Below the pieces are notes generated by a model that was given only the letters and a program-made list of their open reading frames with translations, made no database searches and had not been told where the DNA came from. 64,000 bases of DNA from Octopus sinensis (Eukaryota): contig NC_043011.1 of the NCBI RefSeq assembly GCF_006345805.1, forward strand, positions 23,200,464 to 23,264,463. Reading direction: 5' to 3'. This document shows, piece by piece, positions 1 through 64,000 of the stretch; position 1 is the stretch's first letter; each line of letters starts with the position of its first letter. A program made the position numbers and the translations under genes.

Positions 1-720
1 GTCTTGAAATATGGGGGTGATAAAATGTTTGAACTCTTAAATATATTAATTTGTCACTGTTGGAGAACTAAGAAAGTGCCTCAAGACTGGATTGATGCCA
101 TTTTAGTCTCCTTGTATAAATTGGGGCCAAAGGATCTGTGTGGTAATTTTTGTGGGATTTTGCTTTTGTTTGTGGTTGGAAAGGTACTTGCCCGCATTTT
201 GTTAGAACGCTTAAATACCTTCATAGTTCCAAATATAATGTCTGAGTCTCAGGGTGGTTTTTGTTCCTCCAGGGGCACAGCTGAATGTATCTTTATTATC
301 AGACAATTACAAGAAAAGTGCATTGAACAGAATCTTGCTCTATGCCATTTGCTTTGTTGATTTGAACAAAGTATTCAATACTGTTAATCGAAATGCTCTG
401 TAGTTAATTCTAAGAAAATAGGTTGCCTAGAAAAATTTGTAAACATGATCAGGGCTTTGCATCAAGATATGAAAACTAGAGTTAATTTTGGTGGTAGGTT
501 CTCTGAATATTTTGCTGTGGAAAATGGAGTAAAGCAACCACCCTCTTTGCAATATACTTTGCTGTTGTGTTGGCACATGCTTTTCAAAACTCTGAGGAGG
601 GTATTTACATAAAATATCGAACAACAGGGAATCTTTTTAATCTGACCAAACTGAAATTCAAGAGTTGCAGAAAAGGTGACAGATGTGTGACGAAAGATTT
701 CCAGACAATGGACATAAGAT
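1..720 (+). mobile_element. Decayed RTE-clade (BovB-like) LINE reverse transcriptase fragment
   Basis: VPQDWIDAILVSLYK...GKVLARILLERL...ESQGGF...RQLQEKCIEQN, then after a frameshift FVDLNKVFNTVNR...GVKQ. Contains stops. Confidence 0.85.
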
Positions 721-1415
721 AAAATATGAACTATAAGTAAGTGAAGAACTGATATACAGTGCATGTGTTTATTTGGCAGGTATCTTGCAAAACAAATTTA
801 TAAGTGTATGCGTGTGTATTTTTGTGTTTACCTTTGTCTAGATATGATGTGATGATTGTAAATGATCATTATCTTCATACAAGCAAGGTTGTTTGTTTTT
901 AATCTTCCATGAAAATCAAGTCTAGCTATGGGGAAAATACCACCTTGCTTGGAAACCTGAGGGCTGGCTACAGGAAGACCATCCAGTCATAGAAAATCTG
1001 CCTTGAAATATTCTGTCTGACTCATGCAAGCATGGAAAAAGGGATGTTAAATAATCATGATGATGATATGTGTGTGTGTGTAAAAATACTTCAAGTGACA
1101 GAAGCAGTATTAATACCAAAAGATAAAATTTGTCACCACTTAAAAGTGGCTATATATGTATATCTGTCTGTCTGTCTGTATGTATATAAGGCAATAAAGG
1201 AGCCTCTATGTGGTCATTTCCCATGGTAGAAATATTAGTTAAATCTGTCTTTCTAAAATAAGCAAGTACATATACTTATTGGGTAATCTAATTCATTGCC
1301 TCGTAAAAAAAGAAAAAAATATGTATGGGCAGGGTTGAAATACTTTTGCTTATGACTGTTTGAACTTGGATGACCTTGGTACAATGACCGTCTTGAATAT
1401 AAAGTTATGTTTGTG

Positions 1416-1464
<49 letters not shown>

Positions 1465-1681
1465 TCATCACTTTGTACTGTGTGTCAATGACATGTTCTA
1501 ATTTTTATGAAAGAAATTGTAACTGTTTAATTGATATTAAAGTATCGTTTTGTCTGAAATCAATTTTTTTTTGTGGCATCAGTAGAAGAACACATGATAA
1601 TTATATCCATCTGTGACCTTTATAACACCAACTGCACCAAGATCAACCTTGGTTTTATTATAGAAAAATTTCTTATTTTAA

Positions 1682-1903
1682 CTCTTTTGATACCAACCCG
1701 GCCAAAACCGCCTCCGGCTCTGTAGTACAAATGTCTTGTTTTCATAAGTATTGAATTAAAATCTTCCACCAAACCTTAGTCACAATTTATGTTCCCAACA
1801 CTAGTTTAATGATAACTAAGTTCTTTTACTAAATTCTTTGTTATATTTAAAATTAATTGACTGAAACACAAGGCATCTCAAAATAAATACAGTAACGAAA
1901 GGG
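1682..1903. mobile_element. piggyBac-type MITE
   Basis: TTAA flanks at 1678-1681 and 1904-1907. Termini CTCTTTTGATAC and reverse-complement CCCTTTCGTTAC (3 mismatches). Confidence 0.6.
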
Positions 1904-2409
1904 TTAAATTGTTTTATGTTTGAATTAAAACCTTCCATCGTAATTGTATTAAGAAATTTTTGGTTTCATTTATTAAATTATGTTTTAAATCTCATCTTAA
2001 TGAAAAGTTATTTATATTAAATTGTTTTGCATTTTTGATTAGTTTCAAAATCCACTCTTGTTCACCACTCACTGCTTTCTTCTCTATCCCCCATCTCTAT
2101 CCATCAGCCCCTCTCCCTGTGAACTTATTCACCTACCTACTTACCCTGCCCAAACCTCTCAGTCACTTCTCTTATATTTACCTTCCTGTAACTTGATGAT
2201 GTACCTTGATACATCTTTACCATCATCTTCTCACTTTTCCAACTGGGGTAGCTACATAAGACACAATAAGGCACCTATTTCTGTCTCTTGATTATACTTT
2301 AAACTCTCGTTACTCGGCAAAAAAGCCACATTGCTCAGTACCACACCCTTCTCAGTTGAGGGGTTTTTGTCTTGCAATTTACCCAGTGATCTTACTGGTG
2401 CTAGCACCT

Positions 2410-2760
2410 GGGCATGGACACATTAAAGCTCCAATGTCTGGAAACTGATTTTGTAGATACCCACAAAATTATCTACCATCTTTCCAACAACAACCTTGAG
2501 TACCTTTTTGAATTCCATATGTCCAACACTTGTGGGCATGCTTATAAAATCAAAAATCAACACAGCACCCATGGCATTTGGAAACATTTTTTCACTCTAA
2601 GAATTGCTGAAGCATGGAATAAACTACCTGCATCAATTGTTTGCTGTCGAGACACTATCCTTCGAAACTTCCATGCTTCCTGAAATTTGCCAACAGTACA
2701 CCTGATACCCCACTAATACCATTTTTTTAAAGACTTATTCACTGATCACTTCTTGGGCAT
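2410..2760 (+). mobile_element. CR1-like LINE 3' end remnant
   Basis: TCGHAYKIKNQ...KHFFTLRIAEAWNKLPASIV resembles the CR1 ORF2 C-terminal TRGH..KL...FFS.RVV..WN.LP motif. Confidence 0.7.
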
Positions 2761-3249
2761 ATTGTATGTAGTGTTCATGCATTTTTGGTAGCATTTTCTG
2801 ATGAGCTGTACACCTGAGCATTGTATACAATGAATTATTATTATAAAAAGTATCCAGTACACTTTGTAAAGTGTTGGCATTAGGAATGACATGCAGCTGT
2901 AGAAGTTATGCCAAAATAGGTTGCAAGCTCCTGTTAAACAATCCAAATTATGTCAGAATGGAAAGCCCATGTTGAGTAATGGTGATGACATGAAATTTTG
3001 TGAGTAATATGTTAGAAATATATCAGATTGATTAAAAGAATTGATTAAAATAATTTTTTAATTTCTCTTTCAGAGGTTTGTGGCATGGTCCTGGAGCATT
3101 TCGCAAGATTTTCAACTTTTGGCGTAATTAATCTTTTCTGGAAATCTGGGAATCTCTCTTTTTTGTAGAGATGTTGCGATTTTGTTGTGTGAAACCTTTA
3201 TCAACCAAGTGATGTAGCTATACAAGTCAAACATATTCACACGTCTATA

Positions 3250-4152
3250 CATATGTATATGTATATATGTTAGTTATATATTAAGATATATATATATATA
3301 TATATACAAATATACATATATGTATATAAAAATATATACAAATATATATATATATATATATATAGATATATACAAATAATATATATATATATATACAAAT
3401 ATATATATATATAGATATATACAAATATATATATATAGATATATACAATATATATATATATAGATATATACAAATATATTATATATATATATAGATATAT
3501 ACAATATATATATATATATATATATAGATATATACAAATTTATATATATAGGTATATATATATATATATATATATATAGGTATATATTATATATATATAT
3601 ATACAAATTTATATATAGGTATATATATATATATATAGATATATACAAATTTATATATATAGGTATATATATATATATATATAGATATATACAAATTTAT
3701 ATATAGGTATATACAAATTTATATATAGGTATATACAAATTATATATATAGATATATACAAATATATATATATATAATATATATATACAAATTTATATAT
3801 ATAGGTATATACAAATTTATATATATAGGTATATACAAATTTATATATATAGATATATAAAATTTATATATATATATAGATATATATACAAATATATATA
3901 TACACATACATATATATATATATATATAAATAAATATATATAATATATATATATATACAAATATATATATATACAAATATATATATACAAATATATATAT
4001 ATACAAATATATATACAAATATATATATATATATATATAATACACAAATATATATATATATCCACAAATATATATATACACAAATATATATATATATCCA
4101 CAAATATATATATACACAAATATATATATATATCCACAATATATATATATAC

Positions 4153-4212
<60 letters not shown>

Positions 4213-4295
4213 AATATAATATATATATGTAAGTATACGTGTGTGTGTGTACATATAGTTGTATGTATGTACACACGCACACACATATATACATA

Positions 4296-4334
<39 letters not shown>

Positions 4335-4335
4335 G
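3250..4335. repeat. About 1.1-kb compound (TA)n microsatellite with CAA/GAT/GGT interruptions
   Basis: Visible directly. It generates spurious YI-rich ORFs. Confidence 0.95.
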
Positions 4336-4881
4336 AACACACACAAATCTCATATTTTCATACCTTTCACTTAGAATGTGAATGTTGGACTTCTTTTTCC
4401 AAACAACTATTTTCGTCTCATATTCTCTTATTTTTGTATTCACTGAAAGGTTTAGAAGATTGTTAAAGCATCCAACAAAACTCTTTGGGGTATTTTGTTT
4501 TGCCATTTTCTTTCATCAGTTTGAATCCTGCTTCTTGCCAAGTAGATTTTTACCTTTCCATACTTAGAGCGGAAAGATCAATGAAGTAGGTGTCTACCAA
4601 CTAAGCACTGAGGTTGATTTAATCAATTGTCCCCTTCCCTCCACAAAATTTGTGGCTTTGTACAAATGCTAGAAACCTTAATAATCCTTTATACAGTAGG
4701 TTCAAGGCCTGAAATTTTGCGGGAGTGGATAATTGATTTCATCAACCCCTGTGCCTAATTGGTGCTCGTTTCATTGACTCCTACAAGTTTGAAGGCAAAA
4801 TCAAACTTGACAGAATTTGACTCAGAATGTAAAGAGGGATACTAAGCACTGTGTCCAATGTGCATCGCCTTCAAGAAACCG

Positions 4882-4915
<34 letters not shown>

Positions 4916-5547
4916 AATAATCATTATTATTGTTAAATGTCATTATAGGAAGAAGTGAGAAATGAGTATTGAATTAATATAATGATATTAATCATCCTTG
5001 TTGTTTTTGTTACTATTACTATTCTTGTTATTATTGTTATTGTTTATGCATAACAGAAAATTGTGGTGATGGTGGTAGTATGAAATAACTAACAACCAAA
5101 TCTCTATTAAATTATACCCTGCTATTTGTAAGAAGAAGAATATTAGAGAATGTAGTACTAGTCCAGTACCAGAAAAATAAAAAGGAAAGAAAAATGCAAG
5201 ATGATCATGGCTTGAATACTTATGGTCATTGGTCTGCTCATTCAGGTCAGGTCTTTGACCTGGGGCTAAACAACACAACAAAAGTGTCATTGTTTTGTTT
5301 AAATATGTAAATATAAAAGAACTGTTGTTTATTTGTTTTTGTTATTTTAGTTTCCTGTTTTGAGATACAGTCACCTCTTTTCCAAAAAAATTTTATCTTA
5401 AAACAAACATCCTACTCTAAAAACTCTATTACTTCCTCCACCATTCTTCCCGACTAGTTGTCTGAGAGGATTGTGTGGGTTTGTATTGTAACTCTTGTGG
5501 GTGTAGACTCCATTAGCTAAAGGTTGTCTCCATCAATTCTCTTTCTC

Positions 5548-5745
5548 TTTTATCTCTTTTACTTGTTTCAGTCATTTGACTGCGGCCATGCTGGAGCACC
5601 GCCTTCAGTCGAGCAAATTGACCCCAGGACCCACTCCTTGTAAGCCCAGTACTTATTCTATCGGTCTCTTTTGCCGAACCGCTAAGTGACGGGGACGTAA
5701 ACACACCAGCATCGGTTGTCAAGCAATGCTAGGGAGACAGACACA

Positions 5746-5785
<40 letters not shown>

Positions 5786-5957
5786 TATATATACATATAT
5801 ACGACAGGCTTCTTTCAGCTTCTGTCTACCAAATCCACTCACAAGGCATTGGTCGGCCCGGGGCTATAGCAGAAGACACTTGCCCAAGATGCCATGCAGT
5901 GGGACTGAACCCGGAACCATATGGTTGGTTAGCAAGCTACTTACCACACAGCCACTC
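5548..5957 (-). mobile_element. tRNA-headed SINE, family A
   Basis: Reverse complement of the recurrent GGAGTGGCTGTGTGGTAAGTAGCTTG...GGGTTCAGTCCC...(TA/TG)n...GACTGAAACAAGTAAAAGAG unit. Confidence 0.85.
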
Positions 5958-6339
5958 ATTTGTGTTGAATGGGGATTGCTTTCTTTTAATTAAGGTTTGT
6001 TTTGTTTTGTGTTGTTTTAACACTGAAACTATCCCCGAGTCTATTGTGTTTGTTGTAAAGAATTGTTCTCTTAACAGTAGAGAGGGTTTTAATCAGGGTT
6101 ATCTTTATTCAACTCATCAGAACTGGGTTTTTTTGTTAGATGAAACACAAGCACGGTTGTGTTGTTAAGAAGATAGCTTCCTAATCATATGCTCTCAGAT
6201 CAATCACACTGTGCAGCATATCGGGCAAATGTCTTCGGCTGCAGTCCCTGGCTAACCAAATTCTTGTGAGTGGATGTGGTACATGGAAATTGTAAGAAGC
6301 CCATTGTGTGTGTGTGTGTGTACTGTTGTCTTGATGTCA

Positions 6340-7000
6340 CATGAGGGTTGTAAATGAATCATTCTGTCATACAAGGGAAGTTGTTCATTTCCAGTTTTCT
6401 GTGAAAAAAAGTTTGCCCCATGGTGGGGAGAGGGATACATTACCTTGTCTGAAAACAGATGAGGGCTGTCACAACAAATTTCATCTGACCCTTGCAAGAA
6501 GCATAGAAAAAAGGTTGTTAAATGATGACAATGAGCTGAAATTGTCAAAGAGGAAAACATCTAAGGAAGAAATAAGTATTAAAGGTTTGTTTTTTTAATT
6601 TTTAGTGTAAAGCCAGAGAGCAGTAATGTTCATGCCTTCTCAAAAACATTAACATTTATGAGAGAGTACTGAAAGGTTCCTGGCTTTGAGTAAAAGAAAA
6701 TATAGGTGGATCAGTTAATTATGATTTTATTCAACATATTCTCCTCCCAGATTCACACATTTATTGTAGTGGCCCTTCAGTTTTTCTAAGTCCTGTAAAA
6801 AGCATCAGCTTTAACCTTTGTGGTTGCAGAAGTTGGCCGTCCTGACCAGGTTCATCTGTGTGGAGTAAGATGGCCAGCCATCTCACCATGAATTTCCACC
6901 ACTCCTATGCCTTGCAAAAAGAACTTCATGACTGCTTCTGTTTCAGTTTTACCAAAATCTCCTGAAGGAGCTGCCATCTTGTGTTAAATCTGCAAAATAC
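6340..7000 (-). mobile_element. Decayed mariner-like fragments
   Basis: Terminal-like segment GTACTGAAAGGTTCCTGGCTTTG at about 6665 and weak transposase-like residues. Recognised only as a recurrent repeat. Confidence 0.35.
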
Positions 7001-7811
7001 AGAAAGATATATTGTATACCATCATTATATTTTGCTTATTTTCTCCTAAATAGTTGTCCTACCTCCCCTGTAAAGATAACAGGTCTTACCCTTTTGTGAG
7101 ACCCCTAAAAACCAAGAACTTTTCAGCATCCCATCATATACTCTTACTCTTTTTTACTTGTTTCAGTCATGTGACTGTGGTCATGCTGGAGCATCGCCTT
7201 TAGTCGACCAAATCGATCCCAGGACTTATTCTTTGTAAGCCTAGCCAGGCTCATGGGCCCAGTTTCCCGGTTTCTATGGCGTATGTGTTCCCCAGCTGGA
7301 CGGGACGCCAGTCCATCGCAGCGTTACTCATTTTTGCCAGCTGAGTGGACTGGAGCAATGTGAAATGAAGTGTTTTGCTCAAGAACACAATGCGTTGTCT
7401 GGTCCAGGAATCAAAACCACAATCTTATGATCATGATGCTGACACCCTAACCACTAAGTCACGCACCCCCACAGTGATGGACAAAGTACAATTAAAATAC
7501 TAAGTACTTTAATAAAGAAACAGACAAAAGAAAAGAAAATGGTCAAGTTGACTAAAAATTACCTTTCTATCTTAAAGGTCAGATTATAAGGAAGAAAGTT
7601 CAAAACAGACTGAAGAATAAAGAATAAAATTAAGAATTTGAAGATAAAAGGATAATGTGGTGAAGACTGACCATTACAGTACTTATCAACTGTTTCCTTG
7701 TCTCTTTTAAGCATGTAAATTACCATCCATCTCTTATGACAAAACAACTGGCCCAACTGACTCAAAAGTGCCTCTATTTAAAACTGATTTACGACCAGCT
7801 ATTTTTTATGT

Positions 7812-8215
7812 AGCTGTGTGGTAAGTAGCTTGCTTACCAACCACATGGTTCCGGGTTCAGTCCCACTGCTTGGTACCTTGGGCAAGTGTCTTCTACTATA
7901 GCCTCAGGCTGACCAAAGCCTTGTGAGTGGATTTGGTAGACGGAAACTGAAAGAAGCCCATCGTATATATGTATATATATATATGTATGTGTGTGTTTGT
8001 GTGTCTGTGTTTGTCCCTCCAACATCGCTTGACAACCGATGCTGGTGTGTTTACGTCTCCATAACTTAGCGGTTCGGCAAAAGAGACTGATAGAATAAGT
8101 ACTAGGCCTACAGAGAATAAGTCCTGGGGTCGATTTGCTCGACTAAAGGCAGTGCTCCAGCATTGCCGCAGTCAAATGACTGAAACAAGTAAAAGATAGG
8201 GAGTAAAGAGTAAGA
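7812..8215 (+). mobile_element. SINE family A
   Basis: Near full-length unit with internal (TA)/(TG) tract and AAAAGAG tail. Confidence 0.85.
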
Positions 8216-8649
8216 GTAGATATCCTTACCTGCCCTGTATACATATTCATCCATGTACCAACTTAGATGGTTATCTATATTGTTTTATATATAGATCCAT
8301 GCCTATTTATGTGGTGATTTGCTGTACTTGACAAGACATGTCAATCTAAGTAAAATCGCTGTCTTCCACACATACAGGCTTGTCCTTTTATCAGGTGCTG
8401 GTGCCACATAAAAAAGCACCTATGCCGGTGCTGCATAAATGCACCTGTGCCAGTAACACATAAAAAGCACCCAGCACACTGTTAAGTGGTTGGCGTTAGG
8501 AAGGGCATCCAGCCATAGAAACAATTTGACATTTAGAGTCTGGATAGCTTCCAGCCAGCCAGCTCTATGTTAAACCGTCCAACCCATTCTAGCATGGAAA
8601 GTAGACGTTAATCAATGATGATAACTATTTATATATACACGTATATCTG

Positions 8650-8990
8650 TGAAGGCGCATATCTCAGTGGTTAGAGCATCGAGCTTACGATCGCGAGGTT
8701 GTGAGCTCGAATCCCGGACTGGGCTGCGTGTTGTGTTCTTGAGCAAGACACTTTATTTCACGTTGCTCCAGTTCACTCAGCTGTAGAAATGAGTTGCGAC
8801 GTCACAGGTGGCCAAGCTGTATCAGCCTTTGCCTTTCCCTTGGATAACACAGGTGGCGTGGAGAGGGGAGGCTGGTATGCATGGGTGACTGCTGGTCTTC
8901 CATAAACAACCTTGCCCGGACTTGTGCCTGGAAGGGTAACTTTCTAGGTGCAATCCCATGGTCAGTGTCGTGACCGAAGGGGGTCTCAGA
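8650..8990 (+). mobile_element. tRNA-headed SINE, family B
   Basis: A/B-box-like head (CTCAGTGGTTAGAGC...CGAATCC) followed by TTGAGCAAGACACTTTATTTCACGTTGCTCCAG. The same core recurs at about 24143, 26460 and 55262. Confidence 0.75.
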
Positions 8991-9239
8991 ATACACACAT
9001 ATCTGCTTCCTACTAATATTATGACTATCTTTACTATTTATATCGATATATAATGTTAGGTCGAAAGTCTAACTAACATACAGTGTAGTGTGTATATTTT
9101 TATATATCCACACATATAATCTATATATAGATGTATGTGCAAAAACATACGTGTATTCATCTATACATGCTCATATATATACTTCTTACATTCTAATTAT
9201 TATAGAGTGAAGAAAGAAATAGTATAATAAAGTAAAATA

Positions 9240-9270
<31 letters not shown>

Positions 9271-10149
9271 TATGCACACAGATCGGAGCCAGTTGTTTTG
9301 CTGTGCGAGTCAGGGTAATTTATACATCAGTTGTCAAATGATGGAAGGGGGACAAACATAGATGCAAGGACATACACATACAACGGGCTTCTTTCAGTTT
9401 CCAGCTGTCAAACCCACAAACAAGGCTTTGGTTGGCAAGAGGCTATAGTAGAAGGCACTTGCCCAAAGTATCATACTGTGGGACAGAACCCGAAACCATG
9501 TGGTTGGGAAGCAAATTTCTTACCACAGCAACGCCTGCGCCTATTATACACGCGCGCACACACACACGTATATGAGATACTTTTTTAAAAGTCAACTGAG
9601 GAGATACATCTACACTATGATGCATGACAATTGTTTGTACCGTATATCACCTGTAAGGTATCGGTGTACGATGAATCGAAACGATCGTAGTGGTTATGAA
9701 TAAAATGTCTCGGGAATTTTATTTTCTGCCTCGCATTTTCTTTATAGAAACGGACACAAAAGAATTCCTGAGGTAAATCCAGTGGAATATACCTCCACAC
9801 TGTTGTTGACTTCAAGTAAACGATTACTGTGGACGGGCTTTAGACATCATGCTACAATGTGTATACCCAAATATAAAATTATTACTAATACCAACTAGTA
9901 TCCTATACCCGGAGAAAGTTACTATTACGTAGTGTGCTTCGAAAATAGGAAAAAATCACATTCGATGTTTCGTTGAAAGATATATCAGTACATAGCAAGA
10001 ATGAATACACTAAGAAATTCTCAGAGAGTACTAGCTATTTTATACGTAGAATGCAGTGGAAAGCATTCTTCTTCGACAGGAAGGATAGTACACATTATTA
10101 GAAAAGATCGGTGGATACACTTGGACAGGAACTTAAATCCCTGAAAAAC

Positions 10150-11780
10150 CCAACTGCTAATCAATACTGAGCACCATTCGAAGACAACTTTATAAAATCA
10201 TTTTTAAAATGTTAAATTCCAAAAATAACCCAGGAGAAATAACTGACACCAGCAAAAATTATGGAAAGTACTAAAAGATTTTAAACAAACACCAAGGATT
10301 TTAGCACCAGCAGACAAGTCCGGTAATCTTCACATTGTGAAAACTGAACTATACCAGGAATTAATTAGAAAAGAACAATGCAATAAGTACAAATATGCAC
10401 CCCAAAACACACCAACAAATATAAATGATAAGGGATTCGACATAGTCACTAGACGAAGAATACAAGATAGTACAGAACTGTATGTCCCTAGAAAACCTAG
10501 GATAAATTTAAAGGACCATAAGAATAATTTTAATAACGATTCCCAGTTACATTGATATGCCTCTCCAAATCGGATATAGGTCGGATTAGCAAAACTATTA
10601 CCGACAGAGTAATGCTAATCCTTAAATCTTAAATTAGACTGTAACTGTGGTTTGATACTCAGGAGGAAATCGGGTGATTTATGGAACTAGAGATAAATAA
10701 TAGTAATAATTTATACAACTAGACATAGCTAGCTATTACTCCACTATTAATCCCATTTTTCTAAATAAGACCTTAACTTTTACAATGCGGAATACGGATT
10801 TATCTAGATCAGAGATAGAAATTATATTAGCCGCGCAAGGAGGTATGGTAGATTTCGATTGGAATCTTTGGTGTAGATCAGATAAGGTAGATTTTTTGAT
10901 ACAGCAATGAGATCTAGTGACTCAGCACAAGTCACGGATCTTGTTGGAGTATACCAAATCGAATTCTGGTTACCAAAGATGGGGTGGGGGCGGGTCTATA
11001 TGACGACGCTTCATACTAGACCAGTATAGTAAGGTAGAAATGGAGAGACAGAAAACTTTATAAATTATTCAAACGTTTTTTTGTTATCTCTTACCATTGG
11101 AAATAATTACTGTAAGGTAAATTTTCTAGATGCAACTTTTAGTTTAGATATAGGATTATTTGAGCTTTTCCACAAGCAAATTGAGAACCTGAGGTACATT
11201 AATGTACAGTCAAGTCATCTGCCTTCTATAATAAAAGGACTAGTAAAACACATGTCTAATAGAATATCAAGATTATCAGTGAACGAAGCAAATTTTAACG
11301 CACATGCATCCTATTATAATGCTACATTGGTTGGGATTGGATATACAGAAAAACAAAAGATATGTATGATAATAATATAGTTAATTCTTGTAGCTACGAT
11401 ACTAAGAGAACTAAACCTCCCATAAGGACACTAAATTGTAAATACAGAATTGAGGAAGACGGTCAGATTAAACTACGAATAAGAAAAAGATGCTAAAAGT
11501 AAAATAGGAACTGAAACTAAGGAACACCAAAATATGAAGTTTAAACATAACCCATTAGATAGTGACACTTCCACACCGTATATTAGCAACAACAAAGTGG
11601 ACAAAAAGTATAAGAAATCAGATGTTTTATAGTATAATTCTATCTATAGCTTACAAATATCTCAGATTGCCAAGGAATTTTTTTTACCCCATTGGATAAA
11701 TGTTATCCAAAATCTAATAGATACCACAAGATTTTTTAACAGACATACAGTGAAGGTTTCATATGTAAAATGAAGTGGCC
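10150..11780 (+). mobile_element. Decayed Penelope-like element, RT region
   Basis: Broken motifs ILAPADKSGN, LKDHKNNF, SKSDIGRISK, LDIASYYSTI, AMRSSDSAQVTDLVGVY, GLY.DD, VNFLDATF, YINVQSSHLPSII, KIFNRHTVKVSY. Many stops and frameshifts. Confidence 0.8.
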
Positions 11781-12559
11781 GATGATAATTCGAAATTAGA
11801 CCAGAAGATAAATAACACAGTTAGTGAGGAAACAATAAAGGATAATTTAGCTAATAAGGACTCTGATAATAAGGAAGAAACAAGTCAGGCAGTTCCCGAT
11901 AATTACAATAGAATTAATAGTATAAGTAAATACAGTGAAATGTTAAAAATTCGAATGCTCATAATACTCATATAATGTGAACTTAACGAAAGCCAATTAG
12001 GACCAAATGATAATAAATGAAAAAGGAAATACAAGGAATGGAAGAAAAAAGAATAACGAAACAGTAAATAGACAACTAAAGAACAATGTACATTCTAGGA
12101 CAAAGGCGCATCTCCTCAACAAAACCAGTGCATACGTCGTAACATATTATATACAAATGCACAGTGAATAGCAGAGGAGACGTATATATGTATATAGGGG
12201 TGTCGCAACCGTGTTGCCTGTTTCAATAGAATTGATAAGAGGTATTCTACTTCAGTAGCTAATTTCATATGGAGACTAAAAGAAGAAATTGAATATTGTA
12301 TTACTTGGTCCATAATAAAAAATGCACAACTATATAATACTTTTTCTATAAATTTTCATCTGTGCTCTGGGAATCCCTGTGCATTTTATTGAGTGAAGAG
12401 AACTTAGTAAACAGATGCTCCAAAAGAAGTAAAAGATGTAACTCTAAACTCAAGTACACATTTCCACGATATAACAGGAACAATTAATTATTGTAACTAC
12501 CTATAGTTAGCAGACTTAATCTTTCTTCTTGTTTACCTTTCGATTAAGTGTTCTATGCG

Positions 12560-13640
12560 CTTATTTTTCAGGACCTACCAAAAGAACCTCGAAAGAAGTA
12601 GACTTCCAAGATTCCGAGGGTTACTCGTGGAAACCCCACAAACCATAGTTACCTTGACCATGAAAGCGAGAACTTTCTCTGATGTTCTCGCTTCATCCAC
12701 AGAGTAGGCCAATTCATTCGGTCCATACTCGTCAATCTCACCCATTTGCAACAAGTCTGCAGGAAGCTAGCATCTCACAGTGAAGCCTCAATTTTCTTTT
12801 CAAAGTTAACGAAGGCTTGGCCAAAGTAGAAGGTATTTGTCTTCAGCCTTTTCGGCTTGGTCCTTCACAGAACCTCTTTTGCTAAAGCCACCAGACAAAA
12901 TAAAAAAAACTGCTTGTCCTTCCCGGTGAAACGAAGGCGGCTTGACGACTTTTCCGATGTGTCTTTCTTCAGCCATTTCAGCCTCGTCCACCAGATAATA
13001 TCTTTCGTTATAGCCACTGAACAGAGGAGAACTGCCTGCCCTTTTACCCCAAGGAAAGGCAGTTTTCGATGGAGTTGGTTGATAGCCGGATTTGCCCTAC
13101 ACGGATCTGTCCTACATGGAACATGTGATAGAAGCAGTTCAACATAATTTCACAAGTCAGCAAATGCACGAGTAGTGTACGAGTGCGTGTAGGATGTTTT
13201 CGTCGCTCTGCGTGCATCTCGGACTGGCATGGCTGATGGTACTACCAAACATGTAGGCGTTGACCACTTCTATCTGACCCTTCAGGGATATCTTCCTCTC
13301 GGTTCATTTCTAGGTAAGACTAGCCCCCTGCTCGTTACCTCGCCCTCATCTAATTCCTCACCTAGAGATCGAAATCAAACCAGACCCCGAGCAATTAAAC
13401 CTCTACATCCGCCCAGAGCTCCCCGACTGTTGGACGGTATGGATCTGCCTTTCCAGGTTCCCACCTGCAGGACCAGCGACTTTTCTTGGTTGGTTTGGGC
13501 TCCTGTAACTGCCTCGTATTTCCTTTGAGCAGTGCTGATCATTTCGGTGTTTTCGGTGTCTGACACTACGATGACATCGACCATATAAACCGAGACATAT
13601 TTTTGCATTCTAGTTCTCTCAAAGTCTCTTGTTCTCACGT
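12560..13640 (-). mobile_element. Decayed, internally deleted L1/Tx1-clade LINE ORF2
   Basis: SVYMVDVIVVSD...YEAVTGAQTNQEKSLVLQVGTWKGRSIP (degenerate YADD region), then KVVKPPSFHREGQAVF and a KRKLR...KWVRLTSM C-terminus. Confidence 0.75.
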
Positions 13641-14342
13641 TATGACTCTGAAGTCAGTACATATAGAAAAGACAAGAGGAGACAACCATCGCAAACTGAG
13701 CTCGTGAACTATAATGAATAGTTCCGTTTGGTGGGCCATTGACCACGCGGCATTTCTATGAAAGCGATCCCAAGCTACGCGCATTCACATTGCCTGCTCC
13801 CAAGCTACGCACATCGAAAAGGCCATGCTAAATAAAACGAACACAAACCTTATTCCCGTAGATGTTTCGTCCTCTTGGCTATTTGTGAGTGTTTCCACGA
13901 GTAAGTTTTTGATGAGTTTATTAACATCCCCCCGGAAATTTCATATTTCATCGGAGTATTTGGTTTTTAAAGTCTTGTGTTTTATGTTGTTTTGATGATT
14001 TCAATATGTTTGCTATTTTTGCCGCGATGTAGTTTCCGTGCAACATAATTACTGTGCATAATGTTTGTGTGCGATTCATAAACATTTTGTTGCTTGTGTC
14101 TACGGCTGTGTAGTTAATGACTTCATTTTTCTATGTTCATGTTGGGTGGTGCTGTTGGTCGCGAGTATGAATTACGTTATGCTTGAGTTTCTAACGTTGG
14201 AGCGTCTGTGGCGGAGATGATGGTGACGATGGTGGTGATGGTGGCGGTGGTGGTGGTGGTGCTGCCGATGATGATAGTGATGTTGATAGTACTGATGTTG
14301 TTGTGAGGTGGTGTTGGTGGGACGTTGTTTTATTCCACTCTT

Positions 14343-14960
14343 TCAAACGTCCCAGCTTTTTTTATGTTGACATAATGGTTTTTTTTTCTTAATATTTCTT
14401 TTAGATTCTTTTAGCCGTTCAGAGTTTACCTCGTTGCCTTCGCCCTGTAACATTGTCTGAGAATCATCTATTGTGGTGTGTAGTTTTATCCTGTTCTTTT
14501 TCCTGTTTCTTTGGGGGTTTTCTGTTGCTGTTATTGCTGATGTGATAACCATTGAGGGCAATATTTCTTTTGTTGCTTTCACTGTTGGTGTTGTCATTAT
14601 TATTGTAGGTACTGCTTCCATTCTTGTAGCAGGGGCTGTAGCTACTGTTGGTACAGTTTCATGTTGTTACTGGTATTGCAGTTGCGTCTGATGTTGTATC
14701 AGTAGATGTTGTTGTTGCTGTTGATGTTGTGGTATAAGCAGGAGTGGACGCCTCTTGTTGAGGACAGAAGGCCTTGGCGTGATCGATGTTATCCCATTTG
14801 TAGCATCAAGGTCTTCTACTCTCCATTACCATCTGCAGTGGCTGCCCTCAGATCTCTGATAGCTTGGGGATTCAGTCCCTTGCTTCAAGTTTCACCTGAA
14901 TCAGGTTCTCCAGACTTATCCCAACCTTATTTTCCTTTCAGAATGTGTTTAGTTCCAGTA
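14343..14960 (-). mobile_element. Decayed Tx1-like ORF1: zinc-knuckle relic and Thr-rich tail
   Basis: The minus strand reads RP*CYKWDNIDHAKAFCP (degenerate CX2CX4HX4C), followed by low-complexity Thr-rich sequence. It lies upstream of, and co-oriented with, the RT relic. Confidence 0.55.
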
Positions 14961-15393
14961 GCATGCTAGGTTTCTCCAACACAACACACCCACCAGAATT
15001 TTAGTTCTGGTTGTATGTTTGAACACTTTACCTTGATTACTCTTCACCTCTAGTAAACTGGCATCAGTTTACGTGAAAACTTTTATTTGAAAAGATTGAG
15101 TGCTTTTGGGCTAGCATCTCCAAGTAAAAATTCACTTGTATACAGCTATACAAGTAGGAAGTGTTGTCCATAAATGATAGATTTACCCTTAAAGCCACAC
15201 CCACTTTCTTCTCTTGATGGTTAGCTGGCAAAGATGAAAGCATGATAACCATTTTGAAACATTTGATTTGATTTGAAAAGTTTTCTTTTTTTCCCCAAAA
15301 TTATGCCCTGTGGAGCAAATAACAAAAGATTGTCAACTAGTTCCTTGCAGTCTTGGTCAGCTTCACAAAATGAAACAATAAAATTACTATACT

Positions 15394-15800
15394 AGGCACA
15401 GGAGTGGAGCAGCTGTGTGGTAAGTAGCTTGCTTACCAACCACATGGTTCCAGTTTCATTCCCACTGCGTGACACTTTGGGCAAGTGTCTTCTACTATAG
15501 CCTCGGGCTGACCAAAGCCTTGTGAGTGGATTTGGTAGATAGAAACTGAAAGAAGCCTGTCGTATATATGTATATATATATATGTATATGTTTGTGTTTG
15601 TCCTCCCAACATCGCTTGACAACCGATGCTGGTGTGTTTACGTCCCTGTAACTTAGTGGTTCGGCAAAAAGAGACCGATAGAATAAGTATTAGGCTTACA
15701 AAGAATAAGTCCTGGAGTCGATTTGCTCGACTAAAAGGCAGTGCTCCAGCAAGGCTGCAGTCAAATGACTGAAACAAGTAAAATAGTAATAGAGTAAAGA
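15394..15800 (+). mobile_element. SINE family A
   Basis: Full unit with head, internal TA tract and tail. Confidence 0.85.
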
Positions 15801-15928
15801 GTATACTAAAACTACTAAAAGCACTATAATAAAACTATACAATTACTCTAAAACATACTCAGCAAGGCAATGAACAATAATAATTATTATTTAGGCACAA
15901 GGCCAGCAGTTTTGAAATGATGGGGTTA

Positions 15929-16429
15929 CCGAAAATCTTCGAGTATAGTCCGCCCTTGAGTATAATACGCAGGGGATTTTTAGGGGGCTGTACCTCTGAA
16001 AAACCTATGATACGCACCCCTTCTCTAACTTTAGTCAAGGAGTTCTACATAACGTCCTTGGTTTGTGAAAATGTATACGGTAACATCCTTTATTATTATT
16101 GTGTATATAACCTAATGCAAACGTGTAGCTTTTTTGTGCATTTTGTTTGCAGAAAATAAAGAAATAACTGTAATAACGTTTAATAAATGTTGTTTACTGC
16201 AAGTTATGGATGATTCTTTTATGACTTCATTGCTTTCAGGCTGAGCTTAAGGTATTTTCGTGCCCAACATCACAAAATGCGTCTGAATAAACATTGCTGG
16301 ACAGCAAATAGAGACTCGGACATTGCTTAGAAAATAATTTTCATTTCTAACCTCGTATATAGTACGCACTAGGGATTTTGACCTTTAAATTTTGGGAAAA
16401 AAATGCAGATTATACTCGAGGATTTACAT
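15929..16429. mobile_element. Non-autonomous pogo/Tigger-like element
   Basis: TA-flanked degenerate TIRs: TACCGAAAATCTTCGAGTATAGTCCGC and GCAGATTATACTCGAGGATTTACATTA. Confidence 0.55.
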
Positions 16430-17138
16430 TATATTATCAACCCTCAAAGGATGAAAGACAAAGTGACTGGAATAAAAACAACCAAACACATACTTGATTT
16501 TAAAATATGTATATATATATATATAAATCTTTATTTCATATTAATTATTATTTACACTCAATTTTTTTTTAAATAGGAATCAGAAAAATATATTTTTTCA
16601 GATTTTTTGTTTTTGTACTAGGATGAATTTGAAAGTGAAAGATGGGTCGTAATTGTTATACATTTACATATAAAGATCTGTGTGGGAAAAAAAAAATGTT
16701 TTTGAAAGGAAAAAAATGATGGAAACAACAGAAAAAAAATCCTACAACATACAATAATGACTCATTTACAAATGTTGTGCTGATGATGTGTAAGCAAGGA
16801 AGACAATTTTCCTATCTCGTGTTATTGGGATTGATAAAATTAGAGAAATTAAAAATAAAGCAGACACCTTGTGACATTATACATAATATAATAGCTATAG
16901 TAGTAGTAGTAGTAGTAATAATAATGGTTTCAAATTTTGTCACAAGGGCAACAATTTTGGGGGAGTGGATAAGTTGATTGTATTGACCCCCAGTACATAA
17001 CTAGTACTTAATTTATTGAACTCGAAAGGATGAAAGGCAAAGTCGACTTTGGCAGAATTTGAACTCAGAACATAGTGATGGGCGAAATACTGCTAAGCAT
17101 TTTGTCCAGCATGCTAACAATTCTGCCAGCTCACAGCC

Positions 17139-17190
<52 letters not shown>

Positions 17191-17770
17191 TGATGATGAT
17201 GACAATGATAATAATAATTGTTTCTACTATAGGTATAAGGCCTGAAAGGCCTTATACCTATAGTAGAAACTCCAACATCGCTTGACAACCGATGCTGGTG
17301 TGTTTACATCCCCGTAACTCAGCGGTTCAGCAAAAGAGACTGATAGAATAAGTACTAGGCTTATAAAGAATTAGTCCTGGGGTCGATTTGCTCGACTGAA
17401 GGCAGTGCTCCAGCATGGCCACAGTCACATGACTGAAACAAGTAAAAGAGTAAAGAGTATCATAATCATCATCATTATAAAAGATATTAATATGTTAAAT
17501 TGACTCCCGATTCCTTGCTGAAAACATTTATAACCATTGAAGCGGATTGCTATTAGCAATTGTACTTTTGAACAGATGTAATATTTTGTTATATTGCAGG
17601 AAAGAATTTCTGTTGATCCTTAATAGAATATATAAAATGAATTAGTCTGGAGTGTTTTCCATTCAAGGAAACTTAACAGTTGATGTTTATATTTACAAAA
17701 GTCTATTACAAAACAGTAACAATACATAGGATCATATATAGACGGGTATACACATGTGCGTGCACGTACA

Positions 17771-17849
<79 letters not shown>

Positions 17850-20219
17850 TTTAAGTGTGTGTGTGTGTATATATATATATAAATAAATGTATGTGTGCAC
17901 ATAGGAACTGGCAAAATTTACAATGCACAAATGTGCATGTGTGCATGTATGCATGTGTTTGTGAAAGAAAGTATAACTTTCTATTGTATTCATTTTTGAA
18001 TAATACTGAATGCAAGTTGTTTAAGTTAAATGCATATATTTTACTCATACACACGTACGTAAGAGGTCCAGAAAAAAACCCCTCCGAAAAAACACAAAGA
18101 AAAAAAACCCCAAAAAAAAACATAAACACGAAACGCAAACAAAAAAAAAAACAAAACAAATCTTAACACTCCATACTACACATTGACCATATTGACCAAT
18201 CTTGCAATTTCTTTTCTGTCCCCCCCACCCCGCAAGACTAGTTTTTATATGCATAGAAATATATTAGGTGTAGACATGTAATAACTTGAGTATGCATGTC
18301 CTTTACAAAATAAAATGTGATTATTGAATATTGTAAATCAAACATTATTATGTTATAATATATGTTGGTACAGAAAAGATTATATAAGCTCCATGGAGAC
18401 ATACTTGAAGAATAAAATAACTTTTTTATCCTTCTTTCATCATAATTGCTTTTGTACTGAGTTGAAGCTGTTGTGTAAGATTTTGACTTCTCAGATCCTC
18501 TTCAGTTTTACAGGATTATTTATAGAGAAAAACATAGAGTATTGTTTTTTTTTTCCCATTACTCCTGTCTAACTGGAAGATTTGAGTATGGTACAACTCA
18601 GTTAATGATAGTTCCAACAACAGAAAGCTGCACCAACTCATGGAACCTATTTACAACTGGGTAAATTGAATCAGTGAACTTAAGTGCTAGTGTACAGCTT
18701 CCAACCTGTTGAACCCTTTGACTAAAAAATTCAGCTTTCTGTGACTACATCACTCTTGGTGATGTCTTAAAATTTTCTCAAAATTTAAATCTTCATAATT
18801 TTTGCATGGTCTGACACAAAATTTATTAAGTGTTCACGTTTTTAAACTGTCACTCAAAATTACCAATTAGTTTGCAATAATGTTGATTGGGAAACCTACA
18901 CAGCAATTATTAATTAACCATTTATTCTGGTAAGAATAAATTATCATGCATTTACGCATTTTTTTTTTGTCTACAGAATCATGGTTCCTCTTTTGCCAAT
19001 ATATACATATATTCATTACAAGTTGTAATTAATGTATTATTAACATTTAACTTGCTAACGTGTTACCAATAGTTTTGGATTTAACATTGTTATTAGCCAT
19101 ATAAAGTTCTATCCTGGACTCAACATTAATCAAAATTTTTAACTCTGAACCAAAAAATTATAGGACTTATTTCATAGCATCTGGAAAATTTTTCAGTTGT
19201 AGAGACTTATTGGTGTCTTTTGTAAACAGAATATATGTTCTGTTTACAATACTAAATAAGAGAGGTTTCTTTTGCAAGTTATTTTATCACATGAAAAAAC
19301 ATGGAATTTTTCTCTTCTTTATTCCTGTTAAGATCTTAAGTAATTATATAGCTGAGGGGGTTCACTTCTAAGTAGTCAGTCAAATATTTATAGCTTGATG
19401 CAGGAATTATATATTTTTGCAATATAATTTAAGCTAACATAGCAGAAAATAGATACTCTTACAAAAGAAGAGAAAGCAAGTGGGTAACACATTTAGCACC
19501 CAATGATTGAGAAATCAATGAATGTGAAATTGTAGGAAAAGATAAAGTACAACAACTGCTTGCATCTCAACATAGATGATATCAAACAGCAATTTTGAAC
19601 TTAAATAGGAGCATTTTTCTCATACATCATTTCTGATGCCAATTGATTTCTCTGTCTTGGTGTCATCTTGTCATAATGATGTTAATAAAAATCACATTCC
19701 TTTTACAATCAGTTCAATCATTTACAACTGTTTGAAATGAGTTTGTGATTGTTAATACTTATAAGAATCATCATCAATGCAACAATTGAATCCATAATAC
19801 AAAAAACAGGTTGATAACTATCAACTTGGCAGGGATAATATGGAAACCAATTTCATTGCAACAAGCAACAGAACAACTTAATATATAAATTAAGTTATTC
19901 TTCTCTTTTCCACACCAAAGAAAAATTTGAAAATTGTATTCTTGAAACATATGCTTCAAATTCTGTAAGACAAAAAATTTTTTTTGTTGTTGAATGGAAA
20001 CAATTTTTTGAAGTAAATAAAAAAAAAAATGATATTCTGATGAGTCCATAAAGCTGATTTAGTGTTAATAATTGCAGCTTTCTAATAATATTGAAAGTAT
20101 CATAGGTTCAAATCATCATAAGCAAATCAATTTTTACTTATTTATATGAGTGAATAAAATCTTTTTAAAAGACATTCATGAATAACTACATTTAAATAAC
20201 CAGTGAAAACTCCAAATTA

Positions 20220-20557
20220 TTAAATATTTTTACATCCAGGTGAACAGTGACTCGCAGGACAATATCCCATCCTACAATTATTAATACACCATGTAGGTAT
20301 TCCTGGAACTCTTCTCCAGACACCAACAGCCTGACATTTCCGTGTTTTAATTGTGGTTCTTCTTGTTGGTGCTTGTGTTGGTGTTGTTGTTGCTGCTTCT
20401 GTTGTTGTTGTTGCTGTCTTTGCTGTTGCACTAAACTTCGAGCTGTACCAGCTATCAGTTTCAGCTTTTGTAGGTTCATCTGCTTCTAGACTGGTAGTCG
20501 TACCAAGGCTGCTTGTCAGAATTCGAGTCCATTTGCCTAGTGTTGTCAGGGATGCAT
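20220..20557 (-). CDS. AA15-type LPMO, coding exon 4 (Thr-rich linker and C-terminal 6-Cys module, stop)
   Basis: Acceptor CATCAG|AT at 20558 is phase-1 compatible. Encodes DASLTTLGK...TTTPTQAPTRRTTIKTRKCQAVGVWRRVPGIPTWCINNCRMGYCPASHCSPGCKNI*. Total CDS is 189+418+240+338=1185 nt (394 aa). Confidence 0.82.
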
Positions 20558-23500
20558 CTGATGGGTACAGAGATTTAAAAATAAAATTAAAAAAATATAG
20601 AGTGTAAGAGATAGATAGGTAAGTTGTTTTTGTATTTGGCATGATGTAGATATTTCTAGATGAGTTATAGATACTTAGAAATATTAATCACACAGGAAAA
20701 TGAGAAACAATATGAAAGGGAAAGAAATATTAATATAATACAATAAGATAGCAGTAATAGATTAATAATATAATAAATGGTATTTAGTGTAGAAGTGATC
20801 AAAGAAAGATATGGGATGATTGATTAGAATTGACCAAATATAGTTGGAAATATTCAAAGAAATAATTATCTACTGACACATTTAGGAAAGGGTAAAAAAT
20901 ATAAAAGTATATGAGCAAATTTTATATGTGCTAGCAAAGACAATTCTGGTCATGTCCTAGTCTTATTGTAGTCTTCTCAGGAAAGCACCGCCTTCACTGT
21001 GTGTGCAAAATGAGTCATCAATGAATCACTAAATAAATATTGAAGATCATACATAGGCATAAGAAAATTGTATGGTTTGGAAAATATATAATCCAGAGAA
21101 GTCTAGAATTAGCGACTCTACGAGACAATTTGTCCTACACTATTTCACTCTTACTAACCTTAATTCTGTTCTCTTACAACATCATTCTATCGCAATCTGT
21201 GGCTTACTGCTAAGGGAGCAAACTATACATCTATCTTTACTTTGCATGCTCTCGGATTTTTATAACCTGCCCGTCGAAGTAAGGTATTTTCAATGTAACG
21301 GTAAAAATAAATATTTTCTTAAAACTTCATGCATTGTTCATCTTTCACACCTACAACATGTTGCTATAACAACAAATTAATATCATTACATATTTATATC
21401 ATCATCATCATCATCATTTAATATCCATCCTCCATGCAATGGGTAGGATGGATGACAGGAGCTGGCCTAGGTTAAACAACTCCAAACATGTTTCAGCCTT
21501 AGCTTTTTAATACTGTATGCATTGAATAACTCTACCTACCGTTTATCATGCAGATAGTGTCATTGAATTATTTATTCTCTGATCAATACAATTTTTGATA
21601 TTGTGGTATATTTGCATGTATTATTTATCATGAAATTAAACTTGATGACACATGCTGCCTACATAAAACTGACGTTTTTAATAGCCTTTGATATAATGAA
21701 CAAACTAGAATACATCTCCGCCCTCAATAACATTCAACAACATTTATGATTAGTTGAGCTAATAACATTGGAGCCAACTGTTTACGTTTCAAAAACTCAA
21801 ACAGTGTGAAACTCTAGCCAGATACCACACTGGACAAGAAGTGGTCAAAGGAAAATATAAGGGTACAAAAGGAACTGGTGAGCGAGCTGTAGACCAGCAA
21901 GGGCAACTTTCTCTGAGAAGTGGGCCACATAAAACATGCATCATCATAATTGCTAAAATAATTCAAGGTAATTGTTCAAGAGGTGTGCCATTCAGGAAGA
22001 CCCAGAGACCATGAATACTGTGTAGTGACATTTACGACTTGTCAATACTTGATGGGATAATGAAGTGCTCTCATCAAGAACAAATATTACAGAAGCATAT
22101 TACAGACTGCATCATAAAGAGTTTCTTTTATCTTCCCAGCTAAGATTCAAACTAGCCTTTTTTCTCATTATCCTTACTGATTCCTGATTTATATTTAATT
22201 TACACTTTGATACATTAAGTCAGTTCAAAAATATATATTTTTTAATTTTGTGTGTATTTCTTTCGGTTAATTTGAATAAAAAATGTTAACCTCTTTGTGG
22301 TAGTCTTGGTTATTTAGAGTTACCATGGTTACGTATTAAGCAAGTTAATGTATACTTTACTTCAATATCTCTAATGTTTTTGCTCTTGTCAATATTGTCA
22401 CGGGAATGAGTGTCAACACACTTAACACATTGATAGAATATCTTTATCAGAAATTTGTCACGATTTGTAACTGCTTACGATTATGTGGTATTAGTTTCAT
22501 TAGAAGTTGTTGCCATTGACATCGTCTTTACCATCATCACCAACATCCAACATTTTAATGCAGTCAGATTCAAATTAGTGTTAGTTTCTTTCTGCTCTAA
22601 TTAGTTTTGTAACTTATTACAGTATTTATGAACATATCCATTTCGGAGCCCTGTTCGTTAAACAGATTGTTCGTCAGATAAGTAACTGAAATACATATAA
22701 ATAGAGGTAAACCGTTCCAAGATACAGCTAAACTCCACATAACGACATGAAAGGATGTTTTAGTTGTTCATCAATAGCAAATACATATATATCTGCTCGT
22801 ATGGGCGTATTTTCCCCCTTTTTGTCTTGATTCTGTCGAATCATGGTTATGGTTTAAAAAGAAAATTTAAATCAGAAATGAGAAATTTTATTTTTGATAT
22901 AAAATATGAAAATTTGCAAGCTATATGAAATGTGTACATGAACGTTAACTAAACATTTGTATACACTCTCACAGACACTTATATGCGTGCTTAGTCTAGC
23001 CGTAGTTTGTTCAAATTTCAACTCATTGGCTGAATATAAATTTCACCAGAAAAACTGTTCGCTATACAGTTTGTTCATTTGAGGTACCGTTTATATATGC
23101 ACTCTCAGAACTTACATGTGTGTTTAGTTTTCTCGTGGTTTTCGTGGTTTGTTGTTCACATTACAGCTCGCTAGGGTCCCACTCAGTTATGCGTATGCGC
23201 TGTTTGTTCGTCGTTCGTAGATCAAATTTCAACTCGTTATGCGAGTTTAATTTCCTCCAGAAAGCAACGTACATTATTCAGTTTGTTTGTTTAGAGAACT
23301 GTTCGTATGCAGTCTTGTACTCTCTAGTCATTCTATATTGTAAAGTTATAAGAGAAGACTGAGCTCTGTTATTATTGACAACGCTACTAAATGCTATTCG
23401 ACGTAAATGCATTCTGTCGACTATTGAACTTTGACCTGCTGTCTGCTTCATCCTTCAAAGTAGTAAAAATGGCAAACATGGTATTTAAGTATTTTCCCTA

Positions 23501-23617
23501 AAGTTTTATGTACCCACTCCTTTTCCAATGAATTTTCAAGAAAAAAAGTTTCGTGAATTTATAATTAATTATTTTCACTCTTCTCTCTCTCTCTGTATAT
23601 ATATATATGTATATATA

Positions 23618-23671
<54 letters not shown>

Positions 23672-23678
<7 letters not shown>

Positions 23679-23708
23679 TCTCGGACATGCAAGCTCCATT
23701 TAGCGGGC

Positions 23709-23743
<35 letters not shown>

Positions 23744-23820
23744 ATATATATGCCAGAGCAGTTTTCCGCCCCGACATCCGAAACTCGGAGTTTTATTATG
23801 GCAAGCAAATAATTGTCACG
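23672..23820. mobile_element. Tiny PLE relic in LPMO intron 3
   Basis: 23672-23708 (-) encodes CPLNGACMSETI and matches about 61905-61940. 23750-23820 (+) matches the hammerhead region at 60601-60670. Confidence 0.6.
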
Positions 23821-24142
23821 TATTATACTACAGATTATATATATATGTGTGTGTGTGTGTGTTTGTCCCCCAACATCACTTGACAACCGATATTGGTGTG
23901 TTTACGTCTCCGTAACTTAGCGGTTCGGCATAAGTGACCGATATAATAAGTATTAGGCTTACAAAGTCCTGGGATCGATTTGCTCGACTAAAGGCGGTGC
24001 TCGAGCATGGCCACAGTCAAATGACTTGAAACCAGTAAAAGAATAAAAGAATATGCACCCATTTATCCAAACATACATATATGTGTGTGAGCCTGTTTGA
24101 GTGTGTGTGTGTATGTGTGTATGCATGTAAGAATCTGTATGT

Positions 24143-24465
24143 GAGGGCGCGTGGCTTAGTGGTTAGGATATTCGGCTCATGATCGTAAGGTTGTGAGTTC
24201 GATTCCCGGCGACGCGTTGTGTCCTTGAGCAAGACACTTTATTTCACGTTGCTCCAGTCCACTCAGCTGGCAAAAATGAGTTGTACTTGTATTTCAAAGG
24301 GTCAGCCTTGTCACTCTCTGTGTCACGCTGATTATCCCCGAAAACTACGTTAAGGGTACACGTGTCTGTGGAATGCTCAGCCATTTGCACGTTAATTTCA
24401 CGAGCAAGCTGTTCCGTTGATCGTATCAGCTGGGACCCTCGTCGTCGTAACCGGCGGAGTCTTTT
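24143..24465 (+). mobile_element. SINE family B
   Basis: GGCGCGTGGCTTAGTGGTTAGG...GTTCGATTCCC head and shared core. Confidence 0.8.
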
Positions 24466-24575
24466 TTTTTTTAAGAATCTGTATGGTTGTGTGCGTTGTG
24501 TGTGTGTTATGTATGTATGAATGCATGCATCTATGTATGCATGTAAATATGTAATGTTTTACATTAAAAACCAAC

Positions 24576-24815
24576 CTGTTGCTCTCCATTTTGTTCCTTC
24601 AGTTGTCGGCGAATTGCTGAGTAGTTCTGTGCTCTGTTCTGTGCTCTGTTCGGTATTTGGTGACTTTGTGGTAGACTGTGTGGATGCAGGTGGCGTTGAC
24701 GTCGTGCTACCGTTCGATTTGGGGTTGATGATAACATCAGAGCAAGCTTTAAATGTTTCTTGTAGCCCACATCCAATGCAAGCCGTTCCGTTTGGAAACC
24801 GACCCCAGCTATTAC
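24576..24815 (-). CDS. AA15-type LPMO, coding exon 3 (end of catalytic domain and start of S/T linker)
   Basis: Acceptor TCCAG|GT at 24816 completes Gly. Encodes GNSWGRFPNGTACIGCGLQETFKACSDV (AA15 motif GNxWG...CG.QETF..C.D), then a Ser/Thr-rich tract. Donor CAG|GTTGGT at 24575. 240 nt, phase 1 to 1. Confidence 0.9.
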
Positions 24816-27800
24816 CTGGATTGGAAATAAAATAGGACACAGTGTAAATATTTTTTTATTTTCATGAAGGCATAAAGAGGAAATATCAGAAACCACGTCG
24901 AAGATCTATTTTGCAAAAAAGACAAAAAAAAAAACCCACAAAAAAAAAAAGAACAACTCCCTTCCCCACAGACGTCTATATTTCTTTGTAATGACCTGCT
25001 GTTGTTGTTGTTGTTAAGCAACAAGACAGGTAAGGGTGATTAGGTGATGGTCTAGGGCTTAGGGGCGGGACACCCCAGACCTTGGAAAAAAAAAGCACTT
25101 TGGTCGTCTTGTTGTAGTCGAGGGCTCTTCGTTGACGCCCGACACCACTGGGAGGTGGCCCTAGAAGTCGCTGGAAATGGAGATCTCCAGGTCCAAATTC
25201 TTAAACAGCGTAATGACCTGCTGGATGTATTGACTAAATCACCTTCAAATCACTCTCGGCTGGGTTTTAAATGACGAAAGGACACAAGATAATCTAATCT
25301 TACATTGTTTAAAGGACGGGTTGATCACGGCTTGCAGACATCTTTAGGCATGCATCTGCCCAGTCAGCGTTGACCTAGGGTAAAACCAACTAAAACTCAT
25401 GCACTAGTTCTTTTTTTACTGTTTTTATTACTTATTTATTAATTGGTAGACCATTTAACCAATTAACTAATTGATTGTTTGATTAATCTTTTGGGCAATC
25501 GATCAATCAGGTTTGTCCAAGTTTTTTCGCCGTCATTTAAGATCCTATTAATGACATGCCCTCTTTACTCTAAGTCTGCTTCAGGTCCGTCTAGACATTA
25601 AGGTGTAGCCTTGAAGAATTTAGTCGAACAAATCATTGACTCCAGTACTTAATTTTTAAGCCTGTCTCTTTTGCAGAACCGCTAATGTACGGGGACCTAA
25701 ACCAAACCGACAGCAGTTGTCAAAGATACGCATACACATGCACATATATGACGGGCTTCCACACAGTTTCTGTCTACCAAATTCACTTAAAAGGTATTGG
25801 TTCGCTGGCAGAAACGTTAGCACGCCGGGCGAAATAAGTACCAGTTACGCACTGGGGTCGATATAATCGACTTAATCCGTTTGTCTGTCCTTGTTTGTCT
25901 CATCTGTGTGTAGACCCTTGTGGGTAGTAAAGAAATAGGTATTGGTTCGCTTATAGCAAAATGCACAAGGTGCTGCGCAGCAAGATTGAACTTGGAACCG
26001 TGTGAATGCAAAGCGGGTTTCTTAACCACGCAACCATGACTGCTTCTGTGTTTCCACCTCAGCAATTTGAAACTTAGAAAGCACAGTTATGGCTCAGTTT
26101 TGATTAAGTAACTGGTATCAATATCTTTGTATCAATAACTTCACCAATGACCCTTGAGTCCTTTTTAGCAGAGCTCCTTCTTTTGCAAGCAATGGGTCCT
26201 GGTCACTGATCTGAAAATATTTTTCTCCTTTTTTCCCATCAACTACCAAGGCCCAGAAGGGAATTACTAGCGCTACCTTTCTTCCTCAAACTAAACCATT
26301 AAAAATAAAATCAGTGTCATGCATTTAGCGTTTTTATCTTGTTCTTGCAACCTCGGGTTCCCAGGTTCAATCTTATTGCAAGTGTTTTGATCAATTGTCG
26401 TTTTCTCTTGCTCCAGCTCGACCAATACCTTGTGAAAGTGAATGCGCCTGGTGTTGTTTGTGTATTCGGCTCATGATCATAAGGTTGTGAGCTCGCTTCC
26501 AGGCAGTGCGATGTGCCCTTGTGTCAGATACTTTATTTCGCGTTGTTCCAGTCCTCTCAGATGGCAAATATGGGTAGCACCTGTAATTCAGTGGGCCAGC
26601 CTTGTCATGTGAATCTCCATGAGAACTACGTTAAGGGCAAGCGTGTCTGTGGAGTGTTCAACCACTTGTTAGTTAATTTCACGAGCAGGCTGTTCCGTTG
26701 ATTGAATCGACTGGGAACACTCTTCGTCGTAACCGACGGAGTGCCCAGTCACCTTCTGAGTGAAAATTGGGTTGATGGGAACTGCATAGAAGTCTGTCGG
26801 ATCAATTGTACCTGTACAATGTGTTACACTGATTCTTCTTCAGAATTACTTTAAAGATACATATGTCTACGAATAGTCATCCACGTTAATTTGACGACTA
26901 GGTAAAATTGAATACTCACGGTCGAACTACGAAGATCTATGCATCCATTCATATCTCGCTCAGGATTCATTATAGTTTGTATTGTATCTCTTGCTTAGTT
27001 ACAAACCGAGGACAAAAAGCTATCTTAGCACCAATTTATATCATAAAAATATATTTCGTTTCAAATTTTGGCACAAAGCCAGTAACTTCGAGGGAGGGGC
27101 TAGTCTATTACATCGATGCCAGTACTCAACTGGCACTTATTTTATCTACCATGAAGTGATGAAAGGCAAAGTCGACCTCGGCGGAATTTAAACTCAGTAC
27201 GTAAAGACGAACGAAATACTGCTGAGAATTATGCCCTGCGCGCTAACGAACTTGCCAATTCGCTGCTTTACATCACTTTCATAGTTGATACCTGCAATAA
27301 CAGTAACATACAACTGACAAGTGTTTCATTAGCTTTCTGGTCTGTGCTTCAAGTTCCGTGCAATCTTAACAGAGCGATGAGTAGTATCTCAAAGATCGAA
27401 TGGATTAAGAGACAACGACACAACCACCACGAAACCTTTAACGCTGAAAGTACTTTTAGAACATGCCTTATTTATATAGCTTCCTTTAAGGAAAATAACA
27501 ATGTAAAACAAAACAAAACAACCTTTTTCAAAAACCTGATAAAATAGGGCTATGTTGATTTTTTAGATCATGGGTGTTTGTATCCCCTTCGTAAATGTAT
27601 ATAAGGACACAGGGAAAAATGTGTCAAAGCCATCAGGAGGCGTTCGATGCTTCCTAGGGCTATACAGCGGTGGTGTACTCCCCTACTGTCACGTTCGTGT
27701 TAGATTGACAGTATACAACCATTCTATCGCCCCACCACCGTACATGTCTCTACGAGAGATTTAGAAATTCAGTATTACTTATAATTAAAAACCATTTTAA

Positions 27801-27864
27801 ATTTAATATACCGATATTATTGCCTTCTTTTATTTAATGCATGGTAACAGACAATTGTACTTAC

Positions 27865-28282
27865 CGGTTATGTACGTCCATTGGAATAAGCATTTGTTGC
27901 AGACCACACCACTTGGTAGTTTGAGGGAGATATTATTAAGCATAACTGGTGATGTGTGTGGGATGTAATATTTGGTGTCATTAGTTTCACCGATGGTTAA
28001 CAGATGTTTGTTCAAACACGATTGACTAACTTCAACAAAATCGCTTCCATTTGAATATTCAATATCACCAGCTTTAGGGTTATCGTAAGGGCAGATTCGA
28101 AATTCAAAATAACCTTTGTGATTAGCAGTTACTTGTACTGCAGCTGTAATTGTTGATCCTTCCTCATAATTTGCTGTTATGAATCCTTCATAATATTTTC
28201 CACCCCTTTCATGGTCCCGTGGATTTTGATCCCACGGGTCTCCACAGACGCCACATAATCCATTGTATTTGTGAATAAGCGC
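27865..28282 (-). CDS. AA15-type LPMO, coding exon 2 (catalytic core, second His)
   Basis: Acceptor TTTTTCCAG|GCG at 28283. Encodes ALIHKYNGLCGVCGDPW...VQVTANHKGYFEFRIC...CLFQWTYIT. Donor CCG|GTAAGT at 27864. 418 nt, phase 0 to 1. Confidence 0.95.
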
Positions 28283-28419
28283 CTGGAAAAAGAAAAAAAA
28301 AAACGAAACTGAAACCAAAAGCAAGAGAAGTACACAAATTGGAAATCTTTCTGCTTATATCATTGCCAAGGTTTTCCAAGACTATGGATACATGTAATCA
28401 AAGTTTTATGTCTTCTTTT

Positions 28420-28630
28420 CTACTCTAGGTACAAGGCCCGACATTTTTTGGGAGGGGATCTGTCGATTAGATCGATCTCAGTACGCAACTGATACTTAAT
28501 TTATCGAACTTGAAAGGATGGAAGGTAAAGTTGACCTCGGCAGAATTTGAACTCAGAACGTAAAAACAGACGAAATACCGCTAAGCATTTTGCCCGGCTT
28601 GCTAACGTTTCTGCCAGCTCACCGCCTTGA
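28420..28630 (-). mobile_element. SINE family C (one of more than 15 copies or fragments)
   Basis: Reverse complement of GGCGGTGAGCTGGCAGAAACGTTAGC...GAGTTCAAATTC..CGAGGTC.ACTTT.CCTT.CATCC. Other copies lie near 16930, 25800, 27060, 28720, 30662, 36345, 39300-39850, 48610, 49185 and 54480. Confidence 0.8.
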
Positions 28631-29204
28631 AAGTTTTATATATTATACTTACTTCTAACCAGCTATATTATATAATAAGATATCATATTAATGATTTCTG
28701 ATTATATTGGTTCCAAATATTGGCACAAGAACAGCAGTTTTAGAAGAGTGTCAAAGTCAATTAATCAACCCCAGTGCTCAACTGGTGTTTATTTTATCGA
28801 CTCCGAAAGGATGAAAAGCAAAGTCGACCCCGGAGCCATTTGAAATCAGAACGTAAAGTCGGAATAAATGCTGCTATTTTCCCGGCACGGAGACATTCTG
28901 CCAGGTCTCCCCGTTGGTTCGTATAGGCAGGTAGGTAGGTAGGTAGGTAGGTTTGTAGTTTGATAGGTAGATAGGTTAATAGAAAGGCTGGTAAATAGGT
29001 AGATTGGTAGGTATGCGGGTTGGATAAGAACGAGGTAAATATTTGGAATGTGTGGATGTCAAACAACGGATGCTCCACGGAGATCTGTCATCTTTTCGAA
29101 ATAGAAAAGCATGATTTGTCGTTAAATCATTTTACATGTCTATTTAAAGTACATGATGTTTTCATTTGGCCTTTCGGATATACATACATACAAATAAAAA
29201 TGCA

Positions 29205-29484
29205 TGTACACATACATACATACATACATACATACATACATACATACATACGCACGTATATACATTTGCATATATGTATACACACATAACACACACACAC
29301 ACACACACACACGCTCACACACGCACACAAACACACACACACACACACGCACACACACACACGCTCACACACACACACACACACACACGCTCACACACAC
29401 GCAACACACACACACAAACACACACACACACGCAACACATACACACACACGCACACATACACACACACACGCAACACATACACA

Positions 29485-29543
<59 letters not shown>

Positions 29544-29550
29544 CACACAA
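29205..29550. repeat. (TACA)n plus (CA)n microsatellite
   Basis: Visible directly. Confidence 0.95.
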
Positions 29551-29735
29551 AGGAAGTGCTACTATTTTTATAGATTACCCTTTCGGTTGCAGGAAGCAGG
29601 ACCAAAGACAACACCTGATGTCGAATTTAAGAATAAGTTTTAGAAACATCACGAACGTAAAGCCAAATATTTGAATGCCACCGTCACTAACGGACTCTAT
29701 GAACTCGCATATATTTAAACTGTGTCTTTACTGAA

Positions 29736-29779
<44 letters not shown>

Positions 29780-30046
29780 ACATTTAAAAATAAACCAAAA
29801 ACAACAAAAAAAATATGCTGTTTGCTAAAAGTTAGAAGAGGGTTGCATCACGTAACTTGGCTGCTACAGCCAGAGCTATTACTATCGCCACCGCCAATTA
29901 GCGCCCTTCCAATTTCTAACCCCACCCACGCACTTCCTATCCGTCATACCTACGACCCCTACAACTTTCATCCTCATCATCATCCTCATCATCATCCTCA
30001 TCATCATCCCCAACGACAGTAGCAAGTACAACGTTACTCGCTTTAA

Positions 30047-30099
<53 letters not shown>

Positions 30100-30149
30100 T
30101 CTCTCTACAAACCTATGCAAGTAGGGCGCGAGACAGTTGGTATATCGGA

Positions 30150-30500
30150 CCCAGAGCTCGGAGAGCCATGGAGTAAGTCCATGCGTTTGTTTTTATATTA
30201 CTTGTTCCTTCTCGAGCCACGCAGGGCTCATCAGGGCCGGTTTCCCGGTTTCCTTGGCGTATAGGTTCCCCACCTGGACGGGACGCCGGCCCGTCGCAGG
30301 TGAGCCGCAAGATGCAGGAGGAAAGAGTGAGAGAAAGTTGTGGCGAAAGAGTCAGCAGAAGTTCCCCATTACCTTCTGCCGGAGCCGCGTGGAGCTTAGG
30401 TGTTTCGCTCATAAACACACACATCACCCGGTCTGAGATTCGAACTCGAGATCCCGCGACCGCGAGTCTGCTGCTCTAACTGACGGTAGGCCATGTGCAT
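30150..30500 (-). mobile_element. tRNA-headed SINE (head shared with the 33228 copy, different tail)
   Basis: Shared core GAGCGAAACACCTAAGCTCCACG...TCTTTCGCCACAACTTTCTCTCACTCTTTC. Tail CCTGCGACGGGCCGGCGTCCCGTCCAGG...GGAAACCGG. Confidence 0.75.
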
Positions 30501-31004
30501 AACTGACGGTAGGCCCTTCTCTCAGCTAAAATTTCCAAGCGCATTTGAATTTTGAGAGACGACCACCCTCACCACAACCGTCACTGGGATGGGGAAAACA
30601 GTTTAGTTTTGCCATGCAAAATTTCTCCCGGAGATCCTGTCTCTATCATTAAGTGACTGATAAGGCGGTGCGCTGGCAGAATCTTTAGCATGCCAAGCAA
30701 AATGCTTAGCAGTATTTCGCCCGTAGCTACGTTCTGAGTTCAAATTCCGCCGACTTTGCCTTTCATCCTTTCGTGATCGATAAATTAAGTACCAGTGAGA
30801 CACTGGAGTCAATGTAATCGACTAGTCCCCGCCAACCAAATTTCAAATAATCGTGAACTGGTGTTTTGAACATAAATTATCATGAAATCTTGAAAATTTT
30901 ATATCAAATCATTTCAAAACAAGAAGTTTGTGTCATAGGAGGTTAAGAACAGTCTCAGGCGGGTTGGTATCAAATGAGATATACTCACGAGAGAAAGAGG
31001 GAGG

Positions 31005-31035
<31 letters not shown>

Positions 31036-31513
31036 GGGGAAGAAAAGGGGAGAAAGGGAAAGAAAGAGAAAAGGAAAGAGAGACAGGTTTTGTCTACTAA
31101 TTGCATCAATTACTTGAAGGTTTTGAACTTGCTATACTACACATGTGAGACTCAAGTATATTTGTATTTAGAATACAGAACTCTCTTCTGAGTTACTGAC
31201 TCACGGTCACATTCCTGATAATTGTAATCAGCACAATCAGCTTCCCTTTCCCTCTATTTCTATATATACATACTGATAATTTCAAAGCTTCTCTGAGTAG
31301 AGTATGGTTAACTGAAGACGTTTAATAAGATTGAAACATGTCCGTTGGTTTCACTAGTTGTCATTCCACTTATTTTGCACTGTCTATGTTTTTCAAAAAG
31401 TTCACTTATTTGATTGTTATTAAAAATAATCTCTCATGCTTGTTGTTTTTAGATTTTAACTGATCTTACAAGGAATTATTGCCTGCAAATTGTTTGGATA
31501 AAATCAGCCAATG

Positions 31514-31661
31514 GCGCAGGAGTGGCTGTGTGGTAAGTAGCTTGCTTACCAACCACATGGTTCCGGGTTCAGTCCCACTGCGAAGCACCTTGGGCAAGTG
31601 TCTTCTGCTATAGCCTCGGGCCGACCAGTTTGGTAGACGGAAACTGAAAAGAAGCCCGTCG

Positions 31662-31704
<43 letters not shown>

Positions 31705-31921
31705 ATATGTTTGTGTGTCTGTGTTTGTCCCCCCACCATCGCTTGACAACCGATGCTGGTATGTTTACGTCCCCGTCACTTAGCGGTTCGGCAAAAAGAG
31801 ATCAATAGAATAAGTACTGGGCTTACAAAGAATAAGTCCCGGGGTCGATTTGCTCGACTAAAGGTGGTGCTCCAGCATGGCCGCAGTCAAATGACTGAAA
31901 CAAGTAAAAGAGTAAAAGAGA
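31514..31921 (+). mobile_element. SINE family A
   Basis: Full unit. Confidence 0.85.
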
Positions 31922-32086
31922 GAGTAATGGAAGTTGTTTCAACTCACTGTATTACAACAGTGGGATACCATCACATGTGTGGTTCTATTACATAATAATA
32001 AAAGCCAGTAAAGCGACCTAAAACAACATCGCAGTAACCTATAAATTATCTCTAAATGGGTTATTGAACAGTGGGAAAGAGATGGG

Positions 32087-32144
<58 letters not shown>

Positions 32145-32146
<2 letters not shown>

Positions 32147-32530
32147 TTTCTTTATTGGCCACACAGGGCTGGACACAGAGGGGACAAATACAAATGTAGA
32201 ACTTTTCTTTTCGTAGATAGAAAAGGAAAATAAAAAATAATAGGAAACAAATGTAAAATTTCGATCAAAAGGGATCGGAAAAAAAGCGATCAAAAGGGAT
32301 CGTGTATCACAGAAAGAAATTTTTTTTTTAAAGTAATAAACAAGATTAGGTTCATCCGTGGAAAGAAAAGCCTACAGAAAAGACCACGGTAACCCCAGGC
32401 GGGGGGGGGAATAAAACACATGAGAGTAAAGTGCTCTCTCTCTCTCTCTCTTTTACGATTTACAGGATCATGCTCAAAGTGGTTTCGTCACACGCACGCA
32501 CCATCTTTGCTACATTCACCCACCTTTATT
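32145..32530 (-). mobile_element. 5'-truncated Tx1-like LINE 3' end
   Basis: Encodes RWVNVAKMVRACDETTLSMIL*, then a 3' UTR ending AATAAAGAAA. Flanked on both sides by (GATA)n. Confidence 0.7.
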
Positions 32531-32634
32531 GGGGTGGGGGAGATAGATAGATAGATAGACAGACAGAGGTAGAGGGAGTGGAAGAGAAACAAACAAACAA
32601 ACAAGAGAAAGGGAAACTGTTAGCAATTACTTAC

Positions 32635-32823
32635 CTCTCTTCCACCGCAGTAACCTTCGTTGTCATTGTAATTGTTGTTTCTCACATTATAGCCAAAACG
32701 CCATAGTGAAGCTCTCGATGGGGGTCGCAGGAGACGAGCATGTCCTTCTACGTAGTACACGACGACGAGTACAAGTAATAAATGTAGTAGGGTATATGGT
32801 GACATATTCTTTGTGCGCGACAT
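32635..32823 (-). CDS. AA15-type LPMO, coding exon 1 (signal peptide plus N-terminal His1)
   Basis: MSRTKNMSPYTLLHLLLVLVVVYYVEG|HARLLRPPSRASLWRFG...NYNDNEGYCGGRE. A hydrophobic signal ending VEG is followed by His and the LPMO motif HxRLxxPPSRxSxWR. Donor GAG|GTAAGT at 32634. 189 nt, phase 0. Confidence 0.95.
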
Positions 32824-32872
32824 TATAATGTTCGGTTTTCGTAACGTAATATGCAGTTTATTCGTTGAAAAT
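32824..32872 (-). other. 5' UTR part of the first coding exon, preceded by a splice acceptor
   Basis: Minus strand reads TATTTATTTTTTTCTTCAG|ATTTTC with AG at 32874-32873, 49 nt upstream of the ATG. There is no upstream ATG. This implies a non-coding upstream exon. Confidence 0.6.
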
Positions 32873-33227
32873 CTGAAGAAAAAAATAAATAGTTTAATTT
32901 AGTATTCACTAAAAACAAGCTATACTAACAGGAACATTTTTCTAATATCATTATGGTAAATCACATAATCAGTAAAGAATTTGTGCATAGAAGCTATATT
33001 TTTTTTAGAGTCATTCTAAGATCTGCTAAGTACAAAGAAGATAATTCGCTGAGAAGTTCTAATAATACCGAAACATATCCAAAGTTGTCATACTTACTAA
33101 AGGTCAGGCTCTGCCTTCATTACACGGCTCCATGTAATTCTTAATTTAAATTTTTGAGTTATCCCTTTGCATATCAATATTAATGATTTTCCTTCCCATT
33201 AAGAGTGTAATTTTAAATGCATTATAT

Positions 33228-33518
33228 ATGGCCCAGTGGTTAGGGCAGCGGACTCACGGTCGTAGGATCGCAGTTTCGATTCCCAGACCGGGCGTTTGAG
33301 TGTTTATTGAGCGAAAACACCTAAAGCTCCACGAGGCCCCGACAGGGGGTGGTGGCGATCCCTGCTGCACTCTTTCGCCACAACTTTCTCTCACTCTTTC
33401 TTCTGTAGGCCTGCTCGCTTAGCCAGCGGGGTGGCGTCATTTGAAGGCTAAAACAGTGCGAAGCGCATTGTGACCAGCGATGTTTAGCAACATCTGATAG
33501 CCTGGTCGGTCACGTGAT

Positions 33519-33527
<9 letters not shown>
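33228..33527 (+). mobile_element. tRNA-headed SINE
   Basis: GGCCCAGTGGTTAGGGC...TTCGATTCCC head. Tail ends GGTCACGTGATCACGTGA(TA)n. Confidence 0.8.
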
Positions 33528-33559
<32 letters not shown>

Positions 33560-33792
33560 TGCACTGTTTTGTGATGGTAAGATCAACAAAAAAAAAAAAA
33601 TAATAACCCATCTGGTGAGAGATAAATATTATTTACTAAACGGTTAGTCTCATGCGATGAAAACAGCCCAGAAAAGCATTTTATAACTCGTTTGGTGATT
33701 ACGTGAAGACACCAGACGGGTTATAAAATACAGTCCGAGTTGTTTTCATCGCATCAGGCTAGTAACTCACAAAAATATATTGGTGAAACAAG

Positions 33793-33837
<45 letters not shown>

Positions 33838-33965
33838 AGGGATGACCCTACATACTATATGTATGTAATTAATTTTTCTGAATCTTCATATTTTAATATG
33901 CTAGACCACTGGTTTTAAATTGATATTGATCAAATTAACATTTAATTTTTCACCCTTATTATTTT

Positions 33966-34006
<41 letters not shown>

Positions 34007-34011
34007 ATGTC

Positions 34012-34071
<60 letters not shown>

Positions 34072-34398
34072 ATATACATATTACACACACACAAGAATAG
34101 GGGTCAGTATAAAGGTATCTTCGTTACAAAAATTGAGAGAGAAAAATCACATTTTTATCTTTCATTTAATGATACTGAAAATATTCGGAAAAATTTTTTT
34201 TTAAATTAAAAATATATCTTGATAGTAATGATGAGGATGATGATGATTGGGATGTTGATGTTAATGACAGCGATGATGATGATGGTGATGGTGGTGGTGA
34301 TTGTGGAGGTAGTGGTGATAATGATGATGATGATGATAAAAAGGAGTAGAAAAAAGAGAGGTGCCACTTTAGCGAGTGATCAACCTGACTATATGCGC

Positions 34399-34446
<48 letters not shown>

Positions 34447-34669
34447 TGTGTGTGCGTGCGTGCGTGTGTGTTTGTCCCCCATCACCACTTGACAACCAGT
34501 GTTGGCGTGTTTACGTCTCCGTAACTTAGCGGTCGGTAAAAGAAACTGATAGAACGATATAATAAGTATAAGACTTAAAAATAAAAATAAAAGTACTAGG
34601 GTCAATTCATTCGGCTAAAGGTTCTTTATGTCTTCAGTCTAATAACTGAAAGAAGTAAATGATAATATA

Positions 34670-35420
<751 letters not shown>

Positions 35421-35438
35421 AGAAGTTTATCTTGTTAC

Positions 35439-35624
35439 CTGAGAAGATTTCTCTGACTGCTGAGAAACGATTGGTGTTGAGATAAAATTAATTGGTAGAT
35501 GGAATTAAATGAGAAAAGTTAACTGAGTGAAAAAAGAATGTGTATAGATATAAAATATTAATAAATAGTTCTGTTGTGGTCGTCTGCAGACTACAGAATA
35601 ATTTGGAATTCTTAACTTTATATA
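35439..35624 (-). promoter_or_regulatory. Candidate TATA promoter and non-coding first exon of the LPMO gene
   Basis: Minus strand has TATATAAAG at 35624-35616, an Inr-like GTAGTC about 30 nt downstream, roughly 155 nt without ATG, then a donor CAG|GTAACA at 35438. Purely motif-based. Confidence 0.4.
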
Positions 35625-36084
35625 CAAACGTGTGCGCGCGCGCGTAGACGAAAATGGTCTTTTGTCTTTTGTGTAATTGAAACAACTAAACAATAAAAAA
35701 AAACCAAACAACCGGGCGCGGCGGTCTGCATACTACTTCATTTCTTTCGCGCTTTTATTCCCAAATATGTAATAAAATGTCTTATTCTTCCATCGTCGAA
35801 ATTAAGGAAAGGTCAGGAAATGCTTAACGTACACAATAAAGAATTAAAAATGAAACAAAAGGAGTTTTGCATTACTCATAACTTATCAACAATTGTCATA
35901 AAAATAAATTTATAACGTCAGCACATATCTGCAAGGAACAAAAAAGGACATGGCCATTTTGTTTCCGTTTCATTTCAAATCGGATGGTCTGTGTATCATA
36001 ATTTAGAAACATTTTATTTGTTTGTTTTTCATTTTTTTTGCTTGTCCTTTGAGTTAGCAGAAATGCCAACTTGCCAAAGCGCTG

Positions 36085-36156
<72 letters not shown>

Positions 36157-37329
36157 GGCCGTTCTACTTGCTAGAAATAGCAATCAAATGTCCCTTCATC
36201 CACTCGCTCTGGTGGTATAAAAACAGCTAATAAATTTTTTTTATCCAAGATGATGTGGTCCTGGATACACTAAGGGCAAAAAGGCTATAGCAGACTTCCA
36301 TTTAGGGCAGTCCTGAGCTAAACAACTACTGAATTAAAACTTGGTTTCAAAATTTGGCACAAGGCCAGCAGTTCTGAAGGAAGAGGTAAGTCGATTACAT
36401 CGACCCCAGTGCTCAGCTGGTGCTTATTCTGTCGACCCCGATAGGACGAAAGGCAAAGACTACCTCAGCGGAATTTGAACTCAGTACCTAAAGTCGGACG
36501 AAATGCCGCTAAGCATTTACCAGGTGTACTAACTATTCTGCCAGCTTACCGCCTTAATATTGAATTAAATATTACATTATAGTGCTTTGCTCTTTCTCCC
36601 TGTTTCCGAGTTGTACTTTCGAGCTTGATGAAATAATCAAGCTATACTGGGTATGAACCAATCACTCTACAAAAATACCGGATCTTTTCACCAAGTGAAA
36701 AGAACCAATGTGGGCAGTGTCTTCGTGTGTGTTTTTGCCCCTACCACCGCTTGACAAGACAACCGGCATTGGTGTGTTTACGTCCCCGTGCTTTAGCGGT
36801 TCGGCAAAATTGATCGATAGATGAACCCTCAGGCTAGGAGGGTTCATCCGAGTAATAGGGATCAAAGGGATCCATAGTTAAAAAATGATAGAGAAACACT
36901 GCTTTAAATAATGTTAAGCAATGATTTTACTTTAAAAATAACAAAAAAAAAAGAAGATAATTAATAAAATAAAAGGGAAAAAGCTATAACAATAATTTTA
37001 ACCGTCACAATGACTTCAATGATAATGTATTGACTCGCGATGAAATAAAATGGCAGACAATATATTTACGGTGATATCAATTTATGAAACATTGTCGAAA
37101 TTCAGTAAAACGAAACGATGAAGGGTTTAACTTTATGAGTTTTCTATTAGTGAAAAAGACCTCATCGTATTTGCCTAAATCGTGATAAGAACCATTTAAT
37201 AGAATAACAGTAATGAAATTCGGTTTTGTAATGTCATTGATTTAAATAAATGAATTTCTTTTGAACAACATCGGTTCTCTTTATCGCTCTATTTTTCTTT
37301 ATTCACGTGTGTGTGTGTGTATGTGCAAA

Positions 37330-37598
37330 TAAATGTGTTAACATGTGACATTATTGATCGAGGTTGCCGTGGTCTTTTCCGTAGGCTTTTCTTTCCACGG
37401 ATAAACCTTATCTGCTTCCCCCTTTACACCATGACATTTCTGTGATACACGATCCCTATTGATCGTTTTTTTTTCTTTCCTTTTTACGATCCCTTTTGAT
37501 CGAAAACCTACTCCACTTTTTTCTCTCCCCCAAAAGAAAAGCTCTACTTTGTAATTTGTCCCGTCTTTGTTCAGCCCTGTGTGGCTAATAAAGAAACA
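37330..37598 (+). mobile_element. Tx1-like LINE 3' UTR fragment
   Basis: Homologous to 37880-38190 and to 32145-32400 (-). Ends AATAAAGAAAC followed by (TATC)n. Confidence 0.7.
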
Positions 37599-37688
<90 letters not shown>

Positions 37689-37690
37689 GT

Positions 37691-38190
37691 ACCACTTGAA
37701 AAGGAAAGTGAGAGTAGAGAGGCAAGTTTTGTCTAGCGAATGTTTTAAAAAAAGATGGGTGAATGTAGCAAGAATGGCACGTATGAATGACGAAGCCACC
37801 TTGAGCATAGTCCTATGAACCCAGAAATCGAAAACAGAGAGTTGCTTATTTGCAAAAAAAAAAAAAAAAGAAATATAAAATGTGACTTCATTGACCGAGG
37901 TTACCGTGGTCTTTTCCGTAGGCTTTTCTTTCCACGGGTAAACCTCACCTGTCCTCCCCTTTACACTTCATATTGACATTTCTGTGATAACGATCCCTAT
38001 TGATCAATTTCTTTTTCCTCTCCCCCTTTTTTTTTAACCCCCCTTTTTGTCCTCTTTCTCTCCTTTTACGATCCCTTTTGATCGAAACTCCCCCCTTCCT
38101 TTTTTTTTTTTTTTTTAACCCTTCAAAAGAAAAGCTCTACCTTGTAATTTGTTCTATCTGTGTGCAGCCCTATGTGGCTAATAAAGAAAC
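37691..38190 (+). mobile_element. 5'-truncated Tx1-like LINE 3' end
   Basis: Encodes RKVRVERQVLSSECFKKRWVNVARMARMNDEATLSIVL*, homologous to the C-terminus at about 12700-12800. (TATC)n on both flanks. Confidence 0.75.
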
Positions 38191-38191
38191 A

Positions 38192-38236
<45 letters not shown>

Positions 38237-40519
38237 CACATTCGCTAATACATACACATTTTTCTTTGTCTTTGTCCATGTGCTGTTTCTTCAAAATAAG
38301 GGATTGGCCCTTAAAGATTTGAGGATTTCTTTTGGAATGGGAAAGCGAAAGGATGAATCAGAACATTGCGAATGAATCATTCGAATTGAGTAATGTGGTG
38401 GAAAAGTGGAAGGAGGCGACACTAAATTCTGTGAAACATTTAGTCCGAGACTTCTATTATTTCTATGAAAACGTGTTATCATTATTACATCAACTGAATT
38501 GCAATTAAAAGTATTCTACGCATTGTCGGGAAAGGCGGAGCAACAATTTTGCACATGTAGCTAGAAGGGGCGGAGACAAAAAAATTAGACACGTGTAACC
38601 AGGTGAGCTAATTAAACATACGTAGCGAGAAGAAACACGTGTAATCAGAAGAGGTGGAGACAAAGCAGTCAGTTACGTGGTGGACCGTGTGACCAGTGTG
38701 AATTGGGTTGACGGAAGGTCGTAAATAGCATAGAAAGAAGCGAAAACAAAATACTAAAAATAAACAGAAAACAGATATTAGGAAAATAAATAAATAAATA
38801 AATAAATAAAAACCTGTTGTAAATTGGAATTTTTATCTATAGAAAACGGAAGTAGATAAATGTGTGTCTTATTTCGATTGTACAAAGATCAAATATGTTG
38901 GCATTATTGCTTACTGTATTGTTGTTGTTTATTTCACGAGCAGGCTATTCCGTTGATCAGATCAACTGGAACTCTAGCCAGTTGTTGTCGCTGTTGTATA
39001 AATAAACTGCATGACCGAATAGTTATGAAATTTGATTCTGCAATCATGATGTCTTAAGTTCGATTCCACTGGGGGGGGGGGGATGTTGGACAAGTGATTC
39101 TTTATTTATTCTTCTTTTTTTTTTAAATGTAGCATCGGGTCACTTGAAATTTTTAAAGGTTCAGTCTTGTCCCGTTGATTCCACCGGGGAAGAGTCATTT
39201 ACTCCTTACATGCTAATACAATTAACAAGATTCCATTGACTGACTGAATACTCATCACTGAAACCGACGGACACCAGTTTACTGACGCACTACAAAATAG
39301 TGATTTCAAACTTTGGCACAAGGCCAGCAATTCTAGGGAACGGGGTAAGTCGGTTACATCGATTCCAGTGCCCAACTGGTACTTATTTTATCGATTCTGC
39401 AAGGATGGAAGGCAAAGTCGACCGCTGCAGCATTTGAACTCAGAATATAAAGACGGACGAAATGTTGTTAAGCATTTTGTCCGGCGTGCTGATGTTTCAA
39501 CCAATTCGCTGTTTTGATACGAAATAATTCTTTCTGTTGCAGGCATAAGGCTAGAAATTTTGGAGGAGGTGTTTAGTCAATTATATAACCTCACTGTTCA
39601 ACTAGTATTCATTTTATCGACCCCAAAAGGATTAAAGGCAAAATCGACCTCGGTGGCATTTGAACTCGGAACGTAAAGTTGGTAGAAATGCTGCAAAGCA
39701 TTTTATTCAATATGCTTTTCTACTCTTTTGGAGGAAAGGGGGCAGTCGATTAAATCGACCCCAGTACGCAATTGGTACTTAATTTATCGACCCCAAAAAG
39801 ATGGAAGGCAAAGTCGACCTCGGCGGAATTTGAACCCAGAACGTAGTTATACATTGTAACTATATTCTGCAATCGTTACACATTCTGTGGTGAGAATATA
39901 TTCTATCAAATTAAAATACGATATATTTTTAGAATTTATAGATCTCCAACGAAATTAAAAGTAAAGTTGAGCCCATTTGGAATTTGAACTTAGGAACATT
40001 AGACACTCAGCTAAATATAGTAAAATATATAAATTACAATTTCGTACATTGACCTAATGTTGTTATTTAGCCTCAAATAAACCCTGATACTGCAAACCTA
40101 TCATCAAAGACATTCCAGCCTTCAGCAAACCGTCTTTTTAGGGATAATCTAGGATATTACATACAATGGGCGTGTGATTTAGGTAGTGGGATACTTTGAC
40201 TGCTATTTTTAGCGTGTCGAGCGACCAGGTAGAGGCTCTGTCATTGGTTCGATTGCGTGATGAGATTTTTTTACTCATATATGTAATATGTATATATATC
40301 ATCGGCAGAAGTTAGGGAGTAAGTAAAAAGCTGAGAGTTTCGTTATTGGCACTTATCAAACACGAATTTGTCCATTGTCACTCTGTAACTTCTGACGAAA
40401 TAACTCCTAAAATACAAAATTTTGTCAAAAACGTTAAGAATAAACCCATTCTACAAGATCGGAAGTTCGAAAGTGTTTAGTTAAAAACAATTAGTTAAAA
40501 AAAAATTAATTAATTAATC

Positions 40520-41180
40520 TGTACAGCTAATTGAATAGATCCGAAATGGATGAAAGGGAAAGTCGACCTCGGCGGAATTTGAACTCAGAACGTAAAGATA
40601 GACGAAATACCGCTTCTAAAATACAAAATTTTGTCAAAAACGTTAAGAATAAACCCTGTTCTATGTGACATATTCTACCAGTATCGGAAGTTTCAAAGAG
40701 TTTAGTTGAAAAACAATTAATTATATAATCTGTATATCAAAGTCGACCCCGGGGAAATTTGAGCTTAAAACTTAAAGAAAGACGAAATACCTATTTCTTT
40801 ACTACCCACAAGGGGCTAAACAAGGAAAGACAGACGGATCAAGTAGATTATATCGACCCCAGTGCGTCACTGGTACTTATTTAATCGACCCCGAAAGCAT
40901 GAAAGGCAAAGTCGACCTCGGCGGAATTTGAACTCAGAACGTAGCGGTAGACGAAATACCTATTTCTTTACTTCCCACAAGGGGCTAAACACAGAGGGGA
41001 CAAACAAAGACAGACAAACGAATTAAGTCGATTACATCGACCCCAGTGCGTAACTGGTAGTTATTTAATCGACCCCGAAAGAATGAAAGGCAAAGTCGAC
41101 CTCGGCGGAATTTGAACTCAGAACGTAACGGCAGTCGAAATACCGCAAAGCATTTCGCCCGGCGTGCTAACGTTTCTGCT
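40520..41180 (-). mobile_element. Multimeric SINE family C
   Basis: GTCGACC core at 40562, 40742, 40911 and 41095. Confidence 0.8.
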
Positions 41181-41747
41181 AGGGTTTATTCTTATTGCTA
41201 GGGCGTTACACCCCAATGCCTTACTGACATGAAATTTTGTAACATTTCACCTCATAACTCTTTTACTACTAATTTTTGTTCAATGTGACTAACGATTCTG
41301 AATTCCGCATGCATTTCTCTAACATTTAAGCTCAAGAAAAGTATACTTTTATTTTAAAATTAAAAAAAAATTACGTTAATTGAAGGTGAATAGGTGCCTT
41401 ACTGCCCGCTTTTAGAACTGACATATTTTGATGTAACTTTTTTTTCTACTGAACCAAATCTCAAACTATTTATGCCAAAGTGTAGATGAGGAAGTGTCCT
41501 CTTTAAAACTATTAACAGTTTGCAATTTAGTTGAGAACTGAATTAGTGGTGAAGCTTGGAAGCTGCTGCAATTGACGAAATGGTGGACTTAAGAATATAT
41601 TCAACCACTACCGTGGTTGAATGATTCACTGTTGCATGACTCGAGTTTCACGAAACTTCTATCATTAGGTTAAAACTGTCTTCTCTTAGTATCTCGAATT
41701 GTTTATATACATTAATGCAGATATTTTTTATTATCTATGGTTATCAT

Positions 41748-42150
41748 AGGCGCAGGAGTGGCTGTGTGGTAAGTAGCTTGCTTACCAACCACATGGTTCC
41801 GGGTTCAGTCCCACTACGTGACACCTTGGGCAAGTGTCTTCTACTATAGCCTCGGGGCGACCAAAGCCTTGTGAGTGGATTTGGTAAACGGAAACTAAAA
41901 GAAGCTTGTCGTATATTGTATATGTGTGTGTGTGTGTTTGTGTGTCTGTGTTTGTCCCCCCAACATCGCTTGACAACCGATGCTGGTGTGTTTATGTCTC
42001 CATTACTTAGCGGTTCGGCAAAAGAGACCGATATAATAAGTACTAGGCTTACAAATAATAAGTCCTGGGGTCGATTTGGTCGACTAGAGGTGGTGCTCCA
42101 GCATGGCCGCAGTCAAATGACTGAAACAAGCAAAAGGGTAAAAGAGAGCA
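41748..42150 (+). mobile_element. SINE family A
   Basis: Full unit. Confidence 0.85.
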
Positions 42151-44063
42151 AAAGAGTGTTTCATTTGTTGTCGTTTCATTTGCAAATTCGTTTCGTTGTT
42201 CTATTTTTCGTTAGTCATTTTCTATGTTATTTGTCTGTATATTGTTTTTCAGACCCCGTTTATGAGAAAATGCTTTTCAGAAGTTATTTCACCAGTATAT
42301 TGTTTCCGACTGGTTAATCCAGGAGTCATTCTCCTATTGCTTGTCAATTGTATAATCACTTATGCTAATTGCTAAGGTGTGTTCTGCGTTTTTGTTTCTT
42401 TTGCTGGAGTTGTTTATTTGTTTTTGCTGAAGTTGTTAGTTTATTTTTCACTTATCGTTTCAGCAACTTTACGGTATATGTCGGTTGATTATTATATGCA
42501 AAAAATATTTATTTATAATTATTTATATAAATATGAAGTCATCAAAGTTGTTTTTGATATGCTGGGAAGCTGGAGCTGATAGCTGAATGTATTCTATATC
42601 TATTGTCTTTAAATTATCATTCTTTTATAATGGTTAATTTATTTTGTTGCTCCATAGTTGTTGGCATTGTTGTGCATGTTTTCAACGATGTTGTGTTATC
42701 AGATGCTTACTCCATTTGTAATTCGGGCTGAGTTTTAAAAATGATTTTTTTCTGGTGTCTGTGATATGACATCATCATATTTCTTCCATTAAACAAACAT
42801 ATTTGAACGACGCAATTTTGGTTTCTTGTGCAGTTATAGCCAGCAACAAGAACTGGGGAACCTCTTAAGATATCAACCGACTAAGCAATTCTCGACCAAG
42901 TCGTAGCATTATAGAACGAAGCCCTAAAAGCGAACTTTTTCATAGAAAAATTAAGATACGAACCCAGATCTACGCAAACAAGCTATAAATCCAACAAACT
43001 CTTTGACGGGATCCGTGCAAAAGTTAGCCACAACTACAGACGAAGCCCAAAACATGTCCTCCTAACCATAGACAACCACAAAAAGTTTATTTTGATGCAG
43101 TGAAGAATATTTTAAAGTTTTCATGTTCAGTCAATGCCACAGAACAAGAGGTAAACTTCAGTTCAGTTTTCCGTTAAGTCTTTTCACTTCACCAACGGCT
43201 CTAATATAACTGGAGAAAAGCATGCACATCGTATCTCAATAATCTCTTTCGATAAAATATAGGCTTAACCTTTCGTGTCTAGCAAAAGAATAAATCGATG
43301 TAGCAGGATGAATGGATATCATGGAGAGTTAACATCGAATCTAGGGTGCTTTCGAAGTTATGACTAGGAAGATTAAAGCTGATGGGATTGAGAGAGAATA
43401 TATCAAGTATCAGCAGACCAAGGAGAGCATACGTCGTACAGCTTGTGGAAGACATTGGATATCAAATGTATATTAGTGAAAGAGGCAATTTTAATAACGA
43501 GAGGTGATATTTATTCCCACTTAAACGTAGATGTTGTTAGGACAAACTATACTGCAGTTGCTGTCACGAGAAAAACTCTCATATTGGCTTGGCTTTCATA
43601 TTGGCTTTTGGTGCAAAATGCACTCTTGTTTACATCTACCGCAGTATAGATTGTTCTAAATGGAGATAAATATTAGCTATTGGATATCAAGTTGAGGATA
43701 TATGGCGTGGAAGACAGTTGCACTGGACTGGACAAGCTGCTCGAACGGATAGATAGATGGATCGATAGATAGATAGATATATTTGGATGTCATAATGTCA
43801 CACATACATCACGTATATATTTGTATATATTTGAGCGTAGGTTTTCCTCTTTTTGGTTGTCATTCGTATCAAATTTTACACTCCCCCATACATACATACA
43901 TACATACATACATACATACATACATACATACATACATACATACGCTAAAATGTTTTGCCCAAGTCCATTTTGCTTCATCTCTTTCTTCCTGTTTTTGATT
44001 GTCTGTCTGTTTCTGTTTCAGTTTGTCTGTTTCTGCCAGTCTGTCTGTCTGTCTGTCTCTGTC

Positions 44064-44100
<37 letters not shown>

Positions 44101-44610
44101 TTTTCTCTCTCTCCCCTCCCTGATATTCTGTCTCTTCTTTCGTAGCTACACTTGCTCCTTCCTTGAACTTACAAAGCTGTGTATACCCCCCACGTAGTCG
44201 CCACTTCATCCAACATCATTTACAAGAATGTTGCAAAACATCAGACTCCTAAACACATTGACTCCGTTCTAAATAGATCAATTAGGTCGCACAGTTTCCC
44301 TACAGGCAGCAACTGACAGAAGCTGGAGTTATGACATCATACGTCTCGGTATGACTGGAGATGATTTGGGTACTGCTGACTCACTTCCGTGATCCAATTA
44401 ACACGCACACACACACACACACACACACGCACATATACATACACACGTGCATACATATTTGTACATATACACACACATTACACTTGTATAACATGTGAAT
44501 CCATGTTACTATTTAATGTCAAGAATTCCCAGACATAGATCAATCATAGATACCCAACCAACGAATTGAGGATTTACTGCCTATAACTAACTAGCTAACT
44601 AACTAATTAG

Positions 44611-44642
<32 letters not shown>

Positions 44643-44685
44643 ATAAATAAATAAATAAATAAATGTGTGTGTGTGTATCTCTCTC

Positions 44686-45180
<495 letters not shown>

Positions 45181-46429
45181 TTTTCTACAAAACTGCAGAA
45201 TCATGATTCTTTTTTTTTTCTACTAAAAGAATGTACATTTGAAAGGATTATCCAAAATGGAAAATGACGAATCAAAAAATTCTTCACTGAAAATCTTGAA
45301 GGAGACATTGAGTAACGTAGTCCTAGATACACTATGGTTGAATAAAACATCGGGTGTTCGCAGTTGGAACGCTGCTGATCATAGATTGGAACGCTGTTGA
45401 TCGTAGATTAGAACGCTGATGATCGTAGGTTGATAAGCTTTGCCTGTGGCAAAACACCACCGCAACCACAACCACAACTAAGATCAACTGCATGCTGGTC
45501 ATACAACATAGTTTAGTAGACATTTCTGAAACTTGAGACTTTTGAGAAATGAAAACAATAGCTTCAGTGCAAGCAGCGTTAAGTCAACCGGAAAATAACC
45601 AAGTTGATTCGAATGATCAAAGCCTTTAGGGCTCTTTGTAGTTTCTTGAGTCGCGACTCTAAACCAGGAGAGGTTAATATGTCTGCCGTCGGATCGACGA
45701 GGACCGTCTAACCATCTTCAAGGAATGATTGATGAATTGCGCAGTAACTTTGTTGAAAGTGAAGAAGGACTGCGCACCGTCAACCTCGCTTTCCCCTCCG
45801 TGACTAACTTCAATCCAATGGCAAGATCAAGCCAAGATGACTGGGGATGGAGTCGGATGCTGTGAATGATCAAGACATCTGACTTGTCTCACCTTATTCT
45901 CGGCCCTCCACAATGCGTTGCAGCCTTCCTTGTTGAAGCCGCCTTCCTCGTTGAAGCATGAAGCTTTCTTCCGCAGATTCCACCGGATCACATACTGTTA
46001 TGGGAGAATCCTGAACACCCACGCGTGACTGAAGGGTGACTAACCGATTACAATAAATAAGAACTTAGGGAACTGTCAAGGGAGTAGTTGATAGTGTTTG
46101 TTCGACCGTGATCGACGTGTGTTGGTTTAATAGTCGGTATTTGAACAGTGAATACTTACGTTCGAGTAGTACGGAGAGCGTTCTGTTTTAACATATATTT
46201 CTGCGATAGGTTATTTTTAGATAACCAAAGCCAACTATTAATTTGTGTGATACCGTTTTACACCAGACGTGAATACCCACGTCATAACACATACACACTT
46301 AGATAAGCCCCAATATGCCAATTAACCCGCTTATGGAGACCCGAGAATAATAGTGGCTAAGTGGTGGTTCCACACACCTCAAAACCGTGGGTATGATTGT
46401 AAACAGCATTCGATAAAGACGTCCTAGTT

Positions 46430-46785
46430 GGGGAGTTCCATGAAAACAGCCGAAATGTTTGGTGTATCAAGAAGTACTGTCTCGAAAGTAATGACAACCT
46501 TTGTGAAAGAGGGAAAAACCTCCTCGTCAAAACAAAACTACGTTTATGGTGCATTTTAGAATAACAAGTAAGGAGTCGATATCCTCCACCATCATCACTA
46601 CAAGAAGTGGAGACTGTTTTAGCTGAAGAATAAACAAAATTCATTTGGAAACAATTCAAACTTTGTACAAGTCCATACATCATAGAATTCAAGCTGTAAT
46701 TACTGCGAAAGGCTGACCTACCCCATATTAAAATATGTTGGTTTGAAATTTTAAGGTGTTTCCATTATTTTTTATTCAATCCCTG
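46430..46785 (+). mobile_element. Internally deleted Tc1-like transposon relic
   Basis: HTH segment KTAEMFGVSRSTVSKVMTT..EGKTSS is fused to the C-terminal QVRSRYPPPSSLQE...IQAVITAKG. Right TIR ...TGTTTCCATTATTTTTTATTCAATCCCTG|TA. Confidence 0.75.
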
Positions 46786-46851
<66 letters not shown>

Positions 46852-46856
46852 ATACA

Positions 46857-46888
<32 letters not shown>

Positions 46889-47172
46889 CATACATATATA
46901 TTAATAATATATATATATGCATATATATATTATTTATATGTATGTATGTATGTATGTATATATATATATATATTTCCACATTGCCGACAACCAACAGCTT
47001 CTCATTCACTGTTGACATGAGGAAACCAAGTATACTGGCTGTTTCTGCATTTTACCCGAAGTATAGGTATCTTAATGCATAAGAACACCGGTCAGTTATC
47101 CGGTGCGCCAGGGGCCCTAATGTTAAATATGTATGTAGGACGCATTGTTTTATCTTGGAACATATAATGTAT

Positions 47173-47239
<67 letters not shown>

Positions 47240-47720
47240 TAAATTGTCTAAATTACGTAAAAATGAAAATAACACTGACATCTCATTTTAACAGATGTAT
47301 TTACCAAAATTACATAAGCATATCTTGAAATACTAAAGAGTACATTTGTTCAATAAAATCTTCGTTGGCTTCAACCACGGCCCCCAGGCGACTTCAGAAT
47401 CCCCTGCTGCTCTATTGGACGTTCTCCTTGCTTATGTTGGTAAATGCTGTCATAATCCTTGCCCTCAGTTCATCTTTGGTGTTACAAGGAGTTCTGTTGA
47501 TCTCTCGCTCAACTGCGCCCCACACATAATAATTAAGGGGGTTTCAGTCTGGGGAGTTAGGTGGCCAGATGTTAGAGGTGATGTAGTCGCAGAAATTTTC
47601 TGACAGCTATGATTGCGTTCTCCTGCTTGTGTGGCGTGGTGCAGAGTGCTGTTGCCAAAAATATTGTCTTCCAGCAGCCCCCCTCTTGACCTGGGGCCGC
47701 ACTACCTCCTTCAGGCACTT
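47240..47720 (-). mobile_element. maT/DD37D-like Tc1-mariner transposase 3' relic
   Basis: GRQYFWQQHSAPRHTSRRTQS...IWPPNSPD*NPLNYYVWGAVEREINRTPCNTKDELRARI. Confidence 0.75.
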
Positions 47721-50074
47721 GATACATACATACATACATACATACATACATACATACATACATACATAAAAAAATATATATTGTATTTCGGGATGTAATT
47801 TTTTTAACCAAATAAACACATGCACTATATATTTGTTCTTCACTCATTATTACATTTAAAACAAACATTTTAACTCATGTTCATTGTCTGGAAATCTTTC
47901 GTCACACATCTGTGACCTCTTCAGCGACACTTTTCCTTTTTATGTGTGCTTTTGCTCCAATTACTCTATTCTGTTCTTCTAGGATGTGTATCCTTATGTG
48001 TGCATGCATTTGCGTCCTTTATATGGATTTATTTATTTGTTATTTTTAGCTTTTATATATCTATCTCTATTTCTCATATGTATCATATGTAGGTGCATAT
48101 ATGTATATTGTGTGTGTATTACCCTGTATGCGTCCGTATTATTTACGATTTTTTCCTCCCCTCTTTCCTTCTGTCTTTAGACATGTGGTGTAGTGGTGGG
48201 TGTTACTGTTGCATTCGTGTTTTCTACTGAGGCTCGGTCTGTCTACTGTTATGTGTGTAGCCTCTGTGATCTGTCTAAGTGTCGTGTCACTCATATGCGT
48301 CGATAATACTTTAACCTCTATGCTATTAATCGAGCCTCCTGAGCATGTTGGTTGGCAAAAAAAAAAAAAAAAAGAAAGAAAAGGAAAATGACCATACCGA
48401 AATACAACAATATCTGTTTCAACACACGATTTCACATCAGGAATCTTGCAACAGAAACTGATAAACGTATACACACACATACACACGTGCGCGCGCGCGC
48501 ACACATCCATCCATATACACACACATGCACAAAATTTATAGTTAATATGCCTTAACCGCCATAATGGCAGTGGTTCTTAAACTAAATGTCTTTCGTCACC
48601 TCGCATATTGGTTTCAGGTTTCGGTACAATGCCAGCAATTTCGGGGACGAGCGTAAGTCGACTACATAGATCCCCATTTATTTTATCGACCCCGAAAGTA
48701 GGGAAAGGTAAGATCGGAGGAATTTGAGCTCAGAACGTAAAGTTAGACGAAATGCCGCTAAGCATTTTGCCCGTCGTACTAACGATTCTACCAAATCACC
48801 ACCCTATAAAAGGAACTTTTTTCCTCTTTAATCTGACTATGAAAATACAGTCCTTCACCACCACCAAATATTAGAGAAACTTTTTTTCCCTCTGAAACTT
48901 ATTAATGAGAAAACCAGTATTATGGATTATCAGAATCGTTAGCGAGCCAGACAAAATACCCTGTGTTCCGTCTCTTTACGTTTAAAATCCAAATTCCGCC
49001 GAGTTCAACTTTGCGTTTCATAGTTCAAAAGTCCATGAAATAAAGTAACAGTTAAGTTAATTTTCTGGCCTTTTGCCTGTTAAAGAAGACAATATAGAGC
49101 TTGCATCCTCATAATCCTCGTTTCTTTGTCAAGGCATTGAGCAAGCTTAAACAATAGAAAACCATATCTTAATTATATGAAACTTAAGGCAGCAAGCTGG
49201 CAGAATCGTTAGCATGCCGGGCAAAATGCTTAGCGGCATTTCGTCCGTCTCTACATTCTGAGTTCAAGTCCCGACGAGTCGATAAAATAAGTACCAGTTG
49301 AATACTGGGATCGAAGTAGTCGATTTATCCCCTCCCTCGAAATTGCAGGAGAGTGAAATGTGAATTAAATAGGTCCATAGGCAAAAAAGAAATGAAAAGA
49401 AATGAAAATAAAAATGGTTGAGAACCGCTGATTTAGAATGATGAGAACATTTACTACTCAAATTAACGCCACTGGAAAAAAAAAAAAAAACCCCCAAAAA
49501 TTATAAATATTACCAAGTCAAGGAATCCTATGCATCCCCATTTGTCTTTTTTAGGTGGAGTGTTTGTAGTGTTAAGAAACATTCACTGGCCCGAGGTCAT
49601 AACAAAAGTAAGATATTTATTCCTCAATGCCGAATTCTGTTTCCGCTAATCAAAGACAGATATGGAGAGCAAGAAATTTTCCAGAGCCACATCAGGTTCT
49701 CTCAATAAAATCGGCGGGCCGGATTTGGTACGCGGATCATGATTTGTGCATCACTGGTGTATGTTATATAGTTAATTAATCATTGTGTGTGCGTGTGTAT
49801 GTATGTGTGTGTGTGGGTATTTGTGTGTGTATGTGGTGTGTCTGGTGTGTGTGTGTGCACGCGCGTGTATTTATCACAACTGTGTATTAATCGATTAATT
49901 CGATAAAGATGTATGATGAGAGTGAGAAAGAGGTATTGAGAAGTAAGTGGAATTTTGGAATCGCCTTCCTTCAAAGTCCCTTACCTCATAAGAAAGGAGA
50001 AGGTTGGTTTCATTCATTTGGTCTTTTTTTTTTATGTCTGTAAAACCTTTTTACCCAAAAATTTCAATTTCTTT

Positions 50075-50285
50075 GGCATTCTTTCGATATAACTCGACAA
50101 AATCAGAACATTTCACTTCGGATATTTCCGTGGGTTGTGGAATAACGAAATTATTCTTGTTTCATGTGTGTCTGTAAAATCCGCAAATTTCCAAGCAGAA
50201 AACAGAATCGAACTGTCATTTGCTTCCACGGAAATACCAAGAAGTGAAATGTTTTGATTTTGTCGAGTTATATCGAAAGAATGCC
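50075..50285. mobile_element. 211-bp MITE with about 60-bp TIRs and an 8-bp TSD
   Basis: Arms 50075-50133 and 50226-50285 are near-perfect inverted repeats starting GGCATTC. ATTTCTTT is duplicated at 50067-50074 and 50286-50293. Confidence 0.9.
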
Positions 50286-50865
50286 ATTTCTTTTCCTTTA
50301 CATTTTTACCCCACCACCTAACTTATCTAGCCTTTTCCTTTCCTGTGAAGTACGGAACTTCGAAGGGCACCTATTTCTAAACTCCGCCGTTGTTGTTATA
50401 CATCGATTTGGAACCCTTACAAAATACCCATACATATCCACGTACCCACACATACCCGAACATAAATGCAGTAAAACAAAAATAAATAAATAAATAAATA
50501 AATAACAAAGTATAATTACAAAAGGAAAAAAAAAAAAAAATTAAATCAAGTCAGAAAAAGCGAGTCAACAACGTACCTTATTACGGGTATATAAATAATG
50601 TAGAGGGAAAAAAATGTCCGTGTGTTTCCTTGGTCGAATGTGATACAACGATGAAATATATTTACTTATAAAGAAATGATAGCAACGTCTTATAACTGAT
50701 GCAGATAATTCTTAACACTTGTTACAATTGTGGCTGACAATACCAGATTAAGCTTTACATTAACTTACAGCAGCTATTTGTACTGACACGCGTTAAGTGT
50801 GAAGGTGTATGTTTACCATACGTATACATAGGACATATATTTTACATATATATATTATATATTAT

Positions 50866-50903
<38 letters not shown>

Positions 50904-51615
50904 GCGTGTTTATAGGCAGGTTGTTGTGTATGTACGTGTGTGTATGTGCGTGTGTGTGTGTGTGTATGTGTGTGTGTGTGTGTGTGTGTGAGATGTAATT
51001 TTTAAAAATCACTCCCACTACACGTGCTGACTGACGGACCTTCCCTTCGAGAATGTTTTAAAGTCAGGCGTTTTTTTTTTCTTTTTTAATTGTTTTATGG
51101 GTGTTTTTTTTTATTCGTTCCTGGAGTTGCCTCCTACTCCGTTGTTTCTCATGAAATTTATTCGCTTCTTCGTCGTCTACTTCCACCTACTTCTCCTCCT
51201 CCTCCTCCTCCTCCTCGTCGTCGTCGTAATGACAATCGTTCGCAGATGAAGACACGAGACGATTTTTTTTTGAGAAATAAAGGTGGGTGGAGAGGAAATC
51301 AAAAAGCGTCGGTCGGGGTGTGGTGAGGGGTGAAGAAGAAGAAAAAAGAAAAGAGAGTAACGGGGCGTGGAGAAGTCAGGTGGCAATGATCTTCAATACA
51401 CACACACACACACACACATACACATACACAGACGGATAGACGCACAGTGACAGACAGGCAGTTACTCTGTACACATATACACACATGACAAACACGTGTG
51501 TACACATGAAAACATTCGTTAAGCGAATGTAATATTCTTGCCTGAGTGCCTTGCACATGTTCGACTGTCGAGCCGCATGCACACACATATGTACACATAC
51601 ACTGACTCAACCTTA

Positions 51616-51649
<34 letters not shown>

Positions 51650-51697
51650 AACTTATATATTCATACGTACACACACACATACACACACACATACACA

Positions 51698-51732
<35 letters not shown>

Positions 51733-52844
51733 TTGTGCGAGTGTGGACACAGCCAAGTACCCTTGTATGTATTTATGTGTGTGTGTGTGTGTATTATATA
51801 CACAAACCCATTATTCGTGTGTGTGTGTGTGTGTGTTTGCGAATGCGCGCGTATGTAAGCATGTACGTATGCTATGCATTACACAAATAAATATATAACT
51901 CGATATATGTTAATTTATATAAACACCCACTCCCAAGTACACGCATAATTGGTATGTATGTATGTATGTATGTATGTATGTATGTATGTATGTATGTATG
52001 TATGCATATCTACCTGTCCGTCCGCCTGTCTGTCCCTATGTATGTAAGAGTGTATATGGATGGAAGTGTGTATGTGTATGTATGTATGTATGTATATATA
52101 TATATCTATGTATGAATGCGTGTCTATATAATGAAAGTATGAATGAAGTAATTAAACTTATTACGTTTTTAACACGTTCGAGACGCGATGACAATCATAT
52201 TATATATGGGAACTTATTTCGATGTTAATTACCCTGTTGTTCGAGGTTCATTTTGGAATGAGGGGTGCGTAAGAAGAAGGCGAACAACAACAACAACAAC
52301 AGTAACAACAACAATAACAAGAAAATTAAAGAAAGTAAAAAGCCAGCGCCCATGAACTTCGTGACGCCATTTCACACTGGTTACATCGTTCAACTTGAAC
52401 TTCAGCGGTTTAAAAGTGGTTGGCTTTGGGCGTAGTTAGCATTTCCATTGAGGAAAATTATTGCGTATGAAAATGGATTCCCCATAATCTGTTTAATTCG
52501 CGTAAAACTTAAAATGCAAGAGGTTGGGGATCTTTTCGGTCTCTTTTGTCGAGCTACTAGGCTACTGGGTCGTAAACACACCAACATCGGGTGTCAAGCG
52601 ATGGTAGGAGGACAACACAGACACACAAATACAGACATACACATATGTATATATGTTTATAAATACGACTGGCTTCTTTTAGTTTTCGTCTACCAAATCT
52701 ATTCACAGGGCATTGGTCGACTCGAGGCTATAGTAGAAGACACTCAAGGTGCTACGCAACGCAGTGGGACTGAACCCAGAGCCATGTGGTTGGGAAGCAA
52801 GCTTCTTACCACATAGAAAAAAAACCTTTTTTCTTTTGAGAGCT

Positions 52845-52908
<64 letters not shown>

Positions 52909-53007
52909 ATATATATACATACATATATTTATGTGTGACCGCGTGTGTGTACCGTTGGCAATTTTTTTCCCTCTGTCTTCCCTTCTCTGGATCTTTCCTT
53001 CTCCTAT

Positions 53008-53042
53008 GTTTCCGACGAAGAGCTCCGCTCGAAACGTTAAAC
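53008..53042 (+). ncRNA. Minimal type I hammerhead-like motif (variant core)
   Basis: GTTT-CCGACGA-A-GAGC(TCC)GCTC-GAA-ACGT-T-AAAC: 4-bp stem I, 4-bp stem II, palindromic ACGT helix III. The core reads CCGACGA instead of CUGANGA. Confidence 0.5.
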
Positions 53043-53140
53043 CCTCCTTCTTTCCTTCCTTTCCGGAGCGTCCAATAATACTATATTTGTTCCACGTCCT
53101 CGCGTTGTTATGTTTTTTGTGCTTTCATGTTTGGATTAAC

Positions 53141-53218
<78 letters not shown>

Positions 53219-53293
53219 TTACACACACACACTCTCTCTCTCACACACACACACACGCGCGCACGCACACACACACTCACACACATATATATA

Positions 53294-54470
53294 CAGTGGT
53301 GGGCACTGCTAACCAAAAAGTTAGCGCTAATCCTCTAACTAAAATAGTTAGGTTCGCCAACGCGAAACCGCTTAACAAGTAAAAAAAACTAGCAGAAGCT
53401 AACGCTAACTGGTAACCGCTAACTTTTATCATATGAACTTAGCCTCGCTTTGATTTATTTGGCTCTAAAACCCTTAGAAACAGATGTTGAGAGTTGAACA
53501 TTTCATGTTGTAGCTTAGACATAGAGCTTTCCAATACAGTATCACATGCCAACAGCAAATGATGAATAAGGTGTGCGCAAATAATTGAATGAACACCTGA
53601 AATTAAAAATTAGTTTTTCAGTCAACATCCACTTTATTTACTGTACAAAAGGTATTAAACGAATCAAAAGAGTATAGTATAGCATAGGTATCATGCCAAG
53701 GTCTGATGATGACCAAGGTGTATTACTCTGGCTGGGCCTTCTCCGTCACCTAGACGTGATACTGGTTGCCCTTCATAAACATCAGTCTCTCAAAGTTACC
53801 ATCTGACAGGGTGGCTCTCTTGGCCCTCAAAATATCTTTGCCTATAGAGAATAGGCACTCAGCTGCAGCACTGGATGGCATGGCTGTGTTATACTTGGTG
53901 AACAAGTCGATCAAAAGCTGCTCACCCAAAAAGGCGACTTCAGTCAGGTCCTCCTTCGAGACGGCCTCCAGCCAGGTTTTCACCAACTTCTACGCCTTGG
54001 ACCTGTGGATCTTGCTCTCATCCTCATTGATGGTGGTGGTGCTGCCCTCCTCATTGGTCTCCATTAGGGCTGTCTCTACGACGGTTTCCATGGCGTTTGT
54101 TACTCAGTTAACCTTGTTGTTATTATGCTGCTTCAGCCAGAACAGGCGAAACTTGAGATGGAAAGCAGCGGCCAGCTGACAGTCCTGGTCTTCTAGGAGG
54201 AGCCCAAACCTTTTCTTGATGCCTGCAGAGGACTGAGTACAAGAGATGTTTGAACTTCATGGCGGTAGCCGCTACAGTTGGTAGAAAGGTCCCGAGGTAG
54301 GCCTGGTCCTCCTCCTAGATTTTATCCAAGGCCTTGACAACATTAGACATCACCTGGGCGTACGACGTCAGGAAGCCGACATCAGAGTTAATGAAGGTCT
54401 GCAGATTCAGCTGTGTCATCACCGTGTGAACAGCTCCCATATTCTTCTCCAGCAGGTTGTTGAGGACAAC
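53294..54470 (-). mobile_element. hAT transposon 3' half (decayed)
   Basis: Dimerisation-domain motif YNTAMPSSAAAECLFSIGKDILRAKRATLSDGNFERLMFMKGN. Terminus CAGTGGTGGGCA at 53294. The 5' part is missing. Confidence 0.85.
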
Positions 54471-54629
54471 AACAGAGTCATCCTTTCGGGGTCGATAAAT
54501 TAAGTATCAGTTACGAACTGGGGGGGGGTCGATGTAATCAACTTAGTCCCCTTGTCTCTCCTTGTTTGTCCCTTCATGTTTAGCCCCTTGTGGGCAATAA
54601 AGAAATAAGATCTCGAACGAATCCCAAAG

Positions 54630-55180
54630 CTGGACCATAAGTTCATCACTCCACCCTCACCACCTCCATCCTCTACAAACACACACTCACACTCACACCT
54701 CAACTTCTCCTCCTCCCACCCTAAACACACCAAGCTTTCCATCCCCTATTCCCAATTCCTCCGTCTACGCAGGCTCTGGTAATGACGACCATAACTTTGA
54801 GACTCAGTCTCAACTCATGGCTCGCCACTTCATCCTACATAGATATCCCCTCACCACTGCCCACACCGCCCTTGCCAGAGCACGTTCCGTGTATCGTTCA
54901 TCCGCTCTCTCCCCCCGAACCCGCCCCGCCATCTCCCGCCCCCGCCCCGCCATCTCCCGCCCCCGCCGTCTCCCGCCTCCTGTTTCCCTTCACCTGCCAC
55001 CCCACTACCCCATCTCTCCCACGCATCATTCTCCGAGCCTTTCGGCGACTCCAGTCCGACTCCTCCACTTCGTGCATTTTCCTTAACCGACCCCTCCCCT
55101 CCTTCAAACGAGCCCACAACGTACAAGACTTCTTGGTCCACAGCTTCTTCCCTAACCCAACCTCCCAACCCGCATCTGCA
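54630..55180 (+). mobile_element. Penelope-like element fragment (second lineage; RT thumb and linker)
   Basis: SIPYSQFLRLRRL...RHFILHRYP...ALARAR and RLLFPFTCHP...IILRAFRRLQSD...PLPSFKRAHNVQDFLVHS. Confidence 0.75.
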
Positions 55181-55901
55181 TAAATCAATTATTGTTACGC
55201 ATTGATTTATGTGTAACTGTAATTGATTTATGCACATGTTACGCATTGATTTATGTATACGCAGGCGCATGGCTTAATGGTTGGAGTGTTGGACTCATGA
55301 TCGAAACGTTGTGGTTTCGATTCCTGGACGAGGTGATGTGTTTTGTTTTTGAGCAAAATACTACATTTTACGTTGCTCCTGTCCACTCAGCTAGTAAAAC
55401 GAGTTATCCTGTGACAGACTGGCATCCCGTCCAGCAAGGAATATCCAGAGAAATCAGGAAACCGGCCCTATGCTTCTTAAGGGTATTGCGGACTAACCAT
55501 TGATTTATGTGTTCAACACAATGAATGTTGTTATTGTTGGTCGGTCATAGGCCGATCATGATTGAGGAGAGTTTGCAGCCGTGGTTAACCAGAACCGTAG
55601 CTAAGGGGACGAGCGCGAGGGATGGTCCACCGTGGGCAACGTTTTATGGAGGCCGCGACTTTTGCTCAGCTGTATAAACCCGTATAATTGAGGGAGGGTG
55701 CAGCAAACTTAAGGGTTGCTAGGGTGGTACTCTAGCTATGTCACTGTAGTTCTGTAGTTAACCCGTCATTTTGAATATATTGCCAAATGTGTCCTTCCTT
55801 CTCTTTTTTAAGATGATAGGGTAGGATTTTTAAGGGAGATTTTTGTGGTTGATTTGACTTCTTAGCAAAAGTGTATGTGACAGAGTGTATGTATATGCAT
55901 A

Positions 55902-57056
55902 CGGGGTGCGTTCAAAAAGTAACCGATTTTATTTTTTCCTCGCCGAAACTAATACCTATTTCTTTACTACCCACAAGGGGCTAAACACAGGGAGGACAAA
56001 CAAACGGATTAAGTCGATTATATCGACCCCAGTGCACAACTGGTACTTAATTTATCGACCCCGAAAGGATGAAGGGCAAAGTCGACCTCGGCGGAATTTG
56101 AATTCAGAACGTAACGGCAGACGAAATACGGCTACGCATTTCGCCCGGCGTGCTAACGTTTCTGTCAGCTCGCCAAAACTGATACTGCGAGAGCAAAATC
56201 CTTTAAGTGAGAGGTGACACCACCCTACCTGCGTATGCATGAAAATTTTCGCGCCGGTAGGCCGTAGCTGTTCTAGGGTGCTACGCCTAGTGTACAGGCA
56301 TGTAGTGCGCACTCGTCGGATTTTCGTTTCCACGCTAGATGACTGAACAGATGGAACGGAGATATTGCATCGAGTTTTGTCAAAAGCTTAGTGATACTCA
56401 AACTTAGACCGTCCAGAAGATTCAGCAGGCTTTTAACGATGATGTCATGGGTAATACTCAGATCAAGAAGTGATACAACTGCTTCAAACATGGCCGCGCT
56501 TCAGTGGAGAGCGAAGCACACTCAGGCAGGCTATCCACAAGCCGAAACGAGGAGGTGATTGAGACGGTTCGGCGGTTAGTTATTGAAGACCGTCGTGTAA
56601 CAATCCAGGAAATTGATCATGAAGTAGGAATAAGTACAGAATCAGTGCATTCCATTTTAATGGAGGATTTGTGCATGAGGAGAGTATTGGCAAAATTCGT
56701 CCCGAAGATGCTGGTGGAACAGCAGAAGCAACTCCACATGGAAATCGCTCAGGACATGCTGGACTGTACAAACCACGACCCAAAGTTCATGAAGGCCATC
56801 CTTACTGGTGATGAAAGATGGGTTTATGATCTCTATTCGATGCGTTCGGTCACTTTACGTGAAGACGAAAATCCGACGAGCGCACACTACGCATCTGTAC
56901 TTTAAGCGTAACAACCGGAAACTGACGCGGCCTACCGACACGAACATTTTCACACATGCGCAGAAAAGGTGCCGCCAGCTCTCACCCAAAGGATTTTGCC
57001 GTCGCGGCATTAACTTTAGCGAGAAAAATAATCGGATACTTTTTGAACGCACCTCG
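55902..57056 (+). mobile_element. Mariner-like element, internally deleted, with a nested SINE-C (about 55950-56173)
   Basis: TA TSDs at 55900-55901 and 57057-57058. TIRs CGGGGTGCGTTCAAAAAGTAACCG and reverse-complement CGAGGTGCGTTCAAAAAGTATCCG. Confidence 0.92.
56351..56830 (+). pseudogene. Mariner transposase pseudogene (N-terminal half)
   Basis: MERRYCIEFCQKL...*...RLVIEDRRVTIQEI...AKFVPKML (WVPHEL-like)...ILTGDERWVY (first catalytic Asp). Two in-frame stops, then truncated. Confidence 0.88.
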
Positions 57057-57253
57057 TACGTTTCAGTGAGTGAAAGCGAAGTTACTGGAAAGTGGGATGG
57101 GAAGTGATTTCATTGGTTAAATTATGTTATCCGATTTCAGTCAAGCACTAGAGGGTATTGATGTGATACTTTGCCTGACCTTCTTTCTGCATATGTGCTG
57201 TTCAATAGTACAGAATTCCTGCGATGCAAAAAATTCTGATTATTATGATATAA

Positions 57254-57683
57254 TAGGCGCAGGAGTGATTGTGTGGTAAGTAGCTTGTTAACCAACCACA
57301 TGGTTCCGGGTTCAGTCCCACTGCGTGGCATCTTGGGCAAGTGTCTTCTGCTATGGCCCCGGGCCGACCAATGCCTTGTGAGTGGATTGGTAGACGGAAA
57401 CTGAAAGAAGCCTGTCGTATATATGTATATATATATATATAATATATATATATATATATGTTGTGTTGTGTGTTTGTGTGTGTGGTGTGTGTTTGTCCCC
57501 CTAGCATTGCTTGACAACCGATGCTGGTGTGTTTACGTCCCCGTCACTTAGCGGTTCGGCAAAAGAGACCGATAGAATAAGTACTGGGCTCACAAAGAAT
57601 AAGTCCCGGGGTCGATTTGCTGCGACTCGCTAAAGCGGTGCTCCAGCATGGCCGTAGTCAAATGACTGAAACAAGTAAAAGAG
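57254..57683 (+). mobile_element. SINE family A
   Basis: Full unit. Confidence 0.85.
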
Positions 57684-58220
57684 TATATATATATATATAT
57701 ATATTTGCATGTACATACATATATTTGCATGTACATACATACAACAACTGCTATTTCTTATTTGCTTACCCCTAGAAAGTATGAAAAAGGCTTAATATTT
57801 CCTTCAAATATTGCTTTAGCTACATTTATTCAAACGCCCAAAAATTCCTTTTAACACATGGCTATGATGCTCCCCCACTACTCCTGCTCATGATCAGATA
57901 TGCATATATTGTCAGCTACTAAGGGACATACTCAAGTGGTTATGGTTAAGTAACTGACAAGCAAATTTATGGTATTGAAAAAATTATTTACAATAACGAT
58001 ATTTCTGGTTCTGCAAGTTTATGCTGAATCTGTCTGAAATGTAATGGAAAATAGGTCAGTTTCTGATTTTTTATTACCCACAAGGGGCGAAAAATAGGTC
58101 AGTTTCACAACATTAATGTCCAAGTCACAAAAGCAAAGTTTAAAGGGAATAGTGGTCATTTCTTTTGATTTCTAGATAAAAAGCAAATAAGAAATAACAC
58201 CAACCAACTAAAGACAAAGT

Positions 58221-58270
<50 letters not shown>

Positions 58271-58326
58271 GGAGATGTCTCGCATAGCAAGTGATTTGAT
58301 CTGAGATCGTGTGCTGAAACGAAAAC

Positions 58327-58478
58327 AATTGCAGCGTGGAATGTGTTTGTAAGCCATTTAAGAAACCACACAAAAAGCCGTTCGATTCACTTCAACATTT
58401 AAGTTTACAAATGTTGAAGTGAATCGAACGGCTTTTGTGGTTTTTTAAATGGCTTACAAACACCTCCACGCTGCAATT
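58327..58478. repeat. Near-perfect inverted repeat (74/70-nt arms, 8-nt loop)
   Basis: Arms 58327-58400 and 58409-58478. Confidence 0.95.
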
Positions 58479-58782
58479 ATATATATATATATAATATATA
58501 TGAACATAATGGAACAACACAGAATCCTCGACTCCATACTTTGAAATGACTAAACATGGACTACTATTGGAACATACATACCATGTTCAGGAAACTTTAT
58601 TACCACTTCTATACTCCACTTTCCTCGAATAATGGAAATGCAACTACAATATCTTTATGTATCTTGTATTTTATATGTACTTTCATTCTCTGATTTCCCT
58701 CTATATTCCCTATCTCCTCCTTTTCCATAATAATTCCTTATTTTGAGCTCAAATATTTACCTCTATTTAACCATCTCGCATC

Positions 58783-58830
58783 GTCTCTGATGAAGGGATA
58801 TCCATAATATCCCAGAAACAGCTGTTAGAC
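58783..58830 (+). ncRNA. Minimal type I hammerhead ribozyme motif, copy 1
   Basis: GTCT-CTGATGA-A-GGGATAT(CCATA)ATATCCC-A-GAA-ACAGCTGT-T-AGAC. Confidence 0.7.
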
Positions 58831-59230
58831 TATAAATATTATCTTTTTCCTTGTAAATGTCCTGAAAACTCTCACACACAGCCTTGGCTTGTTATCTCAT
58901 TTTGTCTAATATATAATATATATTATATAATATATATATATATATATATGAACAATATGAATGAACAACACAGAATCCTCGACTCCATACTTTGAAATGA
59001 CTAAACATGGACTACTATTGGAACATACATACCATGTTCAGGAAACTTTATTACCACTTCTATACTCCACTTTCCTCGAATATGAAATGCAACTACAATA
59101 TCTTTATGATCTTGTATTTTATATGTACTTTCATTCTCTGATTTCCCTCTATATTCCCTATCTCCTCCTTTTCCATAATAATTCCTTATTTTGAGCTCAA
59201 ATATTTACCTCTATTTAACCATCTCGCATC

Positions 59231-59278
59231 GTCTCTGATGAAGGGATATCCATAATATCCCAGAAACAGCTGTTAGAC
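59231..59278 (+). ncRNA. Minimal type I hammerhead ribozyme motif, copy 2
   Basis: Identical motif 448 nt downstream of copy 1. Confidence 0.7.
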
Positions 59279-60017
59279 TATAAATATTATCTTTTCCTTG
59301 TAAATGTCCTGAAAACTCCTCACAGCCTTGGCTTTGTTATCTCATTTGTGTCTAATATATATATATATATTATATATATATATATATAATATTATGTGGT
59401 GTGTTGTGTGTGTGTGTGTGGTGTGTGTGTGTGTGTGTGTGGTGTCTGTGTGTCTGTGTGTGTGTGCAGCGTGTTGTGTGCGTGCGTATGTGTGTAAAAT
59501 AAAAATTTTATTACACAGTGTATTAACCCTAACAGAAACGGTGAGCATACTCCATGCTGAATCTTAAGATCGCATACAGTTCTTTTACCGGTTAACTCCC
59601 GAGATCTCCTCAACTTGAATTGCATCCATATTAGTTTTATTTGAAAAGAGCAGACCCATAGTTTTTTTTATAAGACATTTGTATCAATCCAGCTAATCCT
59701 TTGCATGTCGTTAAGTAGATTAAAACTATTCTGTTTACAGGGATTTTTTTTTATTGCCATCAGTTGTTTCCCACCAAGTAATAAAAACAAATTGAGAATT
59801 TTAGTTAAGTGTTATCGTCCACATATTCATGAATTCACTTGCATTTACATTTGTCTGGGCATGTGGATGTGAGAAAGAGTGCTTGGATTTACATTTCTTT
59901 GCATGTACGTAGCAGTGTTGTTTTTTATGTATGAGTTCTGGAAGAGTATATGTGTGCATGTGTCGTATGTGATTGTGTGTGAGTGTGTATATGTGAGAAA
60001 TATATGTATGTATATAG

Positions 60018-60065
<48 letters not shown>

Positions 60066-60132
60066 TAATATGAGAGTGAGAGTATTATCAAAATACAATC
60101 TCTAGTAGCAAACGTACGGGCAAGTTAATAAA

Positions 60133-60172
<40 letters not shown>

Positions 60173-60615
60173 ACAACATATATATGTGTGCTTTTCGCGG
60201 GAAGGAAAGTTTCTATCGAAGATGCGTATTGCCTTCACCTTCGAAACGCAGAGTAGATGAATCAATGACGACTGAAGAAGGGGAATTTCCCTGTGTTATT
60301 TGTCCTGTACTCTATTTTTTCGTTGTTTAAGAAAAATGTCCAGTTCCTTGGTTTTGTGTTTATGTTTTCGTTTCTCATTGTGTTCGACGTTTTTTGGTGT
60401 CCTGTACCCATATATGCATGTATATATACATGTAGAGGTTGGTACGTACTTATATGTTTGTATATATGCATATGTTTTATTTATTAAATTATCATATACA
60501 TATATATAAGCACATGTCTTATATATTAATAATATGACAACAAAAGAATGAATGAGACCTCGATGTTATGTAAATAGAGGAATTTATCTATAAATATAAT
60601 GTGACAATTAATTGG

Positions 60616-60690
60616 TTGTCATAATAAAACTCAGAGCTTCGGATGCCGGGGCTGAAGTCTGCTCCGGCATCTCATCAGTTATTAAGACAA
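60616..60690 (-). ncRNA. Type I hammerhead motif (slightly decayed)
   Basis: Minus strand: TTGTCTTAATAA-CTGATGA-GATGCCGG(14 nt)CCGGCATC-C-GAAG-CTCTGAG-TT-TTATTATGACAA. Stem I has 11 of 12 bp and stem II has 8 bp. The core reads GAAG for GAAA. Confidence 0.65.
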
Positions 60691-60843
60691 GCAAAAACGC
60701 CATAAAAAAAAACGTTGAATAAAGGGAAATTACTCCAATAGGCGTGAGGAAGTAAAACTTCGTTCATAGAATCTGCATATGCATACATGTACACAGATAT
60801 AAACACGTACGCACACACACACACACGTGTGTATATATATATA

Positions 60844-60887
<44 letters not shown>

Positions 60888-61559
60888 CTCACACACGCGT
60901 GTACATATACATACAAACATACATATATATATATGTCTATACATATGTAAACATACATACATACAATACACGCATACACGCACATACACACTTATATATA
61001 CACATGCACGCATCATTATGTTTATATACACAGCTCTATACGCACATGCATATACATACGCGGATATACAAAACGTAGTCTATACGCACATGCACATACA
61101 CACGCATATAGACGTATATACAAATAACACATACGCAAAAACATAAACCGTAAAACATTCACATTCGCCGCAAAACTTGAATATACATATGAGTTATATA
61201 TGTATTTACACAAATACACCCTCCTGTCTGTCAAACACATCTATACCTGCAGATATATGAACGTATATACATGCATATATGTATGAAGAAAGGAGACAAG
61301 TACAACAGGTAAAGTTTTACACTCGTATATATACAATCATTCGTACATATGTATTTATGCAGGCATATACAGAGTTGATATATACTACACGCGTATATAG
61401 TTAGACAATTATAAAGGATGAAAAATAATATACAGAAAAGATATATAAAGCAATAAAACATATATATGAAATATATAAGAAATGTTCAGACATATGAAAG
61501 GCTTGTACGTGGAAATAATATAAAAAGCAGCTTCTATCTGTGATCTTGGGGTGTGCAAA

Positions 61560-62135
61560 AACGTAACAAATGTTTTGCCATATGTGGACATGATCCAAAA
61601 AGTTTAGTTCTTGAATTTAGACATGTAGCGGGGTCCAAGCTGCTTTTCTAGATGAGCCATCTTTCCCTATCGCAAAGACCGCACTTTCGGTTAAGATCTT
61701 CCAGTGAATCTTATAGCTGACACCTTTTTCTTTTAAGGACTATATATAACTGGATAATTTGGTTGTTTTGGTTATCCCAGTGTCTGAAGCTTAAGGTATG
61801 ATTTTTTAACCTGGCTTTAAAATTTCTTCTGTGAGACCCACATATTTCTTTAACGAAACTATGTCCTTAGTGGTTGTAGAGTCTACGGTGGCTTCATAAA
61901 TCACGGCCTCGGTCATACAAGCTCCATTTAGCAGACACAAATTTTTAACTCTGCAGGAACAGCCGACTTCATTTTGTTGTTTTTGTGTGTTGTCTGCAAT
62001 TATATTTTTAAAGTTTGTAGTAGAACTAAAACTAATTTTTAGGTTATGCCTATCAAAGAGCTTCCTATAATTATTTTTGATTGGAAAATGCCTATCATTA
62101 AGTGAAAAGAAATATCTATCTATACTAAAGGTCAC
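61560..62135 (-). mobile_element. Penelope-like element, GIY-YIG endonuclease region
   Basis: KLFDRHNLKISFS...CSCRVKNLCLLNGAC...VIYEATV...KYVGLTE, then after frameshifts KIHWKI...CGLCDRE..I...LNSRTKLFGSCPH. Same lineage as 10150-11780. Confidence 0.85.
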
Positions 62136-62327
62136 TTCGGAGGAGTAAGTGGTGTGAACCAGATAATTTTACTATTCCTATTTTCCCCTTTCCCACGCAC
62201 CTCCATTAAGATTGGATTTTGCCCGATGCTCTATCGACTCTGCAAATTCATCACCCATCACCACCACCACCACCACCACCACCACCACCATCACCAACAA
62301 CAACAACACCAACAACAACAACAACAA

Positions 62328-62459
62328 CCCTAACCCTAACCCTAAATTTTTTTTCGTAATTGTTAAATTAATTTAATTGTTACGCGTGTAAAAAAAACTA
62401 AAGCAATGGAATTAAATTAATTTAACAATTAAGAAAAAAAATTAGGGTTAGGGTTAGGG
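62328..62459. repeat. Palindrome capped by (CCCTAA)n ... (TTAGGG)n
   Basis: Arms 62328-62378 and 62410-62459. Confidence 0.9.
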
Positions 62460-62806
62460 GGAGGTTTAGGGGGGAGGTTTAGGGTTAGTTACAGGATGTT
62501 GTCTCAGTTTTAGACGCAGCAAATGATTTTAGTTGAATGGAGGTAATCGATTGGTTAAAATTGCCGAAATGCTCGGATTTTCAGACGAAATATCTTACAA
62601 ACTATAGAATTTTCTCAATAAAACCAAGAGAAAATGATATTTTATAAACACATTCTACCAGTATACGAAGTTTAAAAGTGTTTAGTTAACTAGAAATTGT
62701 GTTGACATCTGCCGTTCAAAAGGAAAGGATCCAAAATAAGTATCACTGAAGTATTATTATGTTCCATTTTACGCAAAATAAAATGTGTTTAAAAACTACA
62801 GACACA

Positions 62807-62856
<50 letters not shown>

Positions 62857-63007
62857 TAACATTTGCTAAAATTTGTACTTTGCACTTCCCGTGTTGTCTT
62901 CTTTCTGTGCCCATAACTTATTACATACAGAAATACATATCTATACCTACCTATCTCTCCCCCTCTCTGTCTGTCTGTTCTTTCTGTCTGTCAATCTGTC
63001 TTACGCA

Positions 63008-63068
<61 letters not shown>

Positions 63069-63154
63069 CACCAATGCGTTTTATGCATTTAATTTTAACA
63101 CAAATATTCTAGAGTGCTTGAAATAGTATGAGAGCGTTAGTATATAATTTTGGT

Positions 63155-63735
63155 AAGGCGGCGAGCTGGCAGAAACGTTAGCACGCCGGGCGAAATGCTT
63201 AGCGGTATTTCGTCTGCGTTACGTTGTGAGTTCAAATTCCGCCGAGGTCGACTTTGCCTTTCATCCTTTCGGGGTCGATAAATTAAGTACCAGTTACGCA
63301 CTGGGGTCGATGTAATCGACTTAATACCTATGTCTGTCCTTGTTTGTCCCCTCTGTGTTTAGCCCCTTGTGGGTAATAAAGAAATAGGTATTTCGTCTGC
63401 CGTTACGTTGTGAGTTCAAATTCCGCCGAGGTCGACTTTGCCTTTCATCCTTTCGGGGTCGATAAATTAAGTACCAGTTTGCACTGGGACCAATGTAATC
63501 GACTTAATCCGTTTGTCTGTCCTTGTCTGTCCACTCTATGTTTAGCCCCTTGTGGCTAGTAAAGAAATAGGTATTTCGTCTGTCTTTATGTTCTGAGCTC
63601 AAATTCCGCCGAGGTCGACTTTGCCTTTCATCCTTTCGGGGTCGATAAATTAAGTACCAGTTGCGTACTGGGGTCGATCTAATCGACTGGCCCCTTACCC
63701 CAAAATTTCGGGCCTTGCTCATAGGGTAGAAAAGA
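63155..63735 (+). mobile_element. Trimeric SINE family C
   Basis: One head, then units starting GTATTTCGTCTG at 63205, 63388 and 63571 (period 183). Confidence 0.9.
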
Positions 63736-64000
63736 ATATAAAATTTCGGTTTGACTATCTTCAAGCTTAATTCATCGTTTTAGGTTGTTTTTCTTTTTTT
63801 CTTTTCAATTATTTATTTGGCGAGGGTTAATGTGCTATGGAGTGGAAGAAGGGACTGTAAGGATGAAACTGAAAAGATATTGAGTCATTCTTTCACTCCT
63901 TTCACCTACGATTGGTTTTTCACTTCCAGCTTCATTGTGGGAAATATTCCAGAAATTTCTCATACAACCCGTTTTGTTTTACACTTAACCAAAAACTCAA

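What the first reader, a model, noticed from the sequence alone, without database searches (positions are those of the whole stretch)
20220..20336. Unassigned C-terminal six-cysteine module on the LPMO
Seen: after about 120 residues of Ser/Thr-rich linker the protein ends in CQAVGVWRRVPGIPTWCINNCRMGYCPASHCSPGCKNI, with 6 Cys, 2 Trp and 1 Tyr in 38 aa. Knowledge: LPMOs often carry a linker-tethered carbohydrate-binding module, and this Cys spacing does not fit the peritrophin/CBM14 pattern. Inference: it is a small disulfide-bonded, aromatic-faced binding module, possibly an undescribed chitin-binding family. I recall similar C..G.W....WC..NC..G.CP...C tails on other invertebrate carbohydrate-active proteins but cannot confirm this.
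Basis: partly seen in the sequence, partly recalled or inferred. Interest (0 to 1): 0.7.

Follow-up and report, generated by a model that had tools for sequence, protein, structure and literature searches.

The report
Six-cysteine tail module on octopus LPMO
The last 38 residues of an Octopus sinensis chitin-oxidising enzyme (an AA15 LPMO) form a real, folded six-cysteine mini-domain from a widespread family that no database names. The family sits on chitin-active enzymes, so it probably binds chitin, but nobody has tested that.

Summary
Minus-strand codons 20336-20223 encode CQAVGVWRRVPGIPTWCINNCRMGYCPASHCSPGCKNI, followed by the stop at 20222-20220. This ends a 4-exon, 394-aa AA15 LPMO that is identical to RefSeq LOC115219724 of Octopus sinensis. 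A 124-aa Ser/Thr-rich, cysteine-free linker precedes it.

The tail is not a one-off:
- 70 of 120 LPMO homologues from molluscs, annelids, a brachiopod, chelicerates and crustaceans carry the same module.
- An exhaustive HMMER search found 141 representative proteins. They include GH18 chitinase fragments, tandem arrays of up to 21 copies, and a haptophyte protein.
- Six cysteines are invariant, and Trp, Asn, Gly and Pro positions are conserved.
- AlphaFold2 gives pLDDT of about 90 for the module and below 50 for the linker.

Pfam, PDB sequence search and Foldseek give no assignment. The spacing does not fit CBM14.

The module is not entirely undescribed. Insect group I LPMO15-1 papers (2022, 2025) report two C-terminal six-cysteine repeats with nearly the same framework. 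A profile built without those repeats hits them far above cysteine-fixed shuffles.

The likeliest function is a chitin-targeting module. This rests on its partners and architecture, not on any assay. A weak lead points to a cysteine-stabilised alpha/beta scaffold.

The parts
20223..20336 (-). Six-cysteine C-terminal module, residues 357-394. Framework: C-x15-C-x3-C-x4-C-x4-C-x3-C.
   Evidence: Read from the sequence. Family profile built without it scores 53.5 bits against 2.5 +/- 4.6 for Cys-fixed shuffles. AF2 pLDDT is 88-94 in the full-length model, with helices at 361-365, 369-378 and 389-393.
20220..20222 (-). TAA stop codon of the LPMO gene.
20337..20557 (-). Exon 4, linker part: residues 283 (last two bases of its codon) to 356. 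Ser/Thr-rich and cysteine-free.
   Evidence: AG acceptor at 20559-20558. Composition. pLDDT is below 50 over residues 250-351.
24576..24726 (-). Exon 3, linker part: residues 233 to 283 (first base of its codon).
   Evidence: GT donor at 24575-24574..
24727..24815 (-). Exon 3, end of the AA15 catalytic domain: residues 203 (last two bases of its codon) to 232, including GCGLQETFKACSDV.
27865..28282 (-). Exon 2, core of the AA15 catalytic domain. It includes CGVCGD and the second histidine-brace residue (His118 in TANH).
32635..32823 (-). Exon 1: start codon, 27-residue signal peptide, and His28, which becomes the N-terminal histidine of the mature LPMO.

Best explanation
The 38-residue tail is an independently folding mini-domain locked by three disulfides. 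It hangs on a disordered, probably O-glycosylated, Ser/Thr-rich tether of about 120 residues behind the copper-dependent AA15 catalytic domain of a secreted octopus LPMO.

It belongs to an old, unnamed six-cysteine module family. The consensus is C-x15-C-x3-C-x4/6-C-x4-C-x1/3-C, with an aromatic residue seven positions from Cys1, Trp before Cys2, Asn before Cys3, Gly-aromatic before Cys4 and Pro after Cys4. The two C-terminal repeats of insect LPMO15-1 belong to the same family.

The most likely job is that of a non-catalytic chitin-binding or targeting module. It would hold the LPMO on chitin, for example prey cuticle or the animal's own chitinous linings, so that oxidative chain cleavage happens on the substrate. 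It would use the conserved Trp/Tyr/His/Asn side chains that the disulfide core does not need.

Shown here: the module exists, is conserved, is predicted to fold, and keeps company with chitin-active enzymes. Inferred: chitin binding, the binding residues, and a C1-C4/C2-C5/C3-C6 disulfide pattern taken from the cysteine-stabilised alpha/beta-like framework.
For: 1. Host enzyme. Residues 28-230 match Pfam LPMO_10 at E 1.1e-15. The domain aligns end to end with TdAA15A (PDB 5MSZ) at E 2.6e-41, with both brace histidines aligned. The model matches 5MSZ with TM 0.92 and rmsd 2.0.
2. Conservation. In 383 non-redundant module copies the six Cys are at 100%. Trp before Cys2 is 91%, the aromatic at column 13 is 87%, Asn before Cys3 is 74%, Gly at column 30 is 71%, and Pro after Cys4 is 89%. 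The octopus tail carries the consensus residue at each of these positions.
3. Distribution. 70 of the 120 best LPMO homologues carry the module, and in 64 it is the C-terminus. They come from named molluscs, annelids, Lingula, spiders, ticks, mites, a barnacle, a shrimp and copepods.
4. Partners.
   - Among 132 module-bearing representatives, 49 have LPMO remnants upstream and 11 have GH18 chitinase remnants upstream. The rest are tandem arrays with Pro/Ser/Thr linkers or tiny secreted two-module proteins.
   - In the chitinases the module occupies the post-linker position. From established knowledge, that is where animal chitinases usually carry CBM14.
   - None of the 127 scanned proteins has CBM14. 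The one LPMO homologue with CBM14 (P0118) lacks the module.
5. Fold. For the module alone, pLDDT is 80.8. In the full-length model it is 88-94, next to a linker below 50.
6. Same family as the insect repeats. A profile built only from x4-loop modules scores the Tribolium, Locusta and Ostrinia LPMO15-1 repeats at 35-40 bits (repeat 1) and 20-22 bits (repeat 2). Cys-fixed shuffles score about 0 +/- 4 bits, and none of 500 reaches the real value.
7. Full-length OfLPMO15-1, which includes its two repeats, was purified on beta-chitin beads and is chitin-specific (PMC9156745).
8. Precedent. A plant cysteine-stabilised alpha/beta defensin binds chitin and beta-glucan (PMC7389181).
Against: - No binding experiment exists for this module in any species.
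- AA15 catalytic domains bind chitin on their own, so the chitin-bead purification of OfLPMO15-1 does not isolate the module's contribution.
- Trp before Cys2 and the Gly and Pro positions could be purely structural.
- Surface exposure and coplanarity of the aromatic residues could not be checked, because no coordinates were available.
- 72 of the 132 module-bearing representatives show no recognisable chitin-active domain. Many of these are fragments.
- The haptophyte and other protist copies sit in proteins of unknown function.
- Foldseek found no structural neighbour.
- The only profile hits to solved structures are weak, E 0.005-0.8, and rest largely on cysteine spacing.
Confidence: 0.55

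Rival explanations
1. The module is a protein- or matrix-anchoring domain, not a carbohydrate binder. It would dock the LPMO and chitinases onto a partner protein of the cuticle, peritrophic-like lining or mucus, or mediate oligomerisation. The tandem-array proteins would then be cross-linkers.
For: - Many module-bearing proteins are pure tandem arrays with mucin-like linkers and no enzyme domain.
- Small disulfide-rich scaffolds of this cysteine type are usually protein binders; the nearest profile hits are engineered protein-binding miniproteins.
- Net charge varies widely between copies, from -11 to +11, as expected for diverse partners.
Against: - The only recurrent enzyme partners are chitin-active: AA15 and GH18.
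- The module is mutually exclusive with CBM14 and occupies the post-linker position where animal chitinases usually carry CBM14.
- The conserved non-cysteine positions are aromatic residues and Asn, which is typical of sugar-binding sites.
Confidence: 0.2
2. The tail is a redox-sensitive, conditionally disordered or metal-binding regulatory segment of the LPMO. Its cysteines and His386 would sense redox state or bind copper to modulate catalysis.
For: - A bioinformatic survey classed many AA15 C-terminal extensions as Cys-enriched, 'redox-sensitive conditionally disordered' regions (PMC8615602).
- A His precedes Cys5 in 44% of copies.
- Inter-domain copper coordination has been described for some bacterial multidomain LPMOs (titles listed).
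Against: - Six invariant Cys at fixed spacing in secreted proteins, together with high AF2 confidence, point to structural disulfides in a folded domain.
- The His is not invariant.
- The module also occurs on GH18 hydrolases and in enzyme-free arrays, where regulating a copper enzyme makes no sense.
Confidence: 0.08
3. The module is a defensin-like antimicrobial or antifungal peptide domain. It might be released by cleavage at the basic residues just before Cys1 (TRK-C in octopus) and would act alongside chitin degradation.
For: - The family consensus has the C...CxxxC...C...CxC framework of cysteine-stabilised alpha/beta peptides, with weak profile hits to that class.
- The octopus copy is basic.
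- Several homologues have Lys/Arg runs before Cys1.
- Tiny secreted one- and two-module proteins exist.
Against: - Charge is not conserved; the mean net charge is +0.4 with sd 2.8.
- Basic residues before Cys1 are not a family feature; the preceding columns show 8-10% Lys.
- The octopus copy has C-x3-C, not CxC, at the end.
- Foldseek found no match to defensins.
- The long glycosylatable linker suggests a tether, not a propeptide.
Confidence: 0.07
4. Artefact: a chance cysteine-rich stretch, or a wrongly joined terminal exon that is not part of the LPMO.
For: No transcript reads could be inspected here. The linker and tail lie on a separate exon, 4 kb downstream of exon 3.
Against: - The RefSeq model is identical.
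- Canonical splice sites and phase are present.
- The same LPMO-linker-module order is found in dozens of species, including transcriptome-derived proteins.
- Similarity lies far above Cys-fixed shuffles.
Confidence: 0.02

Closest known systems
C-terminal six-cysteine repeats of insect group I LPMO15-1 (Tribolium, Locusta, Ostrinia, Monochamus; PMC9156745, PMC12955341). Unnamed, function untested.
   Same: - They sit behind an AA15 catalytic domain in a secreted protein.
- There are six Cys with C-x15-C-x3-...-C-x4-C spacing.
- They share the WC..NC and CP motifs.
- Profile similarity lies well beyond the cysteines.
   Different: - Insects have two contiguous copies about 40 residues after the catalytic domain. 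They have an x6-9 loop between Cys3 and Cys4 and end in CxC.
- The octopus has one copy on a 124-aa Ser/Thr linker, an x4 loop, and a C-x3-C ending followed by KNI. That subtype is seen here in oysters, abalone, Gigantopelta and a copepod, among others.
CBM14 / peritrophin-A chitin-binding domain (Pfam PF01607)
   Same: - Six cysteines.
- Extracellular.
- Appended by Pro/Ser/Thr linkers to animal GH18 chitinases and some AA15 LPMOs, or strung in tandem arrays.
   Different: - There is no Pfam hit.
- CBM14 is about 60-70 aa with different, longer cysteine spacing and a beta-rich fold. The module here is about 35 aa and is predicted to be mostly helical.
- The two never co-occur in the proteins scanned.
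X473 and X474 modules of Saprolegniales AA15, GH18 and GH19 enzymes (PMC8393829)
   Same: - Short (under 40 aa).
- Even number of absolutely conserved cysteines (six in X473).
- C-terminal to AA15 LPMOs and chitinases.
- Proposed, but not shown, to bind chitin.
   Different: They are reported as restricted to Saprolegniales by BlastP. No X473 sequence or HMM was available here, so a relationship is neither supported nor excluded.
Cysteine-stabilised alpha/beta (cis-defensin / short scorpion-toxin-like) scaffold
   Same: - The family consensus has C...CxxxC...C...CxC.
- The CxxxC pair lies on the predicted main helix.
- The only profile hits in the PDB and Pfam are to this class.
- Some plant defensins bind chitin.
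   Different: - The hits are weak (E 0.005-0.8) and driven by cysteines.
- There is no Foldseek match.
- No beta-hairpin is predicted, and the Cys3-Cys4 loop is very short.
- The octopus copy ends C-x3-C in a helical turn rather than CxC in a strand.
Small aromatic-faced CBMs: CBM1 (fungal cellulose-binding) and CBM18 (hevein)
   Same: - About 35-40 residues.
- Held together by disulfides.
- Linker-tethered to CAZymes including LPMOs.
- A few conserved aromatic residues.
   Different: Different cysteine number and spacing, and no sequence or profile match.

Membership tests
Six-cysteine repeat of arthropod group I LPMO15-1 (literature motif) | Lies C-terminal to an AA15 catalytic domain of a secreted protein. 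| tested here: met
   Signal peptide and His28. LPMO_10 covers residues 28-230. 5MSZ matches at E 2.6e-41. The module is at residues 357-394.
Six-cysteine repeat of arthropod group I LPMO15-1 (literature motif) | Cysteine framework C-X15-C-X3-C-X6-9-C-X4-C-X1-C, as published. | tested here: not met
   The octopus has C-X15-C-X3-C-X4-C-X4-C-X3-C. The first, second and fourth spacings agree; the third and fifth differ. Across the wider family x4 / x1 is the commonest form (269 of 348 copies); the octopus x4 / x3 form accounts for 28 of 348.
Six-cysteine repeat of arthropod group I LPMO15-1 (literature motif) | Two tandem copies. | tested here: not met
   One copy only. The linker has no cysteine.
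Six-cysteine repeat of arthropod group I LPMO15-1 (literature motif) | Sequence similarity beyond the cysteines (homology). | tested here: met
   A profile built from x4-type modules only scores the insect repeats at 35-40 and 20-22 bits, and the octopus tail at 53.5 bits. Cys-fixed shuffles score about 0-2.5 +/- 4 bits, and none of 500 reaches the real score.
CBM14 / peritrophin-A | Match to Pfam PF01607 and the CBM14 cysteine spacing. | tested here: not met
   No Pfam hit for the tail at E<=10, nor for 67 module copies. The spacing does not fit the longer CBM14 inter-cysteine gaps (established knowledge). The insect papers also state that the repeats are unrelated to CBM14.
Cysteine-stabilised alpha/beta superfamily | A CxxxC pair on an alpha-helix. 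| tested here: met
   Cys373 and Cys377 lie in the predicted helix 369-378 (helix 20-29 of the 45-aa model).
Cysteine-stabilised alpha/beta superfamily | A CxC pair on a beta-strand, bonded to the CxxxC pair. | tested here: not met
   The octopus ends C-S-P-G-C, with a predicted helical turn at 389-393. The family consensus does have CxC (86%). Disulfide partners cannot be read without coordinates.
Cysteine-stabilised alpha/beta superfamily | Significant structural or profile match to a known member. | tested here: inconclusive
   The profile against the PDB gives 8 hits, all of this scaffold class, but with E 0.0055-0.79. Pfam PF14866 hits 2 of 67 copies at E 0.024. Foldseek against the PDB gives no hit.
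X473 module (Saprolegniales) | Sequence or HMM match to X473. | not tested
   The description matches: six Cys, under 40 aa, on AA15 and GH18 enzymes.
AA15 LPMO (host protein) | N-terminal His after signal-peptide cleavage, a second brace His, and the AA15 fold. | tested here: met
   His28 and His118 align with His1 and His91 of TdAA15A. Foldseek's top hit is 5MSZ, with TM 0.92 and rmsd 2.0.
Carbohydrate-binding module (CAZy sense) | Experimentally shown carbohydrate binding by the isolated module. | not testable with these tools
   No experiment was found in the literature searched.

The most novel reading that the evidence does not exclude
This module is the animal-and-protist representative of a new, ancient carbohydrate-binding module family. 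It would be built on a cysteine-stabilised alpha/beta-like mini-scaffold that binds chitin. It would functionally replace CBM14 on AA15 LPMOs and GH18 chitinases across lophotrochozoans, chelicerates and crustaceans, and it would also form peritrophin-like tandem arrays. It might be related to the oomycete X473 module.
Probability: 0.3. Interest if true: 0.65.

Novelty: new variant of a known kind. Interest (0 to 1): 0.5.

Why it matters
AA15 LPMOs are essential for cuticle turnover in insects and are widespread in invertebrates, yet about half of them carry C-terminal regions of unknown function.

This work ties the octopus tail, the insect LPMO15-1 repeats, chitinase-borne copies and free tandem arrays into one conserved family. 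That gives a concrete, small (about 35 aa) and easily expressed candidate for a new chitin-binding module family.

If binding is confirmed, three things follow:
- It would explain how these enzymes are targeted.
- It would improve annotation of thousands of 'uncharacterized' invertebrate proteins.
- It would offer a compact chitin tag.

If it does not bind chitin, the strict association with chitin-active enzymes would need another explanation.

Tried and rejected
Searches that found nothing:
- The word-indexed protein search found nothing with the 45-aa tail or with the 67-sequence module alignment. This is a sensitivity limit of that tool, not absence: the exhaustive HMMER search and the full-length search found the family.
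- Pfam gave no hit on the tail, the exon, or 67 module copies.
- The single-sequence PDB search gave only a non-significant hit, E 4.3.
- Foldseek with the module model gave no match in the PDB or BFVD. This is expected for a 45-residue query and is not evidence of a new fold.

False positives set aside:
- Five long representative hits (P0123, P0125, P0150, P0226, P0229) were not confirmed by the family HMM. The two with any Pfam matches (P0125, P0229) show only repetitive or unrelated ones. I treated all five as false positives.

Readings rejected:
- CBM14. The cysteine spacing differs, there is no PF01607 hit, and the two are mutually exclusive.
- A chance cysteine cluster. The shuffle control rules this out.
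- A second hidden copy in the linker. The linker has no Cys, and the motif scan found one copy.

Limited returns:
- Name look-ups for representatives gave few organism names: Littorina, the copepod Acartia and the haptophyte Phaeocystis.
- ORFs elsewhere in the window that look like transposon remnants gave no Pfam hit.

Full report
**What is there**

The window is repeat-rich, AT-rich animal DNA. On the minus strand, four exons (32823-32635, 28282-27865, 24815-24576, 20557-20220) join with canonical GT/AG sites and consistent phases. They give a 394-aa protein. tblastn of that protein places the four exons as read. The protein is 100% identical to NCBI 'uncharacterized protein LOC115219724 [Octopus sinensis]'.

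- Residues 1-27 are a signal peptide.
- His28 starts an LPMO domain: Pfam LPMO_10 covers residues 28-230 at E 1.1e-15.
- The domain aligns end to end with the Thermobia AA15 structure 5MSZ at E 2.6e-41, with both brace histidines aligned.
- A full-length AlphaFold2 model matches 5MSZ with TM 0.92.
- Residues 233-356 are a 124-aa linker with 43.5% Ser+Thr and no cysteine. Its pLDDT is below 50.

The finding's span 20220-20336 is exactly the last 38 codons plus the stop. It reads CQAVGVWRRVPGIPTWCINNCRMGYCPASHCSPGCKNI, with 6 Cys, 2 Trp and 1 Tyr.

**Is it more than chance, and is it unique?**

The word-indexed search found nothing with the tail alone. The full-length search returned 120 LPMO homologues. 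A family HMM finds the same tail in 70 of them, and in 64 it is the very C-terminus. The named sources are:
- bivalves, gastropods and the octopus;
- annelids (Capitella, Ridgeia, Owenia);
- the brachiopod Lingula;
- spiders, ticks, mites and a pseudoscorpion;
- a barnacle, a shrimp and copepods.

An exhaustive phmmer search of 1.84 billion representatives with the 41-aa tail gave 141 hits at E<=1e-3, many with 2-21 copies. In 383 non-redundant copies:
- the six cysteines are invariant;
- Trp precedes Cys2 in 91%;
- column 13 is aromatic in 87%;
- Asn precedes Cys3 in 74%;
- Gly is at column 30 in 71%;
- Pro follows Cys4 in 89%.

The octopus tail has the consensus residue at all of these positions. 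A profile built without it scores it at 53.5 bits. 500 shuffles that keep the cysteines in place score 2.5 +/- 4.6 bits. The dominant spacing is C-x15-C-x3-C-x4-C-x4-C-x1-C. The octopus belongs to a minority subtype that ends C-x3-C, shared here with oysters, abalone, Gigantopelta and a copepod, among others.

**Company it keeps**

Pfam on 127 module-bearing representatives found only LPMO_10 (20 proteins) and GH18 (3 proteins) as recurrent partners, and no CBM14.

Many entries are fragments, so I also used motifs. 49 have LPMO remnants upstream of the module. 11 have GH18 remnants upstream; one of these (P0129) also carries a GH18 active-site motif downstream of its three modules, so the modules may lie between two GH18 domains. 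In chitinases the module sits after a Pro/Ser/Thr linker. From established knowledge, that is where animal chitinases usually carry CBM14. The one LPMO homologue with CBM14 lacks the module.

The remaining proteins are tandem arrays with mucin-like linkers, up to 21 copies in P0121. There are also 100-170-aa secreted proteins made of two or three modules, for example from the copepod Acartia.

Four copies occur in a Phaeocystis cordata (haptophyte) protein, and others in marine-eukaryote transcript catalogues. The family is therefore not confined to animals.

**Is it a known domain?**

- Pfam gives nothing for the tail or for 67 copies.
- The single-sequence PDB search gives nothing significant.
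- Foldseek with the module model finds nothing in the PDB or BFVD.

The literature, however, already notes the motif. [quoted passage not shown]

I took the Tribolium, Locusta and Ostrinia C-termini from that paper's supplement. A profile built only from x4-loop modules aligns both repeats over its full length, with all six cysteines in register and a two-residue insertion in the Cys3-Cys4 loop. The scores are 35-40 bits for repeat 1 and 20-22 bits for repeat 2. Cys-fixed shuffles score about 0 +/- 4 bits.

So the octopus tail is a divergent, single-copy relative of a published but unnamed and functionally untested motif. No paper in the searched library dissects its function. A survey of LPMO C-terminal extensions would class such tails as 'unknown' or 'redox-sensitive conditionally disordered' regions (PMC8615602).

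The oomycete X473 module has six conserved Cys, is under 40 aa, and occurs on AA15, GH18 and GH19 enzymes. It sounds similar, but no sequence was available to compare.

**Fold**

AlphaFold2 on the module with a 67-sequence alignment gives pLDDT 80.8. In the full-length model the module reaches 88-94. The predicted elements are:
- a short helix at 361-365;
- the main helix at 369-378, which carries Cys373 and Cys377;
- single beta-bridges at Ala359 and Cys387;
- a C-terminal helical turn at 389-393.

The family framework C...CxxxC...C...CxC is that of cysteine-stabilised alpha/beta peptides. The only profile hits in the PDB are miniproteins and peptides of that scaffold class, at E 0.0055-0.79. 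Pfam PF14866 appears for 2 of 67 copies at E 0.024.

This is a lead, not a result. The hits depend on cysteines, no hairpin is predicted, and the octopus copy lacks the terminal CxC.

**Mechanism**

The best-supported reading (about 0.55) is a chitin-targeting module. A rigid, disulfide-locked knob presents conserved Trp/Tyr/His/Asn side chains. A long, flexible, probably O-glycosylated tether lets the AA15 domain sweep the chitin surface while staying attached.

The support is the exclusive association with chitin-active enzymes, the CBM14-like architectural roles, and the conserved aromatic residues and Asn. Supporting context is that full-length OfLPMO15-1 binds beta-chitin beads and that a plant defensin of the related scaffold class binds chitin. 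Binding itself is untested.

The rivals are:
- a protein or matrix anchor (0.2);
- a redox or metal regulatory tail (0.08);
- a releasable defensin-like peptide (0.07);
- an artefact (0.02).

**Verdict**

The feature is real and conserved. It is correctly read as an unassigned disulfide module on an LPMO. It is not entirely undescribed, and chitin binding remains an inference. I rate it a new variant of a known kind, of moderate interest.

Noticed in passing
window 16929-17142, 27058-27271, 28417-28630, 28723-28872, 36345-36558, 39304-39517, 40811-41195, 55968-56181; inverted copies 63217-63743: An interspersed repeat family of about 214 nt with at least 11 copies at 62-90% identity. It looks like a SINE. 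Three copies lie in introns of the LPMO gene (families D9, D10, D12, D14).
   Followed up: no
window 5549-5957, 7802-8196, 15407-15735, 17231-17459, 23867-23965, 31524-31862, 41756-42143, 44688-45192, 57267-57677: A second interspersed repeat family of about 200-400 nt, present in both orientations. It produces recurring pseudo-ORFs such as '...[35 protein letters not shown]...'. Two copies lie in LPMO introns.
   Followed up: no
window 3225-4350, 29160-29570, 34630-35410: Long microsatellite and minisatellite blocks of (TA)n, (CA)n and TATC-type units. They create long spurious ORFs rich in Tyr-Ile, His-Thr or Cys-Val.
   Followed up: no
window 4-360 (+) and 56504-56905 (+): Two ORFs that by eye resemble a retroelement reverse-transcriptase fragment and a mariner-type transposase N-terminal fragment. 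Neither gave a Pfam hit at E<=0.01.
   Followed up: partly
P0149 (Phaeocystis cordata, EukProt), residues 519-939; also P0189, P0222, P0237, P0228, P0206: The six-cysteine module also occurs in a haptophyte and in unnamed marine-eukaryote transcripts. There it has shorter Cys1-Cys2 loops, sits in Pro/Ser/Ala-rich proteins, and has no recognised enzyme domain.
   Followed up: partly
P0129 (619 aa; modules at 255-393; GH18 active-site motif DGLDLDWE at 551): A chitinase fragment with three modules that have GH18 sequence motifs on both sides, so the modules appear to lie between two GH18 domains. From established knowledge, this resembles the way CBM14 separates catalytic domains in multi-domain insect chitinases.
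   Followed up: partly
window 20337-20345 (residues 354-356, T-R-K, just before Cys1); homologues P0002, P0006, P0039, P0052, P0078: Runs of Lys/Arg sit directly before Cys1 in the octopus and in several oyster and mite homologues (for example KKKC, KKKRC). They could be a processing site or just a charged linker end. This is not a family-wide feature.
   Followed up: partly
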